A stretch of 64,000 nucleotides of DNA from an uncultured Gammaproteobacteria bacterium (GTDB lineage: Bacteria > Patescibacteriota > Patescibacteriia > UBA9570 > CAZNEH01), in contig CAZNEH010000002.1 of assembly GCA_964572175.1 (NCBI GenBank), positions 1,406 to 65,405 of the forward strand. Reading direction: 5' to 3'. Under the pieces are notes generated by a model that saw nothing but the letters and a program-made list of their open reading frames with translations, did no database searches and had not been told where the DNA came from. A program made the translations under genes and the position numbers. Shown one piece after another: positions 1 through 64,000 of the stretch (position 1 is its first letter; every line of letters begins with the position of its first letter).

Positions 1-1
1 A

Positions 2-580
2 TTTGATAACCCTGTTCTTCAGCCTTATTTTAAAAACTTTAAAATAGACAGCTTGCCTCAGCTTGATATTTTAGCAGAAATAGAAAAAGAAATAGGTTTT
101 AGAATTAAATTAGATAGCGTTGGTCAATCTACTCTTGGTTTTGGTAAATCTGGCTCAGGCTTAGACGCTATTAATTATTATCGCACCAAGCAATTTGAAA
201 AACTAGCTAATTATTGTATAGACGATGTTAAGGTCACTCGCTATGTTTACGAGTACGGCCTTAATCAAGGTCACCTCTGGTATTCTACTGGGGGAAACCT
301 CACTCCTATTCCTTCTTCTTGGAAACAAGAGTCTACTGTTGGAGAAATCATAGACCAGGCCTTTAAAAAACATCACCGCATTAAAATAAGATATTATACT
401 GTTGACGATAACGGCAGTCGACAAATTACAGACCAAGAAGTCGACATTTTAGAAAAAGACGCTAAACGTCTCAAGGCTTTTTGCCATAAAACTTCCAATA
501 AAAAAGATTTTATTATAAAAAATATATTAACCGCGGAAAACACTCAACAAGTTTACGCCCACCAAAGCTCCCTCATATAA
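2..580 (+). CDS. DnaQ-like (DEDDy) 3'-5' exonuclease domain protein, C-terminal part; ORF is open to the window edge, so it is 5'-truncated
   Basis: Frame is open from nt 2. YCIDDVKVT matches the Exo III motif (Y-x3-D) of PolA/RNase D-type exonucleases. AT-rich host-like codon usage. Confidence 0.35.
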   Translation, partial: FDNPVLQPYFKNFKIDSLPQLDILAEIEKEIGFRIKLDSVGQSTLGFGKSGSGLDAINYYRTKQFEKLANYCIDDVKVTRYVYEYGLNQGHLWYSTGGNLTPIPSSWKQESTVGEIIDQAFKKHHRIKIRYYTVDDNGSRQITDQEVDILEKDAKRLKAFCHKTSNKKDFIIKNILTAENTQQVYAHQSSLI

Positions 581-609
581 ATCCTGCGAAGCTAGCGTAG
601 CAGACTAGG

Positions 610-638
610 TTGCAAAATTAGTTAATATCAGCTAAGAT
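610..638 (+). promoter_or_regulatory. sigma70-like promoter TTGCAA-N17-TAAGAT upstream of the island A gene
   Basis: TTGCAA at 610-615, 17-nt spacer, TAAGAT at 633-638. AAGGAGG SD at 683-689 is 8 nt before the GTG at 698. Confidence 0.35.
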
Positions 639-697
639 ATACCCCTGTTTCACTCGTTCCTTCCCCCCCCAAAAAAGTCCTCAAGGAGGTCTTTATC

Positions 698-1723
698 GTG
701 CCCGACTACGAAATTCGTATGATGGATCGTCCGCTCAACGGGCCGGTCGTCGCTCTGGCTACTGGTACCACTGGTCCCAACGACCCTCTCTCTCCAGAGA
801 ACATCGCCGACATCATGGGAGACTACGACATCGGCCCCAAGATCACGGTCTGGCGCATTCCGCCTGGTCAGATCAATCTTCCCAAGCTGGCTGGCCATCG
901 CGCTCCCTGGGACTTCATCGTCATCGAGGGTGAGCATGGCTCCGTGGTCCTGGTCAACTGGCATGGTCCGGGTCATCTGTGGTCGCCCACCGGTGTGCCC
1001 TGGAAGCAGCTGGTCGCCAGCCTCATCTTCTTCGGCGTCACCCACCTGATCAACTCCAGCGCCGTCGGTACCTACGTCGGTGACAAGCTCTACAACGAGG
1101 GTATGTACGTCGGCGACCTGGCCATCCTCGAGCAGCTTCACTGCAACGAGCAGGACTTTGCCTTCTTCGAGAAGCCGCCTCTCCATCTTCCCTTCGCTCA
1201 GCCCTTCTGCTCCATGCTCAACAACATGGTCGCCACCGTGGCTAGCGAAAATCAGGATTTGGGCATGGTTCATCGAGGGGCCTGGTACTACACGATCAAG
1301 GGGCCTCGCTTCGCCACCGCGGCCGAGTCTATGACTCGCAAGAACATGGGCTTCCACCTTTCGGGCATGACCTACGGTCGAGTTGCCGTCCTCCTGCGCG
1401 AGGCCGGTATTCACACTACCACCATCTGCAAGATCGTAGACCAAGATGCCTGGCATGTGCTCATGGCTCAGCGCTCTGGTCAGGAGGTTAGCGTCGAGCA
1501 GGTCGAGCATGCTCTTGGTGAAGCTGGTCCCAAGTGTGCTCGCCTTCAGGTCAGGACTGCTGGCTACCTTCTGGCTCAATTGTCCCATGGTCGAGGAGAG
1601 CCTTCTCGTCGAGAGCTGGCGTGCTCCAACTGCACTCCTGGTCTGCGCAAGAACTTCCATGGCGACTTGAACAACCTCAACTCGGACCAGCGCCAGCTCT
1701 TGGACTTCCTCGAGCGTCGCTAG
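698..1723 (+). CDS. purine nucleoside phosphorylase / 5'-methylthioadenosine phosphorylase family protein (PNP_UDP_1 fold); GC-rich island A
   Basis: HGPGHLWSP, GVTHLINSSAVGTY, HLPFAQPFC and TIKGPRFATAAESMTRKNMGFHLSGMTYGRVAVLLREAGIHTTTICKIVDQDAW align block-by-block with MTAP/PNP. GTG start with strong SD. About 60% GC versus about 35% in the flanks. Confidence 0.75.
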   Translation: MPDYEIRMMDRPLNGPVVALATGTTGPNDPLSPENIADIMGDYDIGPKITVWRIPPGQINLPKLAGHRAPWDFIVIEGEHGSVVLVNWHGPGHLWSPTGVPWKQLVASLIFFGVTHLINSSAVGTYVGDKLYNEGMYVGDLAILEQLHCNEQDFAFFEKPPLHLPFAQPFCSMLNNMVATVASENQDLGMVHRGAWYYTIKGPRFATAAESMTRKNMGFHLSGMTYGRVAVLLREAGIHTTTICKIVDQDAWHVLMAQRSGQEVSVEQVEHALGEAGPKCARLQVRTAGYLLAQLSHGRGEPSRRELACSNCTPGLRKNFHGDLNNLNSDQRQLLDFLERR

Positions 1724-1757
1724 CTCACCCTGGGCCCACGCAGTCTAACATCAAAAC

Positions 1758-1795
1758 GGGCGCTCCTCCCTCGAGGACCGCCCATCTTTTTTTTT
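1758..1795 (+). terminator. intrinsic terminator of the island A gene
   Basis: GGGCGCTCC / GGACCGCCC stem with an 8-nt loop, followed by ATCTTTTTTTTT. Confidence 0.6.
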
Positions 1796-1806
1796 GCTTT
1801 AAACCC

Positions 1807-2082
1807 CTAAAGCATTGAAATAAATTGTGATGCTAACTGAACTTTCTGAAACCAGTTTTTATTTTTCTGAACGGTCTTTATTTTTTTTCTCTTAATTTGC
1901 TTAACCGGTTGAGCGTAGGCTCTCTTAATACTAGGTCCGAATAACTCGACTAATACTTTTTCCGGGGTATTAAGGAACTGTCCGATTGTTCTTATCTCCA
2001 AAGCTTTTAGAACCCTAGCGGTACGTTTTCCAATACCCGGAAGGTATTCTACTGGTAAATTAGATTTTTTGGAGTAAGACAT
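1807..2082 (-). CDS. helix-hairpin-helix DNA-binding protein (ComEA-like HhH)
   Basis: LPGIGKRTARVL is an HhH GIG motif. Small basic protein. Confidence 0.5.
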   Translation of the reverse strand: MSYSKKSNLPVEYLPGIGKRTARVLKALEIRTIGQFLNTPEKVLVELFGPSIKRAYAQPVKQIKRKKIKTVQKNKNWFQKVQLASQFISML

Positions 2083-2170
2083 ATTTTTATATTTTTAATT
2101 TTATTATGAAACCTTGAGTGATTTTAGCCCTCGACTTTAGTCGGGGAGATAAAATCGTACCGAAAGGTTT

Positions 2171-2800
2171 TTAGGCGTTAAATTTTCTAATGATTCCAAC
2201 CACCTTACCCTGAATAATTACATTCTTAACTTTAAGCGGCTCATAGTTTTTATTTCTAGGTTGTAATCTAATATAATTTTTCTCTTTATGAAATTCTTTT
2301 AACGTTGCTGACCCATCTTCTAATAAGGCGACAACAATATCTCCGTTGCTTGCATAGTCTTTTTTCTCTACTACTACATAGTCTCCATCAGCAATTAAAC
2401 TTTCTACCATAGAGTCTCCCTTAACTCTTAACAAATATGTATTAGGATTTTTCACTAACTCTGGAGGTACGGCCATAGTCTCTGTCTTATCTTCTACAGC
2501 TTCGATTGGTTCACCTGCCGTAATTAATCCGGCTACTGGTAATCGATAAGCGGCGTCTTCATCAGTGTGTGTTTCTTCCATATCTGGGCTAGTGATCATG
2601 ATGTCTCTAGCCTTATTTTCACCCCTACTTAGATATCCACTTTCTTCTAATTCTTTTAAATGTTGATGAACCGTAGACTTAGAAGATACTTTTAGTTTTT
2701 TAGCTATTTCCTCTAAAGTGGGGGAATAACCGTTCTTTTGGATGTATTTAACTATAAAATCAATGATTTTCTTCTTCTTTGGGGTTAGTTGTGGAGACAT
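2171..2800 (-). CDS. lexA: LexA repressor (S24 peptidase)
   Basis: N-terminal winged-HTH. C-terminal S24 domain has the GDSM Ser nucleophile and a downstream Lys. Typical length of 209 aa. Confidence 0.9.
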   Translation of the reverse strand: MSPQLTPKKKKIIDFIVKYIQKNGYSPTLEEIAKKLKVSSKSTVHQHLKELEESGYLSRGENKARDIMITSPDMEETHTDEDAAYRLPVAGLITAGEPIEAVEDKTETMAVPPELVKNPNTYLLRVKGDSMVESLIADGDYVVVEKKDYASNGDIVVALLEDGSATLKEFHKEKNYIRLQPRNKNYEPLKVKNVIIQGKVVGIIRKFNA

Positions 2801-2822
2801 ATTTGTTTTTTTAATATTCTTA

Positions 2823-2851
2823 TGTTATCTTAAGAATACCCGAACAGAAAC
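2823..2851 (-). promoter_or_regulatory. lexA promoter (minus strand TTGACG-N17-TATTCT) with an embedded candidate SOS box GTTCGGTTTCTGTTCGG (GTTC-N7-GTTC)
   Basis: The reverse complement of 2823-2851 reads TTGACG TTCGGTTTCTGTTCGGG TATTCT. recA at 40394-40422 has the same architecture. Confidence 0.5.
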
Positions 2852-2898
2852 CGAACGTCAATAGCCACCTGTGGATAAAATGTTTATTAACTAATTAT

Positions 2899-2941
2899 AG
2901 CTACCCTCTCCACAAGAGGTGGAGAGGGGCTGGGGGAGAGG
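2899..2941 (+). repeat. GC-rich palindromic intergenic element, copy 1 (CCCTCTCCAC-loop-GGTGGAGAGGG + GCTGGGGGAGAGG tail)
   Basis: Nearly identical 45 nt to 15250-15292. Family of 6 copies. Confidence 0.7.
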
Positions 2942-2942
2942 C

Positions 2943-3977
2943 ATGAATATTAAACAAAAACTAAAAATATTAGGCCAAGCTGCGGCTCACGACACTTGTG
3001 ATCCTGGTTGTAAATTATTAAAAGTATTAATGAGTAATGCTTGTGTTAATAATTGTAAATATTGTGCTTCTCGCCGCGAAAACAATATCGAAAGAGCAAC
3101 ATTCGAACCTGAAGAATTAGCCAGACTTTTTATGCAGCTCGTTAGAAAAAAATGGGTCTATGGAATTTTTCTAAGCTCAGCCGTCATCGGTACGACAAAC
3201 TACACCATGAAGCAAATGATCCAATGTGTATATCTAATTCGTAGTTGGGGATTTGGCGGATACATTCATCTAAAAGTTTTACCTGGCGCCGGCGAAGATA
3301 TTTTAGAGTATGCTTCTAAGTTAGTTGATCGCATGAGCGTAAACCTCGAAGCGCCTGGATCTAAATTTTTAAAACAAACCTGCCCAGACAAAAATTATTA
3401 CTCTGACCTACTCAAGCCCATGCAGTTTAATAAGACTTTAAATTTAAATCATGGCCAAACCACTCAAATGGTCGTGGGTGCCACTGACGAGCGTGATCAA
3501 GATATTTTAGATGTTTCCGACAATCTTTATTCTGACATGAAACTTAAGCGAGTTTACTATTCTGCTTTTCAACCTATTAACCAAGAGGGTCAAGGCGGGG
3601 TTCTTCCGCCATCTAGAGCCAAACGAGAATGGCGTCTTTATCAGGCCGATGCTTTATTACGATTTTATGGGTTCAACAAACAAGACTTTGTTTATAATGA
3701 TAAAAAGAATCTATACCTTACCATGGACCCCAAACAAGCCTGGGCTAAACAAAATTTATCCAAACCCATAGAAATTAACCAAGCTGATCGCGACTTATTA
3801 ATGAAAATACCCGGAATCGGCCCTAAAACGGCTGACAACATCTTAGATTTTCGTAAATCCAAGTGCATTACCCAAGATTATGAGCTAAAAAAGCTTAAAT
3901 TAAATATTCCCAAAGCTAGAGATTACCTTTTATTACAAGGGAAGATGTTGCCACAGCAGTTGACCTTTTTGTCATAA
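2943..3977 (+). CDS. radical SAM protein with C-terminal HhH motif, putative DNA repair/modification rSAM; divergent from lexA
   Basis: CVNNCKYC is the CxxxCxxC radical-SAM motif. IPGIGPKTADNIL is an HhH motif. Start is taken at MNIKQ (2943), because the ORF-track N-terminus MERGWGRG is translation of the palindromic repeat. Confidence 0.7.
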   Translation: MNIKQKLKILGQAAAHDTCDPGCKLLKVLMSNACVNNCKYCASRRENNIERATFEPEELARLFMQLVRKKWVYGIFLSSAVIGTTNYTMKQMIQCVYLIRSWGFGGYIHLKVLPGAGEDILEYASKLVDRMSVNLEAPGSKFLKQTCPDKNYYSDLLKPMQFNKTLNLNHGQTTQMVVGATDERDQDILDVSDNLYSDMKLKRVYYSAFQPINQEGQGGVLPPSRAKREWRLYQADALLRFYGFNKQDFVYNDKKNLYLTMDPKQAWAKQNLSKPIEINQADRDLLMKIPGIGPKTADNILDFRKSKCITQDYELKKLKLNIPKARDYLLLQGKMLPQQLTFLS

Positions 3978-4019
3978 AATAGTAAAACTAAAAGGCACCT
4001 TCCAACATCGGAGTCCTCC

Positions 4020-4943
4020 ATGGACAAGTTTCTTCACTTCGCCTTCGGCCGATACTCCCGCATCCGTCGAGGCATCTTCTTCTGCATCATGTTCATCCTC
4101 TTCCTCTTCACCATCTCCTACCCTTTCCTCCTGGCTGCCGCGTACTTCCTCATCCTCCTGCTCATCGACTTCAAGATCTGCCACCACTACATGTCCAAGA
4201 TGCCGTCCGATGGTCAGTGGAGTCTGAGGCGGACTGGTGCGCAGATGATCTTCGCCGAAGAAGGTCTCTCCTTCTATCGTGACGCATTCCTGCGCTATCA
4301 AAAGACAGAGCAGCATCGCATCCGTGAAGAAGGGGAGCAGCGCCAGCGTGAGGCCCGGGCTCTTCGTCTCCAGCGCCAGCAGAAGCACGAGCGTCGCATC
4401 CTCGATCTCATCGTCTTAGCCCAGGAAGTGGTCTCCAAGAAGGTCATGGTTCTTCTCCCTCCGGAGATGCAGTGGCTGTGTTCTATCGACGAGCTCACCA
4501 GCTTCCTGCAGGCTGGAGACAACGCTCGCCTGACCAGCTTCCAGACCGCTGCTCAGCGAGCTATCGAACTTTCTATTTGGCTTCAACGGGCTAGGATCGT
4601 CAAGGTCGAGGTCAAGTTCATCAAACTGGTCCGCAAGAATCACGTCCAGGAAGCTAGGGCACTGGTAGTAGAAGCTGAGAGCTACGCCGTTGCCTTGGAG
4701 CAAGCCAAGGAACTGGGTATCCGGCACACCCCAAACATCCCCATCGGCGACCTTAGAGCCTTGATCCAACACTTCGAGAAGATCAAGGGCCGCAATCGGC
4801 AGATCCTGGTCTGGCAGCAACAGATCGATCAAGGCGATCCCAGGCAGCGCAAACTTCTGACCGCGGTCCAAGCCGCAGTCAAGGGCACTGACCGTCAGTG
4901 GCGCAAGGCCGTCTACGACTTGGAGCAAGCGCTCGAAGCGTGA
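4020..4943 (+). CDS. hypothetical membrane-anchored coiled-coil protein; GC-rich island B
   Basis: Two N-terminal TM helices, then a long Arg/Glu/Gln-rich helical region. About 55% GC. GGAG SD 6 nt upstream. No terminator separates it from the upstream rSAM gene. Confidence 0.55.
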   Translation: MDKFLHFAFGRYSRIRRGIFFCIMFILFLFTISYPFLLAAAYFLILLLIDFKICHHYMSKMPSDGQWSLRRTGAQMIFAEEGLSFYRDAFLRYQKTEQHRIREEGEQRQREARALRLQRQQKHERRILDLIVLAQEVVSKKVMVLLPPEMQWLCSIDELTSFLQAGDNARLTSFQTAAQRAIELSIWLQRARIVKVEVKFIKLVRKNHVQEARALVVEAESYAVALEQAKELGIRHTPNIPIGDLRALIQHFEKIKGRNRQILVWQQQIDQGDPRQRKLLTAVQAAVKGTDRQWRKAVYDLEQALEA

Positions 4944-4950
4944 GACAAAG

Positions 4951-4988
4951 GGAGCTACCTCCTCGTGAGCTAGCTCCTGTTTTTTTTA
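4951..4988 (+). terminator. intrinsic terminator of the island B gene
   Basis: GGAGCTA...TAGCTCC stem followed by TGTTTTTTTT. Confidence 0.6.
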
Positions 4989-5204
4989 TTCTATCTTTAG
5001 ATTTTTGCATAAACGATCCACCTTCTTATTTAGCCTTTCAAACTTATCTTCAGGTATTTTTTTCTCATGTTTAATTATCTGACAAACTGGCTTTCCATAT
5101 TTTTCAATCACTAATATTATATCTTTATAATAAACTTCATTAATCAAAGACCCAATATTAGCCCTTAAATCCATTAAGCTAACTGTTTTTACTTGTTTTT
5201 TCAT
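4986..5204 (-). CDS. Phd/YefM-family antitoxin-like protein; no cognate toxin adjacent
   Basis: N-terminal KTVSLMDLRANIGSLINEV and the IIVIEKYGKPVCQII beta-strand pattern are typical of Phd/YefM. 72 aa. Confidence 0.55.
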   Translation of the reverse strand: MKKQVKTVSLMDLRANIGSLINEVYYKDIILVIEKYGKPVCQIIKHEKKIPEDKFERLNKKVDRLCKNLKIE

Positions 5205-5271
5205 ATAAAATGTATTAATTATTATAATATTATATATTAATTATATCAATTCTATTTAAATTATCAATACA

Positions 5272-5300
5272 TTGACGAAAGGCCCATTTTTTGCTATAAT
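5272..5300 (+). promoter_or_regulatory. promoter TTGACG-N17-TATAAT (extended -10 TGCTATAAT) for the 5307 gene
   Basis: Consensus spacing. ATG lies 6 nt after the -10, so the mRNA may be leaderless. Confidence 0.5.
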
Positions 5301-5306
5301 TAGCAT

Positions 5307-7628
5307 ATGGAAAGAAGATTTAGTCGACAATTAGAAGATAAAAAGAAAAAAGCTAAGGACAGATTATTATATGCTGGGTTAATTTCTTTGTTTGTTCATG
5401 GAGCCGCTCCAGTAGCCATGGAAAGTGATAAAATAATGGATAGAGTTCGCATAGAGCTACGTACAGACGACGTAGCTGTTTTAGTTAAGGATATTAACGC
5501 TCAATTAGAACAAGGCCAAGGCATTGAAGACATGGATGGTTTTTTATTACAATCTGAATATTTAGAACAAGGTTTTTCTCAAGAAGAATTAGAATTAGCC
5601 ACTAGAGAATTAAATAGAATTATTACTCAGGCCCAAGAATTAAAAGATCAAGGAAAAAGTAAACAAGAAATTGCTGATTATTTATTATCTGAACAAGGAG
5701 AGTATAATAAACATCAAAATTCTTTAATAGAATTATTAATCAAGTCTAAAGCTTCCCCCGAAGAAATAGATTCTGAGGACACTGGTCTAGAAAGAGATTA
5801 TCGATCTGGAGATTGCCAAGCTCGGTGGAAGCTATTAACTGCTGCTTGGTCAGAAATCTTTCCTGAAGATACTGAACAGATTAAAACCCAAGTTTTTAAT
5901 GGAGCGGACAACGATGGCGATGGTCGGCCAGATAATCCTGGTCATGTTCGAGTAGCCATTACCCTAGACGATGGCCAAGAGCTAGTTGTTGAAGGAAGAA
6001 ATAGTTTTATTGAACCATCAAGTGAATTATCTTTAGACACTTCTGAAATGTTAGCTACTGGCTATTTAGCCCAACATGGTCTTTACGAACATGGTCAAGG
6101 AAACATGCAAGGAGTATCAACAAAAAAATTACACGATTCTTTATTTACCTTTCCATCATCTCCAGTCACTTATTCGGCTTGGGAAAATCCAGACGACCAG
6201 CCAAGTCCTTTTTATTCTAATCCTGATCGTAATGAATATGTAGTTGAGTATATTCCTACTAATACTTTAACTTTAGATAATATTAAAGAAAAGAAGTTGT
6301 ATCATGGAGATGTAGCAAAATTTACAGACATAGACACAGAGGTTCTTAAGGCCTTGGTCAATAATGACTCAATGGATCCTGACACAAGACAAGCTATAAT
6401 TTATAGATTTAATAGCCTTCCTGGGTTTGAGTCTGTTAATTCCTTAAGATCAGAAGAGGTGGCTAATTTATTAGTTCAAATAGATAGTTTAAACAACGTA
6501 TCTTTAACTGAAGTCGGGTCTGAATCAATTCTTAAAATAATAACAGATAAAGCATTTTATTTACGCTTTGGGTATGAGATTAGTCCCTCAGAAGCAATTA
6601 TTATTAATCAAGGAAACAGCTACCATGTAAATTTATCTGGCCCCCAAAATCCACAGGCCATCAAAGAATTAGACAAAAAAGACCTTTCTTTATTAGGTGT
6701 TATTTCTGATAGTGTATATAGCGTACCATCCCAAGAATGGCCAGAATTTACTGAAGAAATGGCCCAGGCTTTTTTAGATAAACCAAGAGAGCATGTTAGT
6801 ATCAGAGGTTATAAAATAGATTCGTCAGTTATTGATATTTTAGTTCAAGCTGATATAAAAAGTTTATCAATTTATGAATACTACGCCTCTGACAACACTG
6901 TTATTGAAAAATTGCACCAAGGTAAATTCAATCATCTAACTATTAATGCTCCCATTGATGATTTTCAAGCAAGTCTTTTTGTTAATAGCGCTATCCCATC
7001 ATTTCGCTTTCAAGAAATAACAAGAGGAGGATATGACTTACTAGTTGAAGCCGGGAAAAAAGTTGAAGTTAAAAAAATTACAGAAGAAAAAGAAAGTGGC
7101 TGGGGAGAGCAAAATGACCAAAAATATTTTACTGGCATCGAAGAATATTTATCTAAGGGCCAAGGGTATGTCCTAAGCATTAGCTCTGATCAGAATAGCC
7201 CCAATATGCCGAATCTTGTTAGCTCTGGACAACAAGAAATAGAAAATACAATTAAGAATTTTCCAATTTATCTGGTTAATATATCAGATGTCACTCTAAC
7301 TCCTGAAAGAATGAGAACAATTCTTCAAGACCCAAAAACAGACACATTAACCCTAATTAAGACAAAAGTTAAAAAGGAAGCTTGGAAAGAAATAGCTCAG
7401 AGCAATATTGTTGTACTAGTCTTAGAGAATGTTTATAACATTGATTATTCTCAATTAGCCAAAAGTAATATAGAGAAGCTCCATTTACATCATTGTGGCA
7501 TAACTTTTGAAGCCGCCAAAAAATTAATAGGTAGTCAAATTAAAGAAGTTCATATTAATATAAATAGTCCTGAGGCTGGGGGGCTTAAAGAAATTTTAGA
7601 AGCCGAAGGAATAAAGGTGGTAATGTAA
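5307..7628 (+). CDS. hypothetical protein (773 aa)
   Basis: Long AT-rich ORF. DNDGDGRPDNPGH looks like a Ca-binding segment. No confident family assignment. Confidence 0.6.
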   Translation: MERRFSRQLEDKKKKAKDRLLYAGLISLFVHGAAPVAMESDKIMDRVRIELRTDDVAVLVKDINAQLEQGQGIEDMDGFLLQSEYLEQGFSQEELELATRELNRIITQAQELKDQGKSKQEIADYLLSEQGEYNKHQNSLIELLIKSKASPEEIDSEDTGLERDYRSGDCQARWKLLTAAWSEIFPEDTEQIKTQVFNGADNDGDGRPDNPGHVRVAITLDDGQELVVEGRNSFIEPSSELSLDTSEMLATGYLAQHGLYEHGQGNMQGVSTKKLHDSLFTFPSSPVTYSAWENPDDQPSPFYSNPDRNEYVVEYIPTNTLTLDNIKEKKLYHGDVAKFTDIDTEVLKALVNNDSMDPDTRQAIIYRFNSLPGFESVNSLRSEEVANLLVQIDSLNNVSLTEVGSESILKIITDKAFYLRFGYEISPSEAIIINQGNSYHVNLSGPQNPQAIKELDKKDLSLLGVISDSVYSVPSQEWPEFTEEMAQAFLDKPREHVSIRGYKIDSSVIDILVQADIKSLSIYEYYASDNTVIEKLHQGKFNHLTINAPIDDFQASLFVNSAIPSFRFQEITRGGYDLLVEAGKKVEVKKITEEKESGWGEQNDQKYFTGIEEYLSKGQGYVLSISSDQNSPNMPNLVSSGQQEIENTIKNFPIYLVNISDVTLTPERMRTILQDPKTDTLTLIKTKVKKEAWKEIAQSNIVVLVLENVYNIDYSQLAKSNIEKLHLHHCGITFEAAKKLIGSQIKEVHININSPEAGGLKEILEAEGIKVVM

Positions 7629-7640
7629 TAGAATATATGT

Positions 7641-7669
7641 TTGACTAAAAGTCAAAAATTTGCTATAAT
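7641..7669 (+). promoter_or_regulatory. promoter TTGACT-N17-TATAAT (TGCTATAAT) for the S8 protease gene
   Basis: The palindrome TTTGACTAAAAGTCAAA overlaps the -35. Confidence 0.5.
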
Positions 7670-7704
7670 ACATATGTAGTCAAAAAACAAAAATAAAATT
7701 AAAA

Positions 7705-9600
7705 ATGAAATTTAAGGTAGGGACCATATTTATAGCCATTATTGCGGCTTTTTTTATTTTTCAAAATCCTGTTTTAGCCACAGAAGTGGGCCAACCTATA
7801 TATAAAGAAGGAGAAATCCTAGTAAAATACAAAGAACCAGTCCTTGGAAACAGTCTGCAAACCATTCAAATAAGCCCTGAAAACGACTTAAACGCTGAAA
7901 TAGAGGGCCTAAAAAGAGATGATAACATCGAATATGCCGAGCCTGTTTTAATGCGGAAAATGACTAAAACTCCGGATGATCCTTATTATTCTTATCAATG
8001 GCACCATACTCAAACTAATGACGCTGACATAAATTCCCCTAAGGCTTGGGAAAAAACCACTGGTAAGACTGGAACAGTAATTGCCGTCATTGATTCTGGC
8101 GTAGACCTAGATCACCCCGATTTAAGTGCTAATATTTGGACAAATTCTGGAGAAACCCCTAATAATGGGATAGATGATGATGCTAATGGCTATGTTGACG
8201 ATTATTATGGATGGGACTTTGTAGATGATGATAATGATCCTAACCCAGACCCAGATGGAATCGACAATGATGGTGACGGTTATGCTGATTATGGTGTTAC
8301 TCACGGTACTCATGTCGCTGGTTTAGCCGCTGGTAAAGGAAATAACTCTACTGGCATTACCGGAGTTTGTTGGAAATGTAAAATCATGACCATTCAAGTT
8401 TTATCAGACGAAGGCTGGGGAGATTCTGCCGGCATTGCCGAGGGAATTAACTATGCCGTGGCCAATGGCGCTGACGTTATTAATATGAGCCTAGGAAGCT
8501 ATGGATATTCAACTGCTGAATATAATGCCGTGACCAATGCTATTGATCAAGGAGTAGTCGTTGTTGCCGCAGTCGGAAACGACACTATAGACTTAGACTG
8601 GTATCCTAATTATCCTTCTTGTTATACTGGCGTGCTCGGAGTTTCTTCAACTGATAGCTCTGACTACGCTTCATATTTTTCTAATTATGGTTCTTGTGCT
8701 GATGTAGCTGCTCCTGGTAGCTACGATTATTCTACTTTATTTTATAATTCTACTTACGGCTTTTATTATTACTACGGTTATATGAGTGGCACTTCCATGG
8801 CTTCTCCGGTTACCGCTGGCTTAGCTGGTTTAATGAAATCTTACGACTCTACTGCTAGTGTTAAAAAAATTCGCAACACAATTATAGATACTGCTGATTC
8901 TTTATCAACTCTTTCTACAGAATATGGCTCTGGCCGTTTAAATGCTAACAAGGCTTTAAACGAACTTAAAGATGAAGAGCGCCCAACCAAGCCTAAGACT
9001 ATTAATGCTTATAAAAAGCCTAATAAAAAGAAAAAGATTGCTAAAAATACTCGCACCACTGAAAAAAGCCCTTATTTTAAATGGTCTAAAGGTACTGACA
9101 ATAAGTCCGTAGCTGGTTATTATGTTTATTGGGGAACAAATAAAAAAGCTGGGCCTAAGGCCAAGGGAGATTATCAAACCGGTAAGACTTTAAAGAAATA
9201 TAAAATCCGTGGCAACGAAAAAGCTTATTATTTAAGAATAAAAACTAAAGACAGCTCTGGAAATATTTCCAAAGGAACAGCTCAATTCAAATATTTAGTC
9301 GATAACAAAGCTAAAAAACCAAAGTCAGTAAATGTTACTGATAAATCTAGCGGAGTTAAAGTAACTTGGAAGTGCGGAGAAAGCCATGTTAAGAGATTTA
9401 ATATTTTTAGACGAGTAGTTAAAGATGGCGGCAAAACCGGAGACTGGAAAAAAGTTAATACTACAGCCGTGACAGTTAAAAATTTCTTAGACACTTCTGC
9501 TGTTCAATGGAAAAAATATCAATATCGTATCCAAGTTAAGGATACTTTAAATAATACGGCTTATTCTAAAGCTAGTGATAATATTAAACATCGATTATAA
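7705..9600 (+). CDS. S8 family subtilisin-like serine protease, secreted, with Lys-rich C-terminal domains
   Basis: Asp (AVIDSGVD), His (HGTHVAG) and Ser (GTSMASP) catalytic motifs. N-terminal signal peptide. Confidence 0.9.
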   Translation: MKFKVGTIFIAIIAAFFIFQNPVLATEVGQPIYKEGEILVKYKEPVLGNSLQTIQISPENDLNAEIEGLKRDDNIEYAEPVLMRKMTKTPDDPYYSYQWHHTQTNDADINSPKAWEKTTGKTGTVIAVIDSGVDLDHPDLSANIWTNSGETPNNGIDDDANGYVDDYYGWDFVDDDNDPNPDPDGIDNDGDGYADYGVTHGTHVAGLAAGKGNNSTGITGVCWKCKIMTIQVLSDEGWGDSAGIAEGINYAVANGADVINMSLGSYGYSTAEYNAVTNAIDQGVVVVAAVGNDTIDLDWYPNYPSCYTGVLGVSSTDSSDYASYFSNYGSCADVAAPGSYDYSTLFYNSTYGFYYYYGYMSGTSMASPVTAGLAGLMKSYDSTASVKKIRNTIIDTADSLSTLSTEYGSGRLNANKALNELKDEERPTKPKTINAYKKPNKKKKIAKNTRTTEKSPYFKWSKGTDNKSVAGYYVYWGTNKKAGPKAKGDYQTGKTLKKYKIRGNEKAYYLRIKTKDSSGNISKGTAQFKYLVDNKAKKPKSVNVTDKSSGVKVTWKCGESHVKRFNIFRRVVKDGGKTGDWKKVNTTAVTVKNFLDTSAVQWKKYQYRIQVKDTLNNTAYSKASDNIKHRL

Positions 9601-9604
9601 AATT

Positions 9605-10030
9605 ATGTTATTAATTTATTTAGGACAATTATTACTTAGCGCTTTATTAGGCGCCTTAATTGGTATTGAACGCGAAACCGTTAACAAAGCCGCGGGTATG
9701 CGGACCTGCGCCATGGTTACCATGGGCGCAACTTTATTTACTATTATTTCTACCTCTGGAATCATAGGAGCCGGAGTTGATCCCTCTCGAATCGCTTCTC
9801 AAATTATTACTGGTATTGGATTTCTTGGGGCTGGTTTAATTATCTTTCACAAAGAAAAAATTACGGGTCTAACTACCGCCGCTGCTTTATGGGTCGCCGC
9901 CGCTATTGGTATGGCTGTGGGCTCTGAATTATACTGGATCGCTTGCTTTGTTACTGCTTTATCTTTAGTTATTTTACACTTCTTACCACAAATAGATGGA
10001 GATCCAAAATCTGTTAGGAAAAAGAAATAA
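9605..10030 (+). CDS. MgtC/SapB family membrane protein
   Basis: The LIGIERE...AGMRT motif is characteristic of MgtC. Start moved to the ATG at 9605 to avoid overlap with the protease gene. Confidence 0.75.
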   Translation: MLLIYLGQLLLSALLGALIGIERETVNKAAGMRTCAMVTMGATLFTIISTSGIIGAGVDPSRIASQIITGIGFLGAGLIIFHKEKITGLTTAAALWVAAAIGMAVGSELYWIACFVTALSLVILHFLPQIDGDPKSVRKKK

Positions 10031-10057
10031 TTTGTGTTATAATATAGGCACAAATTA
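10029..10057 (+). promoter_or_regulatory. extended -10 promoter TGTTATAAT flanked by the inverted repeat AATTTGTG/CACAAATT, upstream of the giant surface protein gene
   Basis: TGTTATAAT at 10035-10043. The palindrome arms bracket the -10, which is operator-like. Confidence 0.35.
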
Positions 10058-10072
10058 AAAAAAATTTTTATT

Positions 10073-13000
10073 ATGGCCCAGAAAACAAAAAAGAACGCAT
10101 TTTACTTATCTAGCGCTGTTTTTATTATATTGCTCAGCGTTTTTTTATTTAATTATCCTCCTCAAGAAACAAAAGCATTAACTACTATTAGCTGTGTTAC
10201 TGATACTGCTGTGAGCTCAGCTAGTTATAACACAAGTCATGACCTAGCTTTTAGTGCCGGAGGAGGAAATAATACCTGTGTTTTAACTGGTGATTTTAGT
10301 GTTAATTCTGTTACAGTGAACCCTAATGTTATTTTAACTCATACCGCTGAAAACGCAGATGGAGTTAGTATTACCACGGTTGATTATTTTACTTTAGATG
10401 TTAATGCATCTATCAATGTAGATGAAAAAGGCTGTAACGGTGAGTCTGATGCTGGTGGTTGGGGTCCTAATGCTTCTAATGTTTGCGCTGAATATGATGC
10501 TGGTTGGGGAGATGGCTCTATAAATGGATGGAATGGTACTCAAGGAGCTGGTCATGGTGGAGCCGGAGGACTAGGAACAGACGCTGCTTATGATGATGGT
10601 GGTCTTACCTATGGGTCTCCTACTGCTCCAATTTTATTTGGTTCTTCTGGTGGTCCAGCCTTTGATGACGGTGGAACCTCTGGTGATGGCGGTGGGTTAA
10701 TTATATTAAATATTGGCGGAACTTTTACTCATGACGGGTCTATCTCAGCTAATGCTGGAAACGGTAGTGGAGCTGAGGGTCCAGATTCTAAAGCTTCTGG
10801 TGGTGGATCTGGTGGATCCATTAATATTACCGCTAACTCCATAACTGGTTCTGGAGACTTTGCTGCAGATGGTGGAAATGGTGGAAATGGTACTGATGAT
10901 GACGCCGGTGGTGGAGGTGGGGGCGTATCGCGGTTAAATATGCTGGTGGTGATTATAGTTTTGATTCTACGGATTTTAGCGTAGCTGGCGGAACTATTAC
11001 TGATGGAGCAACCGCTGGAGACAAGGGAACAGTTTATGTAGAAAATACAACCTCTAATGCTGTTAATATTTATCATGGCTTTACCTATGCTTCAGATTAT
11101 AGTGAAGCATCTTGGACTGTAGATTCTTCCGCAACTAACCAATATTGTAACTATGGTGACCCTGATGAAACTGATGAGGCCACTCCTTCAATTACTGTTA
11201 CCGGAGCTCTTACTTTAACCGGGACTTTTGATTGCTCAGATAGCAATGTTACTAGTTTTGATACCGCCGTTGGTACAAGCATGAGCTTAACCGCTCTTAC
11301 TTTTACTTTAGCGGCCGAAGATGTTTGGACTATGAACGATGCTGTTCCTGCTACTGTAACTTCTTCTTCTGCTATTAACTCTAATGTTGAATGGACAAAT
11401 TTAACCAGTCTTAGTATAGATAGCACTTCTAGTATTAATGCTAATGAAAAAGGATGTGCTAGCGAAGGTGCTTCTTATGGTTACTTCCCAGATACTGATC
11501 CTGGAAATTATAATGTTTGTATAAATGCAGAGCCTGCTGGTAATGGCGGTGGACAAGGTAGTGACGGAGGGTGGATTGGCTCCCAAGGGGCTGGTTTTGG
11601 TGGGGCTGGAGGACTAGGTTCTGACGCAGGTTATAGTAATGGTGGCGTGGTCTATGGCTCTAATACTGCGCCTGATTTATTTGGTTCTGCTGGCGGTCCA
11701 GCTTGGGCTGATGATCCTGGTTCTGGTGATGGCGGTGGATTAATTCGCTTAGATGTTGATGGAACTTTTACTCATAATGGTGCCCTTTCTGTAGATGGTG
11801 GATCTGGTGGAGCAGCTACTAATGCTTCTGGTGGTGGATCTGGTGGGTCAATTTATATTACGGCTAGTGAAATATCAAATGGTGCTGGCTCAGACGGTAC
11901 ATTTTCTGCTGATGGTGGCCCTGGTGGAGATGGTAGTGGAGACGATGGTGGTGGTGGAGGCGGAGGACGAATCTCTGTTAGCGCTGTAGACAGTTTTGAC
12001 AATCTAGGCACTTTAACTGCGGCTGGCGTAGCCACTGGCGGAACTGCCACTGGAACTGCGGCTGCTGGTTCTAACGGTACTCTTTATACTCTTTTTTACA
12101 CTGCTCCAGACCAACCAACTCTTAGTCCTTCAGACTCTGCTCGTAACATGGCCCTAACTAGCTCAGCTTATTCTTCAAATGGTGCTTCCCATACTTCTAC
12201 CGATTGGTATGTTTGTACAGATGGCGCTTGCGATGCTAACAGTCTAGTTTGGTATTCAGAAGACGATGCTTCTAACCTAGAATCAATAACTGTAAATACT
12301 ACTAACGGAACTTTTTCAGGAGACTTAGCTGGTAAAACAAAACTTGCTCCAGCAACTAATCATCAAATAAAAGTTCGCCATACTAATGCCGCTGGTGATT
12401 CTACTTGGAGTGTATTTACTGGTCAAAATACCATTGCTAACAATGTTCCTTCCACTCCTACTAACTCTTCGCCAACAGACGCTGCTACAGATCAATCTAA
12501 AACTCCAACAATTTCTGCCTCTTCATACTCAGACTCAGATTCAGATACTCATACTTACAGCACTTGGAATACTTATGAATCTTCAGACTGTTCAGGAAGT
12601 GAAATTTGGTCTTCTGGATCAGTTGCCGCTAATGAATCTACCACTATTAATGAAGCAAGTGGAGCTTTTTCAGACAGTCACTTAGGTGAGGCAGACTTAA
12701 AAGGACATACCCAATATTCTTGGCAAGTAAGATATGACGATGAATACGATGGTCAATCAAGTTATTCAGCTTGTACCACTTTTACTACTTTAAACACTAC
12801 TCCAGTCGCTAGTGCTGGCTCAGACCAAACAGTTATTGAAGGAACTGACGCTACCTTAACGGCTACTTCTACAGATGATGACTGGAATGACACACCAACT
12901 AACACTTGGATAGAGTCTTTAGACTCTTCAGATGGGTGTACTCTTTCTGGAACAACTGCCACTACCTCAAATAAAGAAACTTCTTACACTTGCCAATTCC

Positions 13001-13878
13001 AAGTTACAGCTGACGATGGATCAAGTGGAGAGGATACAGACACCATGACTTTAACTGTCACCGCAGACAATGATGCTCCTGCTCTAGGTTCCATGGAAAC
13101 AAGTGTTACTATCGATGAAGAAGATACTCTTCTTGCCACCTACACTGCCACAGACGCAGACACTGCTTCTCTAAGTTTTACTGCTTCAAGTTTACCAACA
13201 GGCTCAACTTTAACAGATAACTCTAATAATACTGCTACTTTAACTTGGACCCCAGACTCAACTCAATCAGGAACATACACTTTAACTCTTCAAGTCTCAG
13301 ACGGCACAACTGCAGTCACTCAAAATATTACCATCACTGTAAACGACACAGTCCAAGACGAAGAGGAAGAAGAACCAGTAAACACCATCGAAGACATTGG
13401 TCTAGTCTCTGGCACAGAATCAGGCCCAGGTATTGTCACTTTATACGACAACGACAATGAAGAATTATGTTCAGTTAGAGCTTGGAACGAGGGTGGGTCA
13501 GTTCCATTCGCAGTTCGTTTCCTAGACACTACTTACGTGGCAGTTGTAAAAAATAAAGTAGGCACTACTATTCACCTTTATGATCTAAATTGTAATATTA
13601 TTGAGAAAAAGAGATTATCACCTAAACTACATCCTCGTAACATTGTCACTAGAAACTTCTTAGGTAAAACTACTTCTCAAGAAATAGGTTTAACCTCACG
13701 AAGAGGAAGCACAGTATATGGTAAGATCTTCAGATATAATCCAAACAAAGACAAATGGTACTTACTAAGACAAAAAACATTTAGACCAGTTCCAACTGGA
13801 TATAACCTAAAGAAAACCAAAAAAGGAAATATTCTCATCAAGAAAAACAATAAAACTCTCCACAAGTGGGAGATATAA
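10073..13878 (+). CDS. giant Gly-rich cell-surface protein (paralog of 33699-37490), interrupted by a single-nucleotide frameshift in a G5 tract near 10919-10923; pseudogene, phase-variable gene or sequencing error
   Basis: ORF-track pieces 10073-10984 and 11281-13878 are one gene. Frame B is open from 10921, and its translation GRIAVKYAGGDYSF parallels GRAAIYYNDASGFT in the intact paralog. Total length is 3806 nt, which is 3n-1. Confidence 0.7.
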
Positions 13879-13881
13879 TAT
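13296..13881 (+). repeat. large near-identical DNA repeat (copy a) encoding the shared C-terminal module of the giant surface proteins
   Basis: More than 90% identical over about 580 nt to 36907-37493. The last 230 nt are essentially identical. Copy b is 29650-30166. Confidence 0.85.
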
Positions 13882-13892
13882 CAATATAAAAT

Positions 13893-13922
13893 AAGCCCCG
13901 ACTGAAGTCGGGGCCTTTTATT
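13893..13922 (+). terminator. intrinsic terminator after the giant gene
   Basis: GCCCCGACT-GA-AGTCGGGGC stem followed by CTTTTATTAT. Confidence 0.7.
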
Positions 13923-13970
13923 ATCTGCTTTTTTATGTTAGCCTTATAATATAAATAATAATCTTCTATT

Positions 13971-14011
13971 CCCCCTCTCCACGAAGGTGGAGAGGGGGCT
14001 AGGGGGTGAGG
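13971..14011 (+). repeat. GC-rich palindromic intergenic element, copy 2
   Basis: CCCCCTCTCCACGAAGGTGGAGAGGGGG + CTAGGGGGTGAGG. Confidence 0.7.
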
Positions 14012-14022
14012 AAAGAAGAAAT

Positions 14023-15249
14023 ATGAAACAAATAGTTAAAAAGTTAATTCCTAAATCAGGATTATCCTTATATCATAAAAGCCTAGCTTATTTAGCTGAT
14101 TCTTGTTATAAGCATCCTTCTCGCCAGTTAAAGGTTATCGGAATTACCGGTACTAAAGGAAAATCTACGGTAGCTAATTTAGTTTGGCATATTCTAACTC
14201 TTTCTAATCACAAGGTTGGCCTTACTTCTACTGCTAATATAAAAATAGGCGACAAAGAAAGAATGAATCCTTATAAGATGACTATGCCTGGACGGTTTGA
14301 AATGCAAAGATTGTTAAAAGAAATGGTCGACGCTGGTTGCGACTATGCAATTATTGAAACCACTTCTCAAGGAATCCTTCAATGGCGTCATGCTTGTATA
14401 GATTATAATGTTGTTGTCTTCACCAATCTTTACCCAGAGCACATAGAGGCTCATGGCGGGTTTGAAAATTATAAAAAAACTAAACTAGAATTATTTAAAA
14501 TAAACCCCAAAGTAAGTGTTATCAATATTGACGATGAGAATCATAAAGAATTTTTAGACCAGCCTGCTGAACAAAAATATACTTTCTCTCAGTCAGAAGT
14601 TAGCGACCTAGAAGTAGATAAAACAGGAATAAATTTTACATATAAAAACATTCGCTTCGAAGTTCCTCTTTTAGGAGAAGTTAATTTATTAAATATTTTA
14701 GCCGCTATTAAGATTGCTGAGTCTCAAGAAATTAAGATTGATCAAATCGCTCGAGCTTTATATACTTTTCCTGGAGTCCCTGGTCGTATGGAACTAATCA
14801 ACGAAGGTCAAGATTTTACCGTTATTGTCGACTATGCCCACGAACCTCGAGGCGTAGAACTTTTATATAAATTTTTAACTAAAATAAAAACTAATAAAAT
14901 AATCACTGTCACTGGATCTTGCGGTGGAGGTAGAGACGAGTGGGTTCGAAAGATTAAAGGGGAGCTAGCTGATAAATATTGTGATTATGTAATAGTAACC
15001 AACGAAGATCCCTATGACGAAGATCCGCAAGTTATTATAGACCAAGTTAGCCAAAGTATTCCCCCAGAAAAATTATTTAAGATTTTAGACCGTAAAGAAG
15101 CCATTAAAAAGGCTTTTGAGCTGGCTGAGTCCGGAGATATCGTCGTTTTAACTGCTAAAGGCTCAGAACAAGCTATTGTTGGTAAAAATATGAAGAAAAT
15201 CCCCTGGGACGAAAGAGAAGTAGCTAGAAAACTGCTTAAAAACAGCTAA
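14023..15249 (+). CDS. Mur ligase family protein (MurT/MurE/FolC-like central and C-terminal domains)
   Basis: GITGTKGKST P-loop of Mur ligases, and a TNLYPEHIEAHGG motif. Start at MKQIVKK, because MERGLGG comes from the repeat. Confidence 0.7.
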   Translation: MKQIVKKLIPKSGLSLYHKSLAYLADSCYKHPSRQLKVIGITGTKGKSTVANLVWHILTLSNHKVGLTSTANIKIGDKERMNPYKMTMPGRFEMQRLLKEMVDAGCDYAIIETTSQGILQWRHACIDYNVVVFTNLYPEHIEAHGGFENYKKTKLELFKINPKVSVINIDDENHKEFLDQPAEQKYTFSQSEVSDLEVDKTGINFTYKNIRFEVPLLGEVNLLNILAAIKIAESQEIKIDQIARALYTFPGVPGRMELINEGQDFTVIVDYAHEPRGVELLYKFLTKIKTNKIITVTGSCGGGRDEWVRKIKGELADKYCDYVIVTNEDPYDEDPQVIIDQVSQSIPPEKLFKILDRKEAIKKAFELAESGDIVVLTAKGSEQAIVGKNMKKIPWDEREVARKLLKNS

Positions 15250-15292
15250 TAGCTACCCTCTCCACGAAGGTGGAGAGGGGCTGGGGGAGAGG
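15250..15292 (+). repeat. GC-rich palindromic intergenic element, copy 3
   Basis: Near-identical to copy 1. Confidence 0.7.
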
Positions 15293-15326
15293 CAAGAGAG
15301 GAATCTGCATAACCTGTGGATAAAAA

Positions 15327-15366
15327 AGCTCCCTCTCCACGAAGGTGGAGAGGGCGGGGGGAGAGG
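15327..15366 (+). repeat. GC-rich palindromic intergenic element, copy 4 (tandem to copy 3, separated by a CCTGTGGATAAAA motif)
   Basis: Near-identical to copy 6 at 53235-53274. Confidence 0.7.
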
Positions 15367-15438
15367 AATTCCTAACTTTAGCCATTTTTTCTTCATGTGG
15401 ACAAAAAACTTGACAATTTTTTAGCTGGGCTTGACAAA

Positions 15439-15467
15439 AGTTGACAAATCTATTATCATCATAGGTG
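15439..15467 (+). promoter_or_regulatory. rpoB promoter TTGACA-N17-TATCAT; three tandem TTGACA hexamers at 15418-15454
   Basis: The second TTGACA has exact 17-nt spacing to TATCAT. Confidence 0.5.
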
Positions 15468-15514
15468 AAATATTAATAGCCATTAAGTGGTAATTATCAA
15501 TAAAAGGGCCTACA

Positions 15515-15596
15515 ACCTGCCTGCCGGCAGGCAGGTAAAAATAACTAATTAATTAACTCTCTGTGAAAACAAATCACGCAGAGAGGTTTTATTTTT
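15515..15596 (+). promoter_or_regulatory. structured rpoB leader: 22-nt perfect palindrome ACCTGCCTGCCGGCAGGCAGGT, plus a terminator-like hairpin (CTCTCTG...CAGAGAG + GTTTTATTTTT) whose 3' arm contains the GAGAGG SD
   Basis: Hairpin at 15557-15585, U-tract 15586-15596, ATG at 15597. Confidence 0.45.
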
Positions 15597-18500
15597 ATGC
15601 CTACAAAAAAAACACTATCCCAGCGTCGTTATTTCTCATCATCACAAGACGCTATCCCATTGCCAAATCTAATTGAAGTTCAAAAAGCTTCCTACGATTG
15701 GTTCTTACAAGAAGGGCTTAAAGAATTATTAGACGAGATTTCTCCGATCGAAGACTTTACTGGTCGCGATTTAGAAATCAGCTTCACCGATTATTATCTA
15801 GATGAACCTCGTTTCGACGAAAAAGTTGCTAAAGACAAGAACATTACCTTTGAAGCTGCTCTAAGAGTTAACGCTGTTTTAACCAACAAAAGAAGTAAGA
15901 CTAAAAAAGAGCAAGAAGTTTATTTAGGAGATTTTCCTTTAATGACTGATCGCGGTACTTTTATTATTAATGGTATTGAAAGAGTAGTAGTTAACCAGCT
16001 GATTCGTTCCGCTGGTGTATTTTTTACCTCAGAAATTATCAAAGGACGCCGACACTATGGAGCTAAGATTATTCCTAATCGTGGTGCTTGGTTAGAATTT
16101 GAAACTGATGCTAAAGGATTTATCTGGGTTAAAGTTGATCGTAAAAGAAAAGTTGCCGCTACTTCCTTATTAAGAGCTTTTGGTTTAAGTACTGATGAAG
16201 AAATTATTAAAGCTTTTGCTAAAGTAGACACTGGTGACCATAAATTTATTACTGAAACTATTACTAAAGACTTAGCCAAGTCTGAGGGTGAAGGACTAAA
16301 AGAAGTTTACAAAAGAATCCGTCCAGGTGATCTAGCTACTGTAGATAATGCTCGTGGTTTAATCCACTCTATGTTCTTCAACTTCTCTCGTTACGATTTC
16401 GGTAGAGTAGGTCGTTATAAAATCAACAAGCGTTTTGGTTTTGATCTTCCTATTACTAAAGAAAACCGTGTTTTACGCTTAGATGATTTAATTTCTGTTT
16501 TATCAGAAATTATTCGCTTAAATAATACTCAAGACGAAGCTGACGATATTGATCATTTAGGAAACAGACGTGTTCGAGCCGTGGGTGAATTAGTTCAAAA
16601 CAAATTCCGTATTGGTTTAGCTCGAATGGAACGTATTGTTAAAGACAGAATGTCTACGACTGATGTTGATGCCTTAACTCCTGGGCAACTTATTAATGCT
16701 CGTCCAGTGATTGGGTCTGTTAAAGAATTTTTCATGTCTTCTCAGTTGTCTCAATTCATGGACCAAATTAATCCTTTATCAGAGTTAGAGCATAAACGAA
16801 GATTATCTGCTATGGGTCCTGGTGGTCTTTCTAGAGAGCGTGCTGGATTTGAAGTTCGTGATGTACATAGAACTCACTACGGCCGTATCTGTCCAATTGC
16901 TACTCCTGAAGGTCCAAACATTGGTCTAGTTGGTCACTTAGCTTGTTATGCTAGAATTAATGAATTTGGTTTTGTTGAAACTCCTTTCTTAAAAGTAAAA
17001 GATGGAAAAGTTTCTACCGAAGTAGCTTGGCTAGATGCTTTTGAAGAAGAAAAAACCACTACTGTTGCTGCCACTACAGAAGTAGATGACAACGGCAAGA
17101 TTGTTAAAGAAATGGTAGAAGCTCGAAAAAACATGCATCCTAAAATTGTAAACGTTTCCGAAGTAGAATACATGGATGTTTCTCCAAAACAAATTATTTC
17201 TATTGCTACTTCCTTAATTCCTTTTGTAGAACATGATGATGCGGTTCGTGCCCTAATGGGAACAAACATGCAACGTCAGGCTGTTTCTTGTATTAAGCCT
17301 GATTCTCCAATTATTGGAACTGGTGTAGAGGCTCGTTCTGCGATCGATTCTGGCCACGTAGTTTTAGCTAAAGAAGCTGGAGAAGTGACCAGTCTTTCTT
17401 CTCATGAAATTAAAGTTACTACTAAAAAAGGAGATGTTTATACTCACGGTTTAGGAAAATTTGTTAGATCAAATGCTTCCACTTGTATGAATCAACGTCC
17501 TACTGTTAATATTGGCGACAAAGTTAAAAAAGGCGACGTTATGGCCGATGGACCTTCTACCGATAAAGGTGAATTAGCCTTAGGTCAAAACGTATTAGTA
17601 GCTTACATGCCTTGGGAGGGCGGTAACTACGAAGACGCTATCTTAATTTCTGAGCGCTTAGTTGGTCAAGACAAATATACTTCTATTCATATTGAAGACT
17701 ACACTGTAGATATTCGTGATACTAAACTTGGGCCAGAAGTAATTACTCGAGACATCCCGAATGTTTCTGAAGAAAAATTAAAAGACTTAGATGAAAATGG
17801 AGTTATTCGTATCGGAGCTAAAGTAGCCTCTGGAGACATCTTAGTTGGTAAAATTACTCCTAAGGGTGAAACTGAATTATCTGCTGAAGAAAAATTATTA
17901 CGCGCTATTTTTGGTGAAAAAGCCAAAGACGTTAAAGACTCTTCTTTATACTTAGAACATGGTGAGCATGGAAAAGTAGTTGATATCAAAGTTTTTTCTA
18001 AAGAAGAAGGCGATAAGCTTCCTTCTGGAGTTATTAAAACCATTCAAGTTTCTGTGGCTCAGCTAAGAAAGATCCAAGTAGGTGATAAAATGGCTGGTCG
18101 TCATGGTAACAAAGGTGTTATTTCTAGAATCGTTCCTTTGGCTGACATGCCATTTAGAGAAGACGGTACTCCAGTAGATATTATTTTAAATCCTCTAGGT
18201 ATTGTTTCTCGTATGAACTTAGGCCAAGTTTTAGAAACTCACTTAGGATTAGCTGCCGAAGCTCTAGGATATAAGGCTGCAATTCCTGCTTTCTCTAGAG
18301 TAAAAGAATCTGTTATTTCAGAAGAGCTTAAAAAAGCTGGCTATCCTGAATCTGGAAAAATTACTCTTTACGACGGTCGTAGCGGAGACAAATTCTACGA
18401 ACCAGTTACTTGTGGATATTCTTATATGCTTAAACTAAACCATTTAGTTGAAGATAAGATTCACCAACGTTCAATTGGTCCTTACTCTCTGGTTACTCAA

Positions 18501-18821
18501 CAACCTCTAGGTGGTAAAGCACAATTTGGTGGACAACGTTTCGGAGAAATGGAAGTTTGGGCCTTAGAAGGATACGGTGCGGCCCATACTTTACAAGAAA
18601 TTTTGACCATTAAATCAGATGATGTTCCTGGTCGAAGTAAAGCTTACGAATCAGTTATTAAAGGTGAGCCAATCAAAAACTTAAATATTCCTGAATCCTT
18701 TAACGTATTAGTCCGCGAATTAAAAGGACTATGTCTTGAAGTTGAACTTATTGAACCAGAAAAGAAAGAAGAGCCTGAGTCTCCTGACGAGGGCGGAGAG
18801 TCTAAACAAGATAACGAATAA
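15597..18821 (+). CDS. rpoB: DNA-directed RNA polymerase subunit beta
   Basis: Full-length rpoB homology. Confidence 0.97.
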
Positions 18822-18825
18822 ATAT

Positions 18826-21800
18826 ATGGCATACAATCAAAACGAACAACCAACCCAAGAGTTCGAAGCTATTCGTTTAAAACTAGCTTCTCCAGATGAA
18901 ATTCATGAATGGTCTTTTGGCGAAATTACTCGTCCTGAAACCATTAATTATCGAACTCAAAAACCAGAAAAAGACGGTTTATTCTGTGAAAAGATTTTTG
19001 GTCCCTCAAAAGATTGGGAATGTTATTGTGGAAAGTATAAAAGAATCCGTTACAAAGGAATTGTTTGTGATAAGTGTGGCGTAGAAGTTACTCGCTCTAT
19101 TGTTCGTCGTGAACGCATGGGTCATATCGAGCTAGCCGTTCCTGTCTCTCATATTTGGTTCTTACGCGGCGTTCCTTCTAAAGTTGGCTTAATGCTAGAT
19201 ATGTCTGTTCAAACTTTAGAAAAAGTTGTTTACTTTGCTAATTTTGTAATCACTGAAGTAAATGATGAATTAAAAGAACAAACTTTGAAACAAATTGACG
19301 ACGAAGCTGGACAAAAGAAAAACATGATTAAGGGAGAATTCTCTAACCAAGTTTCTAACTTAAAGCAGAAAAAACAACAAGCTTTACAAGCAGCTAAAAA
19401 TGATAAAAGTAAAGTAAAGGCTGAGTCTGAAGCAGAGCAAGAAATGATTAACTTAGCAGTAATGCGTGATGAACGTATTAAAGACTTAGAAGAAGCTGTT
19501 GATTTAGCTAAAAAAGAACTTAAAGACTTAAAGCCTTTACAAGTGATCTCTGAAAGCAAGTACCAAGACTTAGCTATTAAATATGGCCATGTTTTTGAAG
19601 CTTCTATTGGAGCTGAAGCAATTAAAGAGTTGTTAACTGCTATTGACCTTGAGGCTAAAATTAAAGAATTAGAAGAAGATATTACCACTGCTAGTAAGAA
19701 TCAAAAGAGTCGTTTAATTCGTCGTTTAAAATTATTCAAAAACTTAAAGAAAAACGATATTAAACCAGATTCAATGATCTTAACTGTTCTTCCTGTTATT
19801 CCTCCAGATCTTCGTCCTATGGTTCAGCTTGATGGTGGTCGTTTTGCTGCTTCTGACTTAAATGATTTATATCGTCGAGTAATTAATCGTAATAATCGTT
19901 TAAAACGCCTTAAAGACTTAAATGCTCCAGAAGTAATTCAACGTAACGAAAAAAGAATGCTTCAAGAAGCTGTTGATGCTTTAATCGACAATTCTGCTCG
20001 CCATGGTAAAACAGTTACTGCTTCTACTGGTCAAAAAAGAATGCTTAAATCTTTGGCCGACATGCTTAAGGGTAAACAAGGTCGTTTCCGACAAAACTTA
20101 CTTGGTAAACGTGTAGATTATTCTGGCCGTTCTGTAATTGTGGTTGGTCCTCATTTAAAGCTTCATCAATGTGGTCTGCCAAAGAAAATGGCCTTAGAGT
20201 TATTCAAACCGTTTGTTATTTCCAAGTTAATTGAACGCGAATATGTTTACAATGTTCGCTCTGCTAATAGATTTATCGAAAGTGGACGTCCTGAAATTTG
20301 GGACATTTTAGAAGAAATTATTGCCAAAGCGCATGTTCTTCTAAATCGTGCTCCTACCCTTCATCGTCTTGGTATCCAAGCTTTCCAACCTATCTTAATT
20401 GAAGGTAAGGCGATTCAAGTTCATCCTCTAGTTTGTCCAGCTTTTAACGCTGACTTTGATGGTGACCAAATGGCCGTTCATGTTCCTTTAACTGAGGCGG
20501 CTAAAAAAGAGGCAGCTGAGCTAATGCTTTCTTCAAAGAACTTATTGAAACCCGCTACTGGTGAGCCTGTGGTAACTCCTTCTCAAGATATTGTTTTAGG
20601 ATCTTACTACATGACTCAATTTGAAGAAGATAATAAAAAAGATAAGGAATTACAAGCTTTCTCTTCCACAGAAGAAGCTTTAATGAGTTATCGATTAGAG
20701 AATATCAGTCTTCGTCAAAGAATTAAGATCAGAATTAAGAAGAAGTTAATCATTTCTTCAGTTGGTCGAATTATTTTCAACCAAATTGTTCCAGAAGATC
20801 AATGGTTTGTTAATGATTTAGTTGGTAAAAAAGAATTAAAGAAAATTATTGCCATTTGTTTCTCTACTCAGGGACAAGACAGAACAGTTCAGCTTTTAGA
20901 TGACGTTAAAGATCTTTGTATTAAATACGTTACTAAATCTGGTCTAAGCTGGGGTATGAGCGATACTAGTGTTCCTGAATATAAAAACAAAGCTATTAAT
21001 AAAGCCAGTGCTAAAGTTGAAGATATTCAAGGTCAATACGAAATGGGTCTTTTAACAGATGAGGAGCGTCGAGCTCGAGCCATTGAAATTTGGACTCAAG
21101 TTAAAAATGATATCACTGAACATATTGAAGAAGGCCTAGACAAGAAAAGCTCTACTTTTCAAATGATCGACTCTGGAGCTCGTGGTTCCTGGGGTCAGTT
21201 AACCCAGGTTATGGGAATGAAGGGGTTAGTGATTAACCCGGCTGGTGACACCATGGAACTTCCAGTTAAAACTTGTTTTAGAGAAGGTCTTGATGTACTA
21301 GAATACTTTATTTCTACTCATGGTACTCGTAAAGGTTTATCAGATACAGCGCTTCGTACAGCTAGTGCTGGTTACTTAACTCGTCGTTTAGTAGACGTTG
21401 CTCAAGATGTGGTTGTAGCTGAAGAAGATTGTGGAACCAAAGAAGGATTAGTCTTAACCAAAAAAGAAAGTGAAGAAATGGGAGAAAATCTGGCTGAGAG
21501 AGTTTGGGGTAGAACATTATCAGAAGACGTTGTTAACCCTAAGACTAAAAAAGTAGTTCTTAAAACTGGAGAAGTAGTTGATCAAGAAAAAATGGAAGCT
21601 TTAAAAAAGCTTGATCTTGATGAAATTTCTATTCGTTCAGTAATGACTTGTCATACTAATCGTGGAACTTGTCAAAAGTGCTATGGCTTTGATCTTGGTT
21701 ATAATGAAATGGTTAAGATAGGAACCGCGGCTGGTATTATTGCTGCTCAAAGTATTGGTGAGCCTGGTACTCAGCTTACTATGAGAACTTTCCATACTGG

Positions 21801-22689
21801 TGGTGTGGCTGGAAAAGATATTACCCAAGGTTTACCTAGAGTTGAAGAGTTATTTGAAGCTCGAGGTATTAAGCGCTCCGCTGTTTTATCTGATTTAGAA
21901 GGTAAGGTAGACGAAATAGTTGAAAATAATAAGCAAAAAACAGTTCGCTTACGTCATGTTGCTGACATGGAGACAACTTATAAGATTAATAGTAAGTTTG
22001 AAGTAAAAGTTAAAGATACTTCTGCGGTTAAGCAAGGCGACATCCTCTTTACTGATAAAGACGGACAAGATATGCCTGCTAACTGCGATGGGATTATTAC
22101 TTTAACCAAAAAAGAAGTTGTTCTTAAAGGACAAAAAGAGCAAATCGAGGAATATTTAATTCCAGTTGGTTTCTCTTTATGGGTTAAAGAGGGTGATGCC
22201 ATTAAAAAAGGTGATCAGCTTTGTGAAGGAAGTATTAATCTAGCTGAATTATATGAACACAAAGGTAAAGACGCTGTTCAAAAATATATTCTTAAAGAAA
22301 TTCAATACATCTACTCTTCTCAAGGTCAAAAACTTAACGATAAACACGTTGAGGTTATTATCCGCCAAATGTTTTCTCGTCATTTAATTACCGAGTCTGG
22401 AGATACAGAATTCTCTGATGGTGAGTTAATTACTTCTGATCAACTTAGAGAGGCTAATACCGGTGTTAAAACAAAGGCTGAGACTGATAATGTCCTCTTG
22501 GGAATTACTAAAGCATCTCTTTCTACTGATAGTTTCTTATCTGCCGCTTCTTTCCAAGAAACAGCTCGCGTCTTAATCGACGCTGCGGTTACTGGAAAGG
22601 TCGATAAGCTTAGAGGCTTAAAAGAAAACGTAATTATTGGTAAAATGATTCCAGTTGGTAAAGGCTTTGATCCTGAAGATCGAAAATAA
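18826..22689 (+). CDS. rpoC: DNA-directed RNA polymerase subunit beta' (with a lineage-specific Lys/Glu-rich insertion)
   Basis: Zn-binding CxC...CxxC region, the NADFDGD catalytic motif and trigger-loop regions. Start is the ATG at 18826, directly after the rpoB stop. Confidence 0.97.
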
Positions 22690-22694
22690 ATCAA

Positions 22695-22723
22695 GGGCGC
22701 GGTTATCAAACCGCGCCTTTTTT
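22695..22723 (+). terminator. rpoC intrinsic terminator
   Basis: GGGCGCGG-TTATCAAA-CCGCGCC stem followed by TTTTTT. Confidence 0.75.
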
Positions 22724-22731
22724 GATATAAT
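22723..22731 (+). promoter_or_regulatory. extended -10 promoter TGATATAAT for the amidohydrolase gene
   Basis: TGnTATAAT lies 7 nt before the ATG at 22738. Confidence 0.4.
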
Positions 22732-22737
22732 AATTCT

Positions 22738-24162
22738 ATGAAAAATATTATCCAAAATTTAACCTTAGAACAAGTTGATAAAATCAGCTATGGTCCTAAG
22801 CGTAAAAACCGCAGTCGGTATACAGAGTTAACCGACCAAGCCAAGACTATTTTAATTTACCAAGCTCCTTATGTCATTACTATGGACGAGCAAGATAAAT
22901 TAAAAATTTTACGCCATCATTCTATCTTTATAAAAAATAACAAGATAGAAAAGATAGTTAAGCTAAAAAATAAACCATCTAACGTCGATTTAATATACGA
23001 CGCTTCAGACAGGGGCGGAATAGTAGTTACCCCCGGCTTTGTTAATGCCCACGCCCATCCTCCTATGTATCTTCTTCGTTCCTCTACTATGTTAGAACGG
23101 GAAAGTGCTACTATCGAAGAATCTTTAGAGCGCGCTCAAGAGATAGAGCGAGCCATGAATACTGAAGACTTGTTTATTTCTGCTTTAGGTGACTTTACTG
23201 AGCAACAAAAAATGGGGACCACTACTATCTTAAGCCATTACCACACTCCCGCCGCTACTTCCAAGGCTGCCGAAACTTCTCATCTACGCTTAGTCGATGC
23301 TTTGAGTTGCGCTAGCTCTACAGATCCTAAGGCTAATCTTTCTCAAGCCATAAAACATTTAAAAAATAATAAAAATCCGCTAGTAAAAGTAGGGCTGACC
23401 ATGCATGGTGTTCATCGAGCTACCTGGCCGCTATTAAAGAGAGTAAAAGCAGCCATGGATAAACACCCGGAATTAATTCTAACTATCCATTGCGGAGAAA
23501 CTGAACAAGAAATAGAAAGCTGTAAACAAAAATTAGGCGTCCGCCCAGTTGAAGCTTTGCACCAGGCCGGGTTACTAAGTAAAAAATTAATTCTCTCTCA
23601 TGCCGTACACTTTACCGCTCAAGAAATTAAACTTCTAGGTAAGCATAGCGTTGGCTTAGTTCATTTGCCCACTTCTAACCGCATTCACAAGTCTGGAAAG
23701 TTTAAATATTATTTATATAACGCCTTTGACGCTGAAAAAAATATTGCCTTAGGCACTGATAGTGTTATTTCTAAGAACCGCTTAGATCTTTTAACTGAGG
23801 CTCTTCAAGCCAAGATCATGCACCAAGATTCAGAGTGCCCCCTTACTTACGCTCAGCTTTTTAAGATGATAACATCTCAAGGAGCTAAAGTTTTAGGGCT
23901 AAACAAAGTCGGCCGTATTTTACCAGGCTACCAAGCCGACATAGCTCTTTGGAAACTAAAAGACAGGGGATTTATTCCTTTTGATGAAAACAATCCTTCT
24001 ACTTTAATCGGAAATCTTATCACTCACGGTGGTAGAAACGTTAGAGATTTAATGATAAACGGTAAATTCGTAATCTCTAACCGGGTTCACAACTTAGTTA
24101 ATGAAAGTCAATTACTTATAGAACTAGAAAAAAGACATACAGAACTTAGAAAGAGAATTTAG
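22738..24162 (+). CDS. amidohydrolase family protein (MtaD / guanine-deaminase-like metal-dependent deaminase)
   Basis: GFVNAHAHPP HxH metal motif, HCGE, and Asp in LGTDS. Confidence 0.75.
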   Translation: MKNIIQNLTLEQVDKISYGPKRKNRSRYTELTDQAKTILIYQAPYVITMDEQDKLKILRHHSIFIKNNKIEKIVKLKNKPSNVDLIYDASDRGGIVVTPGFVNAHAHPPMYLLRSSTMLERESATIEESLERAQEIERAMNTEDLFISALGDFTEQQKMGTTTILSHYHTPAATSKAAETSHLRLVDALSCASSTDPKANLSQAIKHLKNNKNPLVKVGLTMHGVHRATWPLLKRVKAAMDKHPELILTIHCGETEQEIESCKQKLGVRPVEALHQAGLLSKKLILSHAVHFTAQEIKLLGKHSVGLVHLPTSNRIHKSGKFKYYLYNAFDAEKNIALGTDSVISKNRLDLLTEALQAKIMHQDSECPLTYAQLFKMITSQGAKVLGLNKVGRILPGYQADIALWKLKDRGFIPFDENNPSTLIGNLITHGGRNVRDLMINGKFVISNRVHNLVNESQLLIELEKRHTELRKRI

Positions 24163-24184
24163 CCTTGCCTAAACTTAAAATTTA

Positions 24185-24223
24185 TGCTATAATAAAGACA
24201 GAAATAAAAATTCTGTTTTTATT
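24185..24223 (+). promoter_or_regulatory. extended -10 promoter TGCTATAAT followed by a leader hairpin ACAGAA-N7-TTCTGT + TTTTATT
   Basis: Hairpin and U-tract sit between the -10 and the GTG start at 24224. Confidence 0.4.
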
Positions 24224-27200
24224 GTGAAACAAACAAAAAACAAAAAATTAGCCCATCTTCTTAGCATTATATCTATCGCTGTTATCAGTGTTTTTTTATT
24301 TAGTTCTAGCCCAGTTCAAGCCGCAGTAGTAACTTGGGAGGGAGATGAAAGCGCCTTATGGAGTGTTGGGGGTAATTGGAGTAATGGTAGTGGTGTAGGA
24401 GCCGGAGACATTGCTACTTTTGATGGTACTGGAAATACGGCTTGTACTATTGATGGCACAGCTAGTGTGGCTGGAATTGATATAAACTCAGGTTATACCA
24501 ATACTATTACTCAAGCTGCAGAATTAACGATTGGAAGTTCTCATTTCGACATTGCCTCCGGAACATTTACTGGTGCAACTCAAGATATTACTATAAGTGG
24601 GAACGTGGTTATTGCTGGGGGTATATTTAATAGTACCTCAGGAACAATTAGCTTTTCTGGAGACTGGACTCATACTGCTGGCGGAGAATGGAACGCGTTG
24701 ACAGGAACAGTAAAATTTACTGGTTACAGAGAAACTTTTAATTTTGATTATCCAACCATTGCCACCTCTGGGGTTTTTAATAATTTTACTTACGATAGTA
24801 CAAGTGACTCCGGTTCTTATGTGAGTTTATCAGGAGACACTTTATATATTAATGGTAATGCTCTTTTTTACGATGGCAGATGTTATAATGGTGCAGGCAT
24901 TCAAGTTCAAGGAGATGTTACTATAGGACCCTGGGATGGCTATGATACTACGGACGCTTCTTTAACTTTTTCTGGAACAGGAACTCAAACTTTTGATTTA
25001 ACTGGGTACACAGGTTCTTGGGATGCTCATACAATTATTGGAACTGGTTCAAATTCTCCAACAGTAAACTTAGCTTCAGATTTTATAATAAATAAAAGTA
25101 CCCAAGATTTAACCATTACTAATGGAAGTTTAAATATCGGAGCCTATGAATTAGAAGTGGTAGACGATACAAATATAGCCGGAGGAACCTTAAATGGTGA
25201 CACCGGGACCTTGGATTTGTATGATGTGATCATTACAGATGGAACCCTTAATGGAACGACCGGAGATTTTAATTTTTCCGGAGATTGGACTCATACTGCC
25301 GGCGGAATCTGGAATCACAATAATGGGTTAGTGACATTTGATGGTTATAGAGAGACTTTTAATTCCAATTATCCTACTATTTCTTCTTCTGGAGTTTTTT
25401 ATAATTTGACTATTAATAACTCAGGCGAAACTGGTGGTTATTTTTCTATCTCCACAGGAGATAGTATTTATGTTAATAATGACCTAAATTTTACTAATGG
25501 TAGATTTAATGTTGGTACATCAGTGGTTGTTCAGGGAGACGTTACAGTTGCCTCTACTTGGGATGGTTTTAACAATACAGATGCCGAATTAATTTTTGCT
25601 GGCTCTGATCCTCAAACTTTTGATCTTACTGGCGGTACCGGAACAATAAATTCAAACATTACTATTGGTACAGGATCTTCAACTCCAACTGTTAATTTAG
25701 TCTCAGACTTAATCATGAATTATGGCTCACAAGACTTAACCGTTCTTGCTGGCACTCTAAATGCATCAACTTACGAAATTGAAGTCATCGATGACTTAAC
25801 AGTCTCTGGTGGAGTTCTTAATGCTGCCTCTGCTAATTTAGACTTAGAAGATTTAATTATTACAGATGGAACTTTTAATGCACCCACTGGAACCATGTAT
25901 ATTTCTGGTAACTGGACCCACACTGCTGGTGGAGTGTTTAATAATAATAGTGGGACCGTTATGTGGGACGGTGCTGGTGCTCACACTTGGAATTTTGACA
26001 AAGCTTCATATGCTACTTCTGGTGTATTTAATAATGTTACATTTGATTGTAATGGCACGGGAACCGTATGTGGCGGAGGTTCTAATTATGTGAGCGTGTC
26101 AGCAGGAGACACTATATATCTAGATGGGGATTTAGAAATTCCTGATGGAAGAATACTTGGCTCAACATCAACTATTGAGGTTTCAGGAGATGTTACTATT
26201 GGAGCGAATTGTTATAGTTATGACACTAATGATGCTGATTTAGTTTTTGCAGGTTCATCACCACAAACATTTGATCTGACTGGTGCTGAGGCTTTATTTA
26301 ATTCTGATATATCAATAGGTACTGCAACTTCGACTCCTACAGTTAATTTGGTCTCTAATTTAACCATGGATCTTTGGGATCAAGATTTAGATATTATCGA
26401 AGGAACTTTAAATTTGAACGGATACGATATTGATTTAGATAATCAATCTGCTAATCATATTACCGTTGAAGATGGCGGAGTCTTTGCTTGGAAGGGAACA
26501 GAGACTCTAGCTCTTAATTCTGGAGACCCAATTTTAAATTCAGGAAGTACTGTCCAATATAACCCAACCACTGGAACAGTTAGTACTCAAGATTGGGGCT
26601 ATCATCATTTAGCAGTAGCCTCTACCGGAGGAGCAATTGTTCAACTTGGAACCACTGAAGCACTAGCCGGAGATTTAAGTATTGACTCTGGAACATTTTC
26701 TCTTAATGGCCAGTCCTTATCAGTGACTGGTACATTTAGTAACGATGGAGCCTTACGTTTAATTGGAACAGAAAGTCCATCCTTAACCAATGATACCGAC
26801 AGTGGAGCAATAGAATATATTGGAGACAATGATTCTGGAATAGATAGCTACACCTTAGGTTTTAGCTCTTATTATGGTCTAATTATTAATAGTAGCGATG
26901 GAGCTGATGATACTTTTCAACTAGCCAGTGACACAGATATTGATGGAAGCCTAACTAACACTGCTGGCACCTTGGATGTGACCACCAATAATTATCAAAT
27001 CAATGTCGCTGGTAATTGGGCTAATGGCGGAGGAACATTTAATCCTCGTTCCGGAGCTGTTGTTTTAGACGGTACCAGCCAAGCTATTTCTGGAACTAAT
27101 ACTTTTTATAAATTAACTAAACAAGTTGGCTCTGCAGATACTCTTACTTTACCAGCTAGTACCACTACTACTGTTTCCAATCTTTTAACTTTACAAGGAA

Positions 27201-30163
27201 ATTCTACAGATCAACGCTTATCTTTAGCTAGTTCTACTCCAGACACTCAATTTAATATTGATCCCCAAGGAGTTAGAATATTACACTATTTAAATGTTCA
27301 AGACAGTAACAACGCCAATGCCACTGAGGCAGATTGTAACAAAGGATGTTTAAGCTCAGATAATAATACCAACTGGAGCTTTTACGATATTTCTACTTAC
27401 ACCACTTCTTCTCAGGCTTGGCATTTTACAAGCTCTAGTGATTATACTTATAACTCTTCTTATATAGACATTGCCCTGGATGCTGGGGCTACTTATTCTC
27501 GTTTAAAGGATTTAGGCGGAGCAACTTATCAAGCTGCTAGCCTACCAGGGCTTAGTCATCGCAAACCAATTACTATTACTAATTCCGGATCGTCTTTAAC
27601 TGATCATCAAATTGAACTTTCAATAACTTACGATTTAGACATGCAGGCTGATTTTGATGATCTAAGATTTACCACTTCAGACGGACAAACAGAAATAGAC
27701 TATTGGATTCAAGATTATACCGCTTCTACATCAGCTACTATCTGGGTTGAAGTTCCAACTATCGCCGCCACCCCAACTGATACTACTATTTACATGCATT
27801 ATGGAAACGCAAGTACTTCCACAACTTCAAATATTGATAATACTTTTCTATTTGGAGACGATTTCGATGATGCCTCAGTAGATACAAATAAATGGACCAC
27901 TACCGGAATCTTAGAAGAAACCGGCGGGTCATTATTAATGAATGCTACCGAAGGTGTTTGGGCTACTAATTATATTGTTGAAGACGACTCTATTACTACT
28001 TTTCAAGCTTATATTGATGTTACTGGGACAAAGTCTAATCTAGGATATGTGGAAGAATCTCATCAATTCGAGGATGATTTAGATTCTGGTGAAAAAGGAT
28101 TTGACTTTGGATTCTGGACTTCCACAAGTTTATATTTTGAAAGAGGGGGAAGTACCTATGAAGAGAGCTCAGTAACTTATGGGACTGGCTGGAATGAATA
28201 TACTGCCACTTACCAAGAAGGAACTTCAATTAAATTTGAATACCCTAGTAGTTCTTTTACTGAAGACACCGCTACCTCTGTGGTCGCAGTTTCAGATGCT
28301 CCTCATTTACAAATTTATTCTTTTGATCGAGTTGATTTTAGAGCAGACTATGTATTTGTTAGAAAATATACCTCTAATACTGTGGGCGCATCTTTGGGTT
28401 CAGAAGAAGAAGTTAGTTACGATAATGTACAAATTATTCCTGTTTCAGTTCCAGCCTACGCCAATATAATTTCTTTTACAGAAACTCTAGGAGCCGCTAA
28501 TGCTGGTAGCGTGGCCTATCAACTATCTAAGAATGGAACTAATTGGTACTATCATAATGATTCCTCTTGGACTGCGGTGTCTGTTGATTCTGTGCACAAT
28601 AATACAGCTACAGAAGTAGATAATTTAATCACAAACTTCACCACAGATGTAGGTACAGGAGATTTATATTTTAAAGCTTTCTTAATCTCAAGTGGATCAC
28701 AAAAAGTTGAACTAGATGCCATAACGTTAACTTATAACGCTGTTCCTCAGGAGCCAACTAGTCTATCTCCTTCAACCACTGACATAGCTTTATCAGGTAC
28801 AGCTTCGGCTACTATTAGCGACATGATGGGATCTCACCAGTCCACTTCTTGGAAAATGCAAACTGGTTCAGATTGTTCTGTAGACTCAGGTGTAGCCTTT
28901 TCCTCCTTGGTAGATTCTACTAACAAAACATCTATTACTTATTCAGGTTTAGACTTTAGCACTTCTTATTACTTATGTGTTGCCAATCATAACGAAGGCG
29001 GCCAAGGAGATTGGCAGTCACAGTCATTTACTACTGTAGCTAATCAAGCTCCAACTGCTAGCGCTGGTACAGATATTACTATCTCAGAAGATGATGAATC
29101 TACGGCCCTAGATGGAACTAGCTCTTCAGACCCAGAAAGCCAGGCCTTAACTTATACTTGGTTAGAAACAGTTGACGCCTCAGATGGATGTTCTTTATCT
29201 AGTCCTAGTAGCTCTACTCCAACTGTTACTGTTTTAAATAAAGACACCAGTTTTAATTGTACCTTTTCTTTAGAAGTAGAAGACACTCAAGGTGCTACTT
29301 CTACGGATACAGTTAATCTTTATATCACTGCCGACAACGACGCTCCAGCTTTTGGATCAATTGCCTCTACTCAAAATATAGATGAAGAATCAGTTTTACT
29401 TATTTCCTTTACCTCTTCAGATCCAGATACTTCCTCTTTGACTCTTTCAGCCTCTAATCTTCCAACAGGTTCCACTTTTACAGACAACCTAAATAACACA
29501 GGAACATTTAATTGGTCTCCAGATGGAACGCAGTCTGGAATTTATACTGTTACCTTCCAATTAACTGATGGTGAAAATACTACCACTCAAACCGTAACCA
29601 TCACAGTTAATGATACTGTTCAAGAAGAGGGGGAGGGTGACGAAGAAGAGGAGGAAGAACCAGTTAACACTATCGAAGACATTGGTCTAGTCTCAGGTAC
29701 AGACTCAGGCCCAGGCATTGTCACTCTTTATGGTAATGACAACGAAGAACTATGTTCAGTCCAAGCTTGGAATGAAGGTGGAGCAGTTCCATTTAGAGTC
29801 CGCTTCTTAGACACTAACTATATTGCTGTAGTAAAAAATAAAACAGGTACCACTATCCATCTTTACGATCTAAATTGTAATATTATTGAGAAAAAAAGAT
29901 TATCCCCTAAACTACATCCTCGTAACATTGTCACTAGAAACTTCTTAGGTAAAACTACTTCTCAAGAAATAGGTTTAACCTCACGAAGAGGAAGCACAGT
30001 ATATGGTAAGATCTTCAGATATAATCCAAACAAAGACAAGTGGTACTTACTAAGACAAAAAACATTTAGACCAGTTCCAACTGGATACAACCTAAAGAAA
30101 ACTAAAAAGGGAAATATTCTTCTTAAGAAAAACAACAAAACTCTCCACAAGTGGGAAATCTAG
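24224..30163 (+). CDS. giant secreted surface protein (1979 aa): beta-helix-like tandem repeats, DUF2341/LamG-like region, cadherin-like (ADNDAP) domains, shared C-terminal module
   Basis: Signal peptide. Three tandem repeats of about 230 aa ([10 protein letters not shown]...GYRETFN). C-terminal 170 aa nearly identical to the other two giant proteins. Confidence 0.8.
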
Positions 30164-30166
30164 TAG
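29650..30166 (+). repeat. large DNA repeat (copy b) encoding the C-terminal module
   Basis: About 90-97% identical to copies a and c. Confidence 0.85.
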
Positions 30167-31227
30167 TTCGGGGCAGCCTGAATATCTACTAAATCATGCG
30201 GATGGCTTTCACGAAGCCCAGCATTTGTTATGCGAACAAACTCTGATTTTTTCCAGAGCTCGCTAATATTTTTTGCACCACAATATCCCATTCCAGATCG
30301 AAGCCCACCTACTAACTGATACACCACTTCATCCACTGATCCCTTATAAGGGACCTTGCCAACAATGCCCTCAGGAACAAGTTTTTTATCTTCTTTAATA
30401 CTTCCTTGTAAATATCGATCTTTACTACCAGCTTTCATGGCCTCTAAAGACCCCATTCCTCGATAAACTTTAAATTTTTTCTTTTTCTTATCAAGTACTA
30501 CTTCACCCGGTGCTTCCCATGTTCCAGCTAAGATTCCACCCATCATTACTAGGCTGGCTCCGGCGGCCAAAGCTTTGACAATATCACCAGAGTGCTTAAT
30601 CCCTCCATCAGCAATGATCGGAGTTTTTGTTTTCAGAGCCGCCTTAGCACATTCTTCAATCGCCGTAATCTGAGGCACGCCCACCCCAGCAATCACCCTA
30701 GTTGTACAAATAGATCCAGGTCCGATCCCTACCTTCACTGCGTCGGCTCCAGCCTTGATTAAATCTCTAGTGGCCGCAGCCGTGGCTACGTTGCCAGCAA
30801 TAACTGGAATACCTTTAAATTCTTTTTTAATCATTTTAACTGTGCTCATTACTCCTTCTGAATGTCCATGGGCTGAATCCACTACTAAAATATCTACCCT
30901 GGCCTTAACTAATTCCTCTACTCTCTTTAAGGTGTCAGTTCCTACTCCAACCGCGGCTCCGACTAAAGCTTTCTGTTGTTTAGCTTTTTTTACTTCCTTA
31001 GCTTGGTCTTTAATAGATAAATTTTTATGAATAATTCCCAGTCCGCCTTCTCTATCCATGGCAATGGCCATCTTGCCTTCAGTAACCGTGTCCATGGGCG
31101 CAGAAATCATTGGTATCTCTAACTCGATTTTTTTTGTTAATTTAAATCTAGTGTTTACTTGCCGCGGCAACACATTAGATTTTTGCGGAACCAATAAAAC
31201 GTCATCAAATGTTAAAGCTTCTTTCAT
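30160..31227 (-). CDS. guaB: IMP dehydrogenase family protein lacking CBS domains (IMPDH/GMP reductase fold)
   Basis: [11 protein letters not shown] catalytic Cys loop. Adjacent to guaA. 355 aa with no CBS pair. Confidence 0.8.
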
Positions 31228-31283
31228 ATATTTGGTAAATAGTTAATGGTTTATGGTTTGTAGTTTATCACATTAAAATAAAT

Positions 31284-31317
31284 AAAAAAAGAGGGAACTC
31301 GGGTAAGTGATTCCCTC
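31284..31317 (-). terminator. intrinsic terminator of the island C gene (minus strand)
   Basis: Minus strand reads AGAGGGAA-loop-TTCCCTC then TTTTTTT. The loop is the 14-nt inverted-repeat sequence. Confidence 0.6.
31297..31310. repeat. left arm of a perfect 14-bp inverted repeat (ACTCGGGTAAGTGA) flanking island C
   Basis: Exact reverse complement of 31858-31871. Confidence 0.8.
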
Positions 31318-31838
31318 TAGGTGTTGATGAGGTGGTCCAGAAAGGCTTCGAATGCCGCCGGGTCTCGGTCCGCGTAGAGCGTCTGCTCTCCGTGGACAAA
31401 GGACAGGTGCGGAATTTCCAGTAGCTTCTGGGCCAGGTTCTCGCGGGTCAGGACTTGGGCTTCTCCCCAGACCCCTTCCGCCAGGTAGTTCTCGTGGGTG
31501 ACATTCGGAGCCGCTGCTTGAACTTCCATCCCTCCGAGGTCTTGCTTCAGGCGGGCCAGTTCAGCGTTGTACTCCATCTCGAAGGCCACGCCAGGGTTGC
31601 GTCCTTGCAGAAGGACTTGGTCTCCGTTGAACGTCACCTTGTACTTGGGTACGACCATCAGAGCGCACTGCAGACCCATGCCCTTGGCCAGGTCTTGGCA
31701 GTCCTTAGGGTCTCGTCGGCACTCGGAAGAGCACCGGTTGTTGCAGCCAGGGTCAGGATCCTTGAACACGCCAGTCATCTCGTTTCCGATCCGACCGGCT
31801 TGGTTGAGGAAGTAGACCGTGCAGATAAAAAGTTGCAT
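31317..31838 (-). CDS. hypothetical protein, Cys-rich N-terminus (CNNRCSSECRRDPKDC); GC-rich island C
   Basis: About 60% GC. GGGGGA SD before the ATG. No recognisable family. Confidence 0.5.
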   Translation of the reverse strand: MQLFICTVYFLNQAGRIGNEMTGVFKDPDPGCNNRCSSECRRDPKDCQDLAKGMGLQCALMVVPKYKVTFNGDQVLLQGRNPGVAFEMEYNAELARLKQDLGGMEVQAAAPNVTHENYLAEGVWGEAQVLTRENLAQKLLEIPHLSFVHGEQTLYADRDPAAFEAFLDHLINT

Positions 31839-31857
31839 GTTTCCCCCTTCGGGGGAG

Positions 31858-31871
31858 TCACTTACCCGAGT
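31858..31871. repeat. right arm of the 14-bp inverted repeat (TCACTTACCCGAGT) flanking island C
   Basis: Lies immediately 5' of the island C gene, beside the TCCCCCTTCGGGGGAG hairpin. Confidence 0.8.
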
Positions 31872-31901
31872 CTTAAGAAAGGTTAGTTTATTTTTGCTAA
31901 T

Positions 31902-31930
31902 TTGTCAATACATAGAAAATATAATACAAT
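31902..31930 (+). promoter_or_regulatory. guaA promoter TTGTCA-N17-TACAAT
   Basis: Exact spacing, 6 nt upstream of the ATG at 31937. The -35 overlaps a possible divergent promoter for island C. Confidence 0.45.
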
Positions 31931-31936
31931 GGTTGT

Positions 31937-33631
31937 ATGAAAAAAGATCAAATCGCCATTTTAGACTTTGGCTCTCAATACACCCACCTCATTTGCCGTC
32001 GCTTGCGTCAACTTGGGGTGCAAGCAAAAATTTACCCGCCTACTATCGATACTAAAACTCTCCAGCGTGCCTGGGGAATTATTTTATCTGGTGGTCCCGC
32101 CAGTGTTAATAACAAGGCTATTCCCTTTAATGCCGCAGTTTTTAAGCAAAAAGTCCCTGTTTTAGGCCTCTGTTATGGTCATCAATTAATTACAGACTAT
32201 TTTGGTGGCAAAGTAGAACACGGCACTAACAAAGAATACGGACAGGCAAAAGTAAGTTTCAAAGAAGATATTTTATTAAAAGGTCTTCAGAAGAGCGAGC
32301 AGGTCTGGATGAGTCATTGGGACGTAGTCACTAAACTTCCGCCTAATTTTAAATCCCTTTCTAAAGACAATTCCGCGATCGTTAACTTAGAAGACAAGAT
32401 TTGGGGTTTACAATTTCATCCTGAAGTTCATCACACTCCAAACGGTCTAAGAATTTTTGCTAATTTTATCAAGATCTGTGGAGCAAAGAAAACCTGGAAC
32501 ATAAAATCTCTAAAAAATAAAATAATTAAAGAAATTCGTGCTACGGCTGGCAAGAAAAAAGTCTTTTTATTAGTTTCCGGAGGAGTAGATTCTACGGTAG
32601 CCTTTGCTTTACTAGAAAAAGCCTTAGGCAAAGACAGAGTTTATGGTTTTCATGTCGACAATGGCTTTATGCGCTTAGATGAAAGTAGTAAAGTAAAAAA
32701 GTTTTTAGCCAAAGCTGGATTTGACGACTTGAAGGTTTATAATGGAGAGCAAAGATTCCTAAAGGCAGTTAAGGGAGCAATAGATCCAGAAGAAAAAAGA
32801 AAAATAATAGGAGAGTTATTTGTCGAAATTGCTAACGAAGAAATGGCTAAGCTAGATATTGATAATTACTTGTTAGGTCAGGGGACTATTTACCCAGACA
32901 CTATCGAGTCTGGAGGCACCGAGCATGCCGACAAAATTAAAACTCATCATAATCGGGTCGACTTGATCCAAGAAATGATTGACCAAGGTAAAATCATCGA
33001 ACCTTTAAAAGATTTATATAAAGACGAAGTTAGAGAACTGGGTAAAGAATTAGGAATTAGTAAAGCCCTGCTAGAGCGTCATCCTTTTCCTGGTCCAGGC
33101 TTAGCAATTAGGGCATTATGTTCAAATGGCAAAGATCCTATTAAGAGCGTGGGAGTTCAAGGAGATGAACGTTCTTATAAAGAACCAGCTATTATTACAA
33201 AACTAGCTAGTTTTAAGCAACTTAACAAAAAATCAATAGCCATCACTAATAACAGTGATAAAGTAAATAGAGTATTATATTTAACTTATCCACAAAAATT
33301 AAGAAAATTAAAAACACATCCCAAGACTTTAACTAAAGATAGACTAGATTTATTGCGTCAAGCAGACGACATTGTAATGAAATTCATTAAGAGAGAAAAG
33401 ATTTCTAAAGAAATATGGCAATTTCCTACTGTTTTGCTACCTTTAGGCCAGAAAGGAGAGTCTTTAGTTCTTCGGCCAATAGAGTCTAAAGAAGCCATGA
33501 CTGTGAATTTCTACTCCATGAAAAAGGCTTTATTAAACAAATTAGTCAAAGAATTAGCTAAATTAAGCGAAATTGACTATATTTTCTACGATATCACCAA
33601 TAAACCTCCCGGCACTATTGAATGGGAGTGA
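31937..33631 (+). CDS. guaA: GMP synthase (glutamine-hydrolysing)
   Basis: GATase (GLCYGHQL), ATP-PPase SGGVDS P-loop, and the C-terminal PPGTIEWE. Confidence 0.92.
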   Translation: MKKDQIAILDFGSQYTHLICRRLRQLGVQAKIYPPTIDTKTLQRAWGIILSGGPASVNNKAIPFNAAVFKQKVPVLGLCYGHQLITDYFGGKVEHGTNKEYGQAKVSFKEDILLKGLQKSEQVWMSHWDVVTKLPPNFKSLSKDNSAIVNLEDKIWGLQFHPEVHHTPNGLRIFANFIKICGAKKTWNIKSLKNKIIKEIRATAGKKKVFLLVSGGVDSTVAFALLEKALGKDRVYGFHVDNGFMRLDESSKVKKFLAKAGFDDLKVYNGEQRFLKAVKGAIDPEEKRKIIGELFVEIANEEMAKLDIDNYLLGQGTIYPDTIESGGTEHADKIKTHHNRVDLIQEMIDQGKIIEPLKDLYKDEVRELGKELGISKALLERHPFPGPGLAIRALCSNGKDPIKSVGVQGDERSYKEPAIITKLASFKQLNKKSIAITNNSDKVNRVLYLTYPQKLRKLKTHPKTLTKDRLDLLRQADDIVMKFIKREKISKEIWQFPTVLLPLGQKGESLVLRPIESKEAMTVNFYSMKKALLNKLVKELAKLSEIDYIFYDITNKPPGTIEWE

Positions 33632-33637
33632 AAAATG

Positions 33638-33686
33638 TGCTATAATATAAGTATGAAACAAATTAAGGACAACCCTAGGGTTGTCC
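33638..33686 (+). promoter_or_regulatory. extended -10 promoter TGCTATAAT plus a 20-nt perfect palindrome GGACAACCCTAGGGTTGTCC in the leader of the giant protein gene
   Basis: Palindrome at 33667-33686, which is 12 nt before the ATG at 33699. Confidence 0.4.
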
Positions 33687-33698
33687 ATACATATTATT

Positions 33699-36600
33699 AT
33701 GGCTCAAAAAACAAAAAAGAAGGCATTTTACTTATCTAGCGCGGTTATTATTGCAATAATCAGCATTTTTTTATTTAATTACCCCCCTCAATCAGTAAAT
33801 GCAGCCGATGAATCAGTTTCTTGTAATTCTACCACCCTAGATCAAACCGCTTTAGATGCTTTAGCTGGAGATGCTGTTACTTTTACTGACGGTGGAGACG
33901 GTATTTGTATTTTTACTGGAACTTTAGGCGCTGCTTCTGTTACTGTTAACGCTGATGTTACTTTAACTCACAATGCTGAGGATGAAGATGGATTAAGTAT
34001 TACCACTGCAGATTATTTTCTCTTAAATGGAAACATAGACGTTGAGGGAAAAGGTTGTTCTGGCGGAGAAAATGGAAGCACTGATGGTCATGGTCCAGAC
34101 ACATCTACCGGGGTTTGTGCTCAAACTACTAGTGGTTATGGTAAGAGTGGTGATAGTGGAGGGGCACATGCTGGCTCTGGTGGCGAAGGACATTATGGTG
34201 GGGCAGTTCAATTAACAACTTATGGAGACTCCAACAATTCCTCTTTACTCGGATCTGGAGGTGGAGCTACCAGTAATCCAAATACTTATGGTGGAAATGG
34301 CGGCGGATTAATTGCTTTAACAATAGGAGGAACTTTAACTGTAAACGGTAGTATAAATGCTGATGGGCAAGATGGTTATGGAACAGCGAATCGTGGTGGC
34401 GGAGGATCTGGGGGTTCAATTAAAGTGACAACTACTACCTTAGCTGGGTCTGGGGCAATTTCTGTTGATGGAGGTAATGGTAATACAAATTACTCTGGTG
34501 GCGGTGGTGCAGGCAGGGCTGCAATTTATTATAATGATGCTAGCGGCTTTACTTTAACTAATATTACTGCTGCTAAAGGTTTAAAATCTTCTGGAACTAC
34601 TGGTAATGCCGAAGATGGAACCGTTGGTTCAATTTTTATCTTAGATCAAGATTCTGACATCTTAACTACTACTACTGGCTTAGAGCTGCAAGACGGGGAT
34701 GATTACACTAAATCCGAAATTACTTTTTTAGATGGTGCTCAAATCTGGTGTGATAGCTTTGCCACTCTTAATATCGGAGCCACTGGTACCTTAGCAATGG
34801 ATGATAATACCTGGACTTGTGACAGTGTTGATACTATAAATATGTCTGCTGGCACTTGGACCACATCTGGAACCAGTACCATGAGCTTTAATAAAGCAGG
34901 TAGTCAGGTAGATTGGGATATTTCTAATAATCTTACTTTAAATAACCTAACTTATAATGGAGGATATGCCGGAATCACTAGTGCTAGTGGCGGGCTTTTA
35001 ACTTTAGATAACCCCATTGATATTAATTTAGTAAATACAGATATTATTTCTAGTGTAGACTTGGACGCTACTAATCTAACTCTAGATGCTAGCTCATCTG
35101 TTAGCGCCAAAGGAACAGGTTGTGCCGGTGGAATAACTAGCAGTACCAATGGTTATGGACCCAATACCTCCACAGGAATTTGTACTCAAGGAGAAAGTGG
35201 TTATGGTAAAGGAAATGATGGAGGAGGGGCGCATGCTGGTGCTGGCGGTCGAGGAAATTATGGTGACGCTACCCAGTTAACAACCTATGGCAGTGCTGAT
35301 AATCCATCTTTATTTGGTTCAGGTGGAGGATCTAATGCTAATCCAAATAATTATGGCGGATATGGAGGAGGAAAAGTTTTTATTGATGTTACTGATACTT
35401 TGTCTGTAGCTGGAGATATAAATGCTGACGGACAAGATGGTTATGGTTCTGGTAGTCGTAGTGGCGGAGGCTCTGGAGGGGCTTTAAAAATTACTACTGG
35501 AACTTTATCTGGAGCTGGAACAATTTCTGTTGATGGTGGCAATGGTAATACAGATTACTCTGGTGGAGCCGGTGGCGGCCGAGCTTATGTTGGCTATGCT
35601 GTTAATGATTCATTTAATCTTTCTAATATTACTTCCACCAAAGGTTTAAAATCTTCTGGAACTCCTGGTAGTGCAGTTGATGGAGGCGATGGCTCTGTTT
35701 CTACCCTTGCTTACACCGCTCCAACACAACCAACTCTTAGTCCTTCAGACACATCTCGTAACATGGCCCTAACCAGCTCAGCTTATTCTTCAAATGGTGC
35801 TTCTCATACTTCTACTGATTGGTATGTTTGTACTGATGCTGCTTGTGATGCTAGTAGCCTAGTCTGGTACTCTGAAGATGATGCTTCTAACTTAGAAGCA
35901 GTAACTGTAAATACAACTAATGGAACTTTTGCCGGCACCTTGGCTGGTGAAACAAAGCTTGCTCCAGCAACTAGTCATCAAATAAAAGTTCGCCATACCA
36001 ACGCTGCTGGTGATTCTACTTGGAGTAGCTTTACCGGTCAAAGCACTCAAGCTAATAATGTTCCAAGTGCTCCTACTAATGTAGCTCCTGCAGATGCTAC
36101 CACTGACCAATCTAAAACTCCAACCCTAACTTCTTCTATATACTCAGATTCAGACTCAGATGATCATGGAGATTCTACTTGGGAAATATATGAATCTTCA
36201 GATTGTACTGGAGATAAAGCCTGGAGATCATTAGATGACTCTTCTAATTTAGAATCAATTGATACTTCTGCCGCTGGAACCTTTCTTGATGACTATGCTA
36301 CTCCAGGAGAATTAAAAGGGCACACTGAATATTCTTGGAAAGCTAGGCACGACGATGAATATTCTGGTCAATCTTCAGACTCATCTTGTACAAAATTTAC
36401 TACCTTAAACACCACTCCAACTGCCAATGCAGGCGCAGATCAAACCGCTACTGAAGGAGACGACGTAACCCTAAGCGGGTCATCTACAGATTTAGACTGG
36501 AACGACACAGTTACTGAAACTTGGATTGAATCACTTGATTCTTCAGATGCTTGTACTCTTTCTGGAACAACGGCCACTACTTCAGATAAAGAAACATCTT

Positions 36601-37490
36601 ACACTTGCCAATTCCAAGTTACAGCTGACGACGGTCAAGGTACTACAGATACCGACACTATGACTTTAACTGTCACTGCCGATAACGACGCTCCAACTAT
36701 GGGCACTCTGGCAGACGTTGTTGTAGATGAAGAACAAGCTCTTCTTATTGCCATTTCTTCTGCCGACACAGACTCATCTTCTTTAACTCTTTCAGCATCA
36801 ACCTTACCAACTGGCGCAGTCTTTACCGATAACGAAGACACCACTGGAAACATGCAATGGACTCCAACCTCAGATCAATCAGGAGCCTATGCTGTTACCT
36901 TCAGTGTTTCAGACGGCACAACTGCAGTCACTCAAAATATTACCATCACTGTAAACGACACAGTCCAAGACGAAGAGGAAGAAGAACCAGTTAACACTAT
37001 TGAAGACATTGGCTTAGTTTCTGGAACAGAATCAGGTCCTGGTATTGTCACTCTTTACGACAATGACAACGTAGAGCTATGCTCAGTTAGAGCTTGGAAC
37101 GAAGGTGGGTCAGTTCCATTCGCAGTTCGCTTCTTAGACACTACTTATGTGGCAGTTGTAAAAAATAAAGTAGGCACCACTATTCACCTTTACGATCTAA
37201 ATTGTAATATTATCGAGAAAAAAAGATTATCCCCCAAACTACATCCTCGTAACATTGTCACTAGAAACTTCTTAGGTAAAACTACTTCTCAAGAAATAGG
37301 TTTAACCTCACGAAGAGGAAGCACAGTATATGGTAAGATCTTCAGATATAATCCAAACAAAGACAAATGGTACTTACTAAGACAAAAAACATTTAGACCA
37401 GTTCCAACTGGATATAACCTAAAGAAAACCAAAAAAGGAAATATTCTCATCAAGAAAAACAATAAAACTCTCCACAAGTGGGAGATATAG
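33699..37490 (+). CDS. giant Gly-rich cell-surface protein (1263 aa), intact paralog of 10073-13878
   Basis: MAQKTKKK signal anchor, Gly-rich repeats, cadherin-like domains, shared C-terminal module. The ORF-track start at 33681 is TTG inside the leader palindrome. Confidence 0.8.
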   Translation: MAQKTKKKAFYLSSAVIIAIISIFLFNYPPQSVNAADESVSCNSTTLDQTALDALAGDAVTFTDGGDGICIFTGTLGAASVTVNADVTLTHNAEDEDGLSITTADYFLLNGNIDVEGKGCSGGENGSTDGHGPDTSTGVCAQTTSGYGKSGDSGGAHAGSGGEGHYGGAVQLTTYGDSNNSSLLGSGGGATSNPNTYGGNGGGLIALTIGGTLTVNGSINADGQDGYGTANRGGGGSGGSIKVTTTTLAGSGAISVDGGNGNTNYSGGGGAGRAAIYYNDASGFTLTNITAAKGLKSSGTTGNAEDGTVGSIFILDQDSDILTTTTGLELQDGDDYTKSEITFLDGAQIWCDSFATLNIGATGTLAMDDNTWTCDSVDTINMSAGTWTTSGTSTMSFNKAGSQVDWDISNNLTLNNLTYNGGYAGITSASGGLLTLDNPIDINLVNTDIISSVDLDATNLTLDASSSVSAKGTGCAGGITSSTNGYGPNTSTGICTQGESGYGKGNDGGGAHAGAGGRGNYGDATQLTTYGSADNPSLFGSGGGSNANPNNYGGYGGGKVFIDVTDTLSVAGDINADGQDGYGSGSRSGGGSGGALKITTGTLSGAGTISVDGGNGNTDYSGGAGGGRAYVGYAVNDSFNLSNITSTKGLKSSGTPGSAVDGGDGSVSTLAYTAPTQPTLSPSDTSRNMALTSSAYSSNGASHTSTDWYVCTDAACDASSLVWYSEDDASNLEAVTVNTTNGTFAGTLAGETKLAPATSHQIKVRHTNAAGDSTWSSFTGQSTQANNVPSAPTNVAPADATTDQSKTPTLTSSIYSDSDSDDHGDSTWEIYESSDCTGDKAWRSLDDSSNLESIDTSAAGTFLDDYATPGELKGHTEYSWKARHDDEYSGQSSDSSCTKFTTLNTTPTANAGADQTATEGDDVTLSGSSTDLDWNDTVTETWIESLDSSDACTLSGTTATTSDKETSYTCQFQVTADDGQGTTDTDTMTLTVTADNDAPTMGTLADVVVDEEQALLIAISSADTDSSSLTLSASTLPTGAVFTDNEDTTGNMQWTPTSDQSGAYAVTFSVSDGTTAVTQNITITVNDTVQDEEEEEPVNTIEDIGLVSGTESGPGIVTLYDNDNVELCSVRAWNEGGSVPFAVRFLDTTYVAVVKNKVGTTIHLYDLNCNIIEKKRLSPKLHPRNIVTRNFLGKTTSQEIGLTSRRGSTVYGKIFRYNPNKDKWYLLRQKTFRPVPTGYNLKKTKKGNILIKKNNKTLHKWEI

Positions 37491-37493
37491 AAT
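36907..37493 (+). repeat. large DNA repeat (copy c) encoding the C-terminal module
   Basis: See copy a. Confidence 0.85.
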
Positions 37494-37500
37494 AAAAAGG

Positions 37501-37539
37501 CCCCCTCTCCAGACGTGGAGAGGGGGTTTGGGGGTGAGG
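37501..37539 (+). repeat. GC-rich palindromic intergenic element, copy 5
   Basis: CCCCCTCTCCAGACGTGGAGAGGGGG + TTTGGGGGTGAGG. Followed by TGCTATAAT at 37548-37556. Confidence 0.7.
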
Positions 37540-37586
37540 CAAAAATATGCTATAATATTATTGTAAAAATTTACTATTTTTTATTT

Positions 37587-39740
37587 ATGGCTCGAAAAAA
37601 AACAGAAGACAAAAGAAAAAGGAGAAAGCGCGAAGAGGAGGAAGAAGACGATAAATTAATTAGTCCAGAAACTCAAAAAGGCATTGCTATTGTAGTTCTT
37701 TTTGCTGCGGCTTTAATCAGTATTTTATCTATGGCTGGCATGGCTGGAACTGGTGGAGAGTGGCTATCAAAAAGTTTTAAAGCCTTTTTTGGCTGGGGTG
37801 GATTTTTATTTCCCCTAGTTTTATTAATTTTAGGCTATTGTCTAATTTACCCAGATCGATACCGGATAAAAATTACTAACTGGATTGGCTTAGTTTTATT
37901 TTTTCTCAGTGCTTATGGATTCTTAAATATAGTCGGTGATGCTGGCGGATATTTAGGCGTAGTTTTAAGTTATCCTTTACAGCAATTACTAGGTTTTTGG
38001 GGTGCTTTAATTTTGATTATTGCTTTAGTAGTTGTTTCTTTATTATTATTATTTAATCTATCTATTCAAAGATTATTTTCTGGTCGAGATATCGCCTCAG
38101 ATTGGTTTTGGAAAATTAAAATGCTTTGGCTAAAATTATTTTCTAAGAACGACGAAGAGCCCGAGTCTCCTGACGAGGGTGAAGATGAAGAAGATATAGA
38201 ATTCAATGACCGTGAAATTAAAGAAGGAGATGAAGACGAAGATCCAGAACAGTTAGAGCTTATTGAAAAACCAAAAAAACGACCTTCTCGAAAAATTAAA
38301 TTACCAACTAATTTATTAGACAATAAAAAAGACAAGCCTCATGGCGGTAATATTGATTTAAATAAAGAAAAGATTCAGCATACTTTAGATAATTTTGGCA
38401 TTGATGTAGAAATGGGAGACGTTGAAGTTGGCCCAACTGTTACTCAGTACACCCTTAAGCCAGCTGAAGGCATTAAGCTATCTAAAATTATTACCTTAAA
38501 TAACGATCTCTCTTTAGCTTTAGCTGCTCATCCACTTAGAATAGAAGCTCCTATTCCAGGTAAGTCTTTAGTGGGCATTGAAGTTCCAAATAAAACCAAA
38601 GCTGTTATTGGCTTACGAGAGATCTTAGAGTCAAATGATTTTAAATCTTCTGATGCAGACCTAAAACTAGGCATGGGCGTAGATGTAACTGGCACCAGTT
38701 ATTTAGTTGATTTAGCCAAGATGCCTCATATGCTTATTGCTGGAGCCACTGGTTCTGGTAAATCTGTATGCATTAACTCTATTATTGTTAACTTGCTTTA
38801 TCAGTATGGACCAGATGATTTAAAAATAATTTTAGTAGATCCTAAACGTGTAGAATTCTCTCTATACAACGATATTCCTCATTTATTAACCCCAGTTATT
38901 ACCCAAGTAGACAAAACCATTAATGCTTTAAAATGGGTAGTTGCCGAAATGGATCGTCGTTACGAGCTTTTATCTCAAGCTGGAAAACGTGATATTAAAA
39001 GTTACAACAACTCTAATCCAGACCAGAATATGCCTTACTTAGTTCTCGTAATCGATGAATTAGCCGACCTTATGTCTACTGCTGCCCGCGATGTAGAAGC
39101 CGCTATTGTTCGCTTAGCTCAAATGGCTCGCGCCGTGGGTATTCATTTAATCTTAGCTACTCAGCGTCCTTCTGTAGATGTGATCACTGGTTTAATTAAG
39201 GCTAATATTACTTCTAGAGTTGCCTTCAACGTAGCCTCTATTACTGACTCTCGAACAATTTTAGATGGCGCTGGAGCCGAGAAGCTTCTAGGAAAAGGTG
39301 ACATGCTTTATGTTTCTGCCGAGCTTTCCAAGCCTAAACGCTTACAAGGCGCTTTACTGCACGAAAAAGAAATTCAACGCATTGTTAAATATCTTAAAGA
39401 CCAAGCTAAGCCAGAATACGACGAAGAAGTTACTGAAAGACAAGCTTCTCACTCTTCTCATGGCGGAAATTCCGCTGGCACTTCAGACGAGGAAGAAGAT
39501 GAATTACTTAGTGAAGCTAAAGAAGTTATTTTAAATGCTGGTAAAGCCTCAGCTTCTTTATTGCAGCGACGCTTACGCATAGGATATGCTAGAGCTGCTC
39601 GTATCTTAGATATTTTAGAAGAACATGGTTTTATTGGTCCGGCTGACGGAGCTAAACCAAGAGAGCTTTTGGCTCAATCCGAGGGAGTAGAGACAGAGGA
39701 GGGCTTTGAAGAAGATGAAGAAGAACATGACCAAGTTTAA
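37587..39740 (+). CDS. ftsK: DNA translocase FtsK/SpoIIIE
   Basis: N-terminal TM helices, Walker A GATGSGKS, Walker B VLVIDELAD, C-terminal gamma winged-helix. Start at MARKK (37587). Confidence 0.9.
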   Translation: MARKKTEDKRKRRKREEEEEDDKLISPETQKGIAIVVLFAAALISILSMAGMAGTGGEWLSKSFKAFFGWGGFLFPLVLLILGYCLIYPDRYRIKITNWIGLVLFFLSAYGFLNIVGDAGGYLGVVLSYPLQQLLGFWGALILIIALVVVSLLLLFNLSIQRLFSGRDIASDWFWKIKMLWLKLFSKNDEEPESPDEGEDEEDIEFNDREIKEGDEDEDPEQLELIEKPKKRPSRKIKLPTNLLDNKKDKPHGGNIDLNKEKIQHTLDNFGIDVEMGDVEVGPTVTQYTLKPAEGIKLSKIITLNNDLSLALAAHPLRIEAPIPGKSLVGIEVPNKTKAVIGLREILESNDFKSSDADLKLGMGVDVTGTSYLVDLAKMPHMLIAGATGSGKSVCINSIIVNLLYQYGPDDLKIILVDPKRVEFSLYNDIPHLLTPVITQVDKTINALKWVVAEMDRRYELLSQAGKRDIKSYNNSNPDQNMPYLVLVIDELADLMSTAARDVEAAIVRLAQMARAVGIHLILATQRPSVDVITGLIKANITSRVAFNVASITDSRTILDGAGAEKLLGKGDMLYVSAELSKPKRLQGALLHEKEIQRIVKYLKDQAKPEYDEEVTERQASHSSHGGNSAGTSDEEEDELLSEAKEVILNAGKASASLLQRRLRIGYARAARILDILEEHGFIGPADGAKPRELLAQSEGVETEEGFEEDEEEHDQV

Positions 39741-40392
39741 TCAAAAAAATATCAGCGCCCCTACTTTAGGGGAAAAATTATATCAGGTTCGCCAAGCTCA
39801 AGAGCTATCTCTCGAAGAAATTAGCTCTAAGGTTAAAGTTAAAAAAGAATACTTAGAATATCTAGAAAAAGGTCAGTATGATTTATTGCCCAGCGCTGTT
39901 TTTGTTGAAAATTATTTAAAAGTTTATTCTCAATTTCTACATTTACCATGGGATAAAGTTAAACAAGTTTATCAAGAAGAACAACTTGCTTTTAAACAAT
40001 CTCCAGAGCCCCCTAAACAATCTGCTAAGCATCACGGCCGCCCAGCCTTACTTCTTCCTAAGTTTATAACCCTAGCCTTAGTCTTTATAATTTTACTAGT
40101 TTTCTTTATTTATTTAGGCTTGCAGATTAATAATTTTTTACAACCCCCTTCTTTAGAATTAAGCAGTCCTACAGACAATATCACTATAGATGAGCGTTTT
40201 ATCGAGGTTACTGGTAAAACCGCTCCAGAGGCCCAAATTTTGATAAATAACCAGGAAATAGCTGTCGACAAAGAGGGTCAGTTTAATGAATTAGTGTCTT
40301 TACAGCCAGGATTAAATACCCTGGAAATAACTGCTAAAACCAAACATAGTAGGGAACAGGTTGTTTATAAACAGATCGTTGTGGATAACTAA
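39727..40392 (+). CDS. RodZ-like protein (N-terminal HTH, TM segment, C-terminal DUF4115-like domain); start uncertain (39706/39715/39727)
   Basis: LGEKLYQVRQAQELSLEEIS...LEYLEKGQYDLLP matches the RodZ HTH. Confidence 0.55.
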   Translation: MTKFNQKNISAPTLGEKLYQVRQAQELSLEEISSKVKVKKEYLEYLEKGQYDLLPSAVFVENYLKVYSQFLHLPWDKVKQVYQEEQLAFKQSPEPPKQSAKHHGRPALLLPKFITLALVFIILLVFFIYLGLQINNFLQPPSLELSSPTDNITIDERFIEVTGKTAPEAQILINNQEIAVDKEGQFNELVSLQPGLNTLEITAKTKHSREQVVYKQIVVDN

Positions 40393-40393
40393 A

Positions 40394-40422
40394 TTGACGT
40401 TCGGCTTTTGTTCGGTTATGAT
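40394..40422 (+). promoter_or_regulatory. recA promoter TTGACG-N17-TATGAT with an embedded candidate SOS box GTTCGGCTTTTGTTCGG (GTTC-N7-GTTC)
   Basis: 15 of 17 positions identical to the lexA box, in the same position between -35 and -10. Confidence 0.55.
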
Positions 40423-40457
40423 GTACACAGAGTTAGTTCCCTCTTAATAATTAGTAA

Positions 40458-40477
40458 AGACGCGATTAATCGCGTCT
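40458..40477 (+). promoter_or_regulatory. 20-nt perfect palindrome AGACGCGATTAATCGCGTCT in the recA 5' UTR
   Basis: Same core as the recA terminator. Lies 9 nt upstream of the ATG, with no SD between. Confidence 0.5.
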
Positions 40478-40486
40478 CAACAAAAA

Positions 40487-41494
40487 ATGAGTAAAACAAA
40501 ACAAGACTCCCGCGGTAAGGCCGCTCAAGAGGCTATCGACCAAATTAAAGAAAAATTTGGCGAAGGTTCTATTATGAAGCTGGGCGAGGCTAAGCAAATG
40601 AAAGTAGAATCAGTTCCTACTGGTTGCCTATCCTTAGACTTAGCCCTAGGAATAGGTGGCGTCCCTCGAGGTAGGATTATTGAAATCTATGGGCCAGAAT
40701 CTTCTGGTAAAACTACCTTGTCTCAACACATTGTCGCCGAGGTTCAAAAACTAGGTGGCACCGCTGCCTTCATAGATGCTGAGCATGCCCTAGATCCAGA
40801 CTACGCAGCTAACATTGGAGTGGACACTAAAAACTTACTTATTTCTCAGCCAGATACTGGGGAACAAGCTTTAGAAATTTTAGAAACTTTAGTTCGTTCT
40901 AACGGGGTAGACGTAATCGTTGTTGATTCCGTGGCTGCTCTTACTCCTAGAGCTGAAATAGAAGGGGACATGGGTGCTTCACACATGGGTCTACAAGCTC
41001 GTTTAATGAGTCAAGCATTAAGAAAATTAGCTGGGATAGTGTCTAAAACAAATACCTCTATCATTTTTATTAATCAGATTAGAATGAAGATTGGAGTCAT
41101 GTTTGGTAATCCGGAAACAACTACTGGTGGAAATGCTTTAAAGTTTTATTCCTCAGTACGTATCGAAGTTCGCAGAGCCGCTCAAATTAAAAAAGGAGAC
41201 CAAATCATTGGTAACCGAACCAAGGCTAAAGTAGTAAAAAATAAAGTTGCTGCTCCTTTTAGAACTACTGAGTTCGACATCATGTATAACGAAGGAATTT
41301 CTATTGCTGGCGACATGCTAGACACAGGCGTCCAATTTGGAGTTATTAATAAATCAGGTAATACCTACACCTATAAAGATAAAAAATTAGGAGTAGGTCG
41401 AGAAAATTCTAAAACTACTTTAAAAGCAGATAAAAAACTATTAGAAGCAGTTCGTAAAGAAGTTATAGAAGTAGTTGAAAAAGCAGAAGAATAG
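40487..41494 (+). CDS. recA: recombinase RecA
   Basis: GPESSGKTT Walker A, L1/L2 loops, full length. Confidence 0.97.
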
Positions 41495-41507
41495 AATCTT
41501 ACAAAAT

Positions 41508-41547
41508 AAAAAGTAGAGACGCGATTAATCGCGTCTCTACTTTTTTT
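41508..41547. terminator. bidirectional intrinsic terminator (long perfect palindrome AAAAGTAGAGACGCGATT|AATCGCGTCTCTACTTTT)
   Basis: A-run, a 14-bp stem, then a T-run. Serves recA (+) and the convergent minus-strand gene. Confidence 0.8.
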
Positions 41548-41561
41548 ATATTACAAGAAAA

Positions 41562-41870
41562 CTAGAAATTTAATTTCTTTGATAAATCATCTAATACTGG
41601 AATTGACCAATATTTTCCGTCCAAAGTATTAATAATGCTAATAATAGCCACTACTACTATGCCTAGTAATAAGATTTGTCCTAAAAATGGGATCCAGCCT
41701 AAAACAATGGCAGTAATAAATAATACCATCCCTTGTTTGGCGTGAGCCTGGCAAAACTTACTATCTTTTTTAGTTAACATAGGAATTAAAAATAAAATTC
41801 CAATATAACTTAGCATCGCTATTACTTTATTGTCATCAATATCTTTTTTTTCAAATTGCATTCTCTCCAC
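41562..41870 (-). CDS. small membrane protein (DUF4870-like)
   Basis: Two TM helices, AKQG motif. Confidence 0.5.
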   Translation of the reverse strand: MERMQFEKKDIDDNKVIAMLSYIGILFLIPMLTKKDSKFCQAHAKQGMVLFITAIVLGWIPFLGQILLLGIVVVAIISIINTLDGKYWSIPVLDDLSKKLNF

Positions 41871-42246
41871 CTCCTTTCGATTTTATTAATTTATTATAAA
41901 CTAAATAAAATAAACTTATTACCAAAGCTCCGATAACTGCATCAATAATTGGCTGAGTAATTAAAGAAAAAATATACCAAAATCTAAAATTCATCAATAA
42001 TTCTATAAAAGCAGTAGTAAAACTTAGTAAGAAAGTACTAATTACTCCAATCCAAGCTATGTTGCCAATTTTTTCTTTTGATAAACGATAAACCACAAAA
42101 ATATAAAAGGCTACTTGTACCGTCCAAAATAAAATCCAAGAATAATCTAAAAACAAAGCACAAATTTCAAAGATTAAAACAACTAAAAAAGCCCATTGCA
42201 AAGCTTTTATATATTTTTCTACATTTAAATCTTTCTTTTCTTCCAT
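41851..42246 (-). CDS. hypothetical integral membrane protein
   Basis: Four predicted TM helices. Start taken at MEEKKD. Confidence 0.5.
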   Translation of the reverse strand: MEEKKDLNVEKYIKALQWAFLVVLIFEICALFLDYSWILFWTVQVAFYIFVVYRLSKEKIGNIAWIGVISTFLLSFTTAFIELLMNFRFWYIFSLITQPIIDAVIGALVISLFYLVYNKLIKSKGGGENAI

Positions 42247-42269
42247 AAATATATTATAACATATTTTAA

Positions 42270-42304
42270 AGAAAATTAAAACGCCCCGCAGGTTAGTGCG
42301 GGGC
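42270..42304 (-). terminator. groEL intrinsic terminator
   Basis: Minus strand reads GCCCCGCA-loop-TGCGGGGC then GTTTTAATTTT. Confidence 0.7.
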
Positions 42305-42344
42305 ATATCTGTGAAATCAATTTTAATCAGTGAAATCTGTGATT

Positions 42345-44271
<1,927 letters not shown>

Positions 44272-44305
44272 AAGTAAATAAAAATTAATTATTTTTTGTT
44301 AACTA

Positions 44306-44349
44306 ATTTTAACAAAAAATAGGCTACCTGTCAAGCTCTTAAAAGAGCT
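44306..44349 (-). promoter_or_regulatory. groES promoter (minus strand TTGACA-N17-TAAAAT) abutted by the 16-nt palindrome AGCTCTTAAAAGAGCT; not a canonical CIRCE
   Basis: On plus coordinates the -35 is 44329-44334, the -10 is 44306-44311, and the palindrome is 44334-44349. Confidence 0.45.
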
Positions 44350-44365
44350 AATTTTAGCCAATTAT

Positions 44366-44394
44366 TTGACATATTAACCTGGTCTTAGTAAGAT
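44366..44394 (+). promoter_or_regulatory. near-consensus promoter TTGACA-N17-TAAGAT for the island D gene
   Basis: Back-to-back with the groES promoter. Same TAAGAT -10 as island A. Confidence 0.5.
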
Positions 44395-44422
44395 AAAAAT
44401 GACTTCTACCAAGGAGAAAGTC

Positions 44423-45199
44423 ATGTCGACTCAAGCTCTCTTCGATCACACTGGTCGCCTCATCCCTCCTCCCAACCCTCGGTCCGGGTACGGGGTCTGT
44501 GATCCCGATCCCGAGTTCCACCTGATCCAGCCAGATATCGACTACTCAGTTCGATTAGCCCGAGCCATGGGGCTCTTGCCCGATGGCCTCGTCTGGCCTT
44601 CCGCAGCACAGTTCGCAGATGCCTGTCAGGCCCAGCTGGAGAGGCTGGGCCAAGATGAGCAGGCTCGCAACGCTCTCCACGGCGTGCACCTTCCGTTCTG
44701 CCTGCCGCAGATAGATGTTCACAACATGGGAGGCGTTCTGGACGAGGTCTTCCTGCCAGCTCTGGAGCAGGCCCTGGTGCCCCACCGCCGCTTTCGCAAT
44801 TCTCGCCAGGGCGATCTGGCCAAGATGGTTTCTACCTTCAGGGGTAGCCGCCATATTGACCTGGTCAAGAGACTGGCTCAAGAACCGATCATCGGGACCT
44901 GCTTCCCTGTCGCCCTGCAGGGGTTCTCGTCCAACGCCGCCAGAAGGCAGATCAAGGAAGTGCCTTCCAGCTGGATCCTCAGCGGGTTCGATCTGATCAT
45001 GGCCATGATTATGTACCCCGAGGTCTTTGGCAAGGGCATCAAGGTTCCGGCCATGTGGCCCCTGGCGTTCCTCGGAAAAGAAAGGGGGTACTCCTTCGAA
45101 GTCTGCACCTTCGATCCCCGCTACATCAGCTTCGGGATCATGGCCACTCACTTCTACGCCGGAAAGGCATGTTCCTCCGGACTGTCCTTCCTCGGGTAG
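44423..45199 (+). CDS. hypothetical protein (258 aa); GC-rich island D
   Basis: About 60% GC. AAGGAG SD 6 nt before the ATG at 44423. The ORF-track start at 44399 abuts the -10. No recognisable domain. Confidence 0.5.
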   Translation: MSTQALFDHTGRLIPPPNPRSGYGVCDPDPEFHLIQPDIDYSVRLARAMGLLPDGLVWPSAAQFADACQAQLERLGQDEQARNALHGVHLPFCLPQIDVHNMGGVLDEVFLPALEQALVPHRRFRNSRQGDLAKMVSTFRGSRHIDLVKRLAQEPIIGTCFPVALQGFSSNAARRQIKEVPSSWILSGFDLIMAMIMYPEVFGKGIKVPAMWPLAFLGKERGYSFEVCTFDPRYISFGIMATHFYAGKACSSGLSFLG

Positions 45200-45202
45200 G
45201 AC

Positions 45203-45245
45203 GCAGGTGCTTTAGCTCACGGGCTATCGCACCTCGCTTTTTTTT
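45203..45245 (+). terminator. intrinsic terminator of the island D gene
   Basis: GCAGGTGC...GCACCTCGC stem followed by TTTTTTTT. It contains the stop codon of the convergent gene. Confidence 0.6.
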
Positions 45246-46450
45246 ACTAAAGTTGCCAGTAGCAACCAAAATATTAAGATAAAAGGGAAAGTTGTCCATA
45301 AGTAATGGTCAAATAATCCCATAAATAATAGCATTAACAGTAATATGCCCAGAGTAATAGTCCTTAGCTCTAACCTAGTATGCAATTTTTTTATCCAGTA
45401 ATAAATAGCATATCCCGCAATCATTAAAAAAGACAACAAACCAAATATTCCCAGTTCTGCTAAAATTAAAACATAAATATTATGAACTGGCTCACTAAAG
45501 TGCTCACTATAAGTACCTAGACCAATTCCAATCGGCCAGTACTTAGCTATAATACCTCCAGCCTCAACTTGTTGCTCCATTCTTTGTTCTACAGAGTAAA
45601 GTTCTAAACTTTGATCCATGTCAAATCGCGTCATCATTATCTGTGGGTAGATTAAAGAAAGAATAATAATCTTAATAAAAATTGCTCCAATTAATTTAGT
45701 TACTATTTTTCTGGGTCGATACAAAACCAAAAGTAACAACAATCCAAAACATAGTCCCAGCCAAGCTTGCCTAGAGAAAGTTAAGAAAAATCCAGTGGTT
45801 AAAAATATTAAGCTAGCTAAAGGAGCGTAGCGTTCTCTAATGTGATGCTTAATTCGACGCTCTTCAACTAAGTATAAATAAATTGCTAAAAACATTGCTA
45901 CCAATAAAAACATTCCTAAAATATTTGGATGGGGAAATGTTCCATAAGCCCTTAAGACTCTACCAAAATCTCCAGCTACTACTTGAGTACCTAAAACTTC
46001 TGGCAAATGCTCAGTCATACCCAGCCATTTACAAGCCCAAGTTTTTTGGAACCAAAATTGGACTATTCCTAAAATAGATTGAAGGACTCCAGCTACCACC
46101 CAAATCCAAGCCATTTTTTTAAAATCTAATTTAGTTCTTAAAATAATATAAGCAAGTAACAATCCTTCAGTTAAATGCAATAAATTATAACCAGACAACT
46201 CTTTATTGCTAGACCAGTATAAATTAAAAAAATTAACTACCCAGAAAAAACCCAACAGAGTTAAAAGAGCAGTATTTTTTGTTTCTTGTTTTTTGTTTAT
46301 TAAAAAGAAAATTAATAAAACAATAAAAATAATATCTAATCCATACAAAGAATAGATGCTATCTTCAAAGATATACCTCGTAGAAAAGGGGAGTAAAAAA
46401 ACCAGTAAATAAATTAGGTATTCAGGAGCTTTCTTAATGTGTTTTTTCAT
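45224..46450 (-). CDS. O-antigen ligase / Wzy_C family polytopic membrane protein; last 6 codons and stop are encoded by the island D terminator
   Basis: More than 10 TM helices and a Wzy_C-like loop. Start at MKKHIKK (46450). Confidence 0.6.
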   Translation of the reverse strand: MKKHIKKAPEYLIYLLVFLLPFSTRYIFEDSIYSLYGLDIIFIVLLIFFLINKKQETKNTALLTLLGFFWVVNFFNLYWSSNKELSGYNLLHLTEGLLLAYIILRTKLDFKKMAWIWVVAGVLQSILGIVQFWFQKTWACKWLGMTEHLPEVLGTQVVAGDFGRVLRAYGTFPHPNILGMFLLVAMFLAIYLYLVEERRIKHHIRERYAPLASLIFLTTGFFLTFSRQAWLGLCFGLLLLLVLYRPRKIVTKLIGAIFIKIIILSLIYPQIMMTRFDMDQSLELYSVEQRMEQQVEAGGIIAKYWPIGIGLGTYSEHFSEPVHNIYVLILAELGIFGLLSFLMIAGYAIYYWIKKLHTRLELRTITLGILLLMLLFMGLFDHYLWTTFPFILIFWLLLATLVKKSEVR

Positions 46451-46475
46451 GTTATTATTATAGCATAAAAAGTAA

Positions 46476-46495
46476 AGACGAGGCATGCCTCGTCT
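46476..46495 (+). promoter_or_regulatory. 20-nt perfect palindrome AGACGAGGCATGCCTCGTCT in the 5' leader, same family as the recA-flanking palindromes
   Basis: Shared context AGTAAAGACG-N10-CGTCTCAAAAAAT-ATG. Confidence 0.5.
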
Positions 46496-46503
46496 CAAAA
46501 AAT

Positions 46504-47739
46504 ATGGACCAAAAAAAATCAAATCTAGCCAATATTTGGCTAATTAGCGTTGTCGTTATCATTGTCTTATTATTAGTCATTTGCACTGGCTATTATTTAT
46601 GGGCTAATGAAAAAAACCAAACCATTGCCCCCATTAACATTAACACTGAAGAAGATTTATCCGCCGCAGCTTCAGCGGAGGCGGAGGTTATTTCCGAAGA
46701 CTTTTTAGCTTATTTTAAGGTCAGAAACGAAGATGATGTAGAAATTTATCGAGTGGACAAAGATGGAGAAACTAATTTAATTAAAACTTATAACGAAGAC
46801 TTGGGAGATAGAGTGGCCTTAACTTATCTATTAAATAACCCAGACATCTATATTTCTGGTTTGGGAGAAAACGAATATACTGTGATCGACTCTTCTGGCT
46901 CAGATATTAGTTCAGAGTATCCTTATTTTAAAAAGAAAAACTTTGACGTTACTAACTATGTTAAAGTTCCAGGCTATGAAAGACTAGTTTATTCTTTAGG
47001 TCCTGGTCAAGATCAATTAGAAGGCAAGCCTTTAATTGTGTCTGCCTATGATCACAGCACCATCGACTATATTGAAACAGAGGAAATCCCAAATACTATT
47101 ATTAGTAACCGTCCTTTTGCCTGGTCTAACGACGAACAAGATTTATATGTTACCAAAGTTGGCTGGGAATGCTTTGATCACGCTGATCTATGGAAGGTTC
47201 GCTTTGACTCCAAAGAAGTGACCCACTTAGACCAAGCTGATCAACTAGCTTTAGGAGAGCTAAGTGTTAATCCTGATCAAGATTTGGCCGTGGGTATAGA
47301 AATGGCCGAAGTTCCTTGCACTGAATGCATGTGCGGCACTAGAGGCGGCGCTCCTTCTGCTATTTATTCCTTTAATTTAGCAGACAATACCTATCAAGAA
47401 GTATTAGTGAGCGAAGATCGTCTCTTATACAACATTGCCTTATCTCCAGATGGTCAAAAAATATTTTACTTAGAAAGTATTTCTGAATTTGGAGCCTCTG
47501 GAGACCTTTACATGGCTAATATCGATGGTTCAGATGAGCAAAAAATTGCCGAAGACACTCTTTTACAAGCCATGTCTGAAGATGGAAGCATTATCATCAT
47601 TGGTACTAATAATTACACTTTAATGAATTTATCTGATGACACCGAAGTCTCCTTAACTGCTGACAGCTTAACTGATGATTCCGTAACCAGCTTTATTAAT
47701 TGTAACTATCCTCTAGGATTTAGTTGTTTATACGAATAA
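46504..47739 (+). CDS. hypothetical secreted/anchored protein with TolB-like beta-propeller repeats
   Basis: N-terminal TM/signal. Repeated SPDGQKIFY/DGSDEQ blades. Confidence 0.6.
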   Translation: MDQKKSNLANIWLISVVVIIVLLLVICTGYYLWANEKNQTIAPININTEEDLSAAASAEAEVISEDFLAYFKVRNEDDVEIYRVDKDGETNLIKTYNEDLGDRVALTYLLNNPDIYISGLGENEYTVIDSSGSDISSEYPYFKKKNFDVTNYVKVPGYERLVYSLGPGQDQLEGKPLIVSAYDHSTIDYIETEEIPNTIISNRPFAWSNDEQDLYVTKVGWECFDHADLWKVRFDSKEVTHLDQADQLALGELSVNPDQDLAVGIEMAEVPCTECMCGTRGGAPSAIYSFNLADNTYQEVLVSEDRLLYNIALSPDGQKIFYLESISEFGASGDLYMANIDGSDEQKIAEDTLLQAMSEDGSIIIIGTNNYTLMNLSDDTEVSLTADSLTDDSVTSFINCNYPLGFSCLYE

Positions 47740-47741
47740 CC

Positions 47742-48227
47742 ATGAAACTACTTAAAGAACTTCATCAGCACAATCCAGATATAAATTACAAAGTCCGCAA
47801 AGCTGGTCGGGCCGTGCTCTTTGCTGAAGACAAAGTCGCCCTACTTTATGTAGGTAAAAAAAATTACCACAAGCTTCCTGGCGGGGGAGTTAAGCCAGAA
47901 GAAGATATTAAACAAGGCTTAGCTCGAGAATTAATGGAGGAAACTGGCTGCGAGGCTAAAGTAAATGGTGAGATAGGCATGACTATCGAGTATCGAGACG
48001 AGTTTGAACAAATTCAATTTTCTTATTGTTATCTAGCTAAAGTTACTAAAGATTGCCAGACTCTATCTTTCACAGATAAAGAAAAAGCCGATGGATTTGA
48101 ACTTAAATGGGTCAGCCTAGACGAAGCTATTAAATTATTAGAATTAGACCAACCAGATAACTATGCTGGTAAGTTTATAGTGGCCCGAGATTTAACATTT
48201 TTAAAAGAAGTTAAAAATATAATATGA
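47742..48227 (+). CDS. NUDIX hydrolase
   Basis: Nudix box GGGVKPEEDIKQGLARELMEETG. Confidence 0.8.
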   Translation: MKLLKELHQHNPDINYKVRKAGRAVLFAEDKVALLYVGKKNYHKLPGGGVKPEEDIKQGLARELMEETGCEAKVNGEIGMTIEYRDEFEQIQFSYCYLAKVTKDCQTLSFTDKEKADGFELKWVSLDEAIKLLELDQPDNYAGKFIVARDLTFLKEVKNII

Positions 48228-48475
48228 ACATCGAACAAGAAATTACTCAAATCAAAAAGCGCAATAAAAAAGTTGAGGCCGACAAAGCCTGGGAAACCAG
48301 CTGGATCCGTCGTATTACCATTGCCATTCTCACTTATTTTGTTATCGTCATCTTCTTCTTTGTCGCCGATCTACCACGTCCTTTTATTAATGCCATTGTT
48401 CCGACCTTAGGATTTATCCTTTCCACTTTAACAGTTTCATTATTAAAGAGCATCTGGATAAAAAAGTATGATTAA
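48224..48475 (+). CDS. small two-TM membrane protein
   Basis: Hydrophobic core. Overlapping start and stop codons suggest an operon. Confidence 0.45.
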   Translation: MNIEQEITQIKKRNKKVEADKAWETSWIRRITIAILTYFVIVIFFFVADLPRPFINAIVPTLGFILSTLTVSLLKSIWIKKYD

Positions 48476-49118
48476 AGCCATAATTTTCGACATGGACGGA
48501 GTTCTGGCCGATACTGACATGGCTAGATTTAGATTACTTAAAGTTATTTTAGCCAAACGAGGGATTGTCTTGACTGATGAGGATACTAAAAAGGGAACTG
48601 GTAAAAGAACTAAGGTTTTTCTTAAAGAACTTTTTGGCGACCAGCTTAATGATGAGGAAATCCAAGAAATTTACGATCAAAGAATAAGCGAATACAGAGC
48701 TAATCATGATCAGTATATTATTCCTCAGCCTGGAGCTGTTGCTTGCGTCCGTAGTTTATGTAAAGAGTTTCCTATGGCCATTGCCTCAGCCTCTGATCTT
48801 AGAGACATTAAAATGGTTTTAAAAAAATTAGATCTTACCGATTGTTTTAAAGAAATAGTGGGAGACGAAATGGTTTCTCAACGAAAACCTCATCCAGAAA
48901 CTTATTTAAAAGCTGCTGAAGCTATCGGCTTTGACCCTAGTGAGTGTGTGGCTATTGAAGACTCTCCAACCGGAGTCGCTTCTGCCAAAGCTGCCGGCCT
49001 TACTTGTGTCGCCGTTACCTATGTTCATCCTAAAGAAGATCTTCAAGAAGCAGATCTGATTGTTGATTCTTTAGAGGAGGTCACGCCTGAATATATTAAG
49101 CAGATCCAAAATGACTAA
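48468..49118 (+). CDS. HAD-IA family hydrolase (beta-phosphoglucomutase-like)
   Basis: DMDGVLADT motif I, and the ED motif IV. Confidence 0.8.
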   Translation: MIKAIIFDMDGVLADTDMARFRLLKVILAKRGIVLTDEDTKKGTGKRTKVFLKELFGDQLNDEEIQEIYDQRISEYRANHDQYIIPQPGAVACVRSLCKEFPMAIASASDLRDIKMVLKKLDLTDCFKEIVGDEMVSQRKPHPETYLKAAEAIGFDPSECVAIEDSPTGVASAKAAGLTCVAVTYVHPKEDLQEADLIVDSLEEVTPEYIKQIQND

Positions 49119-49680
49119 ATACATTCTTTACGGAGGAAATAATCAACAAAATCCTGACGCCAGCGATCTTAGTTATTTTTCAGAGTTAACCAAGGACTTA
49201 AGCGGTCCAGTAAAAATTCTTTTGGTGTACTTTGCTAGAGAAAAACAAGATTGGATTAAAATGGGTCAAGAAGATAGTAGTCTATTTTCCACGCACTCTT
49301 CCGGAAAAGAATTCAGGTTCTTACTTGCCGAAGAAGATAAGGATATTTTAGAAGATCAAATTAAACAAGCAGACATTATTTATATCCGCGGAGGAAAAAC
49401 TCCTCAATTAAAATCAGTTTTAGAAAAAGTAGATAACTTAAAAGAATTATTTAGAAATAAAGTTATTTTTGGTTCTTCTGCCGGAGTCTATGTTTTAGCA
49501 AAGTATTATTATACTAATAGCCTCGACACTATTTTAGGAGGATTAAACATTTTACCTACTAAAGCTTTTTGTCATTACGATGACAGTAAAAAAGAAAAGC
49601 TAGAAAAATTAAAAAACCACCAAGAAGAGTTAGAAGTAGTAATTCTTCCCGAAGGTAAATATATTATTAAAAATGACTGA
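49111..49680 (+). CDS. peptidase S51 family protein (dipeptidase E / cyanophycinase-like)
   Basis: IRGGKT and FGSSAGV (Ser nucleophile context) resemble S51. Confidence 0.5.
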   Translation: MTKYILYGGNNQQNPDASDLSYFSELTKDLSGPVKILLVYFAREKQDWIKMGQEDSSLFSTHSSGKEFRFLLAEEDKDILEDQIKQADIIYIRGGKTPQLKSVLEKVDNLKELFRNKVIFGSSAGVYVLAKYYYTNSLDTILGGLNILPTKAFCHYDDSKKEKLEKLKNHQEELEVVILPEGKYIIKND

Positions 49681-50428
49681 ACAAAAAGTTTTTATTACCA
49701 ACAAAGAGGGAGAAAAACTAGTTGGCCTTAAAGCTACTCCTGATTTAGAGCAAGAAGAATATCCTACTGCTATCTTGGTTCACGGTTTTGGAGTTACCAA
49801 AGAAGAGTACGGACTTTTTGACGGCTTAACTAAAAACTTAACTGACGCTGGAATTATGGTTTTTCGTTTTGACTTTTCTGGGTGTGGAGAAAGCGAAGGA
49901 GATTACAGTCAAACTTCTTTAACTAAATTAGGAGAAGAGCTAAAAGAAATTATTAATTACGTTAAAGCAGACGATCAAGTTGATCTAAATAAAATTGGCT
50001 TAGTAGGACAATCTTTAGGAACCTCAACTATAATTTCTATCAAACCTCAAGTCCAGGTCATTGCTTTAACCGGGTCTATTAATTCACCTAAACCAGGATT
50101 TATTAAAAAATTTGGCGCAGGCTATAATCCAGAGGGGATGTCTCAGGTCGAACGCTCTGACGGACGAATTACTAAAATGGGAGCTCAATTTTTTTCTGAT
50201 TTTGATAATTATAATTTACTAGAATCTATTACTAAGATTAATTGCCCGATATTATTTATTCATGGCGCTAAAGACAATAAAGTTTCTCCAGATCAAACCG
50301 AAGAGTATTATAAAAATTATTCAGGAGTAAAAGAAAAAATAATTTTAGATGAGGCAGACCATGATTTAGAACCGCAAAGAGAAGAGGTTTATAAGTTGAT
50401 TGCTAATTGGTTTAAGAAGTATTTATAA
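49673..50428 (+). CDS. alpha/beta hydrolase
   Basis: GQSLG nucleophile elbow, and an HGFG oxyanion region. Confidence 0.75.
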   Translation: MTEQKVFITNKEGEKLVGLKATPDLEQEEYPTAILVHGFGVTKEEYGLFDGLTKNLTDAGIMVFRFDFSGCGESEGDYSQTSLTKLGEELKEIINYVKADDQVDLNKIGLVGQSLGTSTIISIKPQVQVIALTGSINSPKPGFIKKFGAGYNPEGMSQVERSDGRITKMGAQFFSDFDNYNLLESITKINCPILFIHGAKDNKVSPDQTEEYYKNYSGVKEKIILDEADHDLEPQREEVYKLIANWFKKYL

Positions 50429-50431
50429 AAT

Positions 50432-51658
50432 ATGAAAGATAAATTTATTGTAGCTATTAGCAGAGATCCGGCTTTAATAAGTTATTGCCAGCCAGACTTG
50501 ATTATTACTACTAATAAAGTTAATTCATACGGTAGCATCCCAACTATTTGTTTACAAGATTTTTTACCAGAAGATTCGTTTCTTAGCTTATATGACACAC
50601 AGTTGATGGCTATTATCAACCATGAGAATAAAGATTTTCAAAAATTAGTTTTAAAAGAAATAAAAACCAGGGCTCAGAACAAAGAAATATTTGTTAATCC
50701 ATACTATAATGCTCACACTGAAACATTAAGAAAAAATGATTTTAATATTATTGGTCCGTCAGATGATTTAGCTTATAAATTTTCTAGTAAAACAGAAGCC
50801 TATAAAATTGCCTTAAAAGAAAAAGTTCCAGTTGCTCCAGGGGAAATAAATGTCAACCCAGAAGAGATAAAAAATCTTTTTGAAAAAAATCCCTTAGGCT
50901 TGTTTGTGGCTGAAGATTATAATCACTATTATCCTAATAATTTTTATATTTCTAAGTCTGACGATTTATCTAAATTGAATCCAAAGTCTAAATATTTAGT
51001 TACTATTTGGCAGAAAAATATTATTAATAGTCCAAACACCCAGGTTATCATTGGTCCGAAAAAAATACTTTACCTAGGAATCACTGATCAAATTATTAAA
51101 AAAGGAGTAAAATATTATGGAAATAATTATCCTTGCACTTCCTCTGCACAAAACCAGGACAGAATAAAAGAATATAGCTTAGCTATAGCTAAGGCAATGC
51201 AAAAAGAGGGGTATAGAGGCTTTGCCGGCTTTGACTGGATAGAGGTAGAATCAGGAGAAATATTCATGGTGGAAATAAACCCTCGCAAAAATAGATCTTC
51301 AGCTATTTTAGCTGGCATGCTAGACTATTACCGCCCTTCTTCTGCTCCTTCTATTTTTGAATTAGAAATTATGGCTACCGAAAACCAGGACTGGGAAGCA
51401 GAGGAGTGGAAAGTTCCAGACAATATTAAATGGACTATGGAAGTTTATAAAATTTATAAAGAAAAAAAAGTTAAAGAAAATATTTTACCCTCTTATTCTG
51501 AACAAAATATTTTTAACACAGAAAATCAATATAGTATTTTAAATTTCCCAAAAAAAGATCAAGTCCTAACCCCTGATTGCCCAGATATAGCTAGAATTAT
51601 TACCATTGGTTCCAATGATACCGATGAAGCAAAAGATAAAATAAAAAAATATCTATGA
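50432..51658 (+). CDS. ATP-grasp domain protein
   Basis: GYRGFAGFDWIEVESGEIFMVEINPR resembles an ATP-grasp C-domain. Confidence 0.5.
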   Translation: MKDKFIVAISRDPALISYCQPDLIITTNKVNSYGSIPTICLQDFLPEDSFLSLYDTQLMAIINHENKDFQKLVLKEIKTRAQNKEIFVNPYYNAHTETLRKNDFNIIGPSDDLAYKFSSKTEAYKIALKEKVPVAPGEINVNPEEIKNLFEKNPLGLFVAEDYNHYYPNNFYISKSDDLSKLNPKSKYLVTIWQKNIINSPNTQVIIGPKKILYLGITDQIIKKGVKYYGNNYPCTSSAQNQDRIKEYSLAIAKAMQKEGYRGFAGFDWIEVESGEIFMVEINPRKNRSSAILAGMLDYYRPSSAPSIFELEIMATENQDWEAEEWKVPDNIKWTMEVYKIYKEKKVKENILPSYSEQNIFNTENQYSILNFPKKDQVLTPDCPDIARIITIGSNDTDEAKDKIKKYL

Positions 51659-52086
51659 AAGCAATAATTTTCGACTACAACGGAGTCCTTAACACTGGCG
51701 CCGACATCAAAGAGACTATTTCAAAGTTAAGTAAAGACTATAAATTATTTATTGCTTCTAGCTCTAGCTTAAGTAACATTAAGGGATTATTAGAAGAGCA
51801 AAATTTATTAAAACACTTTACTGAAATTTTAGGTTATGATTCTAGTTTAAGTAAACTAGATAAATTTAAAAGCCTTATTAAAGATCACTCCTTAGAGCCT
51901 AATGATGTAATTTTTATCACTGACACCAGCGGAGACATTTTACAAGCCAGAGAAGCCAAAATTGGCCATATTATAGGCATCTTAGGCGGCTGGCAAGACA
52001 AAAAAACCCTAGCCAGGGCAAATCCTGAAATAATAGTTGATAACTTTCAAGAACTACCCAAAGAAATAAAAACATTATATAAATAA
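51655..52086 (+). CDS. HAD-like hydrolase
   Basis: N-terminal IIFDYNGVL motif I variant. Confidence 0.55.
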   Translation: MKAIIFDYNGVLNTGADIKETISKLSKDYKLFIASSSSLSNIKGLLEEQNLLKHFTEILGYDSSLSKLDKFKSLIKDHSLEPNDVIFITDTSGDILQAREAKIGHIIGILGGWQDKKTLARANPEIIVDNFQELPKEIKTLYK

Positions 52087-52124
52087 CCGCGTGGTCCCAC
52101 ACCCGCGGTTTAAAATAAAAAAAA

Positions 52125-52270
52125 GGATGGGAGGGGGTAAGGTTAGAGGACGTCTCTGCAGACCAGCATCCGGTTTCCCGCCGGACAACCGCTTAAAACA
52201 GCGGATAGTCCCGGATTTACACGGTCGAGATTCGAATCTCCTCCTTATACCCCCTGTTACAAACTTCAGT
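52125..52270. ncRNA. GC-rich structured non-coding RNA candidate of unknown class (not a protein gene); strand undetermined
   Basis: About 150 nt at about 55% GC between AT-rich genes. GGGGGTAAGG...CCTTATACCCCC closing helix, several internal hairpins, a TTCGAAT loop. No cloverleaf could be built. Confidence 0.2.
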
Positions 52271-52310
52271 GACCGCTCTGCTGGCGATGTTAAAGTTTGT
52301 CCCAGTTATT

Positions 52311-53222
52311 TTAAATACTATCTATCTTTTTAATTCTTGTCAACCATTCAGCTTGATACTTTTCTCGATTATCAGTTCCATGAAATTTCAACATTTTATC
52401 AGTAACCACTACTCTAGAGTCTTTATTTTTTAATTCTTTTAATTTTTCAGGCAATATTTTAAGTTGAATTTGTTTATATAAATTTTCTCCAGGTATTTTT
52501 TCTAAAGTTTTTTTAATCCATCTACGACCAGGAGTCTTGATTACTCGCGGCGCAAAAGCCAGTTTATAGCCATAGCTGTTTGGCAAGTATTTTTTAATCC
52601 AAGTATTGGCTCGACGTAGTTTATAATAAGCTTGCTTAGTGGTATAAAGGGGGAGTAGTTGATCCACCCAATAAGTTAAATAAATATCTCGTTGCGGGTG
52701 GACTTTTAATTTTTCTAAGTTCAATCTTCCCTCAACCGCAAAAAAACTTAAACAAATAGTGTCCTCGGTTCTTCTTTCAGATGGTCGAAGTCCTAAAATT
52801 TTCACTAAGGCAGTTGTAAAAAGCCTGGCTGTCCAAATTTTTCCTGGAACTGTGGTAATAAACAAATCAATATCACTTTCTTTACGAGAATTATGAAAAG
52901 CTAAATTATTACACAAAAAAATACCGCGTACCTGGGGCATGAGTGAAAGCAAGGTAATATATTTTTTAGCTCGTTTAATTTTTTGTTCAGCTAATCTATA
53001 TCTATATAGCCTAGTTTCTATATTTTTTTCTCTTCCCTTCAAGCAATAAAATCCTTTTACTTGATTTATTTCTGTAATTTCATCTAAGGCTAGTTTTATT
53101 TTATTAATATCTTCTTCTTTATATCTCCACAGCCATTTTTTAATTTCCAGCAAAGTTAAAGGATACTCAAAAATATCAAAATAAGATAGAGTCTGGTAAA
53201 TTGCTTTATTCAAATTATTCAT
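52311..53222 (-). CDS. hypothetical protein with a possible nucleotidyltransferase-fold motif (RKESDIDLFITT)
   Basis: hG[GS]...DhD-like pattern. Otherwise unassigned. Confidence 0.5.
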   Translation of the reverse strand: MNNLNKAIYQTLSYFDIFEYPLTLLEIKKWLWRYKEEDINKIKLALDEITEINQVKGFYCLKGREKNIETRLYRYRLAEQKIKRAKKYITLLSLMPQVRGIFLCNNLAFHNSRKESDIDLFITTVPGKIWTARLFTTALVKILGLRPSERRTEDTICLSFFAVEGRLNLEKLKVHPQRDIYLTYWVDQLLPLYTTKQAYYKLRRANTWIKKYLPNSYGYKLAFAPRVIKTPGRRWIKKTLEKIPGENLYKQIQLKILPEKLKELKNKDSRVVVTDKMLKFHGTDNREKYQAEWLTRIKKIDSI

Positions 53223-53234
53223 AATATATTTCTT

Positions 53235-53274
53235 AGCTCCCTCTCCACGAAGGTGGAGAGGGCGGGGGGAGAGG
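53235..53274 (+). repeat. GC-rich palindromic intergenic element, copy 6
   Basis: CCCTCTCCACGAAGGTGGAGAGGG + CGGGGGGAGAGG. Confidence 0.7.
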
Positions 53275-53284
53275 AAAGAGGAGA

Positions 53285-56119
53285 CTATTTTAAAAGCTTT
53301 TTCAAATATTGCCCAGTATAAGATTCTTTTACTTTAGATACTTCTTTAGGTGTTCCTTGAGCCACGATGTACCCACCCTTGTCTCCACCATCAGGCCCCA
53401 TATCAATAACATGGTCCGCACATTTAACTACTTCTAAGTTATGCTCTACGATTAAGACGCTATTTCCTTTATCTACAAGTCTATTTAATACATCTAATAA
53501 TTTTTTAACATCAAAGAAGTGCAGGCCAGTAGTTGGCTCATCCAAAATATATAGAGTTTTACCAGTGGCTCGTCTAGAAAGCTCAGTCGCCAGCTTAACT
53601 CTTTGTGCTTCACCGCCAGAAAGTGTAGTCGCGCTTTGGCCTAAGCAAATATATTCTAAGCCAACCTCTCGCAAAGTTTTAAGTTTTTCTTTAATTGGTG
53701 TTTGATCAGCAAAAAAGTAAAAAGCTTCTTCCACAGTCATATCTAAAACATCAGCAATAGTTTTTCCTTTATAATGAATTTCTAAAACCTCTTGGTTAAA
53801 GCGTTTTCCATGGCATTGATCACATTTTACATAAACATCAGGCAAAAAGTGCATCGCAATTTTCTTAGCCCCATCACCTTGGCAAGCTTCACAGCGCCCG
53901 CCCTTAACATTAAAGGAAAAGTGACCAGCTTTGTATCCACGCATCTTTGCTTCTGGAACTTGGGTAAATAAATCACGAATATAAGTAAATACTCCAGTAT
54001 AAGTCGCGGCATTAGATCGAGGAGTTCGACCAATCGGGCTTTGATCAATATGAATAATTTTATCTAAATTCTCCAGCCCCTTCATCTCCTTATGCTTTCC
54101 TGGTAAATCCTTAGCTCCGTGGAAGTGGGCCGCCAAAGCCTTAGCTAAAATGTCGGTAATCAAGGTAGATTTTCCAGATCCAGAAACACCAGTTACACAA
54201 ACCAGGCAGCCTAATGGAATTTCCGCATTAACTTTTTTCAAGTTAAATTGCTCCGCCTGTTTAATAGTAATTTTCTTCTTATTACCCTTGCGATATTCCT
54301 TAGGACATTTAATTTTTTCTTTTCCAGATAAGTAAGCCGCAGTTAAAGATTTTTTATCTTTTAATATTTGCGGTAAAGTTCCTTTAGCCACTATTTTCCC
54401 TCCATATTTACCAGCTCCTGGGCCAACATCAATTACGTAATCAGCAATTCTAATGGTATCTTCGTCATGCTCTACCACAATTACAGTGTTTCCTAGGTCA
54501 CGAAGCTTTTCTAAAGTTTTTAATAGCCTTTGATTGTCTCGTTGGTGAAGGCCAATAGACGGTTCATCTAAAACATAAATTACTCCAGTTAGGGCTGCTC
54601 CCATTTGAGTGGCTAAACGAATTCTTTGAGACTCTCCACCAGCCAAAGTATTAGCTGAGCGGTTTAAACTTAAATAAGTCAAGCCCACATCTTGTAAAAA
54701 ACTTAATCTTTTTTTAACTTCCTCCATTAGTTGGCTAGCAATTTTTTGTTCCCTAACTCCTAGCTTTAATTTTTTGAAAAATTCTACGGTTTCATCAATA
54801 GAGATGCTAGTAATTTCAGAAATATTTCTCTCTCCTACAGTTACCGCTAAATATTCATCCTTTAAACGACATCCTTTGCAAACCGGACAAGTGTAAGTCC
54901 GCATGTATCGTTCAATTTCAGATTTTAAATACTCAGAATCAGTTTCCTTGTAGCGTTTTTCTAAATTAGGGACCACTCCTTCGTATTTAGCCCAAGTTTG
55001 TTTTCCTTTATTTACCTCACCAATCTTATTTAGATCATAAAGTTGTTCTCCAGTGCCATATAAAACTTTTTCTAAGTCTTTTTTCTTTAAATCTTTTACT
55101 GGAGTGCGAGTAGAAAAACCATTTTCTTGAGCCATGGCTTCTAAAGAACGCATTAAATATGTTTGTTGCGCAGAGTTTCTAGACCAAGGTCGAATTGCTC
55201 CCTCAGCTAAGCCTAATTTTTTATTAGGCATAATTAAGCCCTCATCTAATTTTAATTTTGTTCCTAATCCAGCGCATTCTCCGCAGGCCCCATGAGGACT
55301 ATTAAAGGAGAAATTTCTAGGCTCTATTTCTGGTAAACTGATTTGGCAATGTGGGCAAACCCAGTGTTCAGAATAAACTTTATCTAGTTCTTCATCAGAG
55401 TTATGAATTACTACAGAGCCGTTAGCTAGGTCTAAGGCAGTTTTTATAGATTCCTCTAAACGAGGTTTAGATAACTTTTTACCAGTTACCATCTTGTCGA
55501 CTACTAATTCTATGGTGTGAGGCTTATGTTTATCTAAATTTAAGTCTTCTGCTTCATTAATAGTATAAAAAAGACCATCGATCCGCACATGGGTGTAACC
55601 AGCTTTACGTGCTTCATCGATAGTTTTTTTATGCTGCCCCTTTTGTTCTTTAATTAATGGAGAGATTACTAAAAATTGAGTGTCTGCTTTAATCTTTAAA
55701 ATTTTATCCACCATTTGCTTGGGAGTTTGCCGAGAAATTTTTTCTCCGCATTCTGGACAATGGGGGACACCTACTCGAGCATATAAAATTCTAAATAAGT
55801 CATAAATCTCAGTCATAGTTCCTACAGTAGAGCGAGGATTGTTGGTAGTAGTTTTTTGATCAATGGCAATCGCTGGTGATAAACCAGTGATGTGATCTAC
55901 GTCTGGTTTATCCATTACACCTAAAAACTGCCTAGCATAGGCAGATAAACTTTCCACATATCTACGTTGACCTTCAGCATAGACAGTATCAAACGCTAAA
56001 GATGATTTTCCTGATCCAGAGATTCCAGTAACAACTACCAGTTTGTCACGGGGAATTTCTACATCAATATTTTTTAAATTGTGAACACGAGCGCCCTTGA
56101 TTGAGATTTTATTAGACAT
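53285..56119 (-). CDS. uvrA: excinuclease ABC subunit A
   Basis: Two ABC ATPase modules, zinc fingers, 944 aa. Confidence 0.97.
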
Positions 56120-56165
56120 GATTTTATTGAATTATATATACTAGGTTCCCAGCATACCACAAAAC

Positions 56166-56194
56166 TAAAAAGGGGTCAAGCTTTGACCCCTTTG
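56166..56194. terminator. bidirectional intrinsic terminator AAAAAGGGGTCAAGCTTTGACCCCTTT
   Basis: 8-bp GC stem flanked by an A-run and a T-run, between divergent gene ends and starts. Confidence 0.7.
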
Positions 56195-56214
56195 AAATTA
56201 TTTGAGTGTTAAAT

Positions 56215-58650
56215 TTAAGCTGTTTGCGCTACGGGTTGCCCAGGTGTTTTGACTAGAATATGAAGGTCTACAATAGAAATATCATCTTTAGGTGAAGTTC
56301 TTTTTATTGCTCCAGAAACCCCCTCAGCAACTAATTTTGATCCAGCAGTGGCTAAATCCTCTCCAGCACTTTCTTCATAACCATCAGATCCAAGTAGTAA
56401 TCTTAATTCTCCTTGCTCGTCAGTATATTCATCTAGATCAATTAAATATACATAAGGACTCCTTTCTTCCTCCGTTCTTTCATCAGTAATTCTAGCCTTA
56501 TCCCACCCTTTGTTTTTTAATATTTTAATAGGCTCTCCCTTGCCCTCTTTAGTAGCTTGGGTTTTTAAGGGTACAAATTTACCTCCGTGTTTAGCAGCTA
56601 ACTGGCAATTTCCAATATCAACTACTAATAATTGATTAGTTTCTGGTAAATAAAGAGTTCCCAAAAGCATCGTTCCAGCGCTAGCCTTTCCTTCAATTAA
56701 TGAATCGATTAATCCATCTAGGTTTTTCTCTATTAAAGATTTTTTTTCTTCTGGGTTGCTTAATCTCTGAGCCTCTTGAAACAATTTAGCCAAGCCTAAG
56801 GTTCCTATTCTGGCCATTTGTCTAGAAGGATTTTCTTGTCCCTCTGGCACATATGAAGAGGCTGTGGTTCCATCGGCAATAATCCCAATTCCTAAGTTAG
56901 GGTCAAAAGAATAAACATCGTCTCCATTAATATACATAGTTACCCCCTCCTCTTCTATTACTTCAGTTGTCTTAGCTGCTTCTTTTTTAGCTCTTCTTTC
57001 CAGTAATTTAGTCTTTTGTCTAGGAATTCCTCCGTGCTGAACTTCGTAAACCCGTCCTCTTTCAGCTCTTATTTCTCGAGAGCTAACAATTTCTAATTCT
57101 TTTTCTGCAACCTTAGGTCCACTAGCTTTTTTTGTAGTTTCTTGCCATAGCTTTAATTGATTTCTCAATTCATTATAAAGACTAGCTACTTGAGTAAATT
57201 CTTCTGTACTTAGCTGAGTACTTAGCTTTAAAATCTCTTCTCTAATATTGTAAGATTCTGGAATTATTTTTTTTAGCGCATTATCTCCTACATGATTTAT
57301 AATTTCCCCAAGCATTTTTTTTACAGTATCATCAAATTGTAGTTGTTGTAATTTATTAACCACCTCTACAATTTTAGATTTAAATTTAGCTTCCTGCTCT
57401 CCTTTTACTATTTTCTCTCCCCATGCTTCTTTGTTTGGCTCAGTAATAAATTTATTTCTTGGTTCCTTGTTCATTAATAAATCAATATAATTTTCCCAAG
57501 AACCAAGAACTTCTCTGAAAGCCTGCTTCTTTGAAGAATTATAAGTCTCTTTTATTTTTATAGATACCATCTTTTCAAAAGCATCTACCTCCCTATCTAA
57601 GTATTCGTTAAGCATATTTGGGTCTAAACCAGCTATTTCTAACCATGTTTCTAATCTTTTTCTTTCCACCTTCATTTCTTCTGATTCTGGTATTGGTCCC
57701 TCTTCCGCCCTTACAATCTCTTCTCTAGCTGGTTCTAATACTTCTTCTGGAATAGTATAGGTTTTTACTTCTTGCTTAGGCGCAAAAGCTACTTCTGGGT
57801 CTTCCATGTCTCGCATCGCCATCTCTTTTCTAATAGCTGTTATTTGACTTTCAATTTTATCTTGCTCCGTTTCATCTTCAGTTTGTCCTTTTTCTCTAAC
57901 TAATCTTAAATAATTTTGTTTATAATCATATTCTGTATATCTCGGAGTCTCTACCTTAGGCTCTAGTTCAGGCTCGGGCTGTTCTATTTTTTTTGTTCTA
58001 TACATCGGGTGCTGAAGTCTATTTTCTATTTCTTGTAATTCCTTAGCCTTGTCTTTTCCCGCCCTTAATAAACGACGCATCCAAGAAGAGTTTATCTCTC
58101 CTAATTCTTTTTTTAATTGATCTCTGCGATCCATCATTTCTCTTACTGTTTCTTCTTTATCTTCCGGAGCTGCTTGCTCGGCTTGCATTTTTTCATAAAT
58201 TGCCGCTGCATTTTTATATCTAGTATGTCCCAACTTACTTTTAGCATCCGCTAATTTTTGTCGAGCCTTCTTTAAGCGTTTATCAAAAAATTTAGTCACC
58301 ATGCTTAGCTGCTCTTCAAGTGTTTGTACCTCTAATTCATGGTTTTGATGTTGTTCATGATATTCCTGTACTTTTGTTCTAGTTATTTCATCTAATTGCT
58401 CCCATTTTTCTGTAGCCGTCAGTTCAGTCTTTTCTTCTTCTAGGGGCTGAACAGCGCTATCTGGTAATTCTTTTGGTTCCGGCATAGTAGGGGGTTGTTT
58501 ACCCCAGGCAGCAGCCTCAGTTGGTTTTATTCTCTCATCAACTTTTTTTGGTTTACCAGTTTCTGTGTCAAATTCAAATTTAGAAACCTTATAATTTTTT
58601 GGTTTCGCATTTGGCTGGGCATTTACTTTGCCTGTGTACTCAAAGGCCAT
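56215..58650 (-). CDS. hypothetical protein: Glu/Lys-rich coiled-coil N-terminal two thirds with a C-terminal PP2C-like phosphatase domain
   Basis: C-terminal motifs VVDIGNCQLAAKHGG, LLLGSDGYEE and DDISIVDL resemble PP2C/SpoIIE. Confidence 0.45.
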   Translation of the reverse strand: MAFEYTGKVNAQPNAKPKNYKVSKFEFDTETGKPKKVDERIKPTEAAAWGKQPPTMPEPKELPDSAVQPLEEEKTELTATEKWEQLDEITRTKVQEYHEQHQNHELEVQTLEEQLSMVTKFFDKRLKKARQKLADAKSKLGHTRYKNAAAIYEKMQAEQAAPEDKEETVREMMDRRDQLKKELGEINSSWMRRLLRAGKDKAKELQEIENRLQHPMYRTKKIEQPEPELEPKVETPRYTEYDYKQNYLRLVREKGQTEDETEQDKIESQITAIRKEMAMRDMEDPEVAFAPKQEVKTYTIPEEVLEPAREEIVRAEEGPIPESEEMKVERKRLETWLEIAGLDPNMLNEYLDREVDAFEKMVSIKIKETYNSSKKQAFREVLGSWENYIDLLMNKEPRNKFITEPNKEAWGEKIVKGEQEAKFKSKIVEVVNKLQQLQFDDTVKKMLGEIINHVGDNALKKIIPESYNIREEILKLSTQLSTEEFTQVASLYNELRNQLKLWQETTKKASGPKVAEKELEIVSSREIRAERGRVYEVQHGGIPRQKTKLLERRAKKEAAKTTEVIEEEGVTMYINGDDVYSFDPNLGIGIIADGTTASSYVPEGQENPSRQMARIGTLGLAKLFQEAQRLSNPEEKKSLIEKNLDGLIDSLIEGKASAGTMLLGTLYLPETNQLLVVDIGNCQLAAKHGGKFVPLKTQATKEGKGEPIKILKNKGWDKARITDERTEEERSPYVYLIDLDEYTDEQGELRLLLGSDGYEESAGEDLATAGSKLVAEGVSGAIKRTSPKDDISIVDLHILVKTPGQPVAQTA

Positions 58651-58727
58651 ATTTTTAATGAAAATATTTAATAGTACTTATATTTTATCATAATTTAGCA
58701 CAAAAGTCAAGTTTTCCACACCCATTC

Positions 58728-58742
58728 TTGACGTGTTATAAT
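58728..58742 (+). promoter_or_regulatory. extended -10 promoter TGTTATAAT upstream of the island E gene
   Basis: Same TGnTATAAT type as the host promoters. Confidence 0.35.
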
Positions 58743-58786
58743 AAAAAGGGTAAGGTAATTCATCGGTCAAATCACAGCATTGAGAG

Positions 58787-59107
58787 GTGAAATTGCAGAA
58801 ACCATTCCATCAAGGTCAACAACCGCCCACTCGTCAAGCCTTTGATCGCGATCGTCTCCTGGAGGTCCGTCGATATCCAGGACGCATCATCGTAGACGTT
58901 GCCTTCCTCACTGACATCGAATCACTCGGCGAGGTCAGGGTCACGTTCAATGGCTGTCAGTGCCAAGCCTGGCTCGAACAGTCCAGAGACTGGAAAGGAC
59001 AAAGCACTCTCTCTGTCCATCTTCTGGTCATCTCCACTCCCGGAGAACACAACATCACCATCGAGCCGGAGAACTACCACGGCATCGAGGTCATCACGCG
59101 GGGATAG
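58787..59107 (+). CDS. hypothetical protein (106 aa); GC-rich island E. Start is GTG at 58787 or TTG at 58793
   Basis: About 58% GC. GAGAGG SD overlaps the GTG, so TTG has better spacing. No recognisable domain. Confidence 0.4.
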   Translation: MKLQKPFHQGQQPPTRQAFDRDRLLEVRRYPGRIIVDVAFLTDIESLGEVRVTFNGCQCQAWLEQSRDWKGQSTLSVHLLVISTPGEHNITIEPENYHGIEVITRG

Positions 59108-59156
59108 TAGCTACGTGCCGCTTCCTCGCCCCCTTTTACCGCAATTCCATTTCAAT

Positions 59157-59189
59157 AAAAAAGATCCCGCTAATCGGGATCTTTTTGTT
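59157..59189. terminator. bidirectional intrinsic terminator AAAAAAGATCCCG-CTAAT-CGGGATCTTTTTGTT
   Basis: 7-bp stem. Serves the island E gene and the convergent 59206-60183 gene. Confidence 0.7.
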
Positions 59190-59205
59190 ATATTGGAAAG
59201 AACAA

Positions 59206-60183
59206 CTATCTTAGGGCTATTTTTTTATCTACTTTTTTAGATAAAATGTTTTTCAGTTTTAACTCTGAAATATAAATCCGTCCATCAATAATGTATAATA
59301 AACTTTCTCCGTCTTCAGACCATCGAGGTTGTAAGTAAGAACGAACATAAGTTGTTAACTGTCTATTGCGTTCGCCATCTGCGCGGACCAACCAAAGCTG
59401 CTTACCGTAATTATAAATTAGGTACTCAGAGTCAGGGGACCAGGTCACTTCCATTTGCTCTTCATTGTTTACAGTTAGAATCTCAGTAGAGGTTTCCTCT
59501 TCTAAATCTCGGACCATCAAAGTAGTCACAGTTTTATCGTCTTCAGTAATTCGAGTAATCAAGGCCACTTTATTTTTGTCTGGAGAATATAATTTAGTTT
59601 GAGTTTGATTTTCTGGTAACTCTTCTTCGTCTTCTTCAACTACTTCTACTTCTGGGATCTCTTGTTCTGCGCTCTCTTCAGTGGCTACATTATATAAGTA
59701 ACTTTTTTCTACGCCATCAACTTCTTGGCGATAGTAAAAGTTACCATCTTCAGTCCAAGCATTTTCAGGTAAGTTTTTAACTCCTTCTACAGCTAGCTCA
59801 CCCTCAGTAAATTGAGCAGTATAATACTTAGTATCAGATAAACGCTTTTTTAGCTGGGTAGTTAAACTTTCTTGCTGTCTAAACTCATCTAAAGTAGATT
59901 GTTGGAAAGTGAACAAAGTTAAAGCTGCAAAAAAGGCAACTAAAACAAGAATTAAAATTCCACTAAAAAAACCAAATCCTTTTTCTACTGCTTTTACCTT
60001 ATTAATATCAGGTAATTCTGGTAGATGTGGCTTGGTTACGCTTTTCTTCTTAGTTGTTTTCTTTTTTGTTGCGGTTGTTTTTGTTACCGCTTTTTCAGCA
60101 AATTCTTTATGCTTTTTGCCGATCTTGCTTGTTACTAGGTGATTTTTTTTACACTTAGAACAAGAATATTGTTTTTTTGCCAT
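59206..60183 (-). CDS. hypothetical protein: N-terminal CxxC, TM helix, C-terminal TolB-like beta-propeller repeats
   Basis: WSPDSEYLIY and WSEDGESLLY blades. Confidence 0.55.
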   Translation of the reverse strand: MAKKQYSCSKCKKNHLVTSKIGKKHKEFAEKAVTKTTATKKKTTKKKSVTKPHLPELPDINKVKAVEKGFGFFSGILILVLVAFFAALTLFTFQQSTLDEFRQQESLTTQLKKRLSDTKYYTAQFTEGELAVEGVKNLPENAWTEDGNFYYRQEVDGVEKSYLYNVATEESAEQEIPEVEVVEEDEEELPENQTQTKLYSPDKNKVALITRITEDDKTVTTLMVRDLEEETSTEILTVNNEEQMEVTWSPDSEYLIYNYGKQLWLVRADGERNRQLTTYVRSYLQPRWSEDGESLLYIIDGRIYISELKLKNILSKKVDKKIALR

Positions 60184-60234
60184 GTCCTCCGAATTTTATT
60201 TATATTTTAATAATAATATTATAACACATTTATT

Positions 60235-62280
60235 TTATTCCACCAAGTTTTGAGGCAACTCGTCTATAAATCTAGATGGAGCATTCACTTGAGTCTGTCC
60301 ATAAATAGTTCTTTCACTCGCAAAGCTAATATATAATTTCTTTTTAGCTCTAGTCATGGCTACATAACAAAGTCTTCTTTCTTCTTCCATTTCTTTTGGA
60401 TCAAACAAGCATCGACTATGAGGAAATAGTCCTTCTTCCATGCCTATTAAAAAGACATTTGAAAATTCTAAACCTTTAGCAGCATGAATGGTCATCATTT
60501 GAACAGCTGGTAAATCTTCTTTAACCTCATCTTGATCATGAATTAAAGCAATCTCTTCTAAGAATAATTCTAAAGCTTGAGCGCCCTTATAATTACTAAA
60601 TTTTAAACAAGCAGTTTTTAATTCCTGGATATTTTCCCATCTTCTTTCTCCTTCTTCAGTCCCGTCCTGAATAAAATTTTTATACCCTGATTCTTCAGCT
60701 ACTATGTCAACAATTTCTTCTGCTTTTTTTTCTTTAATATCTTCCGCTAGATTTTTCATTGTTGTTTGAAAAGTTAAAAAAGCTAACTTTCCTTTAGGTT
60801 TCATATCTCCTAAGTCTGCTTCTTCTATTTCTAAGAAATTCTTTTTATTTTGGATTCCAGCTTGTTCAATTTTTTGCCAGGTCACCGGACCAATTCCTTT
60901 TGGCGGAGCATTTACAATTCTTTCCAAGCCTACCCAGTCATCCGGATTAACTAGCATCTTTAAATAAGAAATCATATCTTTAATTTCTCGTCTTTCATAA
61001 AAGCGAATCCCGCCAATTAACTTGTAGGGGACACCATACTTTAAAAATGCTTCTTCAATGGCTCTAGACTGAGCATTAGTTCGATACAAGACTACATACT
61101 TAGACAAATCTACCCTTTTAATTTTTTCGCGAATTGCATCAGTAACTTTATTTTCCCGCTTTCTTTTATTAAAGGTAGAACTTTTCATTATTTTATCAAT
61201 AATGCTTTCTTCGTCTTCATATTCATAAACAAGCTCATCAGGGTCTTTCTCTGGTTCTTTTTCTTTTAAGCCTAAAATACTATCAACAATGAATTGTCCC
61301 TCCCCAGCCTCATCACGTACCTCTTCTATAGTGATTTTTTCTCCAGCGTCATTATCTGTCCATAATTTCTTATCTTTTTGCCCTTTATTTTGGCCAATAA
61401 TAGTTTGGGCTGCATCTAAAATAGTTTGAGTTGAGCGATAGTTTTGTTCTAGCATTACTACCTTAGTATTTGGATAATCATCTTCAAAATTTAAAATATT
61501 TTGATAATTAGCCCCTCGAAAGCCATAAATTGCTTGATAATCATCGCCAACTACGCATAAATTAGGCTTCTCTCCACCTAAAAGTCTGATTAGTTGGTAT
61601 TGAGCTTCGTTAGTATCTTGATACTCATCAATTAAAATATATTGCCACAATTTTTGATATTTTTGTAAAATCTTTTCTTCTTGCTTAAACAAAACTACGG
61701 TTTTCATGATTAAATCATCAAAGTCCATGGCTTGGTTACGCTCTAAATTCTTTTGGTAGTCCTTATAAATCTTTTCTACTTGTTGAGTAAAGAAATCTGA
61801 GCCAGCATAACTATCTGAATCTAATAATTCGTTCTTAGCATTAGAAATATGAACTTGAACTGCTTTAGGATTAATTTTTTTAGGATCCTGGTTCAACTCT
61901 TTCATTACTTTTTTTATCAAATTCAAAGAATCATTAGAATCATAAATCACAAAACTGTTTTTCATTCCTAAGGGCTCTATTTCTCTACGAAGTAGACGAA
62001 CACAAATAGAGTGAAAAGTTCCCATAGCTGGCCAGTGCTCAACTTTTCCAGACATTAATTCTTTTACTCGGCTTTGCATTTCCTTAGACGCCTTATTAGT
62101 AAAGGTCACCGCCAAGATATTCCAAGGTTTAATTTTTTCTTCAGCAATAAGATAGGCGATCCGATGGGTTAAAGCCCTGGTCTTACCACTGCCTGCCCCA
62201 GCTAAAACTAAAACCGGACCCTTGGTTGTGGTCACGGCCTCTTGTTGTGGCTTATTTAATCCTGTTAGAAGTTTTGACAT
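60235..62280 (-). CDS. UvrD/PcrA/Rep family ATP-dependent DNA helicase
   Basis: AGAGSGKT Walker A, DEYQDTN motif II, helicase motifs III-VI. Confidence 0.9.
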   Translation of the reverse strand: MSKLLTGLNKPQQEAVTTTKGPVLVLAGAGSGKTRALTHRIAYLIAEEKIKPWNILAVTFTNKASKEMQSRVKELMSGKVEHWPAMGTFHSICVRLLRREIEPLGMKNSFVIYDSNDSLNLIKKVMKELNQDPKKINPKAVQVHISNAKNELLDSDSYAGSDFFTQQVEKIYKDYQKNLERNQAMDFDDLIMKTVVLFKQEEKILQKYQKLWQYILIDEYQDTNEAQYQLIRLLGGEKPNLCVVGDDYQAIYGFRGANYQNILNFEDDYPNTKVVMLEQNYRSTQTILDAAQTIIGQNKGQKDKKLWTDNDAGEKITIEEVRDEAGEGQFIVDSILGLKEKEPEKDPDELVYEYEDEESIIDKIMKSSTFNKRKRENKVTDAIREKIKRVDLSKYVVLYRTNAQSRAIEEAFLKYGVPYKLIGGIRFYERREIKDMISYLKMLVNPDDWVGLERIVNAPPKGIGPVTWQKIEQAGIQNKKNFLEIEEADLGDMKPKGKLAFLTFQTTMKNLAEDIKEKKAEEIVDIVAEESGYKNFIQDGTEEGERRWENIQELKTACLKFSNYKGAQALELFLEEIALIHDQDEVKEDLPAVQMMTIHAAKGLEFSNVFLIGMEEGLFPHSRCLFDPKEMEEERRLCYVAMTRAKKKLYISFASERTIYGQTQVNAPSRFIDELPQNLVE

Positions 62281-62295
62281 AAAAAAATTATAACA

Positions 62296-62360
62296 TAAAA
62301 AAAATCACAGGTCCACGGATCACTCCACAGAGCCTGTGCTTCGTGACTTCTAGTAGTCAC
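62296..62360 (-). terminator. terminator region of the island F cluster (two hairpins then a U-run on the minus strand)
   Basis: Minus strand reads GTGACT-ACTAGA-AGTCAC and CACAGG...CCTGTG, followed by ATTTTTTTT. Confidence 0.5.
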
Positions 62361-62376
62361 GGACGTTGTCCTCTTC

Positions 62377-62826
62377 CTACTGCTCTTCAGCCGCATCTGG
62401 ATAGAGCATGGCGTCGACTTCTTCCTGAGAGGGGTCACCGAGCTCTTCTTCCCATCGAAGCAGGGTGAGGTGCTGTTGCAGATCTCGCTGCTCCTCAGGC
62501 GAGAGCTCAGGCAGGATGTTCTCTCCTTCCTCTAGGATGCTCTCTCGACACACGGGGCAGAGTTGGCAGTGCAGGAGCACGGCCATGGGGACCAGAGTTC
62601 CTTCCGGAGGAACTTCTAGGAATTCTTCCATCATTGCTCCCAGCATCTCCTCCTCGACCAGGTCGCAGCTCGCAGGGTTGCCCAGGTTCATGATCTGCAT
62701 GGCCCTGGCCGCTCCTTCTTCAGCCGCTTCTGCCTCTTCGATCAGGGCGACCAGCTTGTCTTCTTCCATCTTGCCGTCGAAGGCAGTGCGCAGGAACTCA
62801 GACAGGGACTGACGGTTGTCAGACAT
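62377..62826 (-). CDS. acidic ACP-like protein Z (149 aa) with an H-x3-C-x2-C motif; GC-rich island F
   Basis: NLGNPASCDLVEEEMLGAMMEEFLEVP parallels ACP helix II ([22 protein letters not shown]). AGGAGG SD 5 nt before the ATG at 62826. The ORF-track GTG at 62844 lies inside the leader. Confidence 0.4.
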   Translation of the reverse strand: MSDNRQSLSEFLRTAFDGKMEEDKLVALIEEAEAAEEGAARAMQIMNLGNPASCDLVEEEMLGAMMEEFLEVPPEGTLVPMAVLLHCQLCPVCRESILEEGENILPELSPEEQRDLQQHLTLLRWEEELGDPSQEEVDAMLYPDAAEEQ

Positions 62827-62929
62827 GGGTACCTCCTGTACCACTTGAGATTCATTTTTAGCCTATCATGGCCAAAAAAAAGAGGCAAGGCCGCGAAAGT
62901 CCACTAGGGTCTCTCGCAAAACCTTGCTC
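62827..62929 (-). promoter_or_regulatory. leader/promoter repeat R1 (about 100 nt) upstream of gene Z; near-identical to R2
   Basis: Shares about 90% identity with 63457-63560, including the SD and nested hairpins (GCAAGG...CCTTGC). Confidence 0.6.
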
Positions 62930-62949
62930 GCTGGCGACCTCGTAGGTCG

Positions 62950-63456
62950 CTACTCCTTGTTGGGAGCCAGGGCTACGACCCAGGCGATGAACTCTCCGAC
63001 CGTAGTGACTTGTCTCAGGGCGTTCGCCGCTGCCTCGTTGATCTCGAAGCCCAGCTCGGTGCGGCAGGCTACGCCTGCTTTGGCCAGCCCCTTAGGACAG
63101 ACATCCAGATCATCTCCTTCTCCCTCTCCTGTCAGGAGTCGATCGTCGTCTGTCAGGGCAGCGGAGTTGACGTCCCAGACCCGGCACATGATCCCCTTGA
63201 TGTGGTCTTTCAGGATCAGGGGCATGATCCAGTCGAGCCACTCTCCAGGTGTGGCCGGGTCATCCTCTCGGCCCTCATCCAGCTCGAGCTCCAGTTCGCT
63301 CTCGACGTCGTAGGAGATGTCGTCGAAGTCTCCTTCGAAGTCATCGAGCAGGGAATCGAGATTCGTGTCCTCAGTGAACTCGTCGCTGTCGTCGATCAGG
63401 CTGTGGGCGATTGCGTGCTGACGCAGGATCTCCAGACACTCTTCGCGGCTCTTCAT
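62950..63456 (-). CDS. acidic ACP-like protein Y (168 aa): ACP helices I-II (DTNLDSL) and III-IV (ELGFEINEAAANALRQVTTVGEFIAWV) split by an insertion of about 90 aa
   Basis: DSL Ser motif. The C-terminus matches the ACP helix III-IV consensus. GGAGG SD 6 nt before the ATG. Confidence 0.4.
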   Translation of the reverse strand: MKSREECLEILRQHAIAHSLIDDSDEFTEDTNLDSLLDDFEGDFDDISYDVESELELELDEGREDDPATPGEWLDWIMPLILKDHIKGIMCRVWDVNSAALTDDDRLLTGEGEGDDLDVCPKGLAKAGVACRTELGFEINEAAANALRQVTTVGEFIAWVVALAPNKE

Positions 63457-63560
63457 GGGGTACCTCCGTACCGTTTGGAATTCATTTTTACCCTATCATG
63501 GCCAAAAAAAAGAGGCAAGGCCGCGAAAGTCCACTTGGGGTCTCTCGCAAAACCTTGCTC
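63457..63560 (-). promoter_or_regulatory. leader/promoter repeat R2 upstream of gene Y
   Basis: Duplicate of R1. Confidence 0.6.
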
Positions 63561-63578
63561 AGGGAGGGAGGTTGCTCC

Positions 63579-63989
63579 TTAGGGGAGTCGTTTCCCAGTA
63601 GTTCTTATGGGTCCGTTGCCGCAGCGACAGCTTTTTCCTTGTTCGGCTCTCTCGCCGCAGCTGCACTTCCAGGTTCTGGGAGGTAGGGGAGTGCCGAAGC
63701 TCATCTCTTTGGCGGGACGTCCGGTGAACTTGTTCTTGACCCACTGGACCAGGGCGCCGACGGTCTCCACGCCGACCAGGTCGAACTGGCCGATCTGGAT
63801 CAGGAGCTCCTTCTCCAGCGCCGCGATCAGGTCCACAGTCCGGATGCTGTCCAGTCCTAGATCGATGAACTCAGTCTCCGGACTGAGTGCGTCCCGATCT
63901 ACCTGGAAGACCTTGGACACGGCCAGGCAGACCTTGTTTTCCAGCGTCTGGTCAAGGTTGTCCGCACACGTCGTTCGAGTTGGTTGCAT
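63579..63989 (-). CDS. acyl carrier protein-like protein X with a C-terminal CxC-x9-CxC tail
   Basis: FIDLGLDSIRTVDLIAALEKEL is the canonical PP-binding DSL/DSI motif in a four-helix context. GGAG SD before the ATG at 63989. Upstream region lies beyond the window. Confidence 0.55.
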   Translation of the reverse strand: MQPTRTTCADNLDQTLENKVCLAVSKVFQVDRDALSPETEFIDLGLDSIRTVDLIAALEKELLIQIGQFDLVGVETVGALVQWVKNKFTGRPAKEMSFGTPLPPRTWKCSCGERAEQGKSCRCGNGPIRTTGKRLP

Positions 63990-64000
63990 GATGTCTCCGT

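Follow-up and report, generated by a model that had tools for sequence, protein, structure and literature searches.

The window, meaning the whole stretch of 64,000 nt that was analysed, ends in a GC-rich locus lying in the gap upstream of uvrD. Positions 62290-64000 contain ~58-60% GC inside the 36% GC chromosome of an ultra-small bacterium (CPR/Patescibacteria). The GC content per kb was 0.52-0.58 at 62001-64000 versus ~0.32-0.40 across most of the window, and the composition switched at ~62300. The part of the locus inside the window consists of three minus-strand genes (X, Y and Z), two 91%-identical intergenic repeats (R1 and R2) and a final terminator, with the following features.

62297..62338, minus strand: end-of-array intrinsic terminator (predicted), hairpin CACAGGCTCTGTGGAGTGATCCGTGGACCTGTG at 62306-62338 and T8 at 62297-62304
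62377..62826, minus strand: gene Z, 149 aa, acidic, with H86-x3-C90-x2-C93; its homologue is Zb139 of a related strain
62827..62949, minus strand: R1, the Y/Z junction, with the predicted Y terminator hairpin (62882-62929), T8 (62874-62881), promoter-like TTGCCT-17-TAGGCT, then TAAAAAT and an AGGAGG Shine-Dalgarno (SD) sequence
62950..63456, minus strand: gene Y, 168 aa, 25% D+E, with an N-terminal module (~1-80) and a degenerate ACP-like domain (~84-161)
63457..63578, minus strand: R2, the X/Y junction, with the predicted X terminator hairpin (63512-63560), T8 (63504-63511), promoter-like TTGCCT-17-TAGGGT, then TAAAAAT and a GGAGG SD
63579..63989, minus strand: gene X, 136 aa, with an AcpP-type PP-binding domain (~16-89, DLGLDS) and a C-terminal Zn-ribbon-like tail
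63990..64000, minus strand: 3' end (SD region) of R0, a third copy of the repeat, located before X; its remainder lies past the window edge

The GC profile and the ORF list bear out the original prediction of a GC-rich island with three co-oriented minus-strand genes. The reading frames of X, Y and Z are supported by their GC3 of 0.67-0.75 versus GC2 of 0.34-0.45. Across the array, GC3 was 0.67-0.98 and K/(K+R) 0.2-0.6, compared with 0.26-0.34 and 0.70-0.78 in host genes, so that Arg is favoured over Lys. These values, together with the strain variation of this locus and of other islets described below, support the proposal of a module captured from a high-GC donor.

Extent of the array and other GC-rich islets

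The suspicion that more genes follow upstream of X, past the window edge, proved correct in a second, separately generated assembly (Logan SRR8146440, contig L001). The gene order there was YchF / Zn-ribbon gene (ZnR120) / IS200-like transposase (Y1_Tnp) / ACP1 / ACP2 / X / Y / Z / UvrD, which places the array between ychF and uvrD. The two additional ACP genes, both outside the window, scored 59.7 bits (ACP1) and 49.4 bits (ACP2) against PF00550. Contig L001 reproduced the AT/GC/AT/GC junctions. In a related strain, the array-uvrD junction was spanned by L084 (GCA_046766155.1), the IS-array junction by L083 (JGI 3300072921), and the array interior was covered by L085 (GCA_046766335.1). The junctions are not assembly artefacts. 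A scan of genome species representatives placed the nearest species-level relatives among Kerfeldbacteria-like CPR, with a UvrD identity of only 51-52%.

The window contains at least five more GC-rich single-gene islets. Four of them were folded, and each ended in a hairpin followed by a T-run. Islet 4 is missing from the related strain, and the slot of islet 1 is occupied there by an unrelated GC-rich gene; neither islet had relatives on viral contigs. Terminal inverted repeats were rejected as a general islet feature, as only islet 3 has them. PADLOC profiles matched neither X, Y and Z nor the islet proteins, and membership of a defence system was rejected on this result. The phage collection gave no blastn or tblastn match, and the plasmid collection gave no blastn match.

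Relationship of X, Y and Z to acyl carrier proteins

Gene X had been predicted to carry a canonical PP-binding motif followed by a CxC-x9-CxC tail. The results confirmed this, with X scoring 46.9 bits against PF00550 (cut-off 20.8, E = 3e-12). The attachment motif is DLGLDSIRTVDL, with DLGLDSI at the serine site (helix II N-terminus). X aligned end to end with solved ACPs (PDB, E = 1e-8) and had phrog_5934, 'acyl carrier protein', as its sole PHROG match (E = 1e-5). The NCBIfam ACP models matched at 1e-9 to 2e-11, all far below their cut-offs. The C-x-C-x9-C-x-C tail (TWKCSCG-x8-CRCG) resembles the stand-alone Zn-ribbon cassette proteins and matched ZnR120 at E = 0.006-0.04. A word-indexed search of 5.8e9 protein clusters returned only X itself, with no relative at E ≤ 1e-3. 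By these matches, X qualifies as a genuine PP-binding ACP that carries a Zn-ribbon-like tail. In the same PF00550 search, the ACP assignment failed for the other two proteins, as neither Y nor Z had a Pfam match at E ≤ 1.

Gene Y had been described as an ACP split by an insertion of ~90 aa, and this description did not stand. Its N-terminal module (Y_N, 1-80) occurs as a stand-alone gene, YNb, in the related strain (54% identical), and a complete ACP-like domain follows at 84-161 (Y_C). We compared both halves with an ACP HMM. Y_C scored 11.3 bits, a score reached by 0/3000 shuffles, and Y_N scored 7.4 bits (11/3000 shuffles). The homologue YNb gave no ACP signal (201/3000 shuffles). With hhalign, P was about 0.002 for each half of Y. 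At the serine site, Y_C has DLDVCP in place of DLGxDS and hence no carrier serine; Y_N has NLDSLL, and YNb has DLTAIL. In the word-indexed search of 5.8e9 clusters, Y matched nothing but itself, and a full HMMER search of 1.8e9 representatives found one relative, P0008, 49% identical over Y 3-85. AF2 run on Y without an alignment gave a pLDDT of 43, which is too low to interpret. On this evidence, Y is predicted to be a conserved N-terminal module fused to a complete but degenerate ACP-like domain without the serine.

Gene Z itself gave no direct ACP signal (-1.3 bits against the ACP HMM), so the part of the original prediction that Z resembles an ACP was upheld only through an indirect link. 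Over 97 aa, Z shares 39% identity with Zb139 of the related strain (E = 2e-7), and Zb139 in turn has an ACP-like N-terminus (14.1 bits, 0/3000 shuffles). The serine site reads NPASCD in Z and GADQLE in Zb139. Z had no family match in Pfam, NCBIfam, PHROG or PADLOC and only a self match among the 5.8e9 protein clusters; AF2 without an alignment gave a pLDDT of 61, too low to interpret. Z is thus apparently related to ACPs only via the intermediate homologue Zb139. For both Y_C and Z, we infer the ACP fold from weak sequence signals. The ZAS-like motif reported for Z is present (H86-x3-C90-x2-C93) but is not conserved in its only homologue, where IVGDVITWTL replaces it. Unlike ZAS anti-sigma factors, Z carries the motif in mid-protein and not in an N-terminal anti-sigma domain, lacks a Pfam anti-sigma match, and has Y and uvrD as neighbours with no adjacent sigma factor gene.

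The array genes therefore share some features with AcpP-type ACPs of type II fatty-acid synthesis and differ in others. X, ACP1 and ACP2 are above the PF00550 threshold and keep D-S-(L/I) at the start of helix II, and Y_C and the Z-family N-terminus keep weak, non-random ACP-like sequence. ACP1 in particular resembles AcpP-type ACPs and is about 50-56% identical to ACPs on viral contigs. In contrast to typical acpP genes, the array genes are not beside fab or pls genes, form five to six tandem paralogues with dN/dS up to 0.86, have lost the serine in Y_C (DLDVCP) and the Z family (ADQ or PASC), and are fused to a Zn-ribbon tail, the Y_N module or the Z C-terminal domain. The window ORFs that were scanned yielded no synthase, PPTase or integrase, and the 64-kb window and L001 (~68 kb of genome) likewise gave no synthase, acyl-ACP synthetase or PPTase. 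The expected lack of an adjacent synthase was thus observed among the window ORFs, and the proposed search for a PPTase came back empty there and in L001.

Junction modules, strain variation and rates of change

The two repeats had been read as structured leaders of about 100 nt with ~90% identity. We measured 96/105 = 91.4% identity between R1 (62827-62929) and R2 (63457-63560), with only 50-56% in the adjoining coding DNA, which agrees with the predicted duplication. The repeats share a 42-nt core whose chance expectation is 0. A hairpin with T7-8 after it is predicted for all four elements (R1, R2, R0 and the end terminator), whose whole-element MFE is -28 to -46 kcal/mol. The fold z-scores were -3.2 to -5.6 for R1, the copy in the related strain and module A (described below), -2.0 for R2 and -1.6 for R0. 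The inner stems of the junction hairpins differ in sequence. The proposed covariation test gave no support, since RNAalifold counted no double-sided changes on four copies, an alignment spoiled by indels; support for the R hairpin therefore rests on the individual folds. No Rfam 15 family matched anywhere in the window at the gathering score, nor in 62200-64000 when the threshold was relaxed to E ≤ 1.

The hairpin 3' arm and the T-run overlap the -35/spacer/-10 of the next cassette, a promoter assigned by its resemblance to the consensus. Because of this overlap, the duplicated element of 100 nt is better described as a terminator-promoter-RBS junction module. The strong hairpin folds of the 'structured leader' were confirmed, but the element is mostly the predicted intrinsic terminator of the upstream gene plus a promoter-like element and an SD, and not a 5' leader RNA of a known family. 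The cassettes would probably be expressed as independent short transcripts. As had been predicted, the cluster closes with a terminator of its own, a hairpin and T8 after Z, which overlaps the uvrD promoter-like site TGGACC-17-TATAAT. A -10 motif, TA[AG]G[AG]T, was found upstream of many cassettes; with 10 observed versus 9.4 expected window-wide, it is not enriched, and a special -10 box of a cassette regulon is no more than a tentative lead. The leader pattern had no matches in genome species representatives or viral contigs, and a metagenome match (L082) was rejected as a chance match in unrelated DNA.

The same slot was then compared in the related strain, whose contigs we infer to represent one organism from their shared flanks and shared assemblies. 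The flanking housekeeping genes were 80-93% identical, and the flanks were collinear, with about 85-90% identity. The slot contained IS / YNb / ACP1b / Zb139 / b113 / the same end terminator / uvrD, with the terminator sequence directly before uvrD after the last cassette (L084 1860-1917). A second variant carried ZnRb84 / an identical ACP1b. R-type copies were found after ACP1b and after Zb139. A second module type, module A, also with a hairpin and T-run, is common to ZnR120 (L001) and to YNb/ZnRb84 upstream of ACP1b. The same module types therefore join different cassettes in the two strains, and cassette number, order and domain combinations differ. The related genome thus has the cluster at the same slot with the same junction modules but with a different cassette set. 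The term cassette is justified by conserved junction modules between genes whose order and content are shuffled between strains.

Several array proteins were related to each other. ACP1 was 51-52% identical to ACP2 and 29-37% identical to X (E about 2e-6), and it matched Zb139 at E = 6e-4. Y_C matched Zb139 at E = 0.008, and ZnR120 matched ZnRb84 at E = 1e-4. The dN/dS was 0.06-0.09 in host genes versus 0.28-0.86 in cassettes, and cassette dN was 5-10 times host dN. The lowest cassette value belonged to Z versus Zb139 (0.28) and the highest to ACP1 versus ACP1b (about 0.86), although ACP1 is canonical. ACP1 and ACP1b had a GC3 of 0.92-0.98, and their dS of 0.24 is below the 0.7 of the host. 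These results indicate that simple vertical descent with amelioration is insufficient and that later lateral exchange or selection on GC is required. In one population, a frameshifted YNb variant was present (L084). Together with a dN/dS near 1, this fits partial decay as well as it fits diversifying selection.

Origin and possible role of the array

We judge the locus to be a horizontally acquired, rapidly diversifying cassette array and not a biosynthetic carrier system. More specifically, and with somewhat better than even confidence, we see in it the downstream part of an array between ychF and uvrD that varies by strain and is built of small, self-contained, ACP-related gene cassettes. 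Each cassette consists of a GC-rich ORF with a strong SD and a long GC-rich hairpin plus T7-9 at its end. An AcpP-type ACP gene, Zn-ribbon modules and Y_N modules, acquired horizontally from GC-rich DNA, would have seeded the array. Its growth may have involved tandem duplication, recombination at these conserved junctions, and gene fusions that would have joined an ACP to a Zn ribbon in X and Y_N to an ACP-like domain in Y. The proteins would have diverged fast under weak constraint or diversifying selection, with GC content decaying slowly toward the host value. Phosphopantetheinylation would still be possible only in ACP1, ACP2 and X, and most array members are probably no longer lipid carriers. 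Y and Z are most likely acidic binding proteins derived from the ACP fold. Instead of carrying acyl groups, they may act on ACP-partner proteins or other targets as mimics or adaptors.

The main competitor, to which we give about one chance in five, is that the locus is decaying foreign DNA, with GC-rich fragments from high-GC neighbours landing at permissive intergenic sites and drifting neutrally into functionless pseudogenes. The dN/dS of 0.3-0.9, a GC3 gradient from 0.98 to 0.53 as amelioration predicts, the frameshifted YNb allele in one population, the orphan status of the proteins and the presence or absence of islets between strains are all consistent with this account. However, the window ORFs are all intact with good SDs, every cassette has kept a strong terminator and promoter-like element, and the junction modules are 91% conserved, also across strains, versus scrambled coding DNA. 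The dN/dS of Z versus Zb139 indicates constraint, and the lack of a close donor homologue for any gene argues against raw recent uptake. A working multi-carrier system appeared less probable still. In it, several holo-ACPs would carry acyl or peptidyl intermediates to and fro for a synthase encoded at another locus, or would activate fatty acids scavenged from the host by a CPR cell without its own fatty-acid synthesis. ACP1, ACP2 and X, above the PF00550 gathering score with D-S kept, and the AcpP-like ACP1 favour it, as does the reported transfer of acpP from other prokaryotes into Patescibacteria (PMC12455944). The missing partner enzymes, the loss of the serine from Y_C and the Z family, a dN/dS of ACP1 unlike that of a constrained carrier, an array content that varies by strain, and the position of X far below all NCBIfam ACP equivalog cut-offs argue against it. 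Since only ACP1, ACP2 and X keep the D-S motif in a recognisable PP-binding domain, a carrier-protein system, as originally proposed, is unsupported for most members.

An integron-like array, or another cassette system of the site-specific kind, in which R1 and R2 serve as attC-like recombination sites in place of transcription signals, is very improbable. Conserved imperfect palindromes of ~50 nt between unrelated ORFs, an order that differs by strain and the IS200-like Y1 transposase inside the array would be expected in such a system, and small ORFs with strain-variable content are a further likeness to integron arrays. Neither a tyrosine-recombinase integrase (window ORFs scanned, L001) nor attI was found, and R''/R' GTTRRRY cores could not be seen. 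Between the ychF and uvrD flanks, the Y1 transposase gene is the sole mobile gene; it is AT-rich and ends in distinct hairpins of its own. Each array hairpin precedes T7-9 and overlaps a -35/-10-like pair, in line with terminator-promoter logic, and the cassettes carry their own expression signals, unlike promoterless integron cassettes. The least credible account, with a negligible probability, is a chimera of assembly or binning that joined AT-rich CPR DNA to GC-rich DNA of another organism. The compositional switches are abrupt, but they fall exactly at promoter/terminator boundaries, have host-like predicted promoters ahead of the GC-rich ORFs, and recur in L001 and, for the array-uvrD and IS-array junctions, in contigs of the related strain.

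The cassette array also has parallels among known systems. The morons of lambdoid phages are self-standing units of promoter, gene and terminator that lie between conserved genes and have a deviant base composition. The array genes are similar: each has its own promoter-like element, a strong predicted terminator and deviant composition, and the GC-rich genes lie between conserved genes, present or absent by strain. They differ in residing in a CPR chromosome among housekeeping genes (lexA, recA, groES, guaAB, uvrD) and not in a prophage, and in standing in tandem with conserved junction modules between them. Horizontally acquired islets in Patescibacteria are another parallel, as genes of foreign composition lie in a streamlined CPR genome here too; one study lists acpP among the genes that Patescibacteria received from other prokaryotes (PMC12455944). 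In contrast to those cases, the acquired ACP here has given rise to a diversifying array of paralogues with standardised junction modules, and the islets are many single genes scattered between core genes and not one large island. No description of this array was found in the literature.

Unable to synthesise lipids of their own, CPR/Patescibacteria rely on host cells. To our knowledge, almost nothing is known of the proteins that mediate this dependence. As a speculation, rated slightly less likely than the multi-carrier system, the GC-rich cassettes could be a dedicated and fast-evolving effector battery of an episymbiotic CPR. Serine-less ACP mimics derived from ACP genes of a GC-rich host would dock on host ACP-partner enzymes and tap or jam host lipid metabolism. 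The terminator-promoter modules would permit swap, duplication and fusion by recombination, and the islets, which share this expression design, would belong to the same genome-wide class of exchangeable modules.

A strain-variable, fast-diverging array of ACP-derived genes, placed among core genes and apparently organised as separate units of expression, is a concrete candidate for the CPR-host lipid interface. The locus also shows foreign-gene uptake by a streamlined genome in the form of single-gene, promoter-to-terminator units that keep their foreign base composition. Should the function turn out to be trivial, the array is still a natural example of an AcpP freed from constraint and remodelled by duplication, fusion and serine loss, and of terminator-promoter modules better conserved than the genes they join.

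Extent and composition of the GC-rich array

GC content averaged about 36-38% over the window and reached 52-58% per kb from about 62300 to the window end, where the predicted GC-rich island of three co-oriented minus-strand ORFs (X, Y and Z) was found. Their codon-position GC (GC3 0.67-0.75, GC1 0.59-0.73, GC2 0.34-0.45) supported the reading frames; GC3 was 0.26-0.34 in host uvrD, guaA and guaB. Arg was preferred to Lys in the island proteins (K/(K+R) 0.25-0.50, vs 0.70-0.78 in the host). Protein X was also encoded, exactly, on a separately generated assembly contig (L001, Logan SRR8146440, 3776 bp). This contig extends beyond the window edge, as the original prediction had anticipated for the cluster, and together with the window it gives the full order ychF / ZnR120 / IS / ACP1-ACP2 / X / Y / Z / uvrD.

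Genes and elements of the array
62377-62826, minus: Z, 149 aa ORF, AGGAGG SD 5 nt before ATG
62950-63456, minus: Y, 168 aa ORF
63579-63989, minus: X, 136 aa ORF
L001, upstream of X: R0, third repeat copy, more diverged than R1/R2
L001, upstream of X: ACP2, 79 aa, PF00550 49 bits, motif LAMDSS
L001, 4 nt before ACP2: ACP1, 80 aa, PF00550 60 bits, motif LGADSLD
L001 1995-2471, just outside the window, strand opposite to the ACP genes: AT-rich IS200-like (IS200/RAYT-like) Y1 transposase gene
L001: ZnR120, 120 aa, GC-rich, C-terminal TWVCSCG-x10-CWNC Zn ribbon resembling the X tail
L001, far side of ZnR120: ychF, AT-rich host gene

The host belongs to the Patescibacteria; at the species level its closest relatives, at 51-52% UvrD identity, are Kerfeldbacteria-like. 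The rest of the window carries genes of the ordinary chromosomal kind, and among the window ORFs scanned there was no PPTase, no acyl-ACP synthetase and no integrase. Large paralogous repeat-rich genes (865-1979 aa) were also observed (10070-13880 vs 33690-37490, and 29280-29940), with blocks 63-87% identical, 16-24 kb apart, plus internal repeats of about 1 kb; they probably encode surface proteins. uvrA and uvrD both lie within the window, and a sequence common to the promoters of lexA and recA, TTGACGTTCGG(T/C)TT(C/T)TGTTCGG (2833-2861, minus; 40394-40422, plus), is likely a LexA (SOS) operator overlapping the -35 and spacer.

Junction modules and promoter-like sites

R1 (62827-62929, Y-Z junction) and R2 (63457-63560, X-Y junction) were identical at 96/105 positions (91.4%), while the coding DNA 100 nt to each side was just 50-56% identical, and a 42-nt R core occurred exactly twice against 0 expected by chance. 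The duplicated element of about 100 nt ahead of Y and Z was thus confirmed. When folded, each R copy formed a long hairpin rich in GC, with T7-8 behind it, directly after the upstream stop codon; intrinsic terminators are built in this way. TTGCCT lies in the hairpin's 3' arm, and 17 nt on, past the T-run, stands TAGGGT or TAGGCT, followed by TAAAAAT, a GGAGG SD and ATG. The second junction type, module A (GCGGGAGTCGACACCGACTCTCGCCAGGCCTTGAC-T8-...-TAAGAT), has the same design. Inner-stem sequences differ among R0, R1/R2 and the related-strain copy, yet pairing is kept in each; RNAalifold on four R copies gave no countable covariation, with indels interfering, and searching Rfam matched no family to the repeats, even at E<=1. 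We read the R repeats as fused terminator-promoter-RBS junctions that would make each cassette its own transcription unit, inferring both termination and initiation. The structured leader of the original description is mainly the upstream gene's predicted terminator, joined to a promoter-like element and an SD. A predicted terminator of the cluster's own, a hairpin with T8, was present downstream of Z, as proposed.

Promoter-like sites upstream of GC-rich cassettes carry a TAAGAT, TAAGGT or TAGGGT -10 box (610-638, 44366-44394, 58728-58756, 63490-63518; L001 1423-1450, 2590-2617, 3232-3260), and host sites in the scan listing carry mostly TATAAT, TATGAT or TAAAAT. Of the 10 matches to the cassette-type motif in the window, four precede GC-rich DNA (only about 10% of the window), and the motif showed no enrichment over the whole window. 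Separately, a GC-rich palindromic intergenic repeat family (CCCTCTCCACGAAGGTGGAGAGGG then GGGGGAGAGG) has at least six copies (2902-2943, 13969-14017, 15252-15300, 15327-15375, 37501-37545, 53235-53283), which look like REP-type or terminator elements.

Relationships of the cassette proteins

X proved to be a true PP-binding protein, as predicted (Pfam E=3e-12; solved ACPs aligned over residues 16-89, E=1e-8), scoring far under the cut-offs of all NCBIfam ACP equivalog models. Y and Z matched no family in Pfam, NCBIfam, PHROG or PADLOC. A small ACP profile was built from ACP1, ACP2, the N-terminal region of X and a further three textbook ACPs, and the other proteins were scored on it, each judged against 3000 composition-preserving shuffles. 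The C-terminal domain of Y (Y_C, 84-161) spanned the whole profile, with 0/3000 shuffles reaching its score; DLDVCP stands at the DLGxDS position, so the serine is absent. The N-terminal module (Y_N) scored weakly (11/3000), and since its homologue YNb showed no ACP signal (201/3000), Y_N was treated as a separate module. These results ruled out the proposal that an acidic insertion of about 90 aa splits the ACP helices of Y, and suggest that Y is a fusion of Y_N with a degenerate ACP-like domain.

Z gave no direct signal, 2489/3000 shuffles scoring equal or better. It aligned with Zb139 of the related strain (139 aa; 39% identity over 97 residues, E=2e-7), whose N-terminus was ACP-like (14.1 bits, 0/3000; ACP1 vs Zb139 E=6e-4). 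The supposed helix-II likeness of Z thus finds support only via this intermediate, and its H-x3-C-x2-C motif, though found in Z, is not kept in Zb139. Single-sequence AlphaFold2 models were of low confidence (pLDDT 43 for Y, 61 for Z), the fold not being readable from them.

Several GC-rich cassette proteins with no other relationship have a W-x-C-x-C motif in common (TWKCSCG, TWVCSCG, WWRCDCN, QWRCQCA, NGCQCQAW), encoded in the X tail (63579-63680), L001 1482-1844, L085 85-339, an island gene of L087 and 58790-59110. The C-x-C-x3-(N)-x6-C-x2-C spacing of the Zn-ribbon cassettes resembles RanBP2-type zinc fingers; ZnR120 matched no Pfam family.

Strain variation, islets and origin of the array

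A full HMMER search of 1.8e9 representatives returned one relative of Y, P0008. Combined with contigs from cluster look-ups of neighbouring proteins, it allowed the corresponding interval of a related strain to be rebuilt. The host DNA of this strain matched the window at 80-93% identity, with dS of 0.7-1.5 and dN/dS of 0.06-0.09 for lexA, groES and an O-antigen-ligase-like gene. The array read IS / YNb / module A / ACP1b / R / Zb139 / R / b113, followed by the same end-terminator sequence (hairpin, T8, TATAAT box) and uvrD; X and ACP2 had no counterpart in the relative's contigs. In a second variant ZnRb84 replaces YNb upstream of an identical ACP1b, and identity begins just past the upstream stop codon, within module A, indicating that cassettes are exchanged at junction modules.

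Cassette pairs were far more diverged than the flanks: ACP1/ACP1b, 69% amino-acid identity, dN/dS 0.86; Y_N/YNb, 52%, 0.64; Z/Zb139, about 44%, 0.28. Across the two strains compared, this may reflect either diversifying selection or partial decay. A frameshifted Y_N-like (YNb) allele was seen in one related-strain population or assembly (L084 2-418 vs L083 138-593), by which some copies would be decaying; it suggests either that cassettes can decay or an indel error in the L084 assembly. ACP1/ACP1b retained extreme GC3 with a dS of just 0.24, below host dS, suggesting lateral exchange after the strain split or GC selection. GC3 descended from ACP1 (0.98) through ACP1b (0.92), YNb (0.87), Y (0.75), X (0.73), ACP2 (0.68), Z (0.67) and Zb139 (0.64) to b113 (0.53), a gradient resembling amelioration toward host GC3.

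Five further GC-rich islets (55-63% GC, GC3 about 0.73 each) lie as single genes amid AT-rich housekeeping genes, with lexA, a radical-SAM gene, guaB/guaA and groES as neighbours.

Further GC-rich islets
640-1800: islet 1, MTAP/PNP-like protein, 341 aa, C-terminal extension
4000-4990: islet 2, 307-aa membrane/coiled-coil protein
31290-31870: islet 3, 173-aa Cys-rich protein
44400-45250: islet 4, 258-266-aa orphan
58790-59110: islet 6, about 104-aa orphan

An AT-rich sigma-70-like promoter is predicted upstream of islets 1, 3, 4 and 6, and a hairpin rich in GC, followed by a T-run, closes each of islets 1-4. Islet 4 is missing in the relative, where groES adjoins the neighbour over 137 AT-rich bp; its islet-1 slot is occupied by a GC-rich gene unrelated to islet 1, and precisely at the terminator T-run nucleotide identity drops from about 85% to about 50%. 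Islet 3, alone among the islets, is bracketed by an inverted repeat of 19 nt (31297-31315 and 31853-31871; 95% complementary), which sits in its 5' UTR and terminator loop and could serve mRNA-end pairing or be a mobilisation relic. Three other Patescibacteria contigs, reached via UvrD and with a median GC of 0.35-0.39, have GC-rich segments that exceed the median by more than 17 points (L012 1-3450, L015 400-4450, L020 10150-11450). Rfam gave no match for these segments; L012 and L015 code for large acidic proteins that are homologous to each other. Islands of foreign composition may thus be widespread among CPR genomes.

An assembly chimera was excluded, as independent assemblies concur at the junctions and the boundaries are functionally placed. 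An integron was excluded because no integrase turned up in the window ORFs scanned or in L001 and because the repeats have a terminator-promoter character. The biosynthetic multi-carrier system originally proposed is unlikely: partner enzymes are missing from the DNA at hand, Y_C and the Z-family proteins have lost the serine, even ACP1 is under relaxed constraint, and array content varies between strains. A host-derived battery of ACP-mimic effectors with exchangeable expression modules is improbable. The evidence best supports a moron-like cassette array acquired horizontally, which would have been founded by an AcpP-type gene and then reshaped through duplication, fusion and recombination at junction modules. 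A published study reports that acpP has been transferred into Patescibacteria (PMC12455944); a description of such an array was not found in the literature. On the best-supported reading, most cassette products would now be acidic proteins derived from the ACP fold, serving in binding or mimicry and no longer as carriers. The array is real and structured beyond the original account, and is kin to foreign-composition islets or morons and to ACP paralogue expansion.
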